Part shown: positions 1 through 64,000 of the stretch, piece after piece | Layout: every line of letters begins with the position of its first letter | How positions within the stretch are numbered: position 1 is the first letter of the stretch | Source of the DNA: Dipteris shenzhenensis | Taxonomy: Eukaryota | Reading direction: 5' to 3' (one strand) | Length of the DNA: 64,000 bases | Assembly (NCBI GenBank): GCA_047967505.1 | Contig: CM106538.1 | The notes under the pieces: generated by a model | The model's database searches: none | The model's input: only the letters and a program-made list of their open reading frames with translations | What the model was told of the DNA's origin: nothing | Position numbers and translations under genes: made by a program

Positions 1-194
1 GACTGGTGGTTCAAATTTATTCAATCTAATCTAAGGGGATTATGTTTCCTCGTCAATAGTTGACTACATCATCTAATTGAAACAAATCATTGCAATTACA
101 TGGCAATAGATGAGAGGGTAGTGTGCCATTATGAAAAGATGACATTTTAAACATAGAGAATCATATGGGTGTTTTTCTTAAAGGGGTAGTATGA

Positions 195-630
195 TCTTTC
201 TTTCTTTATTTCTTTGGCGCAAAAAGGATAATATATTAATGAGGGAAAGCTCTCAAAATTACAACTCAAATTAGGGCAATTGTGCCAATCAAGAGGCGGT
301 AGGATCTATTGAATTTCTAGAAGAATCTTTGTAGCCAAGTTCGTTCGAGACTTGAGTGGATGCTCGAAGTGTGGTGGTATGATCTTACACCATGTTGATT
401 ATTGTTATGATGAAGATGCACTCTCGACACATTATGGAGTTTTCTGGTCTACATTTCAATGTGTCTCATTAGGGGCGTGCGCCAATGAGATTGAACCAAA
501 GACATGGCAGTGAATAGCTTGTCTAGAGTTGATGTGAAATCCCATTACATTTTAACCTACATCTTTCTACATCTTGGAGATAGGTGGGAGTAGATAGTGC
601 CTCATTATGGAGCCATGTAGTTGCTAAACA
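195..630 (-). mobile_element. LINE 3' end remnant (zf-RVT-like region plus A-rich tail)
   Basis: The minus strand reads WLHNEAL..TYL followed by Cys-containing fragments resembling zf-RVT, and ends in aaagaaataaagaaagaaag near 195-215. Highly degenerate. Confidence 0.35.
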
Positions 631-960
631 CAAAAACATGGTCAAGTGCCTCCCAACTTCAAGGAGTGGAATCTATGTGAAGGTGTGAAGGATGCATTCA
701 TGGAAAATAGCCTTTCCCGATAAGCAAGCCACAAGATTCAAGAAACTGCTAGAGGTGGTGCATAGTAATATTGTAGGGGGTACTTGACTCATATAGCATT
801 ACTTGGTAGTAACAAATACTTTATCACATTTATTAGTATGTCTTGTTCATGAAGTAGAGGTCTCAAGTAGTTGACAAACTTCAAAAACTTAGCCAAATTG
901 TCGAACCAAATGTCTTTGATCCAATAATGGAGAATAATATATCTCTTTGAGTTCTAGAAA
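630..960 (+). mobile_element. Ty1/Copia pre-integrase/integrase fragment
   Basis: Frame fragments LLEVVHSNIVG and GSNKYFITFI match the Copia integrase start (LELVHSDxxG...G.KYFxTFIDD). Confidence 0.55.
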
Positions 961-2299
961 CAATGGGGAATAAGCCGCATCATATTAGTGTCAAGGATTT
1001 CTTCAATCTCTCTATCAACTTGTTTTAGACCTTGAACTTCTTCAAGCCTTCACATTGAAGCTTTAGAAAACAAGCGATGGTGAAGGAGCTAAAATCATCC
1101 ATGAATATAAAAAAGTATGTGGCTTCACCAAGCAACTATGTTTGTAAAGGCTAGAGTAGATCAATGGCATGATGGCCCTCTAGGTCTTTAAATGTAAATA
1201 TTGTGCTTCTTTCCCATACTGCAAGATTCTTGGAAGGGATCTTGCATGTGAATTAATTCTTCAATAGTTCGTTGCTTGCTAGGCCAAAAGGCCTTGAGAA
1301 TTGAGATGACAAAGGCAATGATGCCAAACATGGGTGGCCTAAATGCCACAATTGTTTGAAGATAGGAAAAACTAGTGCCTTTTGACTCTAGTTAAATGGG
1401 TGCCAACACCAATAATAGATTCTTTTAGATCATGGGGGGATAGCAAACTTTAGAATGGTAACAAAGAAGATTGTGAGCACTTTGCCAATGTGAAAGGCTT
1501 GAATTCTACTATTAGCACTAAGAGCAATTGGAAAGCAATAAGGGAAGAGGGAAGCAAGTGTATCCTTCGAACCATGTCAGATTAGATGTCGTGTTGAGAG
1601 GCACTAGTGTCATGGTATTAAGCATTTTTTAAATTGGCTATATCAAAAGGAGAAGTATTTATGGAATTCTATGGTGAAATTTTTACTTGATCAAAGAAAC
1701 CCATAAAAGGCCACTAGTTTACCTGATTAGTAGGCACATATAAAAGGCCACTAGTTTCGCCAATGCGATAGTTGCCATTAAATGAGAACTTGGTGGTGGT
1801 CATTTGGGAAGAACCGAAATCTGTTGCTGATGATGGGAGCTAGGGAGAAAGTGTATAGGATTGCTGGGCTAGACAAAATGTCTATGTCATGGATCCAAAA
1901 AACTTGAACGGTAAATGAAGTGAGGTTGATTCATCAAATGTCTTAGTGTGAACTAGCATATTTATATTCCTAAAGTATTTTCCCAATGATGGGACCTCGT
2001 GTGTTGGAAAATTAGGAGGTGAAAGTGGAGTGGACAAGCTTACTGCTATACACTATGTTGTATTCCCTCTATCTATGGTGCACCATCCTTAACACCCCTC
2101 ATTGCACTGGGTGCATGCACAAGATATTTTTTAGACTTTGTTTGGTGCATACGATAGCAACTTATAAAATTTTAAAAGCCCTTGAAAAAGTAAAGTTGTA
2201 TGTGCATGTGTGAGCACAATGACTACATAGCAAAAGTCTCTACAATGAGTACAACTTAGTAGATCCTGTACATAATGTGTATTTCCCACCTCTTAGTTG

Positions 2300-3650
2300 T
2301 AGGTCATCCTTCAGCTTTGGGAACAAAATCTAGAAAATAGGCCAAACTTAAGGGCTGAGGGAAGAATGCAAAAAAGAATGAAGTCCGGTTGGATCAAAGA
2401 CTAGTCGATCATAAGATGATTGTGTGAATAACTGCATGTATGATAGCATGTTGAGCAAGCCAAAGATGAACATGTCAGAATTCTAAAGGGATTGTGAATT
2501 TGTTTTATCAATCCATATGTGAATCTGATTGATATAGCTTAGAACATGCAATGTGGTAGGTAACAAACAAGGGTGTCACCAACCAAAAAGAACGGACAAC
2601 ACTGTTTGAGATATGTTGAACTAAAGTAATCTCTATCATATGATGTTGGGTCATAGAAGAATATGCATAGTTGGAGTTGACAATCCATTCCCACTCTTGA
2701 AGATCCCACTGCAAATACTTTATGGAGACACCTCTATAGAGCCAAATTCTCCATGAACCTAGCTAGGGAATGTGATCCAGATTAGGGTCTAGATACCAAC
2801 CTGAAGTCAAAAACACTACTTCGCATGATAAATGTTGATGTTAGGACAGATATGAAGTCTTGGATCCAAGCACTGATGCATTGAGGATGGACTGTATATG
2901 ACAACCATAAGTGCATGGTAGAATACTAAGGTTCCCTAGGTTGATATGCGGCCAAACATGATAATGTCTACTCCACTAGGGTAAGACTGGATTGAAGTGT
3001 ATATATCCACATTCTAAAGAATGATGAGTTAATAAAAATTGGCAGTGATGACTAGATCCAAGTGTGGTGTAATGCGGCATAGTTGAGCCCATGATGATAT
3101 AGTGTCATGATGATTGATCTCATGTCCTAAATGAGTTCATGGCATGATATACTCCATGTCTGCGGTGAAAGCATTAGTGACGGATGCTCGAATGGAATCA
3201 CCTAAAAAAATGGACCCTCCCTTTAATGAATTCAGCTACTAGCTCCTCTTTGGATGAGGCAATGTGCCATGCAAGTAGCCGAAAAGAGGAGGTAGACCTA
3301 GCAAGCACCAAGGGGACTTATGCCCTTGGTTTCACTAACGATGCCATCAAGGGGAAAAAGACTTGAGAGGTGGATGAACCACCTTTATCGCATACCCATT
3401 CTCAAGTTGGAATCTATAATAGCTTTTATTCTTGCTCATTTCTCCATCTCTTATCCATGCAGGACCTTGTCATCTTTCTTTTCCTTCTCTCATCATCACG
3501 CTCAATAGTTTTACAATAGTTTGTAGATAGTTTCAATGAACTTTGACTAGAGAACAAGTGTATTTAACCATTATAAGCACCATATTTCATTTCTCCATAC
3601 TTGGTAATTGATGGTCTTTCAATAAAGAATTAGCATATTTGACTATCTTA
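2300..3650 (-). mobile_element. Degenerate Copia gag-protease remnant
   Basis: ORF 2508-2714 contains EWIVNSNYAYSSMT, resembling the Copia protease motif WIxDSGAxxHMT. Flanking frames are broken. Confidence 0.4.
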
Positions 3651-4185
3651 CTACATATCAAGGAAAGAAATCCCAAACCTGCCACATGGAGCATTGTGGA
3701 GGTTTGTAAAAAGGAGGAGGGAGGTTTTGGGAGGCTTGGTGGAGAGGAGGAGGAGGTTCACCGGGTGGAGTGATCTTGCAGCAATAAGTAACATCACGAC
3801 TGCCGCACCCACAGTGATGTGCAGTTTGTAGTGGATCAAATGGGTGCCTAACAGCGCGGCTATAGTGGTGCAGATTGTAGTGCTGCGATTGTAGTGATGT
3901 GGCATAGTTGACATCACAGAGCAGACTGCAGCTCTAAACAAGCCGCAGCTCATGACACGTTGCATTGACTTGGGTTGCCTAAGAGGCACCAATTGCTGAG
4001 AGGCACCAATTGCAGGGGCATAGCAGGAGGAAAGGCTCGCTACATGTGGTGTCAATTGGGGTTGCCTTAGAGGCACGGCCTAGAGCTCGCGACACGTGGC
4101 CATTCACTCGCGGCTAGCCACCAAGTGTCTAGCTGGCCAGATCATGTGGCGCGATGCAACTCCTAAGGGCTCCTAAGGGCCCTCA

Positions 4186-4263
4186 CACACACACACAAGG
4201 GGAGAGAGAGAGGGAGGGAGGAAGGGAGGGAGAGGGAGAGGGAGAGGGAGAGGGAGAGAGAGA
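4186..4263. repeat. (CA)n followed by GA/GGA-rich microsatellite
   Basis: Read directly from the sequence. Confidence 0.9.
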
Positions 4264-4599
4264 TGTAGGATTTTAGTGCAAGTTCATGCATCCATAAATT
4301 GACGCAATTGCAAAAAGCCACCTCCCTCGCATGATTATCTCACAAAGAGAATTGCAACATTGTTGAGATGACAAAATACTCTATAGTGAACATATGAAGA
4401 AGACGACACAGGGCTAGACTTGATCACATCAACTCTACCAAGTTTTCCCATCAACCGTGATGACTCAAAAGATTCTCTAAGGACCCTAAGAGTAGCTGCT
4501 GCTACTCCATGCCATCTAAGACTTGCAACATGCCATCTAAGACTTGTCATTGGAAAAATTACGAAGACATGATGCTTGGAGAGATGCTTGGAGAAAAGT

Positions 4600-6330
4600 C
4601 AGGTAATCCACTCTCAAGTATTAAAGAGGAGCTTTTAGACAGATCTCTTCATAGGGTTATCCACTCTCAAGCAGTAAAGAATCGCCTCATCGCAATGTGG
4701 TTACATGAGAACATGGATCTTAAGAACAAAAGGAAAGCAGGGAAGATTTTAGCCTTTATGTACAAATGCAAAAGCAAGGTCTCACCAAGTAGCTTTACCT
4801 TTTTTGCCATCTTGAAAGATGTTGCAACACAGCCGCTCTAGATGTCGAAAGGAGGTCCATTCTCAAATTAGTAAGCTCTCTCTTCAGACCAATGCTATCC
4901 TAAATGTCGTGGCAAGCAGTCTCATTGACATGTATCCTAAATGTGGGAGCATAGTGGAATCCCAACAATTGTTTGATGCATCCCCCATAAAAGATCATAC
5001 CATGGAATGCATTAATTGTGCGATACGCCCACTAGGGAAAGAGTGAACTCCAATGGCGTGCGGTCCTCGCTTAGATTTCAAATGCTATCTTACGGTTTCC
5101 AGTGTGACGTCAGCGTTGAAGGCCTGCACTAGCTTGGCAGCAAGGGAAGGTGGGGAGCAGCTTGACCACAAATACATGTTAATATGGTATCTAGAGAAAG
5201 GTAAAGTCATCGTCTCCCACGTAGTAAAGAGGCTTACTCTCATGTATTTGTGGGAATCTTTTAATGTGGGAACATGGAGGATGCACAAAGGGTTTTTGAC
5301 CAATTCCCACTACAGTAATGTGGTCTTCCTAGTCTACCATGATCATGGGTTATAGCAAGCAGGAGAGGGTGTGCTGGCTTTGGATTTATATTCTTGGATT
5401 CAAAGGGAAGGCATCCAGCTAAAAGCCTAAACGTTCATTTGTGTGCAGCACAAGAAGAGGGGCAAAGAGTTGATAGGAAGTTAGAAAAAAATAGATTGCT
5501 GGTAAAAGGTAAAACCCTCAACGCTAAAGTTTTTAAGATTGGCTTTGAGTTCGATTTATTTGTGGGAACCACTTTGGTGGACACGTATGTGATATGTGGG
5601 AGGTTTGAGTGTCTTTAATGAATTGCCTCATCGTAAAGTCGTTACATGGAGCAAAATGATCTTGGGCTATGTCATACAAGAAGAAAATGAGGAAGCTTTC
5701 AACCTTCATGTGCAAACGCAAGAGCAAGGTCTATCACCAAGTAGCTTTACCTTTGTTGCTATACAAAATGTGGGGCCATGCAAAGATGCATGAAGGGTTT
5801 TTGACCAATTTCCCTATCTTAATGTGTCTTCTTGGTCTAGCATGATCATGGGTTGAACAAGCAGGACGAGGATGAGTTGGCTTTGGATTTGTATGCTTGG
5901 ATATAGTGAGAAGGAATCCAATTGAATGCCTAGACATTCATTTGTGCATTTAGGGCTTGCAATAGCCTTGCAATGATGGAAGAGGGGAAGCAAGTTGAAA
6001 GGAGTTAGAAGACAACTCTAAAGTTTTTAAGATTGGCTTCGAGTTTGATTTATATGTGGGGAACCACTTTTGTGGACATGTTCACAAAATGTGGGAGCAT
6101 TGAGTGTCTTTAATGATCTGCATCATCGTAACATGCTTACAATCTTTGGGTATGTCAAACAAGAAAAAAGTAAGGAATTTTTTGGCTTTTTTTGGCTTTT
6201 ATGTGCAAATGCAAGAGCAAGGTCTATCATCAAGTAGCTTTACCTTTGTTGCCATCTTGAAGCATGTGGCAACACAACTTTGGATATTGAAAAGGATGTC
6301 CGTTCTCAAATTACCAATTCGCATTTGAGA
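4600..6330 (+). pseudogene. PLS-class pentatricopeptide repeat (PPR) pseudogene with internal duplications
   Basis: Fragments in shifting frames: VASSLIDMYPKCGSIVESQQLFD, TVSSVTSALKACTSL, GFEFDLFVGTTLVDTY, VFNELPHRKVVTWSKMILGY and QGLSPSSFTFVAIL. Many stops and frameshifts. Confidence 0.85.
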
Positions 6331-7643
6331 TCCCATGTTGACACCTAGCAAAGCGAGTCTCTAACTCGTCGTAGCCAGGTGATGCTACTTGCATATAAAT
6401 AGTCTTGCCAAACTTTGTGGCCTATGTAACCCGAAAGAACTTGCTAGAACACATTGCTTGAATGATGAGCAAGGCTCGACAAACGACACATCACTCAATG
6501 GATTTTGTTGATTGTTGTCAATTCCCTTACTTTGCATCTTACTTCTTCTATAACGTGAGGTTTCCATGTGACACACACACACTCCCCTACCATGCCCCTC
6601 CCCCCCCCCTCCTGAGAGAAACCTCCCTCAAGTGAAGCACAAGAACACAAGAAGATACAAATTACTAGTGCACAAAAAACAAAGCACAAAACCTACGAGA
6701 CACTAACAAACCGCAAAGAACATAAGCAAGACAAACACAAGGAAAACAAGAAATGAACAAATAAAGCATAGAGAAAACCACCACAAACCACCTAGGACAC
6801 ACCCACTCATAGCTCAACCCGCAACATACAATGATGCACACATACATCACAACCAAGCACACAACACAAATAGAAGCAAACATGCACTCAAAGAACCAAT
6901 AAGTGATTCATCTTTTTTCACCTTTCAATTAATGGATGACAATAGCATTATTATCAAAAAGTTGAATTTGCATTCAAATGGCTTGCCCTGAAATAAGTAT
7001 GAGAACCTTGAAATAGAAATAGATGGAAGGAATAGAAAGAAGAGAAAAAGAGGGAGAAAATGGTGGAGACGAGAGAACAACTACTCGCACTATGCCATGT
7101 GCAAAAAAAATCTTTACATTTATGAGTGGAAACCTTAACTATAGCCTACCTTGAGAGGGCAAGCCAAAAATCTTAAAATCCTTTAAAATACGCTTCTTCA
7201 AAAAGCCAATCAATAAAGCTTACAAAACCAATGATTGTAATCTCAAGGGCTATATGAAATATTTATACCTACAATGCTATATCCAACCTTAGTAGTCTAA
7301 CATCATGAGTTATTGATCAAGATATAAAAAACCTTCATTCAAAAAATATATTCTTAAGCTCCAATGAAATGCAAAATACACCAAGAGAGTTGATTGCAAT
7401 GCACAACTCTACCAAGGTAATACAAATCCTTAAGGGTGAGTATAGTGAATGATACATGACTGCTTTACTTTCTTTGAAATTCCATCTATAATGCTATATA
7501 TCATAGTGGCCACGTGCAATGACCAACTAAAGTGCAATGTACCATTTAGGGCCAAACTGAGTGGAGGAGGTGTGAAGAGTGAAGTACATCAATAAGACAA
7601 TGTCTAAACAGTTGACAATTACAAAGGAAAAGACTAAGGGGTG

Positions 7644-7976
7644 GAAAAGAGGTAAAAAGGGAGTTTAACAGAGGAGCAAGGAGTGAAAGCAAGGTGGGAG
7701 AAGAACAAGGAGCTAGCCTTGGAGCGCATCTCCAACACGTCAAGGAGTTGGGTAGAGATATATACCTTTATGCAACCTTACAAACATACTAAATTGTTTG
7801 TAAACGAACCAAAAGAAGGGAGTTTGTAAGCGACTTTAAATAAAACTCTGACATCTCTAAAAGTAAATCTGCCAAAGAGGTAGAAAAGAGGCAAAAAGGG
7901 AGTTTGACAGAGTAGCAAGGAGTGCAACCAAGGTGGAAGAAGAACAAGATGCTAGCCTAGGATGGCATCTCCAACA
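7644..7976. repeat. Two diverged ~95-bp direct repeats (about 7644-7737 and 7883-7976)
   Basis: Both copies run gaaaagagg.aaaaagggagttt.acagag.agcaaggagtg...catctccaaca. Confidence 0.85.
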
Positions 7977-8223
7977 AACAAAACTATGACTAAATGAGAA
8001 TAAAACAAAATACTGTTCTAAAAACATGAAAGCAATACAAGAGCGACTGTTCCCTCCACTTCTTTTCTCGGAAGAGCAGGTTTTTAAAATCTGTCATCAG
8101 CATCATAAAGGAACTATCAGAGCTAATCCCAATTAAAGGAGCGATGTAGCCACACAATCAATTTAAGTCAACGTTGATGCATCCACTGAGAGCTGCTAGA
8201 ACCCATTCAAGTGAGACAGATAC

Positions 8224-9227
8224 CTGAAGAGGAATTACAGAGAAAAAAGATGTTAATATTAAGGGAATTTTTTACCACCGACAAGTGCAGTCCAAAGGGA
8301 AGAGCAAGCACAACCCTCTCTTGAGGTGCATATACTCACATTGGTGTGTGAGTTGTCTATATCAAATGGGAGTAGAATGGTCACCTACTGTTGCAAGCAT
8401 GTAATTTCAACCATCATGCCACGCATCCTGTACTTTCGGATGCGTCCAAGTTACAAATCAAGAACTATGATCAAGGAGAAAAACACTCGGCTACCATCCA
8501 TCACCAGCATGGTGGTAACGACTACTTGATATCCAACGCAAGAAATTGATGACCATACAACATCAAACACGGAACCTCGCTATTGACAAGATTTTAGGGT
8601 TTCACATCTGACAGACTAGAGCCATAATTTTCAAAATAGAGACGCCGCTCAGCTTGAGACTGTAAAAAATATATTTAACTTCTTCGCTACTACAAGTATC
8701 AAGCCACACAACAATGGGAACCAACTTGACAGTACCAACTCTTAATCCAAGACTAAGACGACACTTGGTGGTGTAAAAAAAAATTTGCAGAGCAGACATG
8801 CTACACTGGAGACATCACAGCAAGATAATGTGAGTCTGCACTTGTTGCGATGTTAGATGGGATCATGTTTAATGAGTTAATCCAGTAGAGAGAATGGGTT
8901 GTCCCATTAAACATGGATGAAGCATTGGATCGTATGTAATGGGAGAAACCATTCTCTCTACTCGCTTAACCCAATAAAGATGTTGAGACGGCCAAGTTCA
9001 GCGCGCATAGAAGCGACAAATTTATCGGCCTTAAAAAGAGGATCACTTTATTCAATCAAACTTACTCAATGCCTATGATATTAATTAACAGACGATGAAG
9101 TTTCATGTAAGAGAGGATAATCGTAGATGCCAATAAAATGTGCGTATACTGATAGAGCTCTCTCCCATTTAAAGCAATAAATTCCTAACCTGACAAAAAT
9201 TTCTTGTGCATGGCATCGCAAACTTAC
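8224..9227 (-). other. Predicted 3' UTR intron of the prohibitin gene
   Basis: Donor ca|GTAAGT at 9227. Acceptor tcttttttctctgtaattcctcttcAG|g at 8224 with a strong pyrimidine tract. Confidence 0.6.
8864..8982. repeat. Long imperfect inverted repeat (arms about 54 bp)
   Basis: catgtttaatgagttaatccagtagagagaatgggttgtcccatta pairs with taatgggagaaaccattctctctactcgcttaacccaataaagatg. Confidence 0.85.
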
Positions 9228-9284
9228 TGTAGCTGGGTAAAAATATCCTACTTCCAATACAGATTTGTCGAGCTGATTCCCATG

Positions 9285-10115
9285 CTATTTGAAAATCGGG
9301 TTCATGCCGAGAAGCATGTTGTTCCCGTTGGGCAGGTACATGACGTTGGACGTTCTCGCCAAAGTCGCAGCAATCTCTCGTGAGGCTTCAATTCGTCGTA
9401 ACTCAATTAGGCCAGGTCCAGCATGCGCAGTAGCTTCAGATATCATCCTGGCAGACTCACTTTCACCTTCGGCTCTGATGACGGCCGCCCTCATTTCCTG
9501 CTCAGCCTTGGCCACAACAAACTTCGAGCGTTCAGCCTCTTGCTGTGCAACTTGCTTCTGCTCAACAGCCTTCGAAAACTCGGCTCCATAAGAAAGATGT
9601 GTAATGGCTACATCGTCGAGCAGAATATGGAATTCCTTAGCTCTGCGCAGCAGACTCTCCCTCACAAGAGCAGACACAAAGGGGCGCTCAGTCAAAAGCT
9701 GATCAGCATTGAATTGAGCTACCACCGACTTCAAGACCTCATTACCAATTGACGGCAGCACTTTCTCGTTATATTCAAGACCCAACCTCTTGAAGATATC
9801 AGGAAGCATATCAACGTCAGGACGATAAAGAACACGGAGACTCAGATTCACCATCTGCAAGTCCTTGGTCCCCGTAACGGAAGAGACGGAGTGAGCATGA
9901 GTTCGGATGTCAAAAATGAAAGGCCGCTGGAGCCAAGGGATGAGAAAATGGGTGCCTTCACCGACGGTCTTGTCCAAGACACCACGAAAGCGATCGAAGA
10001 TAACAGCCTGCTCGCCGCCATCGACGGTGTAGAGGGAGGCATTGAGGAGAGCACCACCGAAACCCAAAGCGATGGCAGCTTGGGCGACATTCTGGAGGAG
10101 TCTAGGAGCATTCAT
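9285..10115 (-). CDS. PHB3: Prohibitin, type I (PHB3/PHB4-like; SPFH/band-7 mitochondrial inner-membrane protein), 276 aa, CDS without introns
   Basis: Contains [76 protein letters not shown] and [19 protein letters not shown]. The true start is probably the ATG at 10115 (MNAPRLL), not 10430. Confidence 0.97.
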
Positions 10116-11220
10116 TGCAGGGACTACGAGCGCCGGACTTGAGCTTGGAGAGCTTGAGAGCTTGAAGCTCGACAGAGGAGAATGTGGAGAAGTGGCTATG
10201 GCGATAAACAGATCGAAGAAAAACGGTGATAAACAGATGCAAGGCTTGCAGAGCAAGACAACCCCTCTCTCAACCCTAAACACAACATTAGTACTAATTA
10301 ATCTCCCCGTCGTGCACCCTTTGTGGTTTACACGTGCTTCTCTTGGGAGAGGAGGAAAACAAAACACACATACATAAGGAAAACTTTTATAGAGTAGACA
10401 GGATGAACATTGTAAATGAAGTGGCACCATTCGAATGACCTGTTTTGATCAGAAAGTTTGCATAGCGACAAGAATGCCAAAAACCATCCAACAAGAGGGA
10501 TATATGGTTAGGTATGGTCAACGAAAAACTGGCCAATCATTCTTCATAAGCGATACTCCGTTTTGGAACCAAGGCTGCTTGCTTATACAAAAGGAAGCCA
10601 TCAGACAACGAGGTGATGTCTGTGTGAAAGCTCTGACTAATTACTCAGCAAGATGGGGTGGAGATTAATAGGCATGTGAATTTCCTACTGTGATCCCTCC
10701 AATGCCAAATGCAATCTATTCTGAAAAGTATAACGGCTACATGGGAGGTCTCAACCCTGATCGTAAACAAATTGACAGATACGGATCCTCAAATATCTGG
10801 GAGTCTCAATAAAAATAGAACATAGCAATCTCAAGTAAAGTGGAAGTAGCTCGAAGGCTTAGGAGACTTCATAGAACTCGAAAAAGGCACCCAAGCAGGT
10901 GTAGCAACGAAGGAGAAGAATCATTACCAATTCAACTAATTGAGGAAAGCTAAACAAGAGACTGAAAAGGTAAAAGCTAAAAGCGTACAATTTTAGCCAC
11001 CACCACAAATAAATGTGATGAGAAGACCATACTCAAATTTAGAACCAAAATAAAGCAAAATTCTCACCATTAGATTTATACAAAGAGATCAACGTCTAAA
11101 ATTACAACACGTGGCTTAATGAGAGCACAAAAAGGGAAAACTTCCCTCTAGGCTGCCTACCGTAACAAGATGAATGCTCATAAATCATTCATAAGACCTA
11201 GAAAAGAGCGTGGAAAGCTA

Positions 11221-11245
11221 AGAGAGAGACAGATAGAGGAGGGGG

Positions 11246-11290
<45 letters not shown>

Positions 11291-11310
11291 AATTTCTAGG
11301 GAAAAGATAG

Positions 11311-11364
<54 letters not shown>

Positions 11365-11368
11365 GGGG
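11221..11368. repeat. Compound microsatellite: (GA)n, (GATA)n and poly-G
   Basis: Read directly from the sequence. Confidence 0.95.
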
Positions 11369-11975
11369 ATTATGTCGAAAGTTGCATGTAGTTGCATTGG
11401 AATATGTACAATTCTCGAGTAGTGGAGAAAGAATTTTTGGAAATCATAGTTCATAATTTCGCTTTTGGAAGACGAGTTTCATCACCAAGGCTACCTTTCA
11501 AGTAGGCCAAAAATAGATTTCTACCATGAAGATCACATACAAGAGCATTCCAATAGCATAGTAAGGAAATCAGAGAGAAAACCAAGGTGTCAAAACAAGA
11601 GGAGAGCGAGGGGAAAATGCTTCATGATACTTTCCGTGGCCTGCCTTTCTTTGTGATTTTCAAGCTACCCTCATGAGATTTCGGATGCAAACAATGTTTC
11701 CCATTTGTTGCAATGTCCCGAAACTCGAGCATAAGTGATTTTCATGCTTACCTCACCTCAAAATTCTGAGAGGTCCAAAAAATATGGCGCAAAAGGCTGG
11801 AAACTATGATTTTTGGATAATCGTAAATTGCAAACTGACCTCCTCGCTACCATGGGAATGCTCTCTAGGCTAGAAGGGGGCAATCTATTTTCACGGCTAA
11901 CTTCATGGATTTTTCTGTATTCCTGAGAATTCGGTCATCAATATCTTAACAGCTGTGGTGGAGATGTTTCCATGA

Positions 11976-12569
11976 ACCGGTAACGAGGTTCCTGATTCTT
12001 TTGAAATGATGTCCATTGGCTACTTCTCTTCATTTGAGAAGACCAAAAAAGTATTACATTGTCCATGCAGGAATGTTAATAATGTGTTTCATTTTCCTAC
12101 TATGACTAGAAAACTTAGGTATAGTGATGGTAATCAAGCCATCATCAACCCATACCAAAAGCCTCAATGTTTAATCAATGAGCTTCTGGGTTTTGTCACT
12201 GTCCAGGATGATTGGGTTTGTGACTTCTTTGTAGGGACTAGAAGAAATGCTATCTGTGCTCTTCAAAAGAAGAGGAACTATATTGTTGTAGAGCAAGACC
12301 CTTTGCAAGCTACATTCATCTTGCAAAGGGTTTGTGCCATCAACGGTCTTCCTAATGATGATCATAAAGTTGGTGCTAAATCCTGTGCAGATAATGCAGC
12401 AATATAGATGGCCTATGGAGGGCCCCAGTCTACCCTCAATAATGAAGAATTTGAGCTGGTAGAGCTATTTGAGGATGCAGCAATGGTTGCCAGGCCAAAT
12501 CCTATGAAGGACACAACCACCCAACAAACAACCCATGAATCACCTGATAGACAAATATTGGACATTTAG
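11976..12569 (+). pseudogene. Beta-class DNA N6-adenine/N4-cytosine methyltransferase (N6_N4_Mtase-like) C-terminal fragment
   Basis: NPYQKPQCLINELL...QDDWVCDFFVGT..NAICALQKKRNYIVVEQDP matches motifs X, I and II (HPxQKP..L...I.....GD.VLDPF.GSG....A...GR..IG.E.D). The frame continues past TAG at 12405 into an acidic tail ending at 12569. No DPPY/SPPY motif is visible upstream. Confidence 0.8.
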
Positions 12570-13499
12570 ATGTTGCTCCTTGAGTTGTAGATGTTCAATA
12601 TCTTGTTATGACAGTTCTCTTTTATTGAGTTGGAGAGTTGGATATCAGTTGAATCTCATGGAATGACAGCTCCCTTTTATTGAATATGAGATCTCTTTTC
12701 TTTGTTTCAGAGTATACAGTTGTCATTGGTAATTATTTTGAGAACTATTATTTTTCTTTAATTTATAGTGTTTATATTTTATTTCAATCAATATATTTTA
12801 CCAATTAGGATTATTGATACTTTCATTATTTTACTATAATGTTTTAATTTATTTTTTTAGGATTCCAAATGCAAAAAGTTTCAAATTTGAAAGATTTTAA
12901 TACTGTAATCTGATCATCTCTCTTTAAAAGAGGGAGAGGAGATCAAGATTGTCTTACTATTGCTTCTATATTCATCAAAATGTTCTTCATATTTGTACAA
13001 TAAATGAAGAAGTTCATGAAAATAAGAGATCTCAAGCAAATAATATTATCATATATCCAAAGTCACAGATATTAATCTATAAATAATAAACATGCTAAGT
13101 GAACAATCTTATTGTCTATCTAAAGTCAAAGATATTAAACTATAAAAGACAAACATGCATCACAAAGTGCATCTTATCAATATTTTGGTTAATAAATTGT
13201 CAAGTATTATAAACTTACCTTTTTTTTTTTAAAGTTACTTTAAAAATCAATGGTTTTTAAAATCAAAAATATCCAAAATTATCCCAAAAAGAAAAATGTA
13301 TTTAAAACTTTTTTGTTTTAAATGGATAGGTGTAAATCTCACCTTAATTTCAAATTTTAGTTAAACTTTAGCACTATTTTGAGGCAATTTAAAAAGTGGA
13401 TAACACGCAATAGTTCTAACTTAATATTCAATACTATTTGTCTTTTAGGCTCTATTTACCATATGTCCATTGTGATCCTATGGAGAGGTTAGTAGACAA

Positions 13500-14700
13500 A
13501 ACCCGTATTATTGCATTGTGGGAATTTACAACCTATCTTGGGAATTTACAACCTATCTTGAGAGCAAGTAATGTCGATAAAGACATTACTTAAGAACGGC
13601 ACCACATCCATCATGTTCCCCCTTTCCAGGGATGTGGACCAAAGAATTCTAGATCATGTTTAGATGAGTGAGGGATTTAAACCATGCAATAAAGTAGAAT
13701 CCACTGGCTGATTTAAATTGCGAGGATGTATATTAGGCTAGCAAGATGTCACCATCCAAGATCTTCTCTAGAACAAAGTGATATTGCAACTGTACATGGT
13801 CCAAGCATGGAATGTTGAATCTTGAGAAATAGCTATACATCTTGGGTTGTCACACTGGATAATTGTAAGTTCCCTCTATTGGAACCCAATCTCATCAACA
13901 AATAACATCCGCAGCCACACCGCTTCTTGCTACTTCAAGAAATTGCTTCTAATATAACAAGAGTGATGTGGTCATTAGTAGTAAGACAATTAACATCAAG
14001 ATCATTATTGGATAATCTTCTAATCTATTGGAATGAAGAGGTGCAATTTTTCCATAATCTTGAAATTTTCTTATCCTCCACTTGAACCTAGTCCTAAAGC
14101 AATACAAGATAAAATGCTCGAGAGGACTCGAATGCCTTATCCAAGGTTAGATGTCAGTATTGTCTCATCAAAGTCTCTCACACAAATAATAGAAAAACAC
14201 TTTGTCAATTATCCATTCCAGGCCATGGGTGGTGTACATGAGAGAAACTATTTGTCAATATTGGAGCGTGTTGATGATGTCCATAGTAAATCATAACTGT
14301 GCAAGCTAGAGACTAGAGAGGATGGAATAATCATGCTATGTACAAGAGAAATTTTAATGGATTAGCAACTTTGAGCCATAGAAAAAGGAATGATAGAAAG
14401 GAATGATTGAGAGTTTACTTTTGTCATTTCTTTTTCTTTTCAGACATGGTGCACATGATGGTTAGCTATTCTTTCATGAGTATTTAGAAATGAGGATCTT
14501 TTTCTTGGTCTACAAATGTATGACTCTTGCCATGCATTTGCAATAAATAATGGGACAAAAACTGCTATTCTCCAAAGAGATATGGATCAGAAGCATCATG
14601 AAAGACAAAATGCAACACGCAAGCAATTGATGAGGGACATCTTAAAGTTTAGGATCCAAGCAACAATCCTAGGCTTTCCCTCTTGGCATCGGAGGTACTA
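13500..14700 (-). mobile_element. Sola2-like DDE transposase relic (copy A)
   Basis: The minus strand reads SSQFKSASGFYFIAWFKSLTHLNMI*NSLVHIPGKGEHDGCGAVLK at about 13590-13730. The extent beyond about 14000 is uncertain. Confidence 0.7.
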
Positions 14701-15129
14701 AAGAACCTAATGACAATGGTTGTGCTTTCTCTTCTACTTTGATTTTAAAATATCAAAAAACACATCCCTCATTTGTTGTTCTTCCTCCATTTTCTCTCCT
14801 CTTGATTGTCTTGTTGTCTTTGTTTGCTTTCTTCCCTACTTTGCCTACCCACCCTAGTTTTTGCTTTTTTGAATTGACATACACCATGCAAGGAATGGGG
14901 TGGATATAGCCTTGGAAAATCTGAGGGATTTGAACGTGGGCGGCCAGCTGTTGTGCCCTATCAGCAGCTAAGTTGCCCCTTCTCCTTAGGCCCTTTATAG
15001 ATCAAGTGTCCAAAGTAGGGACATGGGTTGATGTGTCTACCATGCATTATCGGTGGATTTGCTACACAAAATGGGGAGCGCCCATGCAACTAGGTAGCCT
15101 CAACCCCCTGCCCATCCTAAAAATGGACC

Positions 15130-15195
15130 AATGATGGGATTTGAACCCATGCAAGCCAATAGTGTGCCTAAACCTCTAGCCACATAGCCATGTTT
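15130..15195 (-). mobile_element. tRNA-derived (SINE-like) Pol III head
   Basis: A-box-like TGGCTATGTGG and B-box GGTTCAAATCC on the minus strand. A second B-box-like site lies near 14925. Confidence 0.4.
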
Positions 15196-17249
15196 ATTGC
15201 TTATTATGATTGCCTTTTGTTACAAAAAATTTGCTATCCACTGGCCATGCATTTCCTGCACCTTCTCTCACGTGGGTGCGCAATGAGTGGTGTGTACCCA
15301 CCCTTAATTGAGTGGTCAATGGGGATGAGCCTCCTATGTCTAGACTTGAATTGAACAAGGTTTTCGAAAGACTTTACTAGGCTTGCCATTTAAGGGTGTG
15401 ATAGTACTAGGCCTGCTGTTAAGGTGTGTGATTTGGTTTTACTATTGGCAAGGTAGGCATGTAGATTTATGGTGACTACTTAATAAGGAGGATGTATGTG
15501 GATGAGTGGTGGGACCAATAGTAGTGATTTGTCCCTATGATGGTTGTTGCATCAATGTTTGTCCAAGTGTGGTCTAGTGTGGAATGATATATCGTCATTG
15601 GCTGGTTGGTTGATAACTTGATATCATGAGATTTGCTATGGATTGTTGGAGGGATGCATGCAAGGTGTGGGCCAATTAGTGTTGTCCTGATTGAAGAGAA
15701 TCTAACAAATACTTGCTAGGATTCTACGATGGGTGTTTTTGGTTGTTTTTGGTGATTTATATGCTCTGATTATGTGTATTCCATTGTACATCTTGTTTTT
15801 GAATGTGGCATGTATGATCTCGATGCCATATTTTTATTATTGTTGTGCTAGCAAGCTGATGTTGTGTTGTCTTGTATATAATGGGAGACCATATTTTTCA
15901 AAGCACAATGTTGCTTGTGAGGGTTTTGGTTGTTGTTTTAGTCTTTGTTTCTTAGAGCCATAAAATGTTTGTAGCATGAGATTATTGTTGGCTAGTATGT
16001 CTTGCATATGATTATTGAGTGAGATTGTGTTCAGAGATTTAATGATTGTGTGTGAGTTATTGTACAATAGCATGTTATTTTGCAAGCTCTCCCATGTTGT
16101 TGTTGTTTGTAGTTGTGGAATCTCATGGAGAACAACATTATCAACTTTGATGTATTTTTTTTCCCACCTTATTAAGAATAGATTATTTGAGCTTTAAATT
16201 TGAGAGTTCAGAAGTGGATCGATCTCTTTCTCTCTCACTGTGACAAGTAAGCTCAATAGATCAACATCTATGCTTGCAATCACACTAGCTCCCAATTGTA
16301 CATAGCTCAGGGTTGAGGCAGAATAGAGCAAAAATGGCCACTTGTGGAGAGGAAGGCAGAAGGGCAATGTAGACAGTAGTGGAGAAGCTCAAAGTGAGAA
16401 GATTTATAAATGTGTAGAGGTTGAACATGGGAAAGCTTGTAGAAAGACGTAAAGCGGTATGGGTAGTGGGGAGGGGAAAGTGGGGGAGTGTAAAGGGGAG
16501 GTCAGATGGCTAGAACGAAGGTTTCGCATCAAATGCCCAGAAATAAGTCTTCAAGCTCTCTCCCTATGGGAAGCGTTTAATCCCATGCCAACAACATTGA
16601 ACGCAAGGCAAAAAATGAGAATTTTCAAGGTAAGCCAAAAATACAAGAAATGAAACAAGGATTGCCAGCCACAGATACAATCAATGAAAAAAATTGCATT
16701 TTCAAAGTTAAGAAAATCTTGATTTTTCTCATATCAAGCTACATGCCTCTGCTTATGCCTGCCTAGGGTAGGTCCAAAAACATAAAAAAACAATGGGTGC
16801 CCATGATGAGTATACTCTATTAGTATTTGTGGTGGGATGAGGGGGTGATTAAGGTAAGGTGAACAAGGCAATTAATGTAAATGCAAGGGCGGTTAGGATT
16901 CTAGAAATTTGTCTCGAGAAGATTCAAATTGGTTGCCACGTGAGTATATAGAGAGGAGCTTCATATTAGTCTTCACCCTGTTGATCAAGTCAATGAAAGA
17001 AAACACTCTAATATGTTCAAGTGTGTCAAAATAAATCTCTGTATGAATAAAAAACTATTGAGAAAAGCTATTAAAAACTTACCACATCATGTTCTCCTAA
17101 GAATGGCAATAATTCATGAGTGCTTATGCAATTGAGGCTTCCTGAGTAGTGGAATGAAAAATAATGAAGCTCCAAATTGGAGCTGTGTTGTGCGCTTTGA
17201 ATGTCGAGACCATGGCATCAGTTTGTTTATGTCCCAAACTAATTTCATT

Positions 17250-17430
17250 TATGTGGGGATTAAAGACCACTGTGCCTTAATCCCGATTATGTGCACAATA
17301 CTCAACATATATATATGAATGACATATAAGATAAGGGTGGTTCACCACCCACAAATCTATGCATTCCTCTCTGGCTCTCACTCTCTCTTGTTTTTCACTT
17401 CCGTTGTTAACTCAAAACTAGTATCAGAGC
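17250..17430 (+). mobile_element. 5' LTR and Met-tRNA primer-binding site remnant
   Basis: tagtatcagagc at 17419-17430 is one mismatch from TGGTATCAGAGC. It follows a TATA-containing and CT-rich segment. The left boundary is approximate. Confidence 0.5.
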
Positions 17431-17571
17431 TTCGAGGTTCTCTATGTCTCCTTCATGAGCATGATGAAGAGATTGCATGAGCTTTCTGATCAGGCATTCA
17501 TGAGGTAGCAAGTCGGGATCAGTTCTCGAAGCAAAGCTAATTTTTTGTAGTCTCAATGGTGACCCATGTGT

Positions 17572-18156
17572 TGTGGGGATCTTGAAGGAGGCGCTCCAAG
17601 ATACTCCTTGTGAGAGCAATACAAAGCATGAGCCATCCGCAAGTGTCACTCAATGGCTCCCGAATTGTTGCAATGGGTTTCCACGAGAGAAGAGGGGAGG
17701 GGGAGAGGGGAGAAGAGAGGGAGAGGGAGAGGGGAAGGGAAGAGTGAAGGGGGATGGAGTGGCAAACACAAAGGCACTACAAGGGAAACAAGAGAACACC
17801 CAAAGACACTATTGCAATTCCAAACTTGTGCATACAACAATGAAGACCAAAGTCAACCATTTGGCCTTTTATACAAGTCACCTTTTGAAGGGAGGGCCAA
17901 CCCTTTTCCTTATACCACTCTCTCTCAAATCTCTTTTGTTACAACCACTTGGGCCCATATGGTGCCAAGGCATTCTCTCAACCTCCTCTCATCTTCAAAT
18001 GGCTCTTTTGTTATCCATATGCGGGATCCAAATGGTGCCCTTATGTTTAGACAGCGGAGGCCCAACCATAGGTCTGTATCCAGTTAATGTCAGCTTGGAG
18101 GCTGTCGGGAGTGCAGACCCATGGGCTGAGTTCATCAGGCTTTGCTAGTTGCATCA
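17572..18156 (-). mobile_element. Putative 3' LTR of the Gypsy element
   Basis: Bounded by TG...CA, with a minus-strand TATAAAAGGCC at 17863-17873. It directly follows the last accessory-ORF stop and a purine-rich GATGAAG. Confidence 0.5.
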
Positions 18157-20759
18157 CTTCATCAACCTGTAAATAGTTTGTGGACTGAGTGATGAACCAG
18201 CACCATGCCTGGAAGTTGAGTAGGATGGGGTGGACAGCGAGGGTTTGAAGATCGAAAGGATAGAGGAGAGAGAGATTGGCGGATTGAAGGTCGAGGGAGA
18301 AATACGACATGGCAAGAATGGACAGCAATGGTCAGTGGTAATGGTCAGGATTGCGGGGAAGATGGTTTGGAGTGCATTGGGCAAAGGATGGGCAGTGAGG
18401 TCTATGTGCAAGATCAGGCTTTGTGCACGGAGTCTGTCGAAGTGCATTTGGAGTGTTTGGGGGATGGTGCGTGTAAGTGGCAAATTGTGCAGAGACCTCC
18501 TGGTACATCTGGAATTCCTGGTGCTCCCTGTCTTCCAATGTCGATTCCTCTGGGCGGCTAGAGGTGCGCACGCTCTCATTTTCTGCTTGCATGGTGACTG
18601 TGAGGGCGCGCTCTTGTGCTAAGAGATCTTGGAGGGTTTGGATTTGTCTGTCGGATCCCTCATAGAGTCTAGTTTGCTGCTCCTCGGCTTGTGCCCTGTG
18701 TTCTTTTGCCATGGCACGAAGGCAAGATTTTGCCTTATCTAATTGGTCCATGAGGGTTTGGACTAGGGATTCATTGGCAGAAATCTCATCCTTGAGCTTG
18801 GTGAGGGATACTTCTAGCTCTTCCGGCCTTGACCCGATGTTCCTCTACTCTGTCAAGGGCAGTTTTCCCTGTAGCTTGTGTGGCGACCATAAGCGTGTGG
18901 TTGTTGCACATGTTGAGTTGTGTTTGGAGGAGAGAGGAGCATGCCATCACATCCAGCAGCAGTTGGAGCTCCATATGATCGGTGTGTGAGTTGCTTAGCT
19001 TACATGGTGCTATAGCCGCCCGGGGTCTAGTATTGAGGTGCACTACAAAATTGGAGGGCTTCTATGAGACCGGCCCATGCAGACGAAGAGGAGCCTGTGA
19101 TAAAGGAGGTGATCTTCTAGGGTTGGGCGAAAGCTGAGGTCGACTTGGGGAGTAGAGGGGTTAGTGTGAGTGCCTTGGGCTCCAAGCTGGAGGACAATGT
19201 GGACAGTATCATCCCTAGGGATGTCATCGACATTGATGGGGTCCTAGGTGGCAGCCTCGCCCTTAGAGAGCAGAGAAACATGCTCGAGATGGTGCTTCCC
19301 TCTCAGGAATTACCACACCTAGTGGTCTTCGTATTGGGCATGCAACTGTGGCTGTCTAGGGTGACTAAACAGGATGGTTAGAGGGGGTGGTGCTCGGATC
19401 TTATGTCCTTGGTCGTTTAGGTACGGTCACTGTCTCCTCTCCTTTTGTGGAAACATGTCATGTGGTTGCTTTGTTGGTCAGCCCATATCCAATCGGTGGT
19501 TGTTGCTTCTGTAGCATGTGGTAGAGCACTGACATATATAGCATGGGGTTGCCGAGGACTTCGCCATGAGTCTTGAGGTCTTCCCACATCTGAGTGCAAA
19601 AGTAATATGCCCAGTTGGTCACCTGTGGTGCTGCCAATCTTGCAAGGATGTTGGGCACGATTGATTGGTAGTGGTCAGTATGCTTGCACACATACACACA
19701 AATTTGAGTACGTGATTTGAGCCTAGGACTCATCTTGTTCCAGAGACATTCTATGATAAATACAATAGCAAAGGGTGACTCTTGGAATTGGTTAAGACTC
19801 CAAACTTCAAGACTCACATTGCACATGGTTGAGTACTTCCTTTAAAAGACATATATGTGTGCGTATGTGTGCACGTGCATGTGTATGTGTACGTGACACA
19901 CACACATGCACATGCACACGCACACCTAGGTCAGCCATTGGAGCACACGGGCTGATTTCTCCAACTCCGGCTTTGTGATTTCGAAGAAGTCGATGCATCC
20001 CTTGCTCTTCTTCCGGTCATAGTTGCAGACCTGTCTGAGGGCTTCGTGCAGCTTTTTCTTTTGGAAGTACTTTTTTTAAATGGTGGGGAGGCCGAAGGCA
20101 ATGCACACCATATCCACATTGAGGTGGTAGAAGTGAGGGGTTCTTGTTGTGTCGCATAGGATGCCAACGTTGGTGTTCGAGTTGTAGGCCTAGAGGAATT
20201 CCTTGAGTAGCTTCATGTCGAGGTGACAAGGAAGGCGGTCTGCAACGAGTTCAAGGCCTATCAGTGCTAGGGAGGCTTGCACCTCTGGCTCCTTGAGGGG
20301 TTGGTACGCAGCTACATTGTGGTAGTGGAGGGTGTAATCATGCCCCTCGTAGGCATATCTGGAGTGGATCACACAGCCGTTGAGTTGTTGTAGCCAGGAT
20401 TCTTTGAGCAATGAGTGCCTGGGACTGCAAAATCTTGTACTCCCCTTGCGTTGGAGTTGGGGTACGCTTCTTGGATGTCTTGGAGGGGTGGTCACAGCCG
20501 TTGTTGATGGTTCCTGAGTGGCTTATTGCATCAAGATTTCCTCCTCTATTTGCCGTAAATCTACTAGAACATTAGAGGGCATCCGGATTGTCCCTGAGGG
20601 TGTACTCTGGGATTCAGAGGGGCCAATGAGTTGTGGATTTGGGGGGTGGAGGCCGAGTTCCATTTCGAATTCAAAGAATTCATTGTCAGGATCCATGGGG
20701 AAAAAGGAGGGCAGCTGTGTGAGGAGAGAGTTGGTAGAGGAGGATGAGGATGAGGACAT
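18154..20759 (-). pseudogene. Accessory ORF of the Gypsy element (plant-mobile-domain-like region plus coiled coil), disrupted
   Basis: Collinear ORF pieces joined by in-frame stops: LLKEFL*AYNS..HLNVDMVCIAFGLP, VTNWAYYFCTQMWEDL, and a coiled coil at 18332-18751. Confidence 0.55.
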
Positions 20760-20919
20760 TCAATGGGGGCTGAAATGTAGGTTGGAAGAGGGCTGAGGGC
20801 TGAGGAAGATTTGGCAAAAATTTGACAGAGTTTTGCTCTTTTTGTTAAGGCGATGACTCGAGGGGATAGGGTGGCCTTTTATAGTTTTTGGTATCCCTAT
20901 ATGGCCAAGGGGATAGAAT

Positions 20920-21140
20920 AAGGTGATAGGTCGTGGAGGTAGGAGCTATGGCAGCAGGTTGTGGGGATGGCAAAAAAGGAGACGGGTTGTGGGGATAGGA
21001 GCTATGGAGGCAGGTCATGGGGATAGCAGAAAAGGCAATGGTTGTGGGGATTGGAGGAAGGCAACAGCCGTGGGGATAGGAGGAAGGCGATGGCTATGAC
21101 GGCCATGGGGATACAGAAAAGGCGACAGTCGTGGGGATAG
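20920..21140. repeat. G-rich ~30-bp tandem repeats (gtggggatag core)
   Basis: About 7 degenerate units of tggggatag(g/c)a. Confidence 0.75.
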
Positions 21141-21399
21141 AAAATGTCTCTTGAGAGAGAGGAAAAAGGGAGGGGGGGGAGGTAAAGAGGGAATGAAGGG
21201 AAAAGGAAAAAGAAGCGTAGTTGTTGATGTTGAGGGTGTCATGATGTTGATGTTGAGGGTGTCGTGAGAAGGAAAAAAATGGGGGAATGGACTAGATGAT
21301 GCATAGACTCATGAGGTCAACATGCCAGGATTTAAAACACAAAGAAAATGCACAGAAAATGTACTAGCCATATTCATCTAATGCTCACCATGAATGTGA

Positions 21400-24064
21400 G
21401 TGGGTGCATGGGGATACCAAGGACTCATGAGCTGCTAGTGCGTGTGGGTGTTATACCTACCGTACGGACTCACCTAGACTTGGACTTGATGATTAGGTGG
21501 AATACGATGGAGATGAATGCCGAGAAGCAGCATACAATGTCATCAGCCAAGTAGAGCATGCGTTGAGTTTGTGCATCATCCTGGTTGTCAGTTTGGCACC
21601 AACGCTACTGTGTTCCCTTTGATGAATCTCTCTTGGGGTAAGGCACGCAGGTTCTTGTGTGGCTGTAACTGGGGAGGAAACAGGTTCTAGTGGTACCACA
21701 ACCCTTACTGTGGTAGATGGGTTATGCCCAAGTAACACTGCCAGTGCTTTATTGAGTAAAGTGTCCTTTGATAGCGTGCGCACGAGCCTGGAGGAAGGTT
21801 CTTGTGTAACTGACCCACTTTTAGGGGACAGTTCTTGTGTTGCTTCCTCGGGGACTTGGGCAACCTTTTCATTGAGTTGTACTATTCATGGAATCATGGC
21901 ACTCCGTGGGCTTGGGGGCTTGTTCGTCACGCTAGTCTCGAGGGTAGGTTCTTATGGGATTGCATCCATAGTTGACACAGGTTCTTGTGTTGCTACCTTC
22001 TGAACCCCTACGAGTTGGGATCACATATTTGGTGTCGTCAGAAGTTTCTAGACCTAAGCAGTTCGCTTGCCTTGGTAGTAGTCCTAGGATTCCAAGAGCT
22101 TTGTCACAACCCAACGCATGTGAGGCCACTGTGCTTGGAGTGGTGAAATTGGCCCTTGCAGTCCAGGTGATTGGCGGCGTCAAGCTCTTCTTCTAGATGG
22201 GATTGCTTGTGTTGGTGCAGGCCAAGAAAGGATCAAAGACCCTTCCCCTCCTTCGGAATTATAGGGCCGTTGACTTCTTTGAAGTGGCATTGTGTGCAGA
22301 TGATGGCTTCTTGTACCTGTTGTTTGTGACATTTTTGGGTAGGCGGTAGGGGTGGAAGAGTAGCTTGCAGCATGGCCTTGCTGTCACTAAGATTAGAACT
22401 TCGTGCTATCCCGACATGGACTTCCTTTTGAGGTTCAAAGCCAAGAGCGTTGGGGGTTGCTGGGGCCTTAGAATTGCCTTCGTTTAGAATTTCCTTGCCT
22501 TTTGCGGGTGGTGGTACTATGGGGGAGGTGGGATTAACTTCAGAAAGCAGAATTACTGCACTTGTTCAAGCTCTCAGCCAGGCCATTTGCCCTGGGGTAG
22601 TATGGCATCAACTTCCTATGTATGATCATGAATTCACTAGTCAGGATTGCTATAGTTTCATTGAGGAAAGAGTTCCTCGATCACTGACCATTCTAAGGGG
22701 CACCAAACTGTGCGATGACTTGTTTGTATAAAAACTTAGCTATGGATTGCGCATCAGCTTTTCTTGTGGCTAGGCCCTCCACCCATTTGGTGAAATAATA
22801 TGTGGCCAGGATAATGTATTTGACCCTATTCCTCTAGCGGTTGGGCTTATCGGCGGGCTAATAAAGTCTATGCTCCATTTCTCAAAGTGTTGATTGATTA
22901 ATATTCCTGTTAGGGGCATCATGTCCACTTTATGTCAAATTTGCACCCTTTGGCAGGGTTCACATTGCTTGATAAACTCAATTGCATCTCCAAAGAGAGT
23001 TGTCCACCATAGGCTTGCATGCAACACTTTAAGTGACGTAAATTCAATGGTGGGTGAAGTAACCACCTGCTATCCTAGAATGGGCTTCTTCGAGAACATC
23101 GATGGGCTTTTCAAGCACATCGATATATTCATGCTCACATATGCATGTACACATGAGGGCATCGTTGCCCATGCAGTATAGTTGGCCTACAATTAGCTGA
23201 TATGGTGCTACATCCTTGATGAGTTTGTGGGCTTTGTCCCTCTTGAGGGCTTTGTCTAGAGAGGACCCATTTGCAAGGTAGTGGCCTATTTTTGTTGCCC
23301 ATTCCAGAATTATGTCAATGAGGAATAGGGGAGCATCTGAGAGGTCATCCTCAACTCCCGTTGGAGCCTCCCCATTGGGAATCCTTGAGAGGTGGTCGCC
23401 TAGGATGTGGGTCTTTCCTTTACGTACCACGACTGTGAAGTCAAACTCCAAAAGGATTAGCATCCACCTTGTGATGTGTCCCATCATGCAGGGCCAGGGC
23501 TTGTTAACCAAATATGGTAAGGCTCGATTGATCAACAAAAAAGATGAACATGTTGGCTAACAAGTAATGCCTAAACTTCTTAACTGCATAGACCATGGCC
23601 AGGCCTTCCCTCTTTGTTGTTGTGTAATTAACCTCGGCATCATTTAATTGTCGACTAGCAAAGTACACCAGGTAGTCCAGGTTGTACTCCCCTGGTTGGG
23701 CTAACACACATTTGATGGTATTAGGTAGTTCCTCCAACAACACTTGGTTGATTGAAGTTATACAAGGTGGGTGAGGTTGTGGACCCAATATGAGTGCCAT
23801 CAGGTTGGGTGGGGTCGTCAGGGCTAAAGGGGGGTCTTGCTCGATAGATCGGTGAAGGACCCTAGGGAATCGGCATTAGGAGGTGGCGTGGTTTCCCCAT
23901 CTATAGCAGTGTGCACAGTAGAGTGCTTGCCTTGCCCTAAGACAGGGGCACTCATTGGAGGGGTGATTGCTGTTGCATACCCCGCACCAAACATTGTCTC
24001 TCCTAGGAAACAAGTGGGGGTTACTTGGTGTCTCCTTGGAGGTTCCTAGCCTTCCATTACTTGC
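21400..24064 (-). mobile_element. Ty3/Gypsy gag tail, RNase H and integrase remnant (protease and RT deleted)
   Basis: Gag Cys/His fingers (WCGVCNSNHPSNECP, YCAHCYRWGNH), RNase H (VYFASRQLNDAEVNYTTTKREGLAMVYAVKKFRHYLL, RWMLILLEFDFTVVVRKGKTH..DHLSR) and the integrase start (VLEEAHSRIAGGYF). The left boundary is approximate. Confidence 0.9.
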
Positions 24065-25760
24065 CCAGATAGTGGCATCTGTTTGCATTTGAGCTGACAT
24101 GGCATGCTTATTTGGTACTGTAGATAGCATTCTGTATAAGCGTCCTTCCTTGACACCTTTTGTACTAGCTGACATCTTTTGGATTTGTCTCTGATAGTGC
24201 ATTCATCACCATCGAAGATGACTTTGTAATTGTGTTTCGTCTTTTGGCCTACTGACAAAAGGTTCTTGCTGAGCTTCGGAACATAGAGCACATCTTTGAC
24301 TAATCCTTTTGTACCAGTGAAATTGTTCATAGGGATAACACCTATCCCTTGAACCGGATTCGGTGTATTGTCTGCTGTGTAGATGACATTCTTCTGACCT
24401 TCTAATGGTTTCATCTCTGTGAACCATTCCTGATGATTTGTCATATGAGATGATGCACCGCTGTCGATGTACCAAGGATCCTGTTCCACTTGGTCGACTT
24501 GATAATTGTAATCTTCTTTGGGATTGAAATCAGTGTCTAGGTGCATTGTATCAGTCTGATGCAATTCCTCTCTTGTAAGAAACATATTTCCATGTTCATT
24601 TGCAAAATGACTGTGACTAGAATGTCCACCACGATGATTTCCTCTTCCTCGAGAATTCCCTCGATTACTGCTGGATTGATCGCCTTGGTCGTACTGCTTC
24701 TTGCGGCAATCTCTTTCATAGTGTCCAAACTTGTGACAGTAGTTGCACTGAATGTTTGACACATTGGTGGATGCATTCCCTCGACCTTGAAATCTTCCTC
24801 GATTGGAATGATTTCCTCTTTGCTGATTCTGATTTTGCTGAGGATGATGCTGATGTTGATGTTGATGTTGATGCTGACTTTGATTTTGTTGATGATGACC
24901 ACTTTTCTTATATGATCTACCTCTGTTTCTGCCTTTGCCTCTGCTTCTGTCTGAAGCTGTGAATGCCTGATCATTAGAATGACCTTTACGTGCTTGAATG
25001 GCCTGAGTCCTGAGTTCTTCACCAAGTAGGACTGACTGAAGTTCTTCTAGTGTCGGAATTTGCTGTTGGATGGCAATACTCTGGACTAGATTCTCATATC
25101 CCTCTCCTAGTCCGTTCAGAATGACTTGAACCATTTCTGCGGGTTCATAGTCTCTTCTGCTACTGCAAGTTGATTGTTGTAGTCTTTTATGCGGAGTACA
25201 TAAGCATGACCGGTTTCACTACTGTTGCAAAAACTCTGGTTAATTTGGTTTCTCAGGGTGAGAATCCTGGATATGTTCTTGGACTCGTAGAGTGCTGCGA
25301 ACATATCCCATGCTTCTTTTGATGTCTTAACTGTGTTGAGTTGTCCTAGCATGACATCTTGCACATTCTGCTTGATCAGATGATAGGCATACTTGTCTTT
25401 CTTATCCCATTCTGCTTGAGCTCGGGCAATGGCAGGATCTGCTACTGGTGCGAAAACTATTTGTGTAGATGTAGATCCTGATGTAGATTCCATTGCTGGT
25501 GCTGTGACAACAGATGGAGTAGAGCTACTGGTGACTGGATCGGCCAATGGTCTAGGTGTAGACCCATCAACATACTCCCATTTGTCCTGAAGCACAAGAA
25601 TGGTCTCCATTCGGTATTTCCATGTACCGTAATTGGAGTTGTCTAACTTAGCAGATGCCTCCACATTGAGGTTGCTAGTCGACATGGTGCAAAAAATGTA
25701 CTCAAAAAGTGTCCTGAAAATCTCTGTATGAATCAACTGCAAATACACTGAAGATGCCAA
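24065..25760 (-). mobile_element. Ty1/Copia gag (UBN2-type), CCHC zinc knuckle, protease and pre-integrase; truncated
   Basis: KLDNSNYGTWKYRMETIL, CNYCHKFGHYERDC, WYIDSGASSHM, DVLYVPKLSKNLLSVGQ and GRLYRM. Frameshifts near 25125 and 24180. Confidence 0.95.
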
Positions 25761-27619
25761 GTGAAATCTCTGTACCCTCGGTGAAGATAGAACTGCAGTA
25801 TATAAAATCTAATCTGTGTTACAAGGCTTGTGGCAATCATGCCGGGAATAGCCAAGAGGCTTTACAAGGCTGAAAATGATGTGCACGATGTCGTGAGATA
25901 GCCAAATAGGCTTTACAATGGTGGCATGTGTGTGTGAAATCAAATGCTATCTGCCCACTGAATCAATCTGCAATGCCTCTGAAATCTGAAGTCTACTCAC
26001 TGAACTGATGAACGTAAGGTTTCAGGTAATGTAATGATGTGAAATCGGATGTGAGCGTATGGACTGACTCCGAGTAGGTACTAGTCGGGAATTTCGGGCA
26101 TGGCTTAGATTGGCAACTTGGGGAATTCAAAGTGTCCCCTCTATGGCGATCTAGTCTACTCTGATCTAGATCTAAACCAACTGTCGATTGATGAAAGAAT
26201 AGCAAATAATTCCTTTTCTTTTGTTCTTTTTAAGTGCTGGGTCAGATGCGTCGATGTAGAGGCAAATGTGCGTGAAGGAAGTGGTTTTGTCAGCGAGGCT
26301 CAAATGTGAGTATAACTTGCACCGAAATGTGCGCATGATGTAACGAGTGCGTAGAGCATGAAAAAATGAGCGACTTTCCTTTTTGGAGTGCCCTCAAATT
26401 CTTCCTGGATCAAGAGATATGACTTGATCTAGGTGGAGGGGCAAAAGGAGTGCAAATGGTGCTCAGTGATGATGTGTCACTGTGAGTCACATGCTATGAT
26501 GATGTGGCACTGTGCCTAGCAAGAGGTGTGCCTGTGAAGCCTTGTGCTGAGGTGGCAGCTGTGTGCACATGCAGTGTGTGCACAGTGTGCTTGACAAGGG
26601 ACTATGCCTGCAAGGGTCAGTGCTGACTGGACAGCTGAGGTGGCAGTGCTGAGGTGGCACTAGTGATGTGGCACTACTGAGGTGGCAGAGGTGATGTGGT
26701 AGTGATGACATGGCTGATGACATGGCCACAATGACGTGTCAACTGATGTGGGAGCCTACATGGCACTGATGAGCTGGCAGGGTGATGTGGCACAAGTGAC
26801 GTGGCCTGCTGATGTGGCTATCGATGATGACATGGTAGTGGTGATGTGGACTGCTTACATGGTTGATGATGTGGCACTATGGATAAGGGTGCAATCCGAA
26901 TGGAGATACGTGCCATCAAGTGAGCAGCGGGCTAAGGAAGGCCAAGCCTTTTTGTTGAAACGGTCATTGTGCAGCATGGGCTGCGCCTCAAGACCTGCCT
27001 TGTGTAGAGAGCCTTAGAGCTGCTGGAGAGGCTGAGAATCGCAGGAGCCTGTTGATGCGACTATTCTATTAGAGCTTTGCACGTCCTTCCTAGGAGGGGG
27101 GTTGCTCATTGAAGAGCTTGTTAAACGTAGCATTGAGGTTGTGAGCCTTTGCTACAGCTTCCTATGCCTTGTGAAGAAGGAGTCGTAGATAAGAAAGGAG
27201 GCAGCAGTCGTGGAGTCCTTTGACACCTTTGGTACTCCTCACAAGCCAAAACAGCTAGAAATAGTTCTTCAGTGAAAGCTCTCTCAAGTAGACTTGCGGA
27301 AAACTCTTCCTATCTACCCTTCTCTCTGTCTCAGGAGTAGAATCTTGGGGATGTAAGTCTCTCTCTCTCATAAATAAGATCAAATGAAGGAAATCTCAAG
27401 AACTCTCTTTCACAAAAACATCTCTCAAACTCACAAAGAAACAATGAAGTGAATGGAAGAAGATTAACGGAAATCTCTCAATCTCTCATGGACAGAATTC
27501 TCTCAAATGGATGGAAATTCTATCACTCAACGGAAGTGAAAGAATGAACACAAACTGTCAATCTCTCAATCACTCTCTCACACTCTCAAGAATCGCAATG
27601 CCTCAGCAGAAGGCAAGGG

Positions 27620-27889
27620 AGCTCTGATACCATGCCAAAATATGAAGAGGGGAGAGGAGAAGAGTGGAGATGAGGAGAGAGGGCACAGCTAGAGAGCACA
27701 CCACTAATGACTAACTGTACACTAGATTTAGTTGAAAAAATAGAATATATACAAACCCTTTTAGGGTTAGGGTTAGGGGTTCTAACCCTTTCTTTTATAG
27801 CACTCTATAAGGTTAGTGCTATGCACATATGATCACGTGATGGTGCTATGCACACATGGTCACATGATGTTGAGCGTGAACTCTCAACA
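27620..27889 (-). mobile_element. Copia primer-binding site (27620-27632) and 5' LTR (27633-27889)
   Basis: agctctgatacca is the reverse complement of TGGTATCAGAGCT. The LTR runs tgccaaaa...ctctcaaca, has a minus-strand TATA, and abuts the interrupted helicase. Confidence 0.85.
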
Positions 27890-29295
27890 AAAGTACTATG
27901 AGCTAAAGACACCTATGCACCAAAATGATAACAAATTCCTGAAAGTTTTAAACCGTGTTAGAATCGCCACTCACACTGAAAAAGATTTGAGATACTTAAA
28001 TGCACTTTATCATCATTCACCTATAAACAAACATGAAGTTCCACACCTATTCGACACAAACACAGCAAAAGACAAGCACAATGAAGAGATTTTTCATATG
28101 TTGAAGTCTGAGACCCACTTTCTTAAAGCCATAGACATTAAGCATAAAACATGCAACAAGACAATCCAACTACCGAGTGACCCAAAGAGCACTAGTGGCC
28201 TTCATGTTGAACTATGCTTGAAACTTGGTATGATAGTCGAACTCCGCTAAGGAAACCTCAACATTGCTGATGGCTTGGTTAATGGTGTAGATGCCACCTT
28301 CATGGACTCAAACACAAGCCAAAAGCCATTTGTCAGATGGCTATCCTTCTCAAATAACCAAATCGGCACCAAAACTAGAGCAAGGAGCTCAACATTCTAC
28401 TTAAGTGCTACCAATCCATCATGGACACCAATCTTCCAAGTCACTCGTGAGTTTCAAAAAGGAAAAAATCAAGTCACCACAATTTCTAGGCATCAATTCC
28501 CCCTACAACCTGCTGTTGCATGAACAATTCATCGTTCTCAAGGACTTTCTATGGACTACTTGGGGTTCATCGACCCTCCTGGCATTAATTACATGGCCTA
28601 GCTTACACTGCTTTGTCACGTGTGTGAGATCCATCAAATCCCTACATGATCCAACCATTAGTAATGAAGCACATAAAGGTTGACACATCTGTTCTACAAG
28701 AAATCGAAAGGCCCAAGTCAACTTGTGCTTGGAACTTGGACTCCTTAAACCTTTATGAATACAATGCACAATATCAATTTCTGTTATCATGGAACACAAG
28801 GACATTCCAAAGGCACAAGCAAGACATACTTTCCAATACAAATGTAATTGCCTCGCAAGCTCTTTGATTCCAAGAAGTACATGGGCAACAATGCGATGAT
28901 ACTAACATCCCTAACTTCAAACAAATAATGGGGAGAATGGGTCTTGGCATCTTTACTTGCTATAAAAGTGAAGTAGACCGCTTAGACAAACAATATTACT
29001 TCCATGATGGCATCGAATGCTTGCTAACAATTTTCCAATCTCCACTCTTCTAAACAAAGGCTATATAAGTCCCCAAAAGCACACAGAAATACACTTATTG
29101 ACTTACTAGACCACATTTTCAAGTACTTGAACTCAAACATGCTCACATACATCATTGTGAGACTTCAACATAGACTACATAATAAAAACGACAAACATGC
29201 AAAAACTACTCATCCTCATGGAACTTCAAAATATGCAACAACTAATACATGACCCCACTACAATACATAGCTCCAAATTGGATCATATTTGAAGA
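27890..29295 (+). mobile_element. Helitron/Helentron PIF1-type helicase C-terminal half followed by an EEP/APE-like endonuclease domain (pseudogene)
   Basis: Helicase motifs: YELKTPMHQND.KFLKVLNRVR, LCLKLGMIVEL.*.NLNIADGLVNG, RHQFPLQPAVA*TIHRSQGLS. Endonuclease motifs: LSWNTRTF, L*FQEV, DFNID, QLIHDPTT....KLDHI. Confidence 0.85.
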
Positions 29296-29569
29296 AATAC
29301 AATCGTTAGGCAGGCAGCATAGTGCCATAAAACACAAAATCCAAGCTCTCCTTGAGCCATGTGTCCTCCTATTTTTAGTCCTTGAGCTCTATTTTCAGTT
29401 TTGATTCATCTAAATTCAGTTTCGTACCTTGCTAATAAGTTGATCCTTTGCTTTACTTCCTGTGAGTTTCGAGCTTTGTTTGTTGTGTGAAAGCTTTCCG
29501 TCGCCATAGCCATATAGCCGCCGAGCTCGCTCATCACCATAGCCCCGCGAGCTCTAGCTTCACCTTCGC

Positions 29570-29944
29570 CATGGCTCCCCCCCTGTCATCGACGCTTCCA
29601 TCATCCAACCAATCCATGCTTTCCTCCTCCTCCCTCTCCATCGAAGCCCTCCTCGCCGCCCTTGTTCCCCCCACCAAGTCCCTCACTCACCCCCCATCTT
29701 GTGCTTCTTTGTTGGCACCAGTGGGGCCGCATCTTCCTCAGCGTCAACCTGGAATTTGTTAGTTTCACAAGAAAACGTTGAGGAAAATGCAGCTCCTCCT
29801 GTTGTTTCTGCCATGAAGCCTTATAAAGATTGCGAGGCTGAGTACGGAGATGTCATCCGATCGGTTTTGGAAATTGCCAAAGGTCTTTCCAAGAACATGT
29901 GTTTGGGCTCTTTTACTGGTCGGCTAGATAATAGTCCAAGCTAA
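29570..29944 (+). mobile_element. Possible LINE ORF1 5' fragment
   Basis: An S/P-rich N-terminus is followed by EIAKGLSKNMCLGSFTGR, resembling the start of a DUF4283-type ORF1. Confidence 0.3.
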
Positions 29945-31015
29945 GCAATTCCTCATCATGAAGGCGGCCCAGCATGGGGAGCACGAGCTCCGATTGATCG
30001 CAGGTCAGCGATCTCTGCAATTGAGTGATTCGGGGGATGCGACAGTGTAAATTCAAATGGCAAAGATGCCCATGATGTTGGGTTGCGAACTTCGGTTCAG
30101 AAAAACCTCTCCAATTGTCTCTCCCCTTCTAGATCATTCCTCGCTTCCCACCTCCTCTGTTCATAGACCCTTTTCTCGTGGATTGTTCCTCGCGTTCCTG
30201 AGAATCATTCTTCCTATCACTGCTCTTGATTTTGGGTTTTCGTGGCTCCGCTCGCTCAAAGATCCCTCTCAGACTTGCATTCAGCGCGATCGGGTGAACT
30301 CATCCACAATGATGTCTTGTAGAGCCTCCTACGTGCTTGATCGCCCATAGATCACGTAGAAAGAACTTCGATCTACAAATTTCTATCCTTGAAGTAGCAA
30401 ACCAATCTCATGCCCTCGCTCCACAAGAGCGTCCATTGAAATGCTAACAGACATCCGCTCCAAACCACATGCTTGGATGCAATTGTTGGTCTCAATCCAT
30501 TCTAATATATTTTTGATCATCACGATAGAAGTCTATGACGTGAAGGCAGCTCTACATGTTTGAGAATTCAGGTAGCTCCGTGGAATGCGAAGAGCTACCG
30601 GTTCATCTGTGTGCATTTGCCGTGTCATCATCAAGAGCTCGCTGCATCATCATCAGGAGCTCGCTGTGTGCTTGAGAAGAATGTCATGCGAGATGGAAGA
30701 ATTCTTTACGAGTTCCAGGTCTAATTAAAAACCAAGCTCTTAGTACTTGATCTAATACGTATACTCCTGTATGTGGAATTGCGCTTTTGACCCGGAATGG
30801 CCAAGTCTTAGTTAGCGATTCCTATATGGAATCGGTGGCTTACAATATGAGCCTTCCACCTTTGCAGGCAGGCCTAGTTGCATTTGTGGCAAGAGATGGA
30901 GGAAGCTATGAGGTCAGTGAGTCTTGTGATGCTTCTTCTGCAGGTGCATCAATGCTTTGATGTTTGAGGTTTTTATCTACTCAGGCACGTGATCAAGTGA
31001 TGTTTGATCATACAG

Positions 31016-31083
31016 GCATAGAGCATGTTGGCGGGGACATTGTCAAGAGCGATGTACCATCTGGAGATGCCATTTTCATGATG
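31016..31083 (+). pseudogene. Isolated exon of a class II O-methyltransferase (COMT-like)
   Basis: acAG|GCATA...ATG|GTAAGC encodes (G)IEHVGGDIVKSDVPSGDAIFM, which matches the short COMT exon GVEHVGGDMF..VP.GDAIFMK. Confidence 0.75.
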
Positions 31084-31223
31084 GTAAGCCACATATATTT
31101 GTTGATACGCTTGATGCCTTGGACACAATATATATTAGCCGTCTGAAAGTAAGAAATTTCGACGGAATGACAGAGGGTTCTACATGGCTTTGACAATGAA
31201 GAATTATGCAATGTCCAAAAAAC

Positions 31224-31323
31224 ATTATGCAATTTGCAAAATACACGATGCAAGATTCCAAGGAACGTACATACATTATGCAATTTGCAAAATACATGAT
31301 GCAAGATCCCAAGGAACGGCACA
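31224..31323. repeat. ~51-bp tandem duplication
   Basis: cattatgcaatttgcaaaatac..gatgcaagat.ccaaggaacg occurs twice. Confidence 0.85.
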
Positions 31324-34300
31324 TTCCTTGGTCTTATAATTTTTGGAGAGAAACTGTGCCAACTCTCCCCCCACATGAACGTGTAGTTACACGAACATGT
31401 GGTTATATATCATGTGAAATTTGTGCCCAAATGATCATGTTTTCACATGATTATATGGTTATATACACTGCCAACTTTCTATGCACATGCCAACTCTCTA
31501 TCCACATCAATGTGTGGTTATATACAAGACGTGAACAATGCTATCTAATTATACATAACAATAAAACAAAGATTTGTTATGCAAATAAGAAAGCATTTTC
31601 AATTGTGCTTCATTTCCAATATACCTTCATGCCATATCTTATTACATTTTCAATGTATTAGAACATCAACTCATCATTCACTTTCATAATCTAACACATG
31701 CCTGCCCGGATCTAGTTGAAAACCGCATTGCTCGAACGCTCTAGGCATATTGGTCTAACCATTATGTAGTAGACACTTCTCTTTGAAGCATATGTTCTTA
31801 AACTTGGGCCAACCTTTGGAAGGCCTCATGAATGTAATTCAAACTTGTTCAAAAGGGAACGGAGTATCTACTGAACACTCACGGATTGTAATATAAGGAG
31901 CTCTCGAGGAACATAGCACACGGCTTGTGACGCTTCCAAATGACTAGGATCGAGGAGCTGGGCATCTGTTTCTTTGGTTTTCCAAACTGCTAGATCATCA
32001 CTCAAGCTTGAGGTTGTTACTGAACACCGGTCTTATACGTTGCCTCCTTGCGCTTATTTTTCGACCTCATGCTATTTTGTTGTTGTGAGGATCCTTCGCA
32101 CTTTTTTCCTTTATGTGGCTGGCAAGAGTGAGCTGTTGTCTGCAAAATACCCAGGAAGTTCTGAGGAGAAGCAAGTGTTTGGTCGTTGGACTACTCATGG
32201 GCACAGTAACAGGGCACTGCACAAAGTCTCATATCCAGGAACAATCATTTGTTCTTGACACGCCAATTGATAAGGTAAGCGTCAAAGTTTTTAACCCGTT
32301 AGATTGATAGAAACAAGTGACTTTTTTGGACTGGTGGGTTGTTTGAGGTTGTCTTGGAAATTGTTGTTTGTCCGAATGCTATGTTAGATTGACGGAAATA
32401 AGTGACTTTTTTGGACTTGTGGGCTGTTTGAGATTGTCTTGGACATTGTTGGGCATACTAGTTTGCCCAAATGCTTTGTTGGGGAGATACATTAGACGGA
32501 GAGGCGGGTAAAACAGTTGCCCACTATTTGCCTACTGCAAATAGTGGGTGAAACAGTTGCCCACTGCGTACTTCAAGGAGAAACCCTCCCAGGTATGTTA
32601 TTGGGAAGCCATTTTTGGCATGCCTCCACGCTCTGCCGTCGTGAGAGAGTCCCTCATCTTGCTTTGGGTGCAGCTTACACTCTAGACAACACTCCGCGGC
32701 ATTGGTTTTTTATTATTCAAGGTTCGTTTTGAATCTGCCCAATAGTGTGGACCGATGAAGACTCTGTAGCCTTTGGGGGGTATACTCTGAAATAGAGATT
32801 TATCCCACTTTCTTTTACTAAGAAGTTTGGATCAATGAAGTCGTGCATTTCCTACCTGGTATGTTCAGTTTTCGGAAAGTAATCTATAGGCATCGACCGA
32901 TCCCTAGCTCAGAGACAAACTATTGCTACAATGAACGTGCTATTGCGTAGAGAAATGCTCTGGGTAGTGATCGATCACTTATTTTTAATTTGCTGGTCAC
33001 CATATGAGCAATTTTTTGAGGATTGAGCACTTTCTGAGCGTGAATATGTAGGAGCAGTAGTGCTTCAACCAGAAACCCAGCTCTCTTGTTTTTTGGATGG
33101 TATTTTTAGAACTCATTCAGGTCTCTCATTTTACTGATTGTTGATTGCTCAGCCAAAAAACATTAATCTGATTTACCTGAGCTGTACTTTTTGGATCGGT
33201 GAATGATTGATTGCCTCGTGATAGTTATTTTTAAGGAACCTTAATATTTTGGTGCTGTTTTGAGTCCTAGCACCATGCTTAGTACTGAGAATGAGACATG
33301 CCACGTTCTAGAGAGTGATTGCTTCATAGCTCCTCCCTTCAGTCATTCTAGTAGAGATTGTCTACAAGCACTGAATGGCCTGCTAGCTGTTCTCACATTC
33401 AAATGACCTGAGAGCAAGCAGGGGTATGTGTTACAATGCTGATTTTGAGAGCAGTCTAGAATTGCCATTAATATAGATAAGGATGACTCAATGACATAGA
33501 ATATGGATCAGAGGTATTTTGTCCAGTACTATACTAACTTGGGTCCTACGTCGTTTCAGAAAGGTTTCTCTTATGGAGGCTCGCCCTGCGATTCATGATT
33601 GTCTCTTCCAAGTCAATACAAAACCTAGGCTTCCCTGCAAGAATTCTTCCTGTATTTATGGACTAAGAGCTATTTAGTTCTTCCTCTATGCTTTACAAGT
33701 TGAATGTTTATCCCAGAGACCCATGCATATTCGTGAATACATGGCTATGAAAATACATAGACCCTTGGCAAAGGATTGATTAATTTTTCTCTGTCAATTT
33801 ATGTGTTCTCAGGGAACTAAAAGAAAGACCATGGATTAACAAAAGGTTGTAGTATTGATTTGGTTCGGAAGCAGTTGCATCACTACGCATGAGGATATGT
33901 TGTGGTGTCTTATGGAAATTTTATGAGTACATAATTGGAGGATGCTCATAGGCAGCCCCCTTTACTTTGTTGGATTGACAACATATATATATTTTGAGTA
34001 TTAGAAATGACCTTGGTCTGTCTAAGACCTGAAGGAGTGCAGAGGACTTGGTAATTGCTATTTATCTCATTTTATTTTTCTTGGAGACAATTGATATTTT
34101 AAGACTACATTTTTTGATATGGAGTGATATTTTTAAGAATGCACTCTCTATTGTGAGTGACAGGAATATACCTGTGTTTAGACACATGGCTGGTAAATTA
34201 TTAAATTAAAGCTAGAGATAGATGGTAAAATAAAGGTACAAGGTTGATGGTCATTGTGGTATTCTACTCTGGACATGGCATGATGATTTGGAATAATCTT

Positions 34301-35769
34301 CTATCAGGGTTGTAACATGGTTTTGGCCCTGAAAAACAGAAAGTATCACAAAGGATATTAGTTATATTTATTGAGACCTGCAGGGTATTATTGGGATATT
34401 TGTTCCTGCGCATGAGGGGTTCACCTTGTCGAAAGATTTGAATAGCATATGATGTATTGCATTCATGAGTATGATTAATTAATTTTGTGTAAAGATTCTT
34501 ACAAAATTTTATCTCTTACACTTGTGATGTCCTTGCTTAAGGATGGTGTTGAAATCCAGGCAATCTAGGGATGCTAGAAACAAATAGGAGAGGGAATAAT
34601 GAAGATGTAGGTCCATGGGATTCAAAGTTCCTACTTCTGTATTCCATTTACCTTGAGTTAATTTTGACATTTATAAATGCTAGCCTTTATATATTTTTGT
34701 GATGTAAGAATGCCAAGGTTCGAATTATGGTACTACTGTGTGCCGGCGTTGCCAAACCTGGCTTCCACAGCTAAAATGAATGGCTCTAACTTTCATTTGG
34801 TTGTGATGGTGCCAGGTGAGTCAGCATACCTCTCCATCGGATTTGCATGATGAAATATTCGGCATGGTTTGACATATTGAAGAAACAGCGTTGGTAACTT
34901 TGAGGTTCACTCTATGATGGATTTTATCCAACTATTGTACTACAACAAAGACTTATTTGTTGGAGACTTATATTTTATATATTTTTTATTTTTTTGTGCA
35001 ATCTATTAATGAGAAGGATTTGTAAGTGTACTTCTACCTTTGCATTTTGTGAGAAGGAGATTGATATTAAGATGATTCCCACTTGGGATTATTTAAGTTG
35101 ATTCTCAATTTAGCAATCTATGAGAAGTAGCTGAATAGGAATGGATTACTCCCACGTGAATGGACAGTAGCACATGGTTGTATCTGGTTTACTTAAACGG
35201 TTTGTCTAAAATGAAATCTGTCCATAGTGAAGCAGTCTAGAGTTTGTTAGGAAAAACATACACAAAAATGCAATTAGCAATCATGTAGTACACAAGGATA
35301 GCCTAGAATAAAAGGCCATGCTCATTGCTTCACCCATGGATGCTTCCTCGGATGTTCAAAATAGGAAATAATTTATGTAATCTTTTCTAAACTCACCAGC
35401 TTACTATGAAACTTTAGAATTTTCCACACGTTACAGGAGTAGTTAATGTTCAACATACACTACATGAAGTTGCAAGGACCACTATCTAATATTGTCTCTA
35501 TAAGAGTAGTTCGTTGCTCCATTCTTAGCAACATGCACATGCTACTTTAAGATTATAACAACATGCACATGCTAATTTAGGATTACTTTGAAAGACAAAA
35601 TTTGTGGCAAAATAACAAAGTGCCATTCATGACCATGCATATTTTGGAGAATAGTAAGCAAAGATAGTAGTTCCTCTCTTTTTTAGAGGTTGGGTAGGAG
35701 ATAGAATCCTCTAGCAATGGTGAAGGAAGGGATGTCACCATCATTGCCAAGGTTCATGCTATTTTTTCA

Positions 35770-38700
35770 ACTATTGGTTCCAATAACAAGATTGACGATG
35801 ATGCAACTCCAGTGAATCTAATACATGGGAACTACAATGATGTTAAGATGGACACACGTGATGATAACGACATGCCAAGACAGTGTGTACCATTTCATGG
35901 ACAAACAGGTCTGCTTGTCTAGGCCCAAAAGAGTGCGAGAAGTAGCCAATAGCATCGTTCGAAGATCCACCAACATGATAAAGGAACAACCAGACTTGCT
36001 ATTGTTAGAATGCAGTCACACGGAAAAATGGGCAAGGGAACTAGCTCATGCACTCATTGTCAAGAAAGAATGCTTATAGTGGTACTAGCCAAGGGGAGTT
36101 TAGAAGCTTCTTCAAAGCCATGCTTTGCTACCTCCCAAATAAACATCGTGGGTGGTCCTGAACTGTAGTGCAAGGAAGATTTTCCAATACCCAAAGAGCT
36201 CGGGAGAACTGGAGCACACAAAGTTGATCAGAACATTGCTCGATTAGATGAGGGGAACCTATTCTAGGTAAGCTCCCCAGTGTTAATGTGCACAATGGAG
36301 TATTAAATAAAACCACCACACGGTTAGCCTTGTGCACTATGATAGGCTACATTCACAACCCTAAACCGGTTGGAGTCTTCTTGGAAGGGCAAATTTGGCA
36401 TGCTTGGACTCAAAAAGGTCAAAACATTACAAGCATTTGTTTCCTTAGACATGGTTCATGGTTTTCTTATTGAACAGCCAGAGATGGTTAGTTCTGTTGT
36501 ACAGACTAGCACCTAGACACTAAGGAACCATCCATTTTTGGTTCAAATGTGGGATCCGATCTTCAACCCAAATATGCCAAGCCACCTATCTAGGAAGAAT
36601 TCTCAGACTTGCCACTTTCACTTTTCCCTCAGATTAATACTTTATGTTCTCCACTTGGTCTATTTTTGGGACTGGAAGCCAAGAAGTTCATTAATCCATG
36701 AGGGAATCTACAAGCTTGTGTACTCATGGATTTAGCCATTGATCCATGTTAGCTATTAGAGTGGTTGAAAGTGTATGCTCCAAGAAAATAGGCCCAACGT
36801 GGAAAATCAAGGTCCACCTTTTACCTTGGTCAAAGGTAGAAGAACTATGCAATTAGATAGAAAAAGTCAACAATCCAAACTGCAGGCTTAAAGGAGGTGA
36901 CTAATTTGGACATGAGAGAAAAGAGGAGGATGTCCACGGGCTTTGTAATCTCTCCCATGCAAAGCCTAATACAGTTTAAGAAAAGAGGAACACAGACAAA
37001 GTGATCATGCAATACACCGATAAAGAGAAATTTTCTTCCCTCAATGTGAATGTTCAAGGTTTGACAAATGATTTGAAAGTAGCTATTTTCAAAAGAGTTG
37101 AGGAAAAATGATCTAAAGACTTGACTTCCTCCTTACTTTACCAAAACTCAAGGTGGAAGGAAGCAAGCTGAAGTGGCAGCTTAACCAAATTAACAACAAA
37201 AGAATTTGGTTTACAAGAGATCATGAGGAGGGTAAAGGTGCCAAAGTCTTGGGTGTCATAGAGTCATTAGGTAAATTTTTTACATAGGCCTTTGCTTTCT
37301 TTAGGACCCCATGGGATAGGGGAGGAATTCAGCCATGAAAAGTTGGAGCATAATATTTTCTCTATTTTTATCTACCAAATTTTGTCAGGGATAGAACCTT
37401 ATTGTGGGGCATAATTGCCTTTTTAGAGAAAGAACAATTATTATGGGATGTTTTAATATGGTAGAGTCTCAAAAGGACAAAAGGAATGGGATGGGTAGTG
37501 TCATCTGAGGTAGTGAAGTAAGGGCTTGGCAAGATTGTAAGGAACACAGGGAGTTGATTGATATGTCAAAAGATACCTCTTTCACTTGGACAAACAATCA
37601 ATGTGGAAAAATTAAATAAGATCTAGAACTAATAGTTTTATGCGTCGAAAGCCGTTTTGGAAAAAACCATTCTTTGCAAGAACCTGTCGCTTCCTTCTCT
37701 ACCTTTCTCTAACCACAAACCAATCTTGATCAATGTGGACAAGGGAGAAGGGAAATAGCTAACTACCCTATTTCCAGAAAAAGATTACCAAAATTTGGCA
37801 TGCTATCTACAAAAATCATGGATAAGTGGACAGAACAAAGAAATTCTTAAAAGCCATAAGAAAAAGGGCAAACAAGGCACAAATTTTATGGAGAAAAGAA
37901 CTAGAGGAGCAAATCAAGGGACTCTACTATTTGCACTTGTTGTTGATGCTCTAGGTTGGCTTATCCAATATGGGTAGACAAGGTGAGATTAAAGGCTTCC
38001 AAATCAAGGGATGGATGCAAATTTTGAGTCAACAGTTTGCTAATGACACAAATCTAAGACCTTAGAATGATCACCAATTAGTAAGAGTAGTGTATAGTGT
38101 CTAGAAATCTTCTATTCAGCATCAGGGTCAAGGATAAACCATAGCAAGTGGGTATGTATGGAGCAAGGAGCCACCCACCATAAGTTTGAGAGAAAATCAC
38201 GTAAAATTCTAAAAAAGGGTGTATTTTTCAGATTTCTTGGTATCCCCATGGGAGGAAAGTGTACAAACAAAAGCAGATGGGAGTGGGAGATCCAAAAAAT
38301 AAAGGGTAAAGTTGTTAAATGGCAAGGGTGACAACCAACTTTAGCAAGACATAAATTTCTCTAAAGCACTGTTTCTCTAAATCAACTCTTTATTCAGGAC
38401 TTTCTTGTGGTGGGGGAACTTAGTGAGAGAAAACTAGCTAGGGTCCAAAGGGAGTATTGCACTTTGGCAAAAAGTATGCGGGATTGGGTATAGTGAATAT
38501 TGGGATTTCTTTTTCTTGGTTCATGGGTTACTGGATCCTAAAAGCCTTTCAACAACCTATTAACCTAGTATGGGCCATTTTAGCCAGACAGAACGTTTCA
38601 AAAGTAAAACCAATTCGATGTAAACATTGGAAATTCCTCCCCAAAGGCATAGTTGCCTTTGAAAGTGAACCCTATGTAGCCAAAGGATCCAAACTTTGGA

Positions 38701-39460
38701 AGGGAATGTGGAAAACTTGGGAGACTTTGAGACCCTTCTTAGTTTGAAAAGGCATCTCTAGAAACACTGGAACTTTTTTTCAAAGAGACTCTTTTTGGTT
38801 TTCCATCATTTGGAGATATAGAACATTTGAGGATACATCCCTTAAGGCTGCACTTAAACTAAGCAAAAATGATTGAGATGTCGGCACAATCTACGGGACA
38901 TGAGAGTAGGCACGTGGGAAAAGGACACTGACCTAAGGAGAGACTTTAGATTAAGTAGGTTTGATATTATGCTAATATAGGAAAGAAGAGACCTATGGGA
39001 TAGAAATACACTTGCTTGGATGGGTGAAAGACTACAACCAAACCCCAGGAGTTCAGGTGTTGGGCAATAAATCCTTATCATGAGTCTCAAAAGGAACAAA
39101 AAATGGCATAGAAGGGATTCTTCACAACCTTGGTCCAAAAGGTTCAAAAAAATATGGCACAAAAATATCCCCAAAAAACATGTTTATCTTTTGTGGTTAA
39201 TATTGCATAAGGCTATGTGGGCAGCCAGTAGAGCCAGAAGAATAGGTCAAGGTGATGAGAAATATCAGAGATGCCAACGTATGCAAGAGCATATTACTCA
39301 CCTGTTCATGAATTGCAATCAATTTGTCTAAGTGTGGGATCAATTAAAAGTCACATTGCTCATTTTCCTTTTCATTATGCCTATATACTCTTGGGAGATA
39401 TGCCTTCTAGATGTGCTAAATAAATATTCCATAGCCTCAAGAGCTATATGGTGTTAATAA
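35770..39460 (+). mobile_element. Degenerate L1-like LINE (ORF1, endonuclease, RT, zf-RVT)
   Basis: ORF1-like TMIGYIHNP...ICFLRHGSWF. Endonuclease NVQGL and IIMGCFNM. RT LFALVVDALG, QQFANDT and FRFLGIP. Also KYAGLGI and YLLWLILHKA...CQRMQEHITHLFMNC. Confidence 0.85.
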
Positions 39461-41299
39461 TAGCTTTTTACAATTGGCATCAAGTCATCCTAAAGCATTA
39501 TGCATGAATTTATGTTGTAATTGATCAATCTTCAAGTCCATAAGAAAAAACATGTTATATATGTCTGTATGGCACATATTTTTATTCATTTGCAATAAGA
39601 GCATTGTGCATGGAGTCACATCATGGTTGATAAATCTTCAAGTCTACAAGAAAAATATATTATATGTGTTTATATGGCATCTACTTTTGTTCTCCATTAG
39701 TGCTAGACTTCATCATGGTTGAGTATGCCCTTCAGTGTGGGGATGTCATAGTAGCTAGTTCTTGCTATGCGTGATGGAGTTTATGGTTTTCAATCTTATG
39801 AGTGACTATCATGAGATTGAAACTGCACTATGCTGTGTTTTTAAAGGACGAGATTGATAATGTTCTTGGATTCATCTAGGTATACACTTTTGTGCCTTCA
39901 TCAACTGAGACACAAAAATCATCACAAGTATAATATGGAAACTTGCAAATACTCACAGTTTGTAGCTTCCCCTTTCGAGAGGAGGGTTTTGTCTTCAATT
40001 TGTAGGGTATACCTTTTCCATTTTCAAATGATTTCTTGCTTTCAATATTCACTTGCAATATTGAGCCCTTGATTTCCTCTCTAGTCATTGCGGTGTTAAA
40101 TCCTCTCTAGAAGCATTGCCATCAACTATTTTTATCTCTTCTACATGTTTTCATGTAAATGTTGAAGTCAATGGTGTTAAAAATAGTAGCACAGACCCTT
40201 CACTTATGGATAACATGAGATGATAGATTTTTATTAATCACTCTTCCCACACCCCTAGTGCTACCGCAAGAGCACTTACGATGTATTGCAATGAATATCA
40301 AGAGTGACAAACTTGTCATCATAGAATGTTTTCTTACTGCCAATAGGTGTATGTCTTATCCCCTTGAAACAACATATAGGAACTCCTTCTGCAATAGGTG
40401 AAATCAACTTATTACTCATAGCCTTTCCCTTTTCTAAATACCCTTTGCAAGGACACTTACTATTAGGCTTCATTCTCCTTATAGTCCATAGTGTCTATAG
40501 TCTCATTCACATTTGTCCCTATTCCTTCAACTTCTTGGGATCTCTCCACTTGTAACTATTGTCTTACTACTTAACTTGTCACATAAACATGCTTAGAGCA
40601 ATGGCTATCACATTCCCCAATTGATGTGATGGAAGCCACACACTTTCACCTAATTGTTCTTAGCTCCCGAGTCCCCATGAAGGCATATTTATTGCAATCC
40701 TATTCACTTGCATTGCTACATTCTTGGGAAATATAGGAGGTTTTTCTTCTTCAATCACCCTCTTTAAAAGATAATCTATTCTTGGACCATGTCCCACAAG
40801 TTGTCCTTTCAAGAATATATTGTAGGGTGGAGATTTGCAAGAGGGATGTCTCCATGTCACTAATTTTTGTAGTTGCATATACTCTGATCTTTTTATTTTG
40901 ATTCTCTACTGCCACCACAGGTGCTTCCAAACTTGTATATTCATCACCCACTGCCTGCCAAAAAAAAGAGTGACACACTATTTAATAGTTTTATACTTTA
41001 TTTCAAAATTGGACTAAAGAAAAGTCACTTATCTGGTTTTAATATATCTTTCAAATTAGAAAACTAGTAAAAAAATAAAGACGTGCTAAGATTAATCAAA
41101 ATACTTCCTATGACTACTATACTCCCTATGATTAACCAAATAATTACTATGAATAATTCTATAATTAAACTATCTTTTAAAACAAAAGGTATGCTTGCTA
41201 TGAATAATGCTATGATTAAGCTACGTCTGAAAACAAAAATCATACTAGCCATGAGTACTATACTTTCTAAGATTTATTAAATAATTGAGCATCTACTTC

Positions 41300-41870
41300 C
41301 ATAGAGTAATTATATTCCTAAGGGCATCAATAGATGACTTGTTCCTTTGAGAGGTTGTGCACATATACATATTCCTTGGTGTACAAATATGTCATTTAAG
41401 TATAAAAATGAACTTATAAATAATGTGAGTAATTATACTCCTAAGAAGTCAATAGATGACTTGTTCTCTTATAAAGGTTTTGCACATATATACCTTCTTA
41501 AAGAAGATGTAAAAGTACATGTTCTTGAAGAAGATGTAAAAAAAAACCCTTTACATGCAAAAAAGAAATCATAAACAAAATCATAAATAATGAGTAGTTA
41601 TGTTACTAAGAACATAAATAGATGACTTTCTTCTCTTGGAGAGGTGGTGTACATATATTTTTACACCTTCTTGATGTAAAAATAAACCCTTTAGGTATAA
41701 AAACAAACTCATAAACAATGTGAGTAGTTGTGCTCCTAAGGACATTGATAGGTGACTTATTCTCTTAGAGAGGAACTGTTCTCATATTTTTACACCTTCT
41801 TGGTGTAAAATAAACCCTATAAGTATAAAATGAAACTCATCAACAATGTGAGTAATTATTTTCCTAATAA
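41300..41870. repeat. Array of 4-5 diverged ~120-165-bp tandem repeats
   Basis: Recurring atagatgactt...ttggtgtaaaa...taagtataaaaa..aaactcataaa.aatgtgagta, with units starting near 41331, 41454, 41619 and 41749. Confidence 0.85.
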
Positions 41871-42096
41871 CATCAAACACTATATTAGTAATTTTGGAAA
41901 AATCCCAAATCCCATTTTTTTAAATCCCAAAAATCAAAGGCGTTTTGGAAGAAAATTAATAGAAAAAATCATATATTTAAATATGTATTTGAGTTTTAAT
42001 TTGGCTAAATATTATATCACTCCAATGAAATATTGACAACACTATATCATTATATTCAAATATAAAAAGTGTTTTGTTTTATGTGGAGGATACATC

Positions 42097-42660
42097 TTAA
42101 AAATTGTACTCACAAAACAACTCCTCTCCTGCATGGATATCTCTAAGAGAGTAGACAACAATAAACCCTAACATATCAGTAGGTAAAACATCCCGTTTGT
42201 CTTCGATCCAAGGTGATACTCTAGGGTCATATACATACATAACATTTGTTCTATCCTTACAATGAATAGAGCTATTGATGTATCTAGCTACGTTACCATA
42301 CAACACATCTCTTACGATGTGTTACGTATCCTCTTTTGGTGTAGTAACATTTGGATCTTCGAGGAGGCCATAGGTCCTAAACCTTGGAAGGTAAGAGCAA
42401 AGAGTAATCCAACTATAGTAATCATACTTTGGGCCATTGAATATCAAAACGTCTTTCTTTGCTTTTACATCCATATGTACAAACAAGCCATAAGCTGCTC
42501 CTGTAATCGATGATGTCTTCACTTCAAATTCAACACGATTGAGCTTGAATATACAAGAAATTGGTATCGGTAGATCTTGATCCCACAAGCCATTCAAATT
42601 AGAATCAAACTGAAGAATTATTGTATTCTTCAATTCTTCCAGCATGTCTTCGAACCCTAT
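42097..42660 (-). pseudogene. SET-domain lysine methyltransferase exon
   Basis: FEVKTSSITGAAYGLFV...KEDT*HIVRDVLYGNVARYINSS...IVVYSLRDIHAGEELFCEYNF*. The two listed ORFs are in one frame split by a single TAA. Acceptor ttttatgcatAG near 42657. Confidence 0.85.
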
Positions 42661-42769
42661 GCATAAAAGAAAAAGAATGATGAATTATTGAATAGTTACA
42701 CATAGATAATGAGAAGGAAAGGAAATTACAAAAATGATGCATCACAAATAAGCAAATAATATGAGTAAT

Positions 42770-43852
42770 TACCATTCTCAAAGATTTATTGCATGTTTAA
42801 TGTAAGTGAAGCTTGTAGTCTTGTTATGTACACTTTGGCAGAAGTATTGATCATAACCCAATTTCAAGGCATACAAACAAGCTTGCATCTCATTCAAAGA
42901 ATTTAGCTGCTTTATCCTCTTCAAGAGATCTAGTTTAGAAGAATCCAAGGTAGCTGGGCATGTTTTGAGCTCTTGTTCTTGGGCTTTTGGTGATTGTTCC
43001 TTATCTGGCTCACAAGCATCTCCCCTTCGATTACTATGTTGGACGATCTCAAAATGACTTGAGCTGGTTGAACTAATCTTTTGGCTTGGAGCAAATTCCT
43101 CCAAGAAGTGTTTTATGTACTTCGTAGTAGTGAATTCCCACTCCAAAATCACTTCTTTGAAATACATATATTGATGATGATTTGTATGTATTGGTTCATT
43201 TCCATAATGATCAAGCTTGATAATATTTCTTATATCTGATGCATCTCTCAATCAGAGGAGATAAGGGAGAAGTTCAACATTCAATATGTCATCAGTCACC
43301 CATGTCAAAAGTATCTGGATATATACCATTTTCTTTCGGGTTTACAAAGCCCTCAAATGGACAATCATCAATAAATAAGGTGTTACTAGGATTAAACTCT
43401 TTCTCATTTGCCCAAATGGCAAGCAAGGGCTTAAACATGCATTGAATGCCTGGCTTGTCCGGTCTATTTAATATCTCTGTAAGTGATTTGTAGAATTGAT
43501 CTTGCCCCATAATTTTGTAGAACGGAAATTGTTTCACTGCAAGCTTCTCCATCAAATGAACCATGTAATTCACATTCTTGATTATCTCATAGTTAACCAT
43601 AGGCACACATAAAGTGCTCAAACAATCTATCCAAGAATTGAACACATCCATTTCGAGCACAATCCATGTTCTCTTATAAATTTATATCCTTTTATGTTTA
43701 TCGGAAGGTTTAGTGGACTTGAGGAGAAAAATTCCATTCAGGTCAAGTACAAGTAATTTCTTTGTTCTCATAGATGGAGAACATTGAATGTGTTCCATTG
43801 AATCATTTGATTTTTCTCTATGTAGTATTTCTATATGCAACGGATTTCCATC
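42770..43852 (-). pseudogene. FCP1/NIF-type HAD phosphatase exon plus linker
   Basis: KKLLVLDLNG, RNGCVQFLDRLFEHF, FNPSNTLFIDDCPFEGFVNPKENGIYPDTF and LLPYLL*LRDASDIR...YGNEPI match the plant NIF (NLI-interacting factor) family pattern. Confidence 0.85.
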
Positions 43853-44529
43853 TGTATCATGGCATGCAAAAGTATCAAAGTGTGAAGTTAGGATTCAATG
43901 AATGTTGTCCATGCTTATATTTAAAAATGTGAGCTTAAATCTACATTATATTCTCTCATTTACATTGACAATGGTAACCTAAGTATTTTGGTGTATTAGA
44001 TTATATCTCCAATCTTCACAAGGGTCTCATCATCAGAGGACACGATTTGTATTTACTAAGTTAAAAAAGCATTGATCATAATCCAAATGCAAATCCGACA
44101 TTACATTTCCATACACAAATCAAAAGTGAATTGTATGTTATATTTCTGAACAAAAGATCGGCTTTACAATCGATCTCAACATCTCATAGTCCACCAAGTG
44201 GGAGATGTTAAGATCGATTATAAAATCGATATTAGTCTTTCATCTTACTCTCATGCTCTTTGTGTGGGAGTTCATAAGATCGATGTTCTTAGCCTCTCAT
44301 ACTAAAAGACAAGATCGGATTCAAAACCGATCATATCCTCTTATTGTTGGTAAAGGATGACAAACTAAGTTCAATAATCATTCTTAGTTACCTAATAATA
44401 TAGCAATTACAAAATCTACATGAACAATTCAATTTTGGAAGCATTAAGAAGTTCCAAAGATGCATTGCAATCCAAAAGATATATTTATATAAATGCCTCT
44501 AAAATCACTGAAGATTTATGATTTTTGAC

Positions 44530-46050
44530 CTACTTTTTTGGATGCGAATATCTACTGGGCCATTTTCTCAATATCCTCAAGGGTTTATTGGTCCTGTACA
44601 CTTGTCAGTCCTGCCAATTATGGCTGAGTTGAAGTCTGCATGTTTGCACCGTGCTATTCCTATCGATTTTTTGTAGTTTCATCCTCTAGGTTTGCCCATA
44701 CTCTCAACTCTTTAGATGCGGAGACTAGATCTAAGCATCTGCCATTCACTTCAATCTCATCTTGATTCCTGGCTACAAATGCAAGTGTCTTTCTCTTTAT
44801 TTTCAATGACTCTATGGTGGCAATTCCCTCTGTGAAGACATAACCAACACATTGATCTAGCCGATAGAAGTACTCAATGAAAGAAGAGATAAAGTTTGCA
44901 TTCTACAAATGTTTGGGGGCTTCCTCCTCATCAATATCTCCACTGTTCTTGGAGTCCTGTTATACAATCCAAAACATACAGATGGCTTGGTCATATTCTT
45001 CTTTAATTGATTTATCATTGCATCACAAGATTCTTTGTAAACCACACCCAAAACAACCAAATATCCAAGAGCATATTTAAACAAAGAATCTTGGGAAGAT
45101 TGTGTCATATGCACCCACTTGATACTTGAATTGCAATTGTAAGCCTTTGATTGCTTCCAATAAATAGGATACTTTTTTTACCAAAACAAAGGCAAGTAAT
45201 CCATATTCAGGTGCTTCGTGTGTTATTTCATTTAGCATTACAAAGAATCTTTCAAAGAAAGACACATTTACACTCTTGCTCCAGTGGTGCCTACGTATCA
45301 AGAACAACTACTCCAATTTGTCATTCTTTTGTGTATCTGTTCACACTCTCTAGTCCCTCTAACTTGCCTCCCACATTTATGGTCTTCCATGGCATTTCAT
45401 TCACACTTTGACTAGAGGTACCAAATTTAGAGTTATGTATCCAAGTAAGGAATGTCAAAGCAGTTTGAGGTAGCATTACATCTGTTGTCTTGTTGGGATT
45501 TAAGCAGTCTTTCAACCACTCGTTGCAATATCCAAATATAGTTTGATACCTATCATCGGGTGATGTCATAAAATAGTTTCATCTCCTCCCAACTCTTACC
45601 TAGATTGACTTGTGACTTTTCCTTGAAGAAAGTAGCAATCTTTGGCTGAAGGACTTTGTCACTTTTCATTTCCCAACACCTTTCATCCATGGTTTTGATG
45701 CTTGATGCCTTGGAACCAGATAAAATCACATTTTTCTCTAAGATTTCATGCTACAAAGTGGATATCATAGAGTTCGCCATGCCCAACAAACATCGGAACA
45801 TTGTCGGTCCTAGTCTTTTAGTGCCCTTTGCTTGATTGATTTCTCCCACTTTATAGAAAGTAGAAATTTGTGTTGTGCTCATCTCTTGGACCGATACTTG
45901 ATCCTTTTGATTTGGCAAATTTCCCTTAACATATCAATGCATGATATCCATCCATCCTTGGAAGAGATCATCTGAACATATAATCATATGAACTTTTTTT
46001 TGGTTGAAACTCTTTCCAAAAGACAAATGCACAGTATCAATAAAGTCGTG
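44530..46050 (-). pseudogene. Large exon: helical region followed by a divergent N6/N4 methyltransferase-like fold
   Basis: YVKGNLPNQK..MFRCLLGM..SWEEMK, then QIGVVVLD, FFERFFVMLNEI..YGLLAFV and NANFISSFIEYFYRLDQCVGYVFTEGIATIESLKIKRKTLAFV. The last segment aligns by eye with the motif X/I/II region of the 12-kb methyltransferase. Confidence 0.5.
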
Positions 46051-46239
46051 CATAACACCAATATAGCATATATGACACATTGCTCTCAAGATCGGTTTAA
46101 AAACCGAGGTTACACAAGGAAGAGAAAGCAGAAACAACAACATGGAATCACATACTTCTCTTGAGATCGGTTTTAAGACCGATCTTGTACAATTAATCTT
46201 TAAATACTTCAAGCCAGCTCCTAAATTGTGTGACCTCGA

Positions 46240-49200
46240 GGACAGCCATAAATATTCATCTATCAATGGATGGGAAGTCAAATCCTTATGCTCAACAAGT
46301 GCTTGCAAGCACATATAACACATCCACTACAACTTTCAAAACTCTTTCACCTTGCCTCTAACAAAACATGTGTGCCTTAGGATCTATGGAGCACTCTAAG
46401 GTGGATGGAACCTATGTGGAGACATGATGAAGAGAGTGCTCATGACATGTACCTCAAGTCAATTAGGTTCCAAGAAGATTAGCTTGGACTCATAAAGAGA
46501 ATCTTGAGATAGTGCAAAGTGCTTGATTTATATTACTTCAAATGAACCTCCCTTTTATAGGTGAGGGTACTTACATCCATATGCTTGCTCACATGTGGGA
46601 TATCTCCTCCATGCCATGTGGTAGCTTTCCCTTTACTCATACCTTTGCTCTACATGTGCTCATGGCACCACAACTCTTAACACCTCCCCTTGGTGCCATG
46701 ATCCTTTGGCTACTGCAAGGTGGTCAGATGTGAGTTAGAAGATCAAATCCTCCCCTGGGTGCTTACATAGCTACTCTCAAGTGGTCAGGTTTGATTTACA
46801 AAATATAGGCAAGGTTGACAAGATTTTTGTTTCTCAATGCTTCATGTTGATGGCGTTTGCTTCTTCGCTTGACGTAGCTGGATGCATGATGCTTTGTTCT
46901 TCCATGTGCCTTAATGCTTTATGTGTGGATGCCATGTTCTGTGCTATGGTCATCTCATGCACTTGTGCTTTTGGCATGCTTATGACAATGATGTGTACAT
47001 TCATGCTTTGCCTTTCCATTTGTTGCAAAGGTCTTACCAATTGATTTATTTCAATATTGGTAGTGTCTAATTGCATACAATGATTCTGACTTGACAGGCA
47101 CATAGAGCTCAAAAAGACGATCATTTTTCCTTTTTGGAGCACATACAAATTCTTCCTGGATTGGAGGCTTATCGAAGTTTCTGTGACGAAGGGAGGCAAT
47201 TAACACTGTATTGGAGAATTTGGGAATCTCCCAAGTCCCACTTTCAAGTAAAGGGTTAAGATTTAACCATGTGGCCAAAACTTGAATCCTAATTTGAAAG
47301 TGGGACTTGGGAGGATTCCCTAATATGATGTTTAGGATGGACTCCACGTTCAAGTAATGGGTTTAAATTTGACCATGTGGCCAATTCTTAACCATATTGG
47401 GAAGTCCCAAATTATTTGAAAATTCCCATATCCCCTAATATAGTGTTAATTGATGATGTGGCATAGGCTGTTCATATGGAGCTTACAAATTATGCTTATC
47501 AAGAAGCTTGTGAGCTTAGGTGGCACTTGGTGATGTGGCACTTTTAACTAACCTTTACCCTAATCATGGTGGGTTGAGTTGACTAGACCAAGGTTAGGTC
47601 ATATCTGCCATGTGGGCATAATCTAACCATAGGCTTAATTAAACCACATGATGAACCCAACCAAACCTTAGCTTAACTACACACGCCTTATGTGCCACGT
47701 GTCCTATGGAAAACCTTGTGAAAGGCATCACTTTTGGAGAAGGTATCTGCCACCGTCGTGACCGCTAGTAGAGGATCAGTCGTGCTGGAGAGAAGACGGG
47801 CTGTGCTTCAATTTGTTGGTGTAGAGAACTTTGTCTATGGGTCTGTAGATGTTGCTGGAGCCTAGAGGCCATAGGCTGGCATTAGTGGCATGGAAGCTGT
47901 GCTGGTGGCGATGGCTGGTGGAGGCTAGAGCTCAGGGAGTCATTCATTAGGAGCATCTTGCCGGACATTTGGCTTAAGCTAGGAAGCGATGGAGCTAGGA
48001 GCCGTTGCTAGTTCCTTGTCTAGAGGAAGGCTACTAGTCGTGAAGTTGGAAGCCTTTGTGAAGAACTTGTAGCTCTTTTGAGCTATAGAAGCCGTTGTGT
48101 GGCGGACGGGCCAGCTTTGCCATAAGCTTGCTGAAGGCCTTGAGGATCTTTGGAGTTGTGGAGGGCTGTAACCGACAGCATTGTGAGATCTTGGTGGACG
48201 AGCTCCTCAGAATCTATTGCAGTAGGTTGTGGTCGATGTCCATGCTTTTCAAGACTGCATGCAAACCTTCGGTCATTTGAGTCATGTTGTTGGAGTTTTG
48301 GCACTGCTATTCATGCACCGTGAGGCTGGATCTAGTCGCTAGAGAGCATTGGTGCATTGCAAAGTTGAAGCTAGCAGATGGCAGGCAAGCTTGATGAAGG
48401 AGTAGCTTGAAGGGTGCCAAAGTTGGGCAGCCGCTTGCTGCTATTCATCGCAAACAATGAATGAGTTGCCTTGAAGGCCAGTGTTGGGCCGTGAGCATTG
48501 TAGCAGTCGAGGGAGATGCCACTTTGGTCATTGGAGAGGCATAGATAGCTTGGTCATGCTGCAGATTCGTCTTGTTGGAGAAGACTTGGCTGAAGCTGGT
48601 GTTCGGCGTCAGGGGCTCGTTGATGGAGGCTTGCTTGCCTTGGAAATTCACTCCTCCCAGTAGCTCAGCCCTTGTTGTTGTCGAGCTACCCAGCTCCCAT
48701 TTTTGACTGTGCTCTCTATAAGTATTGACTCCTTTTGAGTCTCGCATAGCTCATCTCATTAATCCATTCAGGTTGGGGAACTATGGCAGATGACCAGCCT
48801 GTTCTAGAGGCCTCAATGACTGTCGAAACCTCGGCCCATGAAATGCCTCCAAGTGATGGAGTTTCCAAATGGCAGAAGAACTCTCACAATATATCTCTCA
48901 AAGAAAATACTCAAGGGACTCTCTTGCTCTCACAGAATAAAGAACACTCAAGCTCACAATGAATCTCTCATGAAATTGATGGACGGAAAATTTCTCTCAA
49001 GGGACGGAAATTTGTTCTCAATCTAAAACTAAAACTAACCTACGAGAAAAACATGAGCTCCTAAGACATGCCTACAACTAATCTAGGAGACTAGACCTAA
49101 GCTCTGATACCATGACAAAACATGTGTGCCTCAGGATCTATGGAGCACTCTAAGGTGGATGGAACCTATGTGGAGACATGATAAAGAGAGTGCTCATGAC

Positions 49201-50650
49201 ATGTACCTCAAGTCAATTAGGTTCCAAGATAGATTAGCTTGGACTCATAAAGAGAATCTTGAGATAGTGCAACATGCTTGATTTATATTACTTTAGAGGA
49301 ACCTCCCTTTTATAGATGAGGGTACTTACATCCATATGCTTGCTCACATGTGGGATATCTCCTCCATGCCATGTGGCATCTTTCCCTTTACTCATACCTT
49401 TGCTCTACCATGGCACCACAACTTCAACAGCCTCTTGTTACAATTAGAAAATTGTGGATCGAAGAACAAAAACATATATGTTTTTGCATACCTTTCTTTG
49501 CTGGTGGCTAAGTGGGTTTTCTTAATGATAGAGATGGGTTTCTTAATGGTTGTCATACCCATGAAGATATTGATGCATTGTTTTGCCGTCTTTCAGAGCA
49601 ATTGAGGACAAATCATTCTCTCACTCTAGCACATCTTATGAAAACCTTCAACGAGTGAACAGGCTCAAGGCCTGCCCCATTTATGATGATAGAGGTTCCA
49701 GAATTTAAAGGGTTTATTGATGGTTACTCATGTGAACGCCATGATAAACTTATTGGACATTTAAAGCCACTGCATTTTTGTTTTTTCATACAAGATGACA
49801 TTCCAGTAATGTAGTACAAAATGAATCACATGCAAGATCATTGGATGCCAAAGGGTGGTGGCATAGAGTTGTGGAAAAGAGATATTCTTGGAAAACCTTT
49901 GTTGCCAATTGGGGAACCAACAGTGCTTCCAATGTGTGAGTACTTAAAAGATAGTACTCAAGTGGTGAATGGCATAAAGGACTATATAAAATATTGGAAC
50001 AAGCATCGCATTGACAAAGGCTCACTGGATCCTTATTCTATATACATTACGCCAGTGATACGGTATTGGGAAAACATGATCAATGCATTGTTAGAATTTG
50101 CATCAACTATGCAAAGTCAAGATATATGTACAGGCTTTTGGCCATAGACAACACATGCAACAGAATAGAACACCAGCACCGAAAATGAAGGCTTCATGTC
50201 TTTAAAGGCATTGGAAGACCACTACTGTGGTCCACAATGTAACAAGACAAAAGATACATTCCAACCTCTTATAGATGTAAAAAAGGGCGACTTTGTTCTT
50301 GTGAGGCCAAGCGACAATATATATCCAATTTGGTTGGGTGAAGCCGAGTCAGACATTGAATCCAACACTTCCTCTAAAGAATACAACATGGTATTGATAA
50401 AATATTGGGCGCCATGTTCTCTAAGAAGAATGCAAGTGAGGAAGAAGTGTATGCAAATTGTTGGGAGAAATTTTGGATGTGCAATGACAAAGATGCTACA
50501 CGTTGGGAGTAAGCAGACTCAATAGTATGGAGTTGGACACCGAAAGGAGGGAAGAAGCCCAAGAAGATCAAAATTCCACCTACCATGTGTGAGAAAGCAG
50601 AAGCAAGCGTAGAAGGGGCTGATCAAGTAAACGACAAGAGTGCAGATTGA
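46240..50650 (+). mobile_element. Sola1-like DDE transposase relic, split by an LTR insertion
   Basis: Removing 46359-49434 gives KTLSPCLLLQLENCGSKNKNIYVFAYLSLLV..FLMV-HTHEDIDAL, i.e. the LQLDNCxxxNKN...GHTHEDID motif. The C-terminus reads DVKKGDFVLVRP..PIWLG..YWAP. Confidence 0.8.
46359..49429 (-). mobile_element. Complete non-autonomous LTR retroelement (TRIM/LARD-like), 3071 bp
   Basis: LTRs at 46359-46682 and 49113-49429. TSD GCCTC at 46354-46358 and 49430-49434. Met-tRNA PBS at 49100-49112 and PPT complement cctcccct at 46683-46690. No recognisable gag or pol. Confidence 0.92.
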
Positions 50651-51120
50651 GCTAATGCTCAATGGTCTTAATAAGGTTTTGTTTTGTTTAAATAATGGCT
50701 TGTATTGAGTAGTTCAACTCATTGTCTTGAGCACTTTCATGTGTTCAATTCTTGGAAGTTGGCCTTGAGCTGATACTCAATGGTCTTAAGGTTTTGTTTT
50801 CTTTAAATAAGGGCTTGTATTGAGTAGTTCAGCTCATTATCTTCCTATTGGTTGAGCACTTTCATGTGTTCAATTCTTGGAAGTTGGCCCTGCGCTAATA
50901 CTCAATGGTCTTAAGGTTTTGTTTTCTTTAAATAAGGGCTTGTATTGAGTAGTTCAGCTCATTGTCTTCCTATTGGTTGAATGTGTAATAATTATCATTG
51001 ACAATGCCATGATGATGACAACAAGCTTAGCTTCAGCTCATTGTCTTCCTATTGGTTGAATGCGTGACAATTACCATTGACAATGTCATGATGATGATAA
51101 CAAGCTTAGCTTCACTTTGG
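50650..51120. repeat. Tandem repeats downstream of the Sola1-like transposase (three ~120-bp units, then two ~78-bp units)
   Basis: ctcaatggtctta..ggttttgttt..tttaaataa..gcttgtattgagtagttca occurs three times. Confidence 0.85.
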
Positions 51121-54100
51121 TCATTTCTTTAAACAAATGGCGTTTATATCTTTACACCAACTATTATATAAATGTGTTGATAATTCAACAAAGTTAACTC
51201 TCTTGTATGGCATTGCAATGTTAAATTTGAGCTTTTCATTGTCTATTGGAATGTTTTTCAAGTTTTCATTGTCAAATACTAAATAATTTAAGGTGAGTTA
51301 TTGTAGGTGGCTTGTGCAATCATGTTGCAATTGAAGAAGATTTTTGAGTTTACACAACAAATACTTCATTCCCAAAGTTAATGAGACATCTCACTTATTT
51401 TCTCATTAAAATGGCATCAATGAGATACATAAAGATCATATGCATCATTCCCAAAATTAATGAAACACTCTAAATTAATCAATGTAAAATAACAAAACCA
51501 AAATTAATAGAATTTGACATTCTTAGTCTAAGAGACACTACAGATGCAACAACCATTTCCCAAAATTAATGAAACAATGGACACAGCAACAAACTAAAGA
51601 TCCACAATGTGACTATGTATGAAATAAGAGATCCATTATGGTTGAGCCAAGATGAAGATGGGTTAGAAAGATGAGAAGAGTATGAGGAAGGTGTCCAAAA
51701 ATGGGAGAGTACATGTAAGGTTCTCTCTCCCAATTTCATTTTCCCAAAATTACTAATACCGTGTTATCAATAGACATGACTTGTTTCTCTTAAAGAGATG
51801 CTATGCTTATACACCTACTTGGTGTAAAAATACATCCTTTAAGGTATAAAAATAAACTCATAAACAATGTTCATACACATTAATGAGAGAAAATAGATCA
51901 AAATAAGCTCATAAGAGTTGTTTATATACATTTTTAAGAGCACAGAGATCAAAACAATCTCATAAAAAATATACATACACATTAATGAGAGATAAAAAGT
52001 GATTGGTTTATTTTGAAATTTGTTTAATATGAAATTCTAGACCCAAGTTCTTGAGTACTAAGTTCTTGGCTACCATACTCATGACTTATAGGCTCCTCTA
52101 GAATAGTCTTGGAGGTTTGACAAGGATCATTAGTGCATGATATAGTTAAGACTTCCTTACTTGCCCTACTTTCTCCACTAACATGATTGTTTCATCTTGT
52201 CTACAAGGTTTTAGGTTTAGGCTCATCATTACCTCCTTTAGATAATGATTTCTTGATCGTCTCACCTCCTCTAGTCTTCTGTGAGGCCCACTACCTCTTA
52301 TAGGTAATGCTTCCTTCCTTACCCCACCTTTCCACATCCCCATCCTTCAAAAGTGGATTTGGTTACCTTTATGCGTATTAATTTCTCTCTTCCCATTGCT
52401 ATAGGCTTCCCTTTCCCTTTTATGGAAACATCATGGATTAATTCTTGCCTTTGGCCTTCTTGTATGACAAGTGGAATCTCCTTGACTCTTTCTAGTACTC
52501 AATCCCCATGCATTTTTATGTGCATTTCTATTAATTGCTCCACACGATTTAGCTAAGAAGGTAAGTATGGGTCTGTAAAACAAGGATCTAAGGCGTGGAG
52601 TATACTTCCAACTGAAGGAAAAAGAATCGAAAGTGTGGAGAATGTCAAAATCAATGTTCAAGTGTAGAAGAAGTGTATCTTTGAAAAGAGATTTAGGGGG
52701 AATTTTAGTTAAAATTTTGTTTGAATAAAGAACATGAAAGTACTTCGAACTTTTTTCCTTTGGAATTGACTGAAAAAGAAATAATGCATTGTTGAGTAAT
52801 TTGGTGGTACATACCTTGGGAACGTCAAAGGGAGTGATTTGCAAAAGCCAAGAAGTTAGAGACGATCAATGTTTAGCCCAGTCAATGGAATAGTGTGAGG
52901 TATCATCATTATCTGGTGTTTTTCTTTTGAGAGGAGAGGTGCTGAAAGATTTCAGTTGGGAAGCTTTAATATGAGAGGCAAGGGAAGGGTTGATGAGCAG
53001 GGAATAAGGGATAGATTTTTGGAATTTAGGGGTTTATTTTGGGGGGGAACTACGTCTTGTTTTGGGTGGAAGAGGTTGAGTTTAGCAGTAGAGGATAGGG
53101 AAAGAATGTTAAGGGCTAGGGAGGGACCTGGGAGGTTGAGAAAGGAAGAGGGGAGGGAGTAGTCAGTGGAGCGGGAAAGGGAATTTGCTGTTTCAAGGAG
53201 GAGGATCCTAAAGTGATAAAAGGTGACAAGGGAGAAGATTACCTCTTTAGGTAATTGCGACATCTAGTTTAAGAAGGACAAGAATTTGTCTTGTAAGGAG
53301 CCAAAAGGGGAAGAGATATCTAAATGGTTATGTACTAGACAACATGATCAAACTAGAGGATAGAGCATTTGCAGGACATGTTCATCTTCTTAATGAGATA
53401 GGTAAACTTTATGTAAGGCATGAAGATATTCCAACAATTCTTGACATAATAATTGTCATCTTTGTTTAAAGAGCTAGCATCATTATGAGTGGCACCTTTT
53501 GAGCAAAAGAAAACCTCCTTGGGGAGGCCACATTTAGAATGGCCAATAGAGCTTAGAAAAAAGTGGGTGTTGAAGAAGTAATTTGAGTTAGGATGTTAAC
53601 TCCCCTGATAGGCATCTTCTTTGCATTGATCCACCTCTTTTGATGAGAGGTTACAAATGAAGGCAAGGGATTGAATGGAAAAGGGTGCAAGAGAGCTGAG
53701 GTTCTCAAGACACCAAATCTTATGATCAACAATGGGAGCTTTCATTTCTATGTGTCTAAGAGAAAGAAGGGGCACATAGGAAGCAAAATTATTGAGCTCT
53801 CTACTGTCAAGGGGCTTAGGTGTTTGTGAGAGACATTGAGAGAGGGTTTTGAAAGAAGCCTTGTCTTTGGGGGAGAAGAGATCAAGATTAATAAAGCTAT
53901 GAAAACTAGTGTTTAAAGGGGATAAACCAATAGGGATGGGGAGGGGGAAGGCACCATTGAGAATAAGGATGTCATTTGCAAGGCCATATGATACTCATTC
54001 AAAGTACTAGTGTCATTGAGATTGATAGTGGCTAGGTTTGAGGCTTTTTCAAGTCTGGCAAAAGCGCCATCACTTTCGCTTTGTGAGAATTTAAGAAGTT

Positions 54101-55521
54101 TGATCCAATCATTAAGGGAGAGCATTTTAATAGAGTAACACTGAGCTTTTTGAAAGGGCTTTGAGATCGTGCATTCTAATGAACAAAAAAGAAATCAAGT
54201 TTCTAGAAACATGAGAGTACTACTTGGGATATGGGAGAAGGTGTCGAGAGTGGGCTATTGAGTGACTTGGACTGAAGTGTAGTATCCCAAGAATACTTTT
54301 GCAAAGACAAGAAGAGGATTAGTGACAAGATTTATGTAAATTGTAGGTAACACAAGTTTAATGAAAGGAATCATCTCTAAGCAATGATGGTCTCAAATAC
54401 TAAAAGGATTAGTTGTATTTTTTATAACAGTTCACTTCGACATCTTAATATAAAACCCTCTTTTTTTGGAAAAAAATAATTTGGCTAACTTAAGTAGTCC
54501 ATGAACTACCTAGTCTTTAAGCTAGTGCATGGAATCCATAATAAGGATTGGATCCCTCAAATTGGCAAACAATCAAGCCTTATCCAACCCAACTACACAA
54601 GAAAAAACCTCTCAACCCTAGGCAAACTCCAAGTGATAAGGAATATTTAAGAAAATAGTGCAATCATTAATAGGGATTTTTTAATAAGAAAAATTGCACA
54701 TTTCTAACGTACTTTACTTACAAAAGGGAAATTTTAACAGGATATTGGTAGGAAAATAAATAAAACATTTATGGACTAGGATGAAATACGTGTGTAAGAT
54801 AAGGGTATTTATATTGGTCCCATGATGCATACATGCTATATGGGATTTTTGTCAAAGAGTTTACTAAGAAATATTTAAGATAAGACATGCATTCAATAAA
54901 AGGGATTTTGTTTCTTGTTATCCCACAATGAGAGAGTAGACGCTATAGTAGGAATGGCCAGGTGGGCCTACAAGGAAAAAAGAAAGACCCTTGAAGGGAA
55001 GAATTAGCCCCTTGAAATAAAGGATCCTAAAGGGAAGAAGCCCAAGCTTCAAGCCTTGGGAAGAAGGGCCGATCCCCCATCAGGGCCACCGATCCTCCCA
55101 TCAAGGAGTGGACATAGCCCAAAGAGCTCAAAGAGACCTAATGAAGGGAGCTCAAAGCAGAAAGTAAAATTTAGAACCAGCCCCTTGAACGAAAGGAGTG
55201 ACAAGGGCCCATCCTCCAAGTAATCGGATGTACAAAAGAACCCAAGTGACCAAATGTAGCTGAAAAACCTCAATGTATGAGATATAGCTATTCAATTATT
55301 AATGAAACCAAACTGTAATTACTTGTGGAGTGGTCGAATGTTTGTGGCCATTTGAATACAAGTTTCGTTTATACAAACAAGCTATTTTAGGATCTTGTTT
55401 TAAACAAAAAAGCTTTTTAAAATCACAACCAGCATGGTGACCACAAGTTTCCTTTGTTTTAGAATTGCAACAACTAGCACAGTCGTCGTACATGATAAGT
55501 GGTCATCAGTGGGGTGTTTGC

Positions 55522-55662
55522 TTGCATATAATATATGGGCCCTTGAGGGTTCCCCTTTAGGGTTAAGGGCCATATCGACATGCCACTGGCCATATAGGGT
55601 ATGTCGATATGGACCTTGCCCTTAAAGTGAACCCCTGAAGGGCCACAATTGCATTTATGCAA
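55522..55662. repeat. Imperfect inverted repeat / MITE-like hairpin
   Basis: ggcccttgagggttcccctttagggttaagggccatatcgacatgcc pairs with ggtatgtcgatatggaccttgcccttaaagtgaacccctgaagggcc. Confidence 0.8.
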
Positions 55663-56199
55663 GATGTTTTAGAATTGCAACTAGTGGAGTGGTTGGCTAC
55701 ACACATCTAGGCTAGCAATGCACTATTTTCCTTCAATTATTACAAGATGAATGCATACACTTCATTTGCTTAGGATTTGTGGTCACCAACCCGATGGTTT
55801 TACAAGAGAAGTGGCATATATTTTACAAGATAAGTAGCATACATTTTATTTTTTTAAATATATACCTTTGTAAGACTAGAATATATCCAATCATTTGAGA
55901 TTACTAAAACAAGCATGGTGGGCTTGGAATTTACTGTAAAAACCAAGCATAGTGGTTGTAAAAGAAGCGAAGTGGGGATTACTATTTGGTATTAACATAA
56001 AACAAGTGTAGTGAATGTAAAGCAAGCACGTTGGATATGGGATTTACTAAATACAAGCTGACTATTAATATATTTTGAATTTTTCTAGGATAAGTGGAAT
56101 ACATTTTCCTTAGAACTCATTCTATTGTATTGTCTTAGGGTCATCCACTACTCCAAGTCACCCCATAATGTGATCATGCGTGTCTAAATCCATTTTGAA

Positions 56200-57360
56200 G
56201 ACACTCTTGCCCTTTTTTCCATCTAGACATAGCTTGGAATTGGAACTTAATAGCTCTTACTAGATGAGACTACACAAATGTTTGCAGACTATTATGTACC
56301 AGTTTGTAATTGTGGTCTCTCTTGGATGTTTTTCTATAACAAATAGCTCCAACTACTACATCCCATTAGGGGAGAATTGGGATCTCAAAAGAGCCTCGTA
56401 AGAAATGGATTAAGTTAATTACAAGTGAACCATTATGGTAACCCATGAGCTAAGGGCCCATGGATCATAGATCTAGGATGCATTGGAATGACTTTGGTGG
56501 GCTCCAAGTGGCAAGATCTGACAAGGTGGCGGCAAGGTTTGACTTTGTGGAGGACTCATTAAGAGGGAGAAGGCACCTTTTAATGTGTACCCTTGATATA
56601 GATATGAGATCAATGGCTAAAATGGAGGGTCCTATTTGGAGGGCTAGGATGAAGGTGCATTTTGTAAGGTGGAGATCTAGATCCAAGATTAAGGGCCCAG
56701 ATTTTAGTGCTTGTGTGGATGGTGTGGATTGAAGTGCCATTTTCAGTCACTTCCTCCCTTGGATCCATCCTTCGTCTATGGCCAAGATTAAGAAAATTTT
56801 TTCACTCATCCCCTCCCTTGAATACACCCCTTGATTTATGGCCTAAATTAAAGTGTAATTTCCTCTCATCTCCTCCCTTGGATCTACCCCTTGATCTGAT
56901 GATTAGGAGTGTTCCACCATAAATTTGAATGTGACCCTTGGATTGGAGATCAAATAAATGGCTAGGAGTGAGGACCATGGGTATAAACCATGGGTGAGAG
57001 GTATCGCCAACCATAAACGCTCAACATGGCCTTTTGTACAACACAATATGCCATTGTTCCACGCAAAGGAGCACTCTCATTGGTTCACCTCTAATCTCTT
57101 GAAATTAATTCAAGGCCCTTTTGAGACCCCAAATCTTCCCTAATTCACTTCTCATAGCTTGTTCCCCAATGATCCATAAATGATTTCTCAACCTTGTGCT
57201 TGGGTTTGGTACATTGCAACACAAATTATGGGTCATCTTCCTCATTCTCCTCAGAGTCAGTGACAACTGCAAAGTATGGGTCATCTTCCTCATTCTCCCT
57301 AGAGTCAGCAACAACTGCAAAGTTATACCCCTCTTTCAGATAGTCAAGTGAGGTCATCAA
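56200..57360 (+). mobile_element. Possible Copia 3' end: RNase H tail, PPT and 3' LTR
   Basis: ETTQMFADY resembles TxxQxAD. PPT-like ttaggggagaa near 56366-56376. A ~49-bp tandem duplication lies at 57228-57323. Confidence 0.35.
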
Positions 57361-57399
57361 AACATTCCCAAACTATGGTGAGTCATCATTTGTCTCTCC

Positions 57400-58170
57400 A
57401 TTGTTTGTCACTCCATCTTCATGTAGAGGGAAAACTTGAACTGCCTCTTATCTCTTAACAATTGCAATATCCTCACACCCTGTGATGCATGCACTACAGA
57501 AGCAAAAAAGTTTTCTTGTTTTGAATAGGTGGTTGTTTGAAAAGCCCTTATATGCTATGAAAACTATGAGTTCATTTAATGGCCTTGCAATTTTGTGTCT
57601 ATTTCTCCTTTGCACTTTAATCACTTTCACTTCATGGAACACTCTGCGCATGACACTATTCTTGAGGCTTTGATTACTGTATGTATATTGTGACCCTGTG
57701 GAGAGGTTGGATGTGGGCCCTATTATAGCATCATGGGAACAATTGAGATTTTTTTGAGGTCATGTTGGTTGGTGCTTGAACACAGCTCACTTAATAACAA
57801 CACCACATCCATCATGTTCCCCCTTGCCATGGCTAGCCCAAAGAAATTCCACATCATGTTTAGAATAGTTACAGATTTAAACCTTGAGACAAAATGGAAT
57901 CTTCGAGCTGATTTAAACTAAGAGGAAGCACCATCTGAACATACCCAATGTTGTTTTATATTTTCTTGTACATGGGGATCATCATTTTTTAGCCATTCCC
58001 AATGCAATAGAAAATAAGGTGTCATTTTTTCCGTCATCCAAAATGTAGAAATGGTATGTGCATTTCACTCACATGCCCTCTGAGTTAGCAAAGAAATTGG
58101 CGTCAGCCATACAAGAATCAAGCACATGACCGTATGTGATATGCAGTAGAATTGATATCTGCACACAGAA
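57400..58170 (-). mobile_element. Sola2-like transposase relic (copy B)
   Basis: HWVCSDGASS*FKSARRFHFVSRFKSVTILNMMWNFFG-SHGKGEHDGCGV and RKLFCFCSAC. Confidence 0.8.
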
Positions 58171-58199
58171 CTTCTGTAGTTACTAGCAAAACTTTCAAT

Positions 58200-59573
58200 C
58201 TAAAGTGTATTAAAATTTTTTGAGAGAATGTGGTGGTGTCAGTAGTTGATTTTGCAGAGAACTACACTTTTAAAGTGCATAATGAAATCCAATCAGTGCA
58301 TTGGGATAATGACCAATGTACCATCATGGTTCAAATTTGCTATTATTGGGAGATGGGGAGATTATAAAGCAGTCCATCTTTTACATTTCAAATGACAAAT
58401 AGCATGACACATTATTCGTGCAACATTCCTTTATCCTCCACTACCAATGGCTATTGTCCAAAGGCTTGAAGTTGCTTTATGCTCCACTACCAATGGCTAC
58501 TGTCCAAAGGCTTGAATTTGAAAATACATTGGGTTTGCTCACAGATGAGGCATAATCTCAGTTGAAGGAAGCACACCCATTTTACTTGTTGCAAGGTAAG
58601 GCATTTGTAATCGGTCCTTATTGTTTTCTACATCACTATGAATATGCTACACATTTTGAGGTGCTATATTACAAACTTATTCCTCTTCTAGTTGTGCTAG
58701 GTATTGCTCTTTGACTAGTATTCGGATGACGTGGAGCTTTTTTGCTAGTGGACATGCAAGGGAGAACATGACGGTGCTAATCTAGTGATAAAACATACAT
58801 TAACTGCCCAACAATTGGATGCAAATGGTGTGAAGCTAGATAATGCTCATGAGGTTATGGATTGGTTGACTTGGAAGATGGGAGAAGATGTGAAGAAAAG
58901 ACTTTTCGTGGAAGGAAAGGTGGGTGATGTAGACATGACTAAAGCATGGGATTGCCAGACGACCAAAGGGACTATGTCAAGGCACAAGATATTGGGTTTT
59001 AGTAGCAAAGATCCTACACAAGCCCTGATCAAAGGTTTATCGTGCTTTTGTACATTCTACATGGATGAATCATGGGACAAGTTCACCAATTTATCTCATC
59101 CAGGTACATGGACCTTGGACAGGCTGGAGCCCATCAATGGACTAAATGCAAGAGCCATAGAGGATGATACAACATACTCAATGGATAGGGACCAGGCAGT
59201 AGACATGCTTAAGATGGGTGACCATTTTGCAATGCTCACGTTCCCCCTAAATGACAATGATGAGTATTATTACATGATGCTATGCAAGCAACCGAAAAAA
59301 ATCCTGTCAGAGCAAGTTGAGGATAGTTGGGGCAATGTGGTCAACATTGGAGGTGGAATGGTCTATGGATTCTTCGATGCCAAACTACCTACTAGAAGAA
59401 GTAGTTATTTCCTATGTGATGAGGCACCACCTACTATCGTGCATTCTGATGTAGTGTTGGCAATCAAGTTCCAGATGCTGCAACAAGTAAAGCACAAGGT
59501 TAAAGGCCACATAATAGTGTAAAGTGTCCCCCTAGAGGTGCATGAAGAGATCTTGGCAAAAATTTCATTGTGA
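58200..59573 (+). mobile_element. Sola2-like transposase relic (copy C) with intron 58596-58700
   Basis: VVDFAENYTFKVHNEIQSVHW, FYISNDK*HDTLFVQH, WSFFASGH..GEHDGA and LSCFCTF. Confidence 0.85.
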
Positions 59574-60619
59574 GGTCTACATGATAGTAAAGAGAACTAT
59601 GTGCAAATGCAACTTAGATATCAAACACTTTTGTTTTAGTTCTTCTTTCATCACACACTGATTTTGTACAGTTTTCTTCATGTTTTTTTACTGATTTAGT
59701 ATTGTTTAACAATTGGTTTCTAGCATTTTATACAATAGAGGCATTGATCCTTATAACATTGTCTCTCTCATGTGATCTTGTCATGTCTCATCTTCACTCT
59801 AGCCAAGTTTAGAGGGACCAAGTTCTAGCCCATATGGTTGATTGCATGGAAGAGTTCAAGGCCCTAGCTCTCACAACAACGCAAACGCCTTTTTATTATA
59901 TTTATCCCTTTGGTTGAATACCCATTTAATGTAAATTGTTTCTTTACAAATTGTAAGTGCTTGATGAATGAATGTCACCAAAACTCCTTTTAATCCATGA
60001 TACATTGGTGATTACTTCCAGGAGAAGAATAGTAAATCCAATAATTTACATCCATAACATATTCCTTGAGTCCAATTAGATTATAAATTCAATAGTAGTA
60101 TGGAGTCTATTGGGGATTGAATTTTTGCATGTGAAACATATTTTATTTGGCTTTAGTGTGCTTCAAACTGTTACCTCTTTTATGCTCTCATTGCAGTTCA
60201 AGAAGGAGATGTAGTGGGATACTGCATGGCTAGAAGAATAAGGTTTATAATAAGGCTTATAAAATTCTTCCATTGAAGGAAGCTCAAAAATGTCTTTTCC
60301 TCATGTTGAGAAGATGCAATCCTTTCAGTTAACCCATTATGGAGTCGCTACATTTACATCTATGTTATCAAAGTATATCATGTTTCCTAACACCAATTAA
60401 AAATTGTTATTTATAGATCTCGATTCTACATATCTCTGAACCAAAACGAGGGCTATTTTATTACGAAACAAAAAATACTACATTGTATTTCCATCTCCTT
60501 TTAAAGGAGAAAAACAAAAGATGATGCAAGGTCAACCAAAGTAAGGGGGGCACAATAGTATGCAAGTTGAGGTAACAATAATAGGTAAGTAAGATAGGTT
60601 CGATGAACCATCCTTTTCA

Positions 60620-61290
60620 TGATTAATATAGTACTAATATATCCTTATCCTTTTCATGATTAATTTAGTACTGATATATCAATGTTCATGTAGTAAGGAT
60701 ATATTAGTACTAAATTGGTACTAAATTAACGCTGATATATCTTTACTAAATGAGTACTAAATTAATGCTGATATATTAGTACTAAATTACTAAGAATATA
60801 TTAGTGTTGATTTAGTAAGGATATATTAGTACTAAATTGGTACTAAATTAACATTGATATACTAGTAGTGAATTAGTACTAAATCAATATATCAACTTTA
60901 GTACTACTCAACATCTTAGTATTAGTACTAATTAGCATATTAGTCTTGATTTAGCACTTCGTTAGTTTTACAATTAGTACTAAATTAACACTGATATATC
61001 AGCACTAAATTAGTACTAAATTAGCACTGATATATCTGTACTAAATTATTATTAAACCAACATATTATAATAAGTACTAATCAACATCTCAACATTAGTA
61101 CTAATCAACATATTAGTGTTGATTTAGCACTTAGTTAGTTTTACAATTAGTACTAAATTATTACTAAACTAGTGTTGATTTAGCACTTAGTTAGTTTTAC
61201 AATTAGTACTAAATTATTACTAAAATAACACTGATATATCAATACTAAATAATTACTAAATTAGCATATCATCATTAGTACTAATCCACA
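60620..61290. repeat. AT-rich array of palindromic TTAGTACTAA-core repeats in mixed orientation
   Basis: Roughly 20 agtact/tagtacta-type cores with ctgatatatc and gatttagcac spacers. Confidence 0.9.
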
Positions 61291-63046
61291 ACAACACAAT
61301 GCATCTGTAGATGCAATCGATAGATGCACAAAATAGCGGGTGCATCTATAAGCATTGATATACTTAATGAAAACATCTATTAGCATGATTATTCACACAT
61401 CTATTATTGTGCTTATACATGCATTTAATAGTGCGTCTACACTTTCTAATAGATGTGCGTTTAGACACATTTATAAACACACAATAGAGTTTGGAATTTT
61501 ACTACAACCTAATAAATGTGCATTATGGCTTACCAAACATTGCCCATGATTACCAAAGCACCTAATTTTATAAAAGTATCAATGCTATGCATGTTTCACA
61601 AACCATAATATGATTTGTGCCAAACGCACATATACAAAACTTAAGTGAGGTGAGGAGAATGAGACAATATATAAAATATTTTTGCTAATATGTAAGAAAT
61701 TTGGATGATACAATGATGGGCTACAGTTCGATCTTATCCTCAATGAGATCAATCCTTGCCAAACTATGTACTTCAATATCCAAACCAATGTGGAGATCTA
61801 CAAATACATTTAGCCCACTACTAGTGCTACTGTGCTCATCCAAATCAACATCACCAATGGTAGGCTTGTCCTCATGGTGGGTAATGTCTTGAATGTCTCC
61901 TATCTCACAATCATCCTCCTCTCTTATATCACAATCATCATCACCTCCATGGACATGATCATCCTCCATACACTCCATATTAGTAGATGTACTATAGATC
62001 ACTTTGGAATATGGCGTAAAATGTATGATGTGCCACCACCTGTTATTATCCACCATTGGTTGATAGACAACCTATTCAAACACAAATACAAACATTTTAT
62101 TTTCATTGCATTGAAGGTATCAAATATATATAAGTGAGCATTTTTATATATGTGTGGAGTACCTGTTCATATTGTTGTGGTAGTACTAGTGTGTCCCTGC
62201 AATGATTTTTGAAATATGCCATCTGCACCATTGACCAAGCCATCAAGAATGTCTAAATGGTTCTCTTCAGGTCTACCTCTCTAAGTCTGAAGATGTTAGA
62301 ACAACTTGGACTCTATTCAAGAAAGGACTGTAATGTTGGGGTCAACTGTGGCATAGTGAATAGAGAAGATGGAAATCATGGGGTCGACTATGGCATAATG
62401 AATAGAGAATATGGAAATCATGGGCAAAAATCAAACAAGAATTTCACCTTTCCAATCAACACACTAGACTAATAAGAGAGTGTCTTAATTTGTGGATTTT
62501 GGTATTCATTGGAAGGGAGGAACAGTGTTGTTATACAACTATGAGTTCAACTGGGCTTGCAGCTCCCACTTGCTCCCTATCTCCACATTGACCAAAGGCT
62601 TTTGCCCCTCCATTAGCAGTGCATGAGCCTAGATGCTCATATTTCCTTAGCTTGAAGGGGATCCACTTATAGCATTGAACATCTAGTACACTACAGCAAG
62701 ACAAAAGAAATTGAATAAGAAATCTAAATTGTTGAAAGCTCCTAACTTATGCAAACATTCTATATACCGACCTTTTGCTTGCATCCTCTAGTATACTCCC
62801 ATTCTTCCATTATGATATGCATCCCCTCATCTCTCTCTACTAACTCCATTTTGTCAAGTAGCCAATTGACATAAATATCCTTTGGAACTGCTCTTAGATG
62901 CTTAGGCTATGGCACACAAGATCCATGGTGTGTATGAAAGAGGGCCCTTTCTCCTTGTCTTCTTCCCTTTGCATCCTAATATCTTGTCACCCATCTTTTC
63001 ATCACATCACTATTAAGCATGCAATAGAGGTTTAGATTATTAAGCA

Positions 63047-64000
63047 TGTTGAGATATGGTGCCATGAGCACATATTAGAGGCTAAGGTATGGTATAGGAA
63101 AGAATCAAAGTAGCCACCTGAGGATGTGGACTACATTATGTGGAGATGTGGATCAAGGATATCCACAAGGAGAGATGTCAATCAGAGGATCCCACTAGTG
63201 TTGATTATTCTAAGGGCACTCTCTATATAAGAGGCCTATCATATATTGTTGAGTAGAAGAAATGCACATACACTCAAGATTCTATTTATGAGTCCAAGCT
63301 AATCTATCTTGGAACCTAATTGACTTGATATACATGCCATGAACACTCTCTTCATCATGTTTACACATAGGTTCCATCCACCTTAGAGCGCTCTCCATAG
63401 ATCTGGAGGCACACATATTTTGTCATGGTATTAGCACCAGATGCTCCCACTCCCTTCATGAGTAGCAAGCCCTCCGCTGCAAGGCATCTTCATTTTTTCT
63501 CCACTTCTTCTTATAGAGCTCATCTTCTTTTTCGTTTTGGTTAAGGAAGCACTCCATTTCACTTCATGGAGATCTAGCTATGGTATTATAAATTATGTGG
63601 GTTTCCTTGAGTAATTTCTTGAGTTTACAATGAGAAACACATTTTATTCTCAACTTTTGTGAGTCCATTCTTTGAGAGAGAGTTCTCAGGTTCTTTGTGA
63701 GAGTATAGTTTCTCTGCTCTACCTCTAAGAGAATGCAAGTTTGCTTTTTTAGAAACTCTTAAGGCCAAATTTCTTTCAAAGATAGCCTTCAAATCGGCAA
63801 CGGTAGCCCAGAGGTGATCAAGCAGCTCCCTGTAGGGCTACACGGCTAGCCATCTTTAGTTAGGCTACACGGTTAGCCATCTTTAGTCAGGTTACCCATG
63901 GCGACTTAGCTGTGGTAGACTCTAGATTCACAAAGCCTCGATGGCCTCCCCGACCTACAAACTCCATGCTAATGGGCTCACAAGATGACTCATGCTCCAT
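63047..64000 (+). mobile_element. 5' LTR (63047-63425), PBS and start of an element related to the 46.4-49.4 kb LTR family
   Basis: 63270-63425 is the reverse complement of the R/U5 part of the 49113 LTR. It ends in tttgtca and is followed by tggtattag. Confidence 0.85.

Follow-up and report, generated by a model that had tools for sequence, protein, structure and literature searches.

A pseudogene of a bacterial-type DNA methyltransferase in Dipteris shenzhenensis, probably left by a decayed DNA transposon

Our analysis of a 64,000-nucleotide stretch of Dipteris shenzhenensis DNA (contig CM106538.1, assembly GCA_047967505.1; hereafter the window) indicates that it holds the 3′ half of a dead amino-methyltransferase (methylase) gene, which probably came from a decayed DNA transposon and does nothing now. 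Judged by sequence, the two surviving pieces, on opposite strands, are one gene copy that a 4.9-kb inversion (12006-16922) has divided within exon C. Comparison of related loci supports a family that is borne by transposons with a DUF7869 transposase.

The plus-strand open reading frame (ORF) 11976-12407, which is closed upstream by TGA 11973-11975 and stays open for 143 codons, had been described as a fragment of a beta-class amino-methyltransferase. The PF01555 (N6_N4_Mtase) search run as a check bore this out, with a match of 33.5 bits (E 5.2e-8), above the curated gathering cut-off of 26.7 bits. Profile positions 138-213 of 221 were aligned, that is, the C-terminal half only, and this ORF was the single PF01555 match in a Pfam scan of the 127 window ORFs of at least 78 aa. 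Its signature reads ...NPYQKPQCLINELL...DDWVCDFFVGT...KKRNYIVVEQDP. The homology begins at about 12000-12006 and not at 11976, the first ten codons being unrelated to the family; downstream it passes the TAG at 12405-12407 and extends to at least 12518, apparently to the stop at 12567-12569. The best database relative of 12006-12569(+), P0001, was 71% identical, with an alignment that crosses the TAG to 12518, and the same segment scored 153.2 bits against a family HMM built without the window sequence. NPYQKP (NPYQKPQ), a degraded SAM loop (DFFVGTRRN), and the tail LPNDDHKVGAK are all recognizable in it. Out of 1.84 billion representatives, a protein database search returned 77 relatives at E ≤ 1e-3. 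A word-indexed protein search gave no scoring relative longer than the fragment. The coordinates of the features are collected in Table 1.

Table 1. Methylase and transposase features of the window.
Feature	Position	Strand	Basis
Non-methylase lead-in of the open frame	11976-12005	+	Residues TGNEVPDS fail to match the family
Relic of exon C 3′ part and exon D	12006-12569	+	PF01555, database relatives, family HMM
AT-rich spacer, methylase stop to transposase relic	12570-13437		GC content
GKGEHDG-type transposase relic, ~0.3 kb, frameshifted, with stops	13438-13731	-	blastn, tblastx, tblastn
First 19 codons of exon C, (W)VKTNMKLLSIYSRGNQFE, ending TTTGAA	16923-16977	-	Family motif spacing, HMM
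GT-AG intron, 105 nt, phase 2, TG/GTAAGT ... AACAG/G	16978-17082	-	Sequence; exon B/C boundary
Exon B relic, middle of the methylase domain, two in-frame stops	17083-17276	-	tblastn, family HMM
DUF7869-type transposase relic	49297-49655	+	Pfam, phmmer
Two further GKGEHDG-type relics, head to head	57154-58199, 58224-59570	-, +	Similarity searches including P0081

Members of this multi-exon family consist of an N-terminal region, a probable ParB-like domain, a beta-class amino-methyltransferase, and the tail LPDxxQEVG. A suggested look for intact DPPY/SPPY copies among the homologues gave a divided answer: motif IV is intact in relatives, but in the form D-[I/A/L]-P-[Y/H/R]-G (DIPY, DIPH, DAPY), which departs from the canonical (D/S)PPY. 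Of the 29 methylase representatives that were looked up, 11 carry an organism name, namely Adiantum nelumboides (7, with one further cluster member), Adiantum capillus-veneris (2), Ginkgo biloba (1), and Riccia sorocarpa (1), so that the family occurs in ferns, Ginkgo, a liverwort, and metagenome contigs. These contigs appear to be of plant origin, given their introns, GC of 0.30-0.40, retrotransposon gag neighbors, and protein similarity to ferns and Ginkgo. The family appears to be under purifying selection, with a dN/dS of 0.39 for L006 versus L008; dN was 0.13-0.37 in five other pairs (ERZ-named loci), in which dS was saturated and dN/dS was hence not calculated. For the N-terminal region, weak DUF6551 matches were obtained for 3/10 full-length members (best E, 0.009), and Foldseek hits ranked 1-11 were all ParB, Noc, Spo0J, or KorB, yet at E 0.18-0.64 and from an AlphaFold model with a mean pLDDT of 58.8. 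A PDB profile search found no ParB. These matches weakly suggest that an N-terminal ParB-like domain is probable in full-length relatives, a region that the window copy lacks.

Eighty metagenome loci were returned for the methylase family, and counts over related loci were taken across 83 loci. In 14 of these, with 14 different flanks, the methylase gene lies 0.7-1.2 kb inside a sharply defined element end, marked by a common terminal sequence that is always downstream of the gene and no more than 9 nt from the point where homology ends; in 6 loci, a second subfamily shares an end of its own. The methylase is the last gene before the transposon end. DUF7869 ORFs adjoin the methylase gene in L015 (E 1.8e-53) and L024 (E 1.1e-51), a count of 2/83 loci with a visible transposase gene that reflects mostly short contigs, only three loci having at least 3 kb upstream. 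In L015, the methylase and DUF7869 genes are enclosed by a perfect 26-nt inverted repeat (1-26 and 8595-8620); it is the only locus with both ends, and its left repeat stands at the contig start, so that a target-site duplication is unreadable. Copies with 99% identity (L018/L017 and L012/L031) stop at the terminus and then run into different flanking DNA, which suggests that the family was recently mobile in some source organisms, since nearly the same element stands at different sites. Upstream of the methylase gene, 23-bp palindromes (AACTCGATACGNCGTATCGAGTT) form arrays between the methylase and transposase genes. A PDB sequence search with the L015 transposase returned nothing. Collectively, the loci support a methylase family that is transposon-borne in relatives, together with a DUF7869 transposase.

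In the window, the transposase relic nearest to the methylase is of another type. The tail-to-tail arrangement given in the preliminary description is confirmed, with the methylase stop at 12569(+) and, 0.87 kb past it, a minus-strand GKGEHDG-type relic (the peptide itself at 13607-13627), and the intervening spacer is indeed AT-rich (GC of 0.34 at 12001-13000 and 0.315 at 13001-14000). This relic matched 57789-57926 with 78% identity over 140 nt (blastn, E 1e-24), collinear at the protein level, and its GKGEHDG core matched P0081 weakly (E 0.086). An in-frame stop after ...V(L/I)K is common to the relic and the copy at 57658-57926(-), which implies descent from an already dead element. The plus-strand copy near 58-59 kb includes a 257-aa open frame (58749-59522) and is 57% identical over 273 aa to P0081, the one protein found by a near-relative search with the transposase ORF; the word-indexed search again scored no longer relatives. 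No Pfam family was matched by five pieces of the GKGEHDG transposase or by the 257-aa ORF, and its protein-atlas matches were clusters of low recognition in which 24% and 64% of members carry DUF7869. The layout DFxEN ... SDGxxxQFK ... GKGEHDG could presumably represent a DDD triad as in Sola. Sola itself has no Pfam model according to PMC5751038, and the account in PMC3627910 gives 4-bp AT-rich target-site duplications as a hallmark of Sola2. Around 13.4-13.8 kb and 57-60 kb, neither termini, convincing inverted repeats, nor 4-bp AT-rich duplications were identified for the three relics.

DUF7869 was matched by 1/127 window ORFs (E 1e-9). We assign this match to ORF 49297-49602 on the ground that the L015 transposase hit it in a phmmer search (E 4.7e-6). 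At a distance of 32 kb, this relic is not paired with the methylase relic. Since the right end of the relatives' elements lies 0.7-1.2 kb past the methylase stop, an element boundary would be expected within 12570-13437; none was identified in this interval, the relatives' terminal sequences being absent from the window, and the terminal sequence and palindrome of the metagenome elements gave 0 matches in it.

The preliminary proposal that methylases travel as transposon cargo is supported by the relatives, whereas the partner that it named is not: their partner is DUF7869, and homologues inspected for GKGEHDG-type neighbors (tblastn with seven queries and a motif scan) had none in 83 loci (414 kb). 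We therefore consider it unlikely that the methylase was the cargo of a tail-to-tail GKGEHDG ("Sola2-like") transposon and that such pairings are regular in the genome. The two relics are close and convergent, and both lie within the same inverted segment and so were neighbors before the inversion; the window has three occurrences of GKGEHDG-type relics, and Sola2 elements are described by Bao and Jurka (2013; PMC3627910) as swapping cargo modules, Fanzor1 chimeras among them. Weighing against this, in addition to the absence of the type from all related loci, the transposase that does stand beside the gene in relatives is unrelated to it in sequence (BLASTP best E 1.2), the other two GKGEHDG relics have no methylase relic alongside (family HMM and tblastn), and the adjoining relic is just ~0.3 kb long and descends from an element that was already dead. 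We infer that the GKGEHDG relic, in this transposon-rich stretch, stems from another element, either older or adjoining, and that the methylase was not carried by it. An element peculiar to this lineage, with both the methylase and a GKGEHDG transposase, may nevertheless have existed, because the GKGEHDG relic is 0.87 kb away and the DUF7869 relic 32 kb. The claim that this was a second, independent methylase-transposase pairing finds no support, as no other was found in the window; the minus-strand piece at 17276-16923 belongs to the same gene, as its other half. As a possible first pairing we considered the strings SPPY and DPPF at 40.8 kb and 56.6 kb and rejected them, the surrounding ORFs being without methylase similarity (HMM, tblastn, and the 127-ORF Pfam scan).

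The reading of the two methylase pieces as one inverted gene begins with the exon B relic, which matched exon B of L024 (E 1.9e-11) and P0047 (E 5e-6) in tblastn and scored 32.2 bits (E 6e-12) against the family HMM. The exon B/C boundary is conserved in the family, with exon B ending at the same W in L012, L024, L006, and L004, and exon B of the window ends ...ENMMW, followed by a GTAAGT donor. After the intron, the minus strand reads WVKTNMKLLSIYSRGNQFE, and the in-frame continuation is found at 12006(+) as MMSIGYF; across the rejoined exon C, the W-x-K-x-N motif and the spacing K1...E17...I21-G22 agree with P0007. The 6-nt string TTTGAA, which also ends the unrelated lead-in (12000-12005), is present at both inversion junctions. 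When 16977-16923(-) was added to the plus-strand piece, the HMM score rose from 153.2 to 164.7 bits and the alignment crossed the junction ungapped, and a read-through of the rejoined gene (X at stops) gave a single ungapped domain of 209.9 bits at HMM positions 149-403, exceeding the sum of the parts (32.2 + 153.2) by 24.5 bits. Among the marks of the family, the window thus shows the exon boundary after the W of W-x-K-x-N, NPYQKP, and the LP(D/N)xxx(E/K)VG tail.

A very unlikely alternative, in our judgment, is that 12006-12569(+) and 17276-16923(-) are independent fragments of two different element copies. Many unrelated pieces are common in transposon-rich DNA, a search of the breakpoints for inverted repeats or transposon ends gave nothing convincing, and the minus-strand piece gains only 4.2 bits over the present left context (164.7 versus 160.5). 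Against these points, the two pieces are complementary to the codon and in frame, their joining restores the spacing of the family around the shared TTTGAA, the single ungapped read-through domain stands 24.5 bits above its summed parts, and the window contains no third methylase piece (tblastn, family HMM, and 127-ORF Pfam scan).

The rejoined copy is a pseudogene. In-frame stops occur in every surviving methylase exon (TAG 12405-12407 and two more in exon B), and the FxGxG pattern of the SAM loop is lost, the window having DFFVGTRRN versus DLFSGSGTT or DFFAGTGTT in relatives; the second glycine of this loop (G547 of P0010), whose conservation across 21 aligned sequences is at least 90%, is replaced by R. 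The catalytic motif IV had been reported as missing from this copy, and accordingly (D/S)PPY was not found in 11976-12569. It could not be aligned in the exon B relic either, where the HMM alignment starts at position 149, downstream of motif IV, and a weak alignment places YIYV where relatives show DIPY. Exon A is missing from the window copy (family HMM and tblastn); a candidate for an N-terminal/ParB relic at 52579-52725(+) was rejected, its family HMM match (E 0.36; tblastn E 0.024) being not significant. As a pseudogene, the copy carries no information on 4mC or 6mA in the D. shenzhenensis genome. We give almost no credence to a domesticated or still-expressed truncated host gene (a SAM- or DNA-binding half-methylase) or to recent bacterial contamination or transfer, for although the 143-codon frame is still open and the closest relatives, P0001-P0003, are likewise called as short ORFs with the same start point, the frame opens in unrelated sequence and lacks its own start context, the SAM loop is defective, homology continues past the stop, and relatives, which occur in ferns, Ginkgo, and a liverwort, carry spliceosomal introns at conserved positions, which means that the methylase is not bacterial DNA. 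The simplest account of the common start of P0001-P0003 (MIHAFEMMSIGY) is that gene callers chose the first Met of exon C, and in its favor we dropped the idea that these proteins share the inversion breakpoint.

Among solved structures, the plant-family profile first found the beta-class N6A enzymes of PF01555, M.MboIIA, CcrM, DpnA, and M.RsrI (MboIIA, E 5.7e-14; CcrM, 1.8e-11; DpnA, 8e-11), which share with the plant family the order of motifs (catalytic before SAM loop), the QKP motif, and the FxGxG loop. CcrM was also the best NCBIfam match of the family, with all scores far below the equivalog cut-offs. The plant family differs from these enzymes in having D-[I/A/L]-P-[Y/H/R]-G in place of (D/S)PPY, spliceosomal introns, a long N-terminal extension, and the eukaryote-specific tail LPDxxQEVG...EPQPP, and the window copy further differs in being dead. 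Cytosine-N4 enzyme structures reached only E 2.4e-7, well short of the N6A enzymes. The best viral matches of full-length members were the phage families phrog_67 (E 1.5e-27) and phrog_498 (E 2.4e-20), and the closest IMG/VR relatives were 3 loci only 42-44% identical over ~65 residues. Phage ParB-linked methylases as described in PMC4738411 resemble the plant family in that an N-terminal ParB-like fusion is probable there too, though weakly assigned. That account (Iyer et al. 2016) derives eukaryotic methylases from phage ParB-terminase loci, places ParB-linked eukaryotic clades in haptophytes, chlorophytes, and chytrids, and lists few N6A-methylases in land plants.

Marchantia MpDN4MT1a/b and bdelloid N4CMT have the same bacterial-type Pfam domain in a eukaryotic genome as the plant family, and a liverwort, Riccia, also has a member of the present family. 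MpDN4MT1 carries a TSPPY motif according to the preprint of Walker et al., whereas the plant family has none; N4CMT, as presented in PMC8885841, has a chromodomain and no reported eukaryotic homologues. Giant-virus Mariners and Sola2 are also cut-and-paste elements in which a DNA-modifying or nucleic-acid enzyme stands beside the transposase, with the cargo at one end as in the methylase elements. The Mariners, however, carry other methylase families (Methyltransf_26, C5) in giant-virus genomes, and the cargo of Sola2 is described in PMC3627910 as Fanzor and not a methylase; the methylase elements differ from both in their DUF7869 transposase and in their hosts, apparently land plants.

In intact elements, the ParB-like domain may guide the methylase, with the 23-bp palindromes upstream of the gene as a possible target, and the enzyme would mark the element's own DNA with 6mA or 4mC, a mark that could regulate transposition or blunt host silencing. 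Extended to its full form, this is a tentative reading that we hold as possible but doubtful: non-flowering land plants (liverworts, ferns, Ginkgo, and the sources of the contigs) would harbor an undescribed cut-and-paste transposon with a DUF7869 transposase and an active ParB-guided amino-methyltransferase that writes 6mA/4mC on the element, the palindrome arrays would serve as loading sites, the mark would help the element to time its transposition or to evade 5mC-based silencing, and the window would be the fossil of one such element. Our literature search found no published description of methylase-bearing transposons in land plants.

Bacterial-type amino-methyltransferases are rare in eukaryotic nuclear genomes, and each of the two cases that have been studied, 4mC in Marchantia sperm and N4CMT in bdelloids, was a notable discovery. 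The present family is intron-bearing, appears to be under purifying selection, and sits within terminal inverted repeats in physical linkage with a transposase. An active enzyme would mean that a transposon in plants encodes its own writer of a non-canonical DNA mark, in direct parallel to bacterial IS10/Tn10, whose transposition is under Dam control. The window copy is dead and ordinary by itself; it points to little-known plant transposons that bear their own bacterial-type methylase.

The methylase signature that the preliminary description had placed on the plus strand was present. The ORF at 11976-12407(+), reading NPYQKPQ...DDWVCDFFVGT...KKRNYIVVEQDP, matched the Pfam family PF01555 (N6_N4_Mtase; E 5.2e-8; 33.5 bits, cut-off 26.7). 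The match was confined to profile positions 138-213 of 221, and the reported absence of catalytic motif IV from this copy was borne out. PF01555 was matched by 1 of the 127 window ORFs (each at least 78 aa) scanned with Pfam, and no further methylase family was found among them. The fragment is 71% identical to its nearest relative, the database protein P0001, and homology to this protein extends past a TAG at 12405; upstream, a TGA at 11973 shuts the frame. The SAM loop reads DFFVGTRRN, compared with DFFAGTGTT in relatives, and has lost a glycine whose conservation across 21 aligned sequences is at least 90%. The window methylase is a pseudogene. Its setting looks like transposon-rich land-plant nuclear DNA, with GC mostly at 0.35-0.45, a copia gag-pol and further retrotransposon domains in the Pfam scan of ORFs. 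An extended (GA)n/(GATA)n microsatellite (11200-11370) separates the methylase relic from a prohibitin-like ORF, possibly a processed retrocopy or else a gene lacking introns.

A tblastn search with relatives identified a single other methylase piece in the window, 17082-17276(-), which carries two in-frame stops and matches exon B of the related locus L024 (E 1.9e-11). This piece terminates in ...ENMMW followed by GTAAGT, the same point at which exon B ends in relatives. Beyond the intron, the minus strand (16977-16923) reads (W)VKTNMKLLSIYSRGNQFE, after which family similarity ceases, and on the plus-strand fragment family-like sequence does not begin before FE-MMSIGYF (from 12000). When ...NQFE was joined to MMSIGYF, the reading frame was kept and the family W-x-K-x-N motif regained, at exactly the family's distance from the TIG motif, and TTTGAA occurs at each of the two inversion junctions. 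Read through with X for stops, the joined pieces gave a single gap-free match (positions 149-403) of 209.9 bits to a family HMM constructed with the window sequence excluded, whereas the separate pieces scored 32.2 and 153.2 bits. Based on the exon B end, the in-frame join, the restored spacing, the junctional TTTGAA and the single HMM domain, we conclude that segment 12006-16922 was inverted inside a single, already 5'-truncated gene copy. The window locus is a dead, inverted relic, and no exon A relic was detectable in the window with the family HMM. A marginal exon-A-like match (52579-52725; HMM E 0.36, not significant) lies 2 kb downstream of a relic of the DUF7869 type, a Pfam transposase family.

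The GKGEHDG transposase described on the minus strand, across an AT-rich spacer from the methylase, was found, with its motif at 13607-13627(-) within a roughly 0.3-kb relic. Since this relic lies within the inverted segment, its tail-to-tail arrangement with the methylase is older than the inversion. It is 78% identical to 57789-57926 over 140 nt, is collinear at the protein level with this 57.8-kb copy and shares an inactivating stop with it, and therefore derives from an already inactive element. Its GKGEHDG core was weakly matched by a database protein, P0081 (E 0.086). A perfect 20-nt tandem duplication (TGGGAATTTACAACCTATCT x2; 13519-13558) is also located inside the relic. The head-to-head relics of the same type (see table) both break off close to their first motif of catalytic appearance (ESFASNY / DFAENY), with a gap of only some 25 nt between them; their arms are old and divergent, so they do not represent a recent inverted duplication. 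About 1 kb downstream of the plus-strand relic, dense AT-rich palindromic repeats (60620-61270; units like TTAGTACTAAATTA...CTGATATATCA) may be the subterminal repeats of the transposon concerned. In the window transposase, a DDD triad like that of Sola could be made up of the motifs DFxEN, SDGxxxQFK and GKGEHDG. No Pfam model matched the GKGEHDG pieces; according to PMC5751038, Sola transposases are without Pfam models. Bao and Jurka (2013, PMC3627910) characterise Sola2 by short terminal repeats together with AT-rich duplications of 4 bp, which were not readable around the window relics, and the Sola2-like label of the window transposase is putative.

Coordinates of features in the window (no prefix) and in related loci, mostly metagenome contigs (L-prefixed)
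Feature	Location	Strand	Remarks
Prohibitin-like ORF, intronless	9288-10448	-	One unbroken frame; Band_7 E 3e-27
Methylase intron, GT-AG	17082-16978	-	105 nt
Copia gag-pol	23-25.8 kb		
DUF7869-type transposase relic	49297-49655, 50169-50522	+	Pfam E 1e-9, in 1 of 127 ORFs, assigned to 49297-49602
GKGEHDG-type transposase relic	57154-58199	-	Head to head with 58224-59570(+)
GKGEHDG-type transposase relic	58224-59570	+	Head to head with 57154-58199(-)
DUF7869 transposase ORF	L015:387-2873	-	E 1.8e-53; divergent, 1.6 kb upstream of methylase gene
DUF7869 transposase ORF	L024:4012-5964	+	E 1.1e-51; 0.5 kb downstream of methylase gene
23-bp palindrome, one copy each	L012 41-63, L014 155-177, L018 958-980, L022 258-280, L028 654-676, L031 4612-4634		
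23-bp palindrome, four copies	L052 547-821		

An exhaustive HMMER search returned 77 relatives of the methylase at E<=1e-3. The organism was known for 11 of the 29 representatives examined: Adiantum nelumboides (seven, plus one more cluster member), A. capillus-veneris (two), Ginkgo biloba (one; 670 aa) and the liverwort Riccia sorocarpa (one). Many fern gene models are truncated or chimeric, one being fused with a retrotransposon integrase piece, as expected of a repeated and decaying gene. The full-length layout comprises an N-terminal region, a conserved ParB-like-looking domain and a helical linker, then the methylase, and ends in a likewise conserved tail, LPDxxQEVG...EPQPP. By profile, the nearest solved enzymes were N6-adenine methylases (MboIIA, 5.7e-14; CcrM, 1.8e-11; DpnA), with cytosine-N4 enzymes far weaker (2.4e-7), and the top phage family matches were PHROG 67 and 498. 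Instead of (D/S)PPY, the family has D-[I/A/L]-P-[Y/H/R]-G as motif IV; because this motif varies Y/H/R, catalysis by every member is not assured.

Scanning metagenome contigs for methylase relatives returned 80 loci; in the better of these (GC 0.30-0.40) the gene has four exons and aligns with approximately residues 112-669 of the Ginkgo protein. In two loci, L015 and L024, a large intact DUF7869 ORF adjoins the methylase gene; their transposases share 58% identity and were assigned by a protein atlas to DUF7869 clusters of Streptophyta and Oomycota. A transposase was visible in only 2 of all 83 related loci, among which only L015, the 5'-truncated L031 and L008 have at least 3 kb upstream of the match. 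No GKGEHDG-like protein was found in the 83 loci (414 kb), and a sequence comparison of the GKGEHDG protein with the DUF7869 transposase revealed no resemblance (best E 1.2). The proposal that methylases are regular transposon cargo holds in kind for the relatives' elements but not in partner, DUF7869 being the type beside the gene. The window DUF7869 relic lies 32 kb from the methylase relic.

Both genes of L015 are flanked by a perfect 26-nt inverted repeat (1-26, 8595-8620), the target duplication being unreadable because the left repeat begins at the contig start. The terminal sequence of L015 was found in 14 of the 83 loci, always in right-end orientation and 0.7-1.2 kb past the methylase stop; at all 14 right ends, similarity persists for 9 nt (...GAACGCGAACGTGTT) and then ceases, with flanks all different. 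Six loci of a second subfamily share a different end (...TTTACATTGTT), and the five flanks of sufficient length for comparison all differ. Recent movement is implied by two near-identical pairs, L018/L017 (99.05% over 4210 nt) and L012/L031 (99.27% over 3159 nt): the copies of each pair stop at the terminus and have unlike flanks. Between L015 and L018, coding DNA is 74% identical and the final 67 nt 94%. The dN/dS of L006 versus L008 was 0.39; five other pairs gave dN 0.13-0.37 with saturated dS. Collectively, the transposase neighbours, element ends, recent movement and dN/dS show the methylase to be a maintained gene belonging to a mobile element that is bounded by terminal inverted repeats. 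Hairpin-forming short inverted repeats were observed immediately inward of the right terminus in the subfamily with L015 (8560-8629, plus 13 loci; AAGTGGAA...TTCCACTT) and in that with L004 (3700-3763, plus five loci; GAAACGGG..CCCGTTTC). The right ends of both subfamilies finish in ...TGTT.

The conserved domain upstream of the methylase may tentatively be regarded as ParB-like: DUF6551 was matched by 3 of 10 family members (best E 0.009), and Foldseek ranks 1-11 consisted exclusively of ParB, Noc, Spo0J or KorB proteins, albeit with E values of 0.18-0.64 and a query model of mean pLDDT 58.8. A 23-bp palindrome (AACTCGATACGNCGTATCGAGTT) was present in 8 of the 83 loci, upstream of the methylase gene where the gene start was placeable; in L015 it is repeated eight times (3654-3999) in the interval separating the transposase gene from the methylase gene. 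It is a candidate binding site of the ParB-like domain. In intact elements, this domain may load the methylase onto the element, the methylase may then mark element DNA, and such marking might couple transposition to replication or interfere with host silencing. No mechanism is proposed for the window copy because it is a fossil.

According to Rodriguez et al. (2022, PMC8885841), the bdelloid enzyme is without eukaryotic homologues, and the TSPPY enzymes of a Marchantia preprint cluster with prokaryotic N4C methylases. Iyer et al. (2016, PMC4738411) place ParB-linked methylases in algae and chytrids, with few N6A-methylases in land plants, and Bao and Jurka (2013, PMC3627910) mention methylase cargo only in giant-virus Mariners, Sola2 cargo being Fanzor. 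No published description of plant transposons bearing a PF01555 gene was found in the literature. The methylase family behind the window relic merits attention.

Follow-up and report, generated by a model that had tools for sequence, protein, structure and literature searches.

The question raised by this locus is whether a DNA transposon in Dipteris shenzhenensis carries a single gene that combines a DNA-methylase-like domain, a NIF-type phosphatase domain and a SET domain, as a preliminary description of the region had proposed. Transposons with chromatin or DNA-modification genes of their own are rare, and the fungal transposons with TET/JBP, the oomycete transposons with SET genes and VANDAL offer insight into the arms race with host silencing. 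The window analyzed here is a stretch of 64,000 nucleotides of contig CM106538.1 (Table 1). On balance, the data favor a dead DUF7869-type transposon with an accessory gene for a methylase-like and NIF-like protein, which was probably a non-catalytic adaptor, and with a SET frame that joined the element later as a passenger.

Table 1. Features of the insertion and its flank, in coordinates of the window.
Feature	Position	Strand	Details
Left flank	41300-41875	.	~130-bp repeat array, the insertion target (repeat families D1, D3, D5, D8)
Left terminal inverted repeat	41876-41903	+	Starts AACAC; inverted pair I4, 28 nt, 89%
SET open frame, 196 codons	42097-42684	-	Internal TAA 42322-42324; possible start ATG 42648
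Last exon, NIF/FCP1-like HAD domain and C-terminal tail	42778-43894	-	phmmer; tblastn with P0001, P0006, P0042; Pfam NIF
Linker and probable intron	43895-44686	-	Gap between tblastn segments
Methylase-like domain, decayed	44687-45400	-	tblastn to P0051, P0006, P0042; hhalign, feature search and fold matches on the methylase side
Helical region	45401-46017	-	Stop near 45750, frame change near 45557 (tblastn)
Transposase-stretch duplicate	46361-46686	+	94% identical to 49115-49434 (blastn, alignment A1)
Higher-GC filler, 2.4 kb	46687-49114	.	Set off by composition
Nested non-autonomous element, 246 bp	47202-47447	+	Same kind of termini (inverted pair I3, alignment A7)
Transposase gene remnant	49115-50650	+	DUF7869 part 49429-49827, then C-terminal region to ~50650
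Subterminal tandem repeats	50647-51110	.	Units of ~120 bp and 79 bp, inside the element (families D4, D7, D9, D12; blastn)
Right terminal inverted repeat	51738-51765	-	Followed by ATCA, after which the flanking repeat unit resumes

The insertion could be defined to the base, since a terminal inverted pair and a target-site duplication delimit an element of 9.9 kb at 41876-51765. The terminal inverted repeats are 28 nt long and identical at 25 of 28 positions, and the 4-bp duplication ATCA is found at 41872-41875 on the left and at 51766-51769 on the right. In a pattern search the terminal pattern of the element occurred at its two ends only, with 0 occurrences expected. When the flanks were joined in an empty-site model, the local repeat unit was restored and aligned to intact units across the junction. 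The nested 246-bp element has a 4-bp duplication of its own, AATT (47198-47201 and 47448-47451), and about 45 nt from the left end of the large element are conserved with the ends of this nested MITE and with a terminus on a second, related contig, L013 (alignment A7). A six-frame Pfam scan of the filler in which the nested element lies gave zero matches. The inverted termini, the duplication and the restored empty site bear out the earlier claim that the gene is carried by a large DNA transposon, and the span of 42097-50650 originally assigned to it was too short. The region represents one insertion, old and now dead, by a cut-and-paste DNA transposon with AACAC termini and 4-bp duplications.

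The right half of the element holds a DUF7869-type transposase remnant on the plus strand, head-to-head with the accessory gene on the minus strand, in agreement with the back-to-back arrangement described before. Three matches to DUF7869 (PF25273) were obtained with Pfam, at E 1e-9, 3.4e-8 and 3.5e-10 (38.7, 33.7 and 40.2 bits, where the cut-off is 26), and they span positions 60-189 of the 192 in the profile. The DUF7869 part contains the motifs LENCGSKNKN and GCHTHEDID and is split by a frameshift near 49545, and the N-terminal part of the transposase is missing or displaced. Besides the duplicate at the other end of the filler, a third partial copy of this stretch was found by blastn at 63273-63434 on the minus strand. 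The linkage between accessory gene and DUF7869 transposase is based on one decayed and rearranged copy, that of the window. The transposase had been called Sola1-like. Both complete insertions found here (ATCA, AATT) made 4-bp target duplications, and Bao et al. are said to have reported in 2009 that Sola elements do so too. According to an excerpt of PMC10045372, however, 4-bp duplications are also typical of Ginger1, piggyBac and AcademX. Large size is another feature in common with Sola1, which in bivalves is among the longest DNA transposons, with a mean of 5.4 kb (excerpt of PMC10294476), and 'Sola' repeats are listed in a table for the fern Ceratopteris (excerpt of PMC6890710). No mention of DUF7869 was found in the literature searched.

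The accessory gene, at 46.0-42.78 kb on the minus strand, is a pseudogene with at least four in-frame stops and at least five frame changes, so this copy is dead, as had been recognized. The last exon is interrupted by two stops, TAA 43681 and TGA 43252, and its frame changes near 43660-43580 and again near 43296; it ends at TGA 42780-42778 after a tail with a conserved 'LGY' motif. The helical and methylase-like stretch had also been read correctly, being homologous and collinear to intact proteins over 46017-44687 (tblastn), and nothing in the window corresponds to the N-terminal ~440 residues of the intact relatives. In a structure model of the relative P0045, helices were predicted at 64-194 (pLDDT ~70-88). 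The probable intron of the window takes the position of a 1.7-kb GT-AG intron that separates the NIF exon of L013 from the linker, and hairpin motifs were found inside the linker and probable intron at 44155-44321 (motif search).

The intact relatives are "hypothetical proteins" of the fern Adiantum nelumboides, and they are multi-copy rather than single-copy host genes. The NIF stretch of the window gave 39 phmmer matches (best E 2e-17) and aligned to the relatives by tblastn with E 1e-27 to 4e-38. Thirteen named Adiantum nelumboides proteins are 84-100% identical to P0003, 12 of them on different contigs and 1 without a contig record, and a second subfamily stands at ~33% identity. The long open frames kept in many Adiantum copies and in two deep subfamilies reach 1125 aa. 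On contig L013 the whole accessory gene is present with two GT-AG introns, and the terminus that matches that of the window lies 1.2 kb past the gene stop, with no room for a transposase. Because L013 has the whole gene beside the same type of terminus, the comparison indicates that the accessory gene is a component of this family of transposons in no fewer than two plant genomes. As judged from the order of parts in the relatives, the encoded protein runs from a helical region through a domain derived from beta-class N6/N4 DNA methylases and an acidic linker to a NIF-type HAD domain of the FCP1/SCP kind.

The catalytic tetrapeptide (motif IV) of the PF01555 methylase family is [DNS]PP[YFW]. 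At this position the relatives have D[AT][AT]H (DAAH, DTTH) and the window has DT*A, in the stretch IGVVVLDT* near 45315-45294; PP[YFW] was absent from every family member in the subfamily alignment. Motif I (FxGxG) follows motif IV, as in PF01555, and reads DVFACGLASK or DIFSLGYGTK in the relatives and YVFTEGIAT in the window (region CVGYVFTEGIAT, near 44860-44760); it retains the F and one G but has lost the first G. Two features do not vary from one subfamily to another: the D and H of D[AT][AT]H, and the D-x-F-x-x-G core of motif I. Pfam gave zero PF01555 matches for the window frames and five intact relatives, even at E <= 10. When the domain of the relatives was compared with 12 PF01555 methylases by hhalign, a collinear alignment was obtained (score 33.6, P 3.6e-4, probability 37%) that pairs the D of VLDAAH with the D of DPPY and VVLDVFACG with VLDPFxGSG, and this score was reached by 0/150 column shuffles and 0/150 block shuffles. 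A feature search returned PF01555 in 22 of 30 matches (score 0.93), these enzymes forming the clusters closest to the domain in feature space. Overall confidence in the P0045 model is low (pLDDT 51.5). M.MboIIA, CcrM, MTA1, M.PvuII and M.RsrI were among its long fold matches at Z 5-6, and the beta-class matches, at Z 5.1-6.0 over 134-161 residues, are below the level to trust; no fold match of any kind reached Z 8. The top fold match was a small unrelated alpha/beta protein, and Foldseek gave zero matches at E <= 1e-3 with this model (best E 6e-3). Thus the assignment of 44.7-45.3 kb to a beta-class methylase-like fold is favored by hhalign, the feature search and weak fold matches and is given no support by Pfam, and the earlier remark that clear catalytic motifs are lacking applies to the window and the relatives alike.

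The domain has the same permuted order as the beta-class methylases M.MboIIA, CcrM, M.PvuII, M.RsrI, E. coli YhdJ and the phage enzymes, with motif IV first and motif I last. It also has in common with PF01555 enzymes a front stretch, GxxLE...VDLIxxD, and a back stretch, VLDxFxG...K.IGiE-like. However, it differs from them in its tetrapeptide, in the missing first glycine of motif I and in the lack of a Pfam match, and it resides within a eukaryotic, intron-bearing, transposon-borne protein of 1100 aa.

The NIF-like HAD domain lies at about 43765-43138, with the motif LVLDLNG at 43753-43733. Read through, 43292-43894 of the window gives a weak Pfam match on its own (E 0.021; 14.9 bits, with the cut-off at 21.8), and the relatives match PF03031 at E 1e-14 to 1e-17 (53-62 bits against the same cut-off), so the presence of an FCP1/NIF domain, as first described, is clear through homology to these NIF-bearing proteins. 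A profile of the family found human SCP1 in the PDB weakly (E 0.18). The catalytic motif of HAD phosphatases of the NIF/FCP1-SCP type is DxDx(T/V). Among 34 relatives it is DxNG in 28 and SLCG in 6, the canonical DxDxT occurs in 0/34, and the window has LDLNG. In contrast to FCP1/SCP1-type CTD phosphatases, with which the domain is shared, the motif is changed in all 34 relatives and the domain is fused behind a methylase-like one. The motif change argues against an ordinary CTD phosphatase.

Both enzyme-like domains lack the canonical catalytic residues and yet are conserved and open in many copies, which makes a non-catalytic adaptor the most likely role. In such an adaptor, DNA would be bound by the methylase-like fold and a phosphorylated partner, for instance the Pol II CTD, by the NIF-like fold, and the two together may aid transcription or transposition of the element. 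It is unlikely that the accessory protein was instead an active, divergent N6-adenine/N4-cytosine methylase and/or phosphatase that marked element DNA or acted on Pol II against silencing. The D and H of the tetrapeptide and a motif I core of D-x-F-x-x-G-x-x-[ST]-K are conserved between subfamilies only ~33% identical, the reference phage enzymes of PF01555 vary the tetrapeptide too (DIPY, DILY), and 28 of 34 relatives still have the nucleophile Asp in the NIF motif. However, PP[YFW] and the first glycine of G-x-G are gone, the residue at HAD Asp+2 is Asn or Cys in 34/34, and the SLCG subfamily, which is intact and multi-copy, has no nucleophile. It is distinctly unlikely that this is a long-lived fern transposon family with a functional passenger of bacterial or phage methylase and CTD-phosphatase-like descent, with SET beside it in some lineages, that would be a divergent 6mA/4mC writer or a DNA-anchored phospho-CTD trap. 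If that were true, the element would steer its own chromatin state or transcription. Any anti-silencing role of the element's genes is likewise conjectural.

The SET domain itself was identified correctly: PF00856 matched 42097-42321 on the minus strand (E 3.3e-7; 31.1 bits, with the cut-off at 22.4), and the whole frame read through its single TAA gave E 7.8e-7 (29.9 bits), the matches covering the C-terminal half of the profile. Motifs of SET domains are NH(S/C) and ELxxDY-type. This single decayed copy has YINSSIH, with His replaced by Ser, and GEELFCEY, with the Tyr present. The frame follows 94 nt downstream of the large gene's stop codon, and 193 nt separate it from the terminus. What could not be upheld is a single multi-exon gene for an 'epigenetic toolkit' protein with helical, methylase-like, NIF and SET parts. 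The parts do all follow one another in collinear order on the minus strand of a single element, GT and AG dinucleotides occur in the AT-rich spacer of 94 nt, and decay is similar (1 lesion in 196 codons for SET, ~9 in ~1100 for the large gene). But in all three subfamilies of relatives the protein ends at, or only a few residues away from, the position of the TGA in the window, SET was found in 0/58 relatives and is absent from the 1.2 kb between gene stop and terminus in L013, and the proposed GT-AG junction has its donor at 42772, behind the stop, with no AG acceptor that joins in frame to SET. SET as part of the accessory gene was rejected on these grounds, which leave the one-gene model very improbable. 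The frame is a separate ORF between the accessory-gene stop and the terminus in this lineage only, a lineage-specific addition that was probably acquired later as a second passenger.

DNA transposons often carry host fragments, and the accessory gene and SET frame could have been captured from the host by Pack-type transduplication with no role for the element. The restriction of SET to this lineage and the existence of DxNG NIF proteins in host-gene-like forms as well (e.g. P0019, P0025, P0027, P0029) would fit such capture. It is nevertheless highly improbable: the large gene sits beside the same terminus in two genomes despite protein identity down to 26-36%, long open frames persist in the many Adiantum copies and the two deep subfamilies, and introns are retained in L013.

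Transposons with chromatin-type genes are already known. In an excerpt of PMC12730594, a SET gene carried by HarbingerS and MuDR families of Phytophthora is attributed to Kojima and Jurka 2014. Those elements and the one in the window both have a SET frame inside a cut-and-paste transposon. However, as far as the excerpt goes, the present element differs in its DUF7869 transposase, 4-bp duplication and plant host, and its SET frame has a second, larger accessory gene as a neighbor and does not occur in the related L013 element. The same excerpt names TET/JBP in fungal DNA transposons and the VANDAL anti-silencing protein as transposon-encoded epigenetic or anti-silencing factors (PMC12730594). 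There too a transposon family maintains an accessory gene whose ancestry lies in chromatin or DNA modification, but within that excerpt no domains are in common with the present protein, for which an activity or effect on silencing is purely hypothetical. A fusion of methylase-like and CTD-phosphatase-like domains was not found in literature searches, in transposons or elsewhere. By sequence comparison, then, this plant transposon family has a conserved fusion of methylase-derived and CTD-phosphatase-derived domains. The value of the dead window copy lies in its element ends, target duplication and transposase link, and the many apparently intact copies in a fern genome offer material for expression and assay.

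The window DNA is AT-rich and plant-like in composition, and a repeat search found an inverted pair at 41876-41903 and 51738-51765 whose terminal arms are identical at 25 of 28 positions. The terminal pattern was found nowhere else in the window (0 expected by chance), and ATCA adjoins the element on either side. The DNA outside both ends is a single array of ~130-bp repeats, and when the flanks are fused minus one ATCA the repeat unit is restored across the junction. The ATCA flanks and the restored unit therefore set the limits of the element at 41876-51765, a length of 9,890 bp, and show a 4-bp target duplication, and since a nested element is flanked by AATT, 4-bp duplications are seen in both complete insertions of the family (2/2). 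The transposon context claimed for the accessory gene in the preliminary description is thus borne out, and its ends are now precise.

Coordinates of the nested, duplicated and neighbouring features of the element in the window
Feature	Position	Strand	Remarks
Insertion-target array, ~130-bp repeats	41300-41875 and 51766-52000		Related 51-bp units at 51846-51995
SET frame	42097-42684	-	Candidate ATG at 42648; 94 nt after the accessory gene, 193 nt from the terminus
Duplicate of transposase-gene piece	46361-46686		326 bp; 94% identical
Nested non-autonomous element	47202-47447		246 bp; AATT on both sides; same kind of termini as the 9.9-kb element; in filler DNA inside it
Third transposase-gene fragment	63273-63434	-	~160 nt; matches the first part of the duplicated stretch (46361 / 49104) at 90% identity

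The transposase gene is recognisable in its C-terminal part only. Over plus-strand 49429-49827, two frames match Pfam DUF7869 (profile positions 60-189), and a tail follows to ~50650; no mention of DUF7869 was found in the literature searched. Besides being mutated, the window copy has undergone rearrangement. Pfam gave no match in the 2.4 kb between the duplicated pieces of this gene, a stretch that contains the small nested element, and the third fragment is, judged by sequence, probably a remnant of another family copy near the window's end. The repeat pair 46361/49115 was also considered as LTRs, but this was rejected, as the right copy continues into DUF7869 coding and defined LTR ends are absent. 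On the candidate Sola1-like identity of the transposase, Bao et al. are said to have reported in 2009 that Sola makes 4-bp duplications, which the duplication of the window element fits. A duplication of this length also fits Ginger1, piggyBac and AcademX according to PMC10045372, and "Sola" repeats appear among those tabulated for the Ceratopteris genome (PMC6890710). Just downstream of DUF7869, plus-strand 49815-50147 gave a sub-threshold Pfam rve_2 match (E 0.003, 18.1 bits, cut-off 22), which is noted because integrase-like transposases (Ginger) likewise make 4-bp duplications; the match is probably due to chance.

A full HMMER search with the NIF stretch of the accessory gene (43292-43681) returned 39 related proteins (best E 2e-17), and the best long relatives are Adiantum nelumboides "hypothetical proteins", as the source names them. 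Thirteen named proteins are 84-100% identical to one of these relatives, P0003, with 12 on different contigs and 1 without a contig record, whereas the relatives P0006, P0080 and P0021 form a second subfamily at ~33% identity. The plan common to the relatives consists of an N-terminal region, a helical region, a middle alpha/beta domain, an acidic linker, the NIF domain and a short C-terminal tail that carries a conserved LGY motif. In tblastn comparisons, residues 440-1009 of the relative P0056 align to the window from 46017 down to 43138, and P0006 and a further relative, P0001, extend the alignment down to 42847, at 26-36% identity overall and 50% over the short 43293-43138 segment. No counterpart of the relatives' first ~440 residues was found in the window by tblastn. 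The gene carries at least 4 in-frame stops and at least 5 frame changes, and the copy is dead, as the preliminary description states.

A scan of metagenome contigs returned a 7.6-kb contig (L013) with the whole accessory gene in three exons, separated by GT-AG introns of ~95 nt and 1.7 kb, the second of which separates the linker from the NIF exon. The intron proposed in the preliminary description at 44533 to 43852 of the window is plausible from the sequence and would occupy the same place as this second intron. The L013 terminus lies 1.2 kb past the stop, and ~45 nt of it align with the window termini in the expected orientation. The same terminus thus adjoins the gene in two genomes whose proteins are now ~30% identical, and this is the main evidence that the accessory gene belongs to the transposon family rather than lying beside it by chance. 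A CCHC zinc-knuckle stretch was also seen at L013 7400-7579, just outside the element terminus (Pfam zf-CCHC_3, E 2e-4), which probably places this copy within or next to a retrotransposon.

The preliminary description had joined the methylase-like, NIF and SET domains in a single 'toolkit' gene. The SET domain itself is present, with a minus-strand match at 42097-42321 that exceeds the curated Pfam cut-off (E 3.3e-7) in a frame open back to 42684 save one TAA, but its inclusion in the gene was not supported. Three relative subfamilies stop within a few residues of the window TGA at 42780-42778, and a SET domain was found in none of the 58 relatives scanned (10 + 10 + 38) and in no frame between the stop and the terminus of L013; tblastn of the window SET frames against L013 gave a best E of 0.23, and the longest open stretch there is 57 aa. 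The donor at 42772 proposed as the splice to SET falls behind the stop of the accessory gene, and none of the AG acceptors would connect it to SET in frame. The SET domain therefore occupies a frame of its own, which among the sequences compared occurs in this lineage alone. With 1 lesion in 196 codons, this frame has decayed about as much as the large gene and was thus probably already aboard when the window copy inserted. A word-based search of longer proteins gave no match to the SET stretch, and it may have been captured from the host or have come from another element. Chromatin genes aboard transposons are an established phenomenon: HarbingerS and MuDR elements of Phytophthora carry SET genes and fungal elements TET/JBP, and the VANDAL anti-silencing protein is a further case (PMC12730594). 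In the literature searched, no paper was found that combines a DNA transposon with a SET domain, FCP1 and a transposase, and no description was found of a methylase-like and NIF fusion in a transposon, though Repbase Reports and supplementary files may contain some.

The claim that the middle domain is methylase-like agrees with three lines of comparison, although Pfam found no methylase match in window frames or in 5 intact relatives even at E <= 10. When the fern domain was compared by hhalign with 12 PF01555 methylases (E. coli YhdJ and 11 phage enzymes), the score was 33.6 (P 3.6e-4, probability 37%), with a collinear alignment over 209 columns that pairs the D of VLDAAH with that of DPPY, and VVLDVFACG with VLDPFxGSG. 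This score was reached by 0 of 150 column shuffles (maximum 23.5) and 0 of 150 eight-column block shuffles (maximum 30.9). A protein-language-model feature search with residues 198-432 of the relative P0045 gave PF01555 clusters as 22 of 30 matches (0.93, 181/256 features shared). The AlphaFold model of the domain is poor (pLDDT 51.5); its best long fold matches are beta-class or MT-A70 enzymes, all below the trustworthy level (Z 6.0 over 143 residues for M.MboIIA, 5.7 over 157 for CcrM, 5.7 for MTA1, 5.3 for M.PvuII and 5.1 for M.RsrI), the highest-scoring match of all, at Z 7.0, is to an unrelated small alpha/beta protein, and Foldseek returned nothing at E <= 1e-3. Against PDB sequences, the family profile gave weak SCP1 matches only (E 0.18) and no methylase, and P0056 as a single query gave no match. 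There was also no match for the 44857-45177 frame in a word-based protein search or for the relative P0044 against phages by tblastn. Overall, it is likely that the middle domain descends from a beta-class DNA methylase. At the catalytic tetrapeptide both subfamilies read D[AT][AT]H, and the motif I pattern is kept only in part.

The NIF domain was likewise rightly recognized in the preliminary description; the match of the window itself is weak (Pfam E 0.021), while relatives score E 1e-14 to 1e-17. The DxDxT motif is absent from all 34 stored relatives that cover the region, being replaced by DxNG in 28 and SLCG in 6, and the window reads LDLNG. The SLCG subfamily has lost the nucleophile as well, yet is still multi-copy with long open frames, which by the general chemistry of HAD enzymes suggests that its NIF domain is not an ordinary phosphatase catalyst.

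For the N-terminal region, the AlphaFold model of the relative P0054 has a pLDDT of 35.3. The feature-space clusters nearest to its residues 236-412, which have an equivalent part in P0056 and P0021, carry DUF3723 (score 0.97, 199/256 features) and are eukaryotic, from Ascomycota and Cnidaria. Fungal Starship elements carry DUF3723 as an accessory gene family. A ParB-like identity, based on motifs read by eye and one ParB_N cluster (rank 29, 0.91), was set aside; the top feature matches are the DUF3723 clusters. Pfam found neither ParB nor DUF3723 in this region of the relatives.

Two enzyme-derived domains have lost canonical catalytic residues, yet their sequence, position and open frame are conserved across deep subfamilies, and this combination suggests a binding role. 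A putative methylase-derived DNA-binding module would be tied to a phosphatase-derived module that binds phospho-proteins, and both together would aid the element's own transcription or transposition. Within the overall reading, a non-catalytic binding module of this kind is a tentative proposal drawn from sequence comparison. It is unlikely that the protein is an active but divergent enzyme, and catalytic roles are doubtful. A functionless capture is the least probable of these explanations. The preliminary description was largely right in its observation and right about the transposon, whereas its placing of SET in a single gene is not supported. The interest of the system is moderate and lies chiefly in the intact fern relatives, which are amenable to testing.

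Short minus-strand hairpin motifs, AGATCGG-(6 nt)-CCGATCT, were seen at 44155-44321 and 46089-46173, with additional imperfect copies visible close by. The window has 4 copies of the hairpin core AANCCGATCT against 0.31 expected, each inside the accessory-gene region of the element (4/4); tiny insertions, footprints and putative protein-binding sites are candidate meanings. Elsewhere on the minus strand, 9285-10448 stays open without interruption for 387 aa and encodes a Band_7/SPFH domain (E 3e-27), possibly as a retrocopy or as a host gene that lacks introns, and at 24046-25808 a copia-type retrotransposon is recognisable by its gag (E 8e-26) and Pol beta-barrel (E 5e-14) domains.
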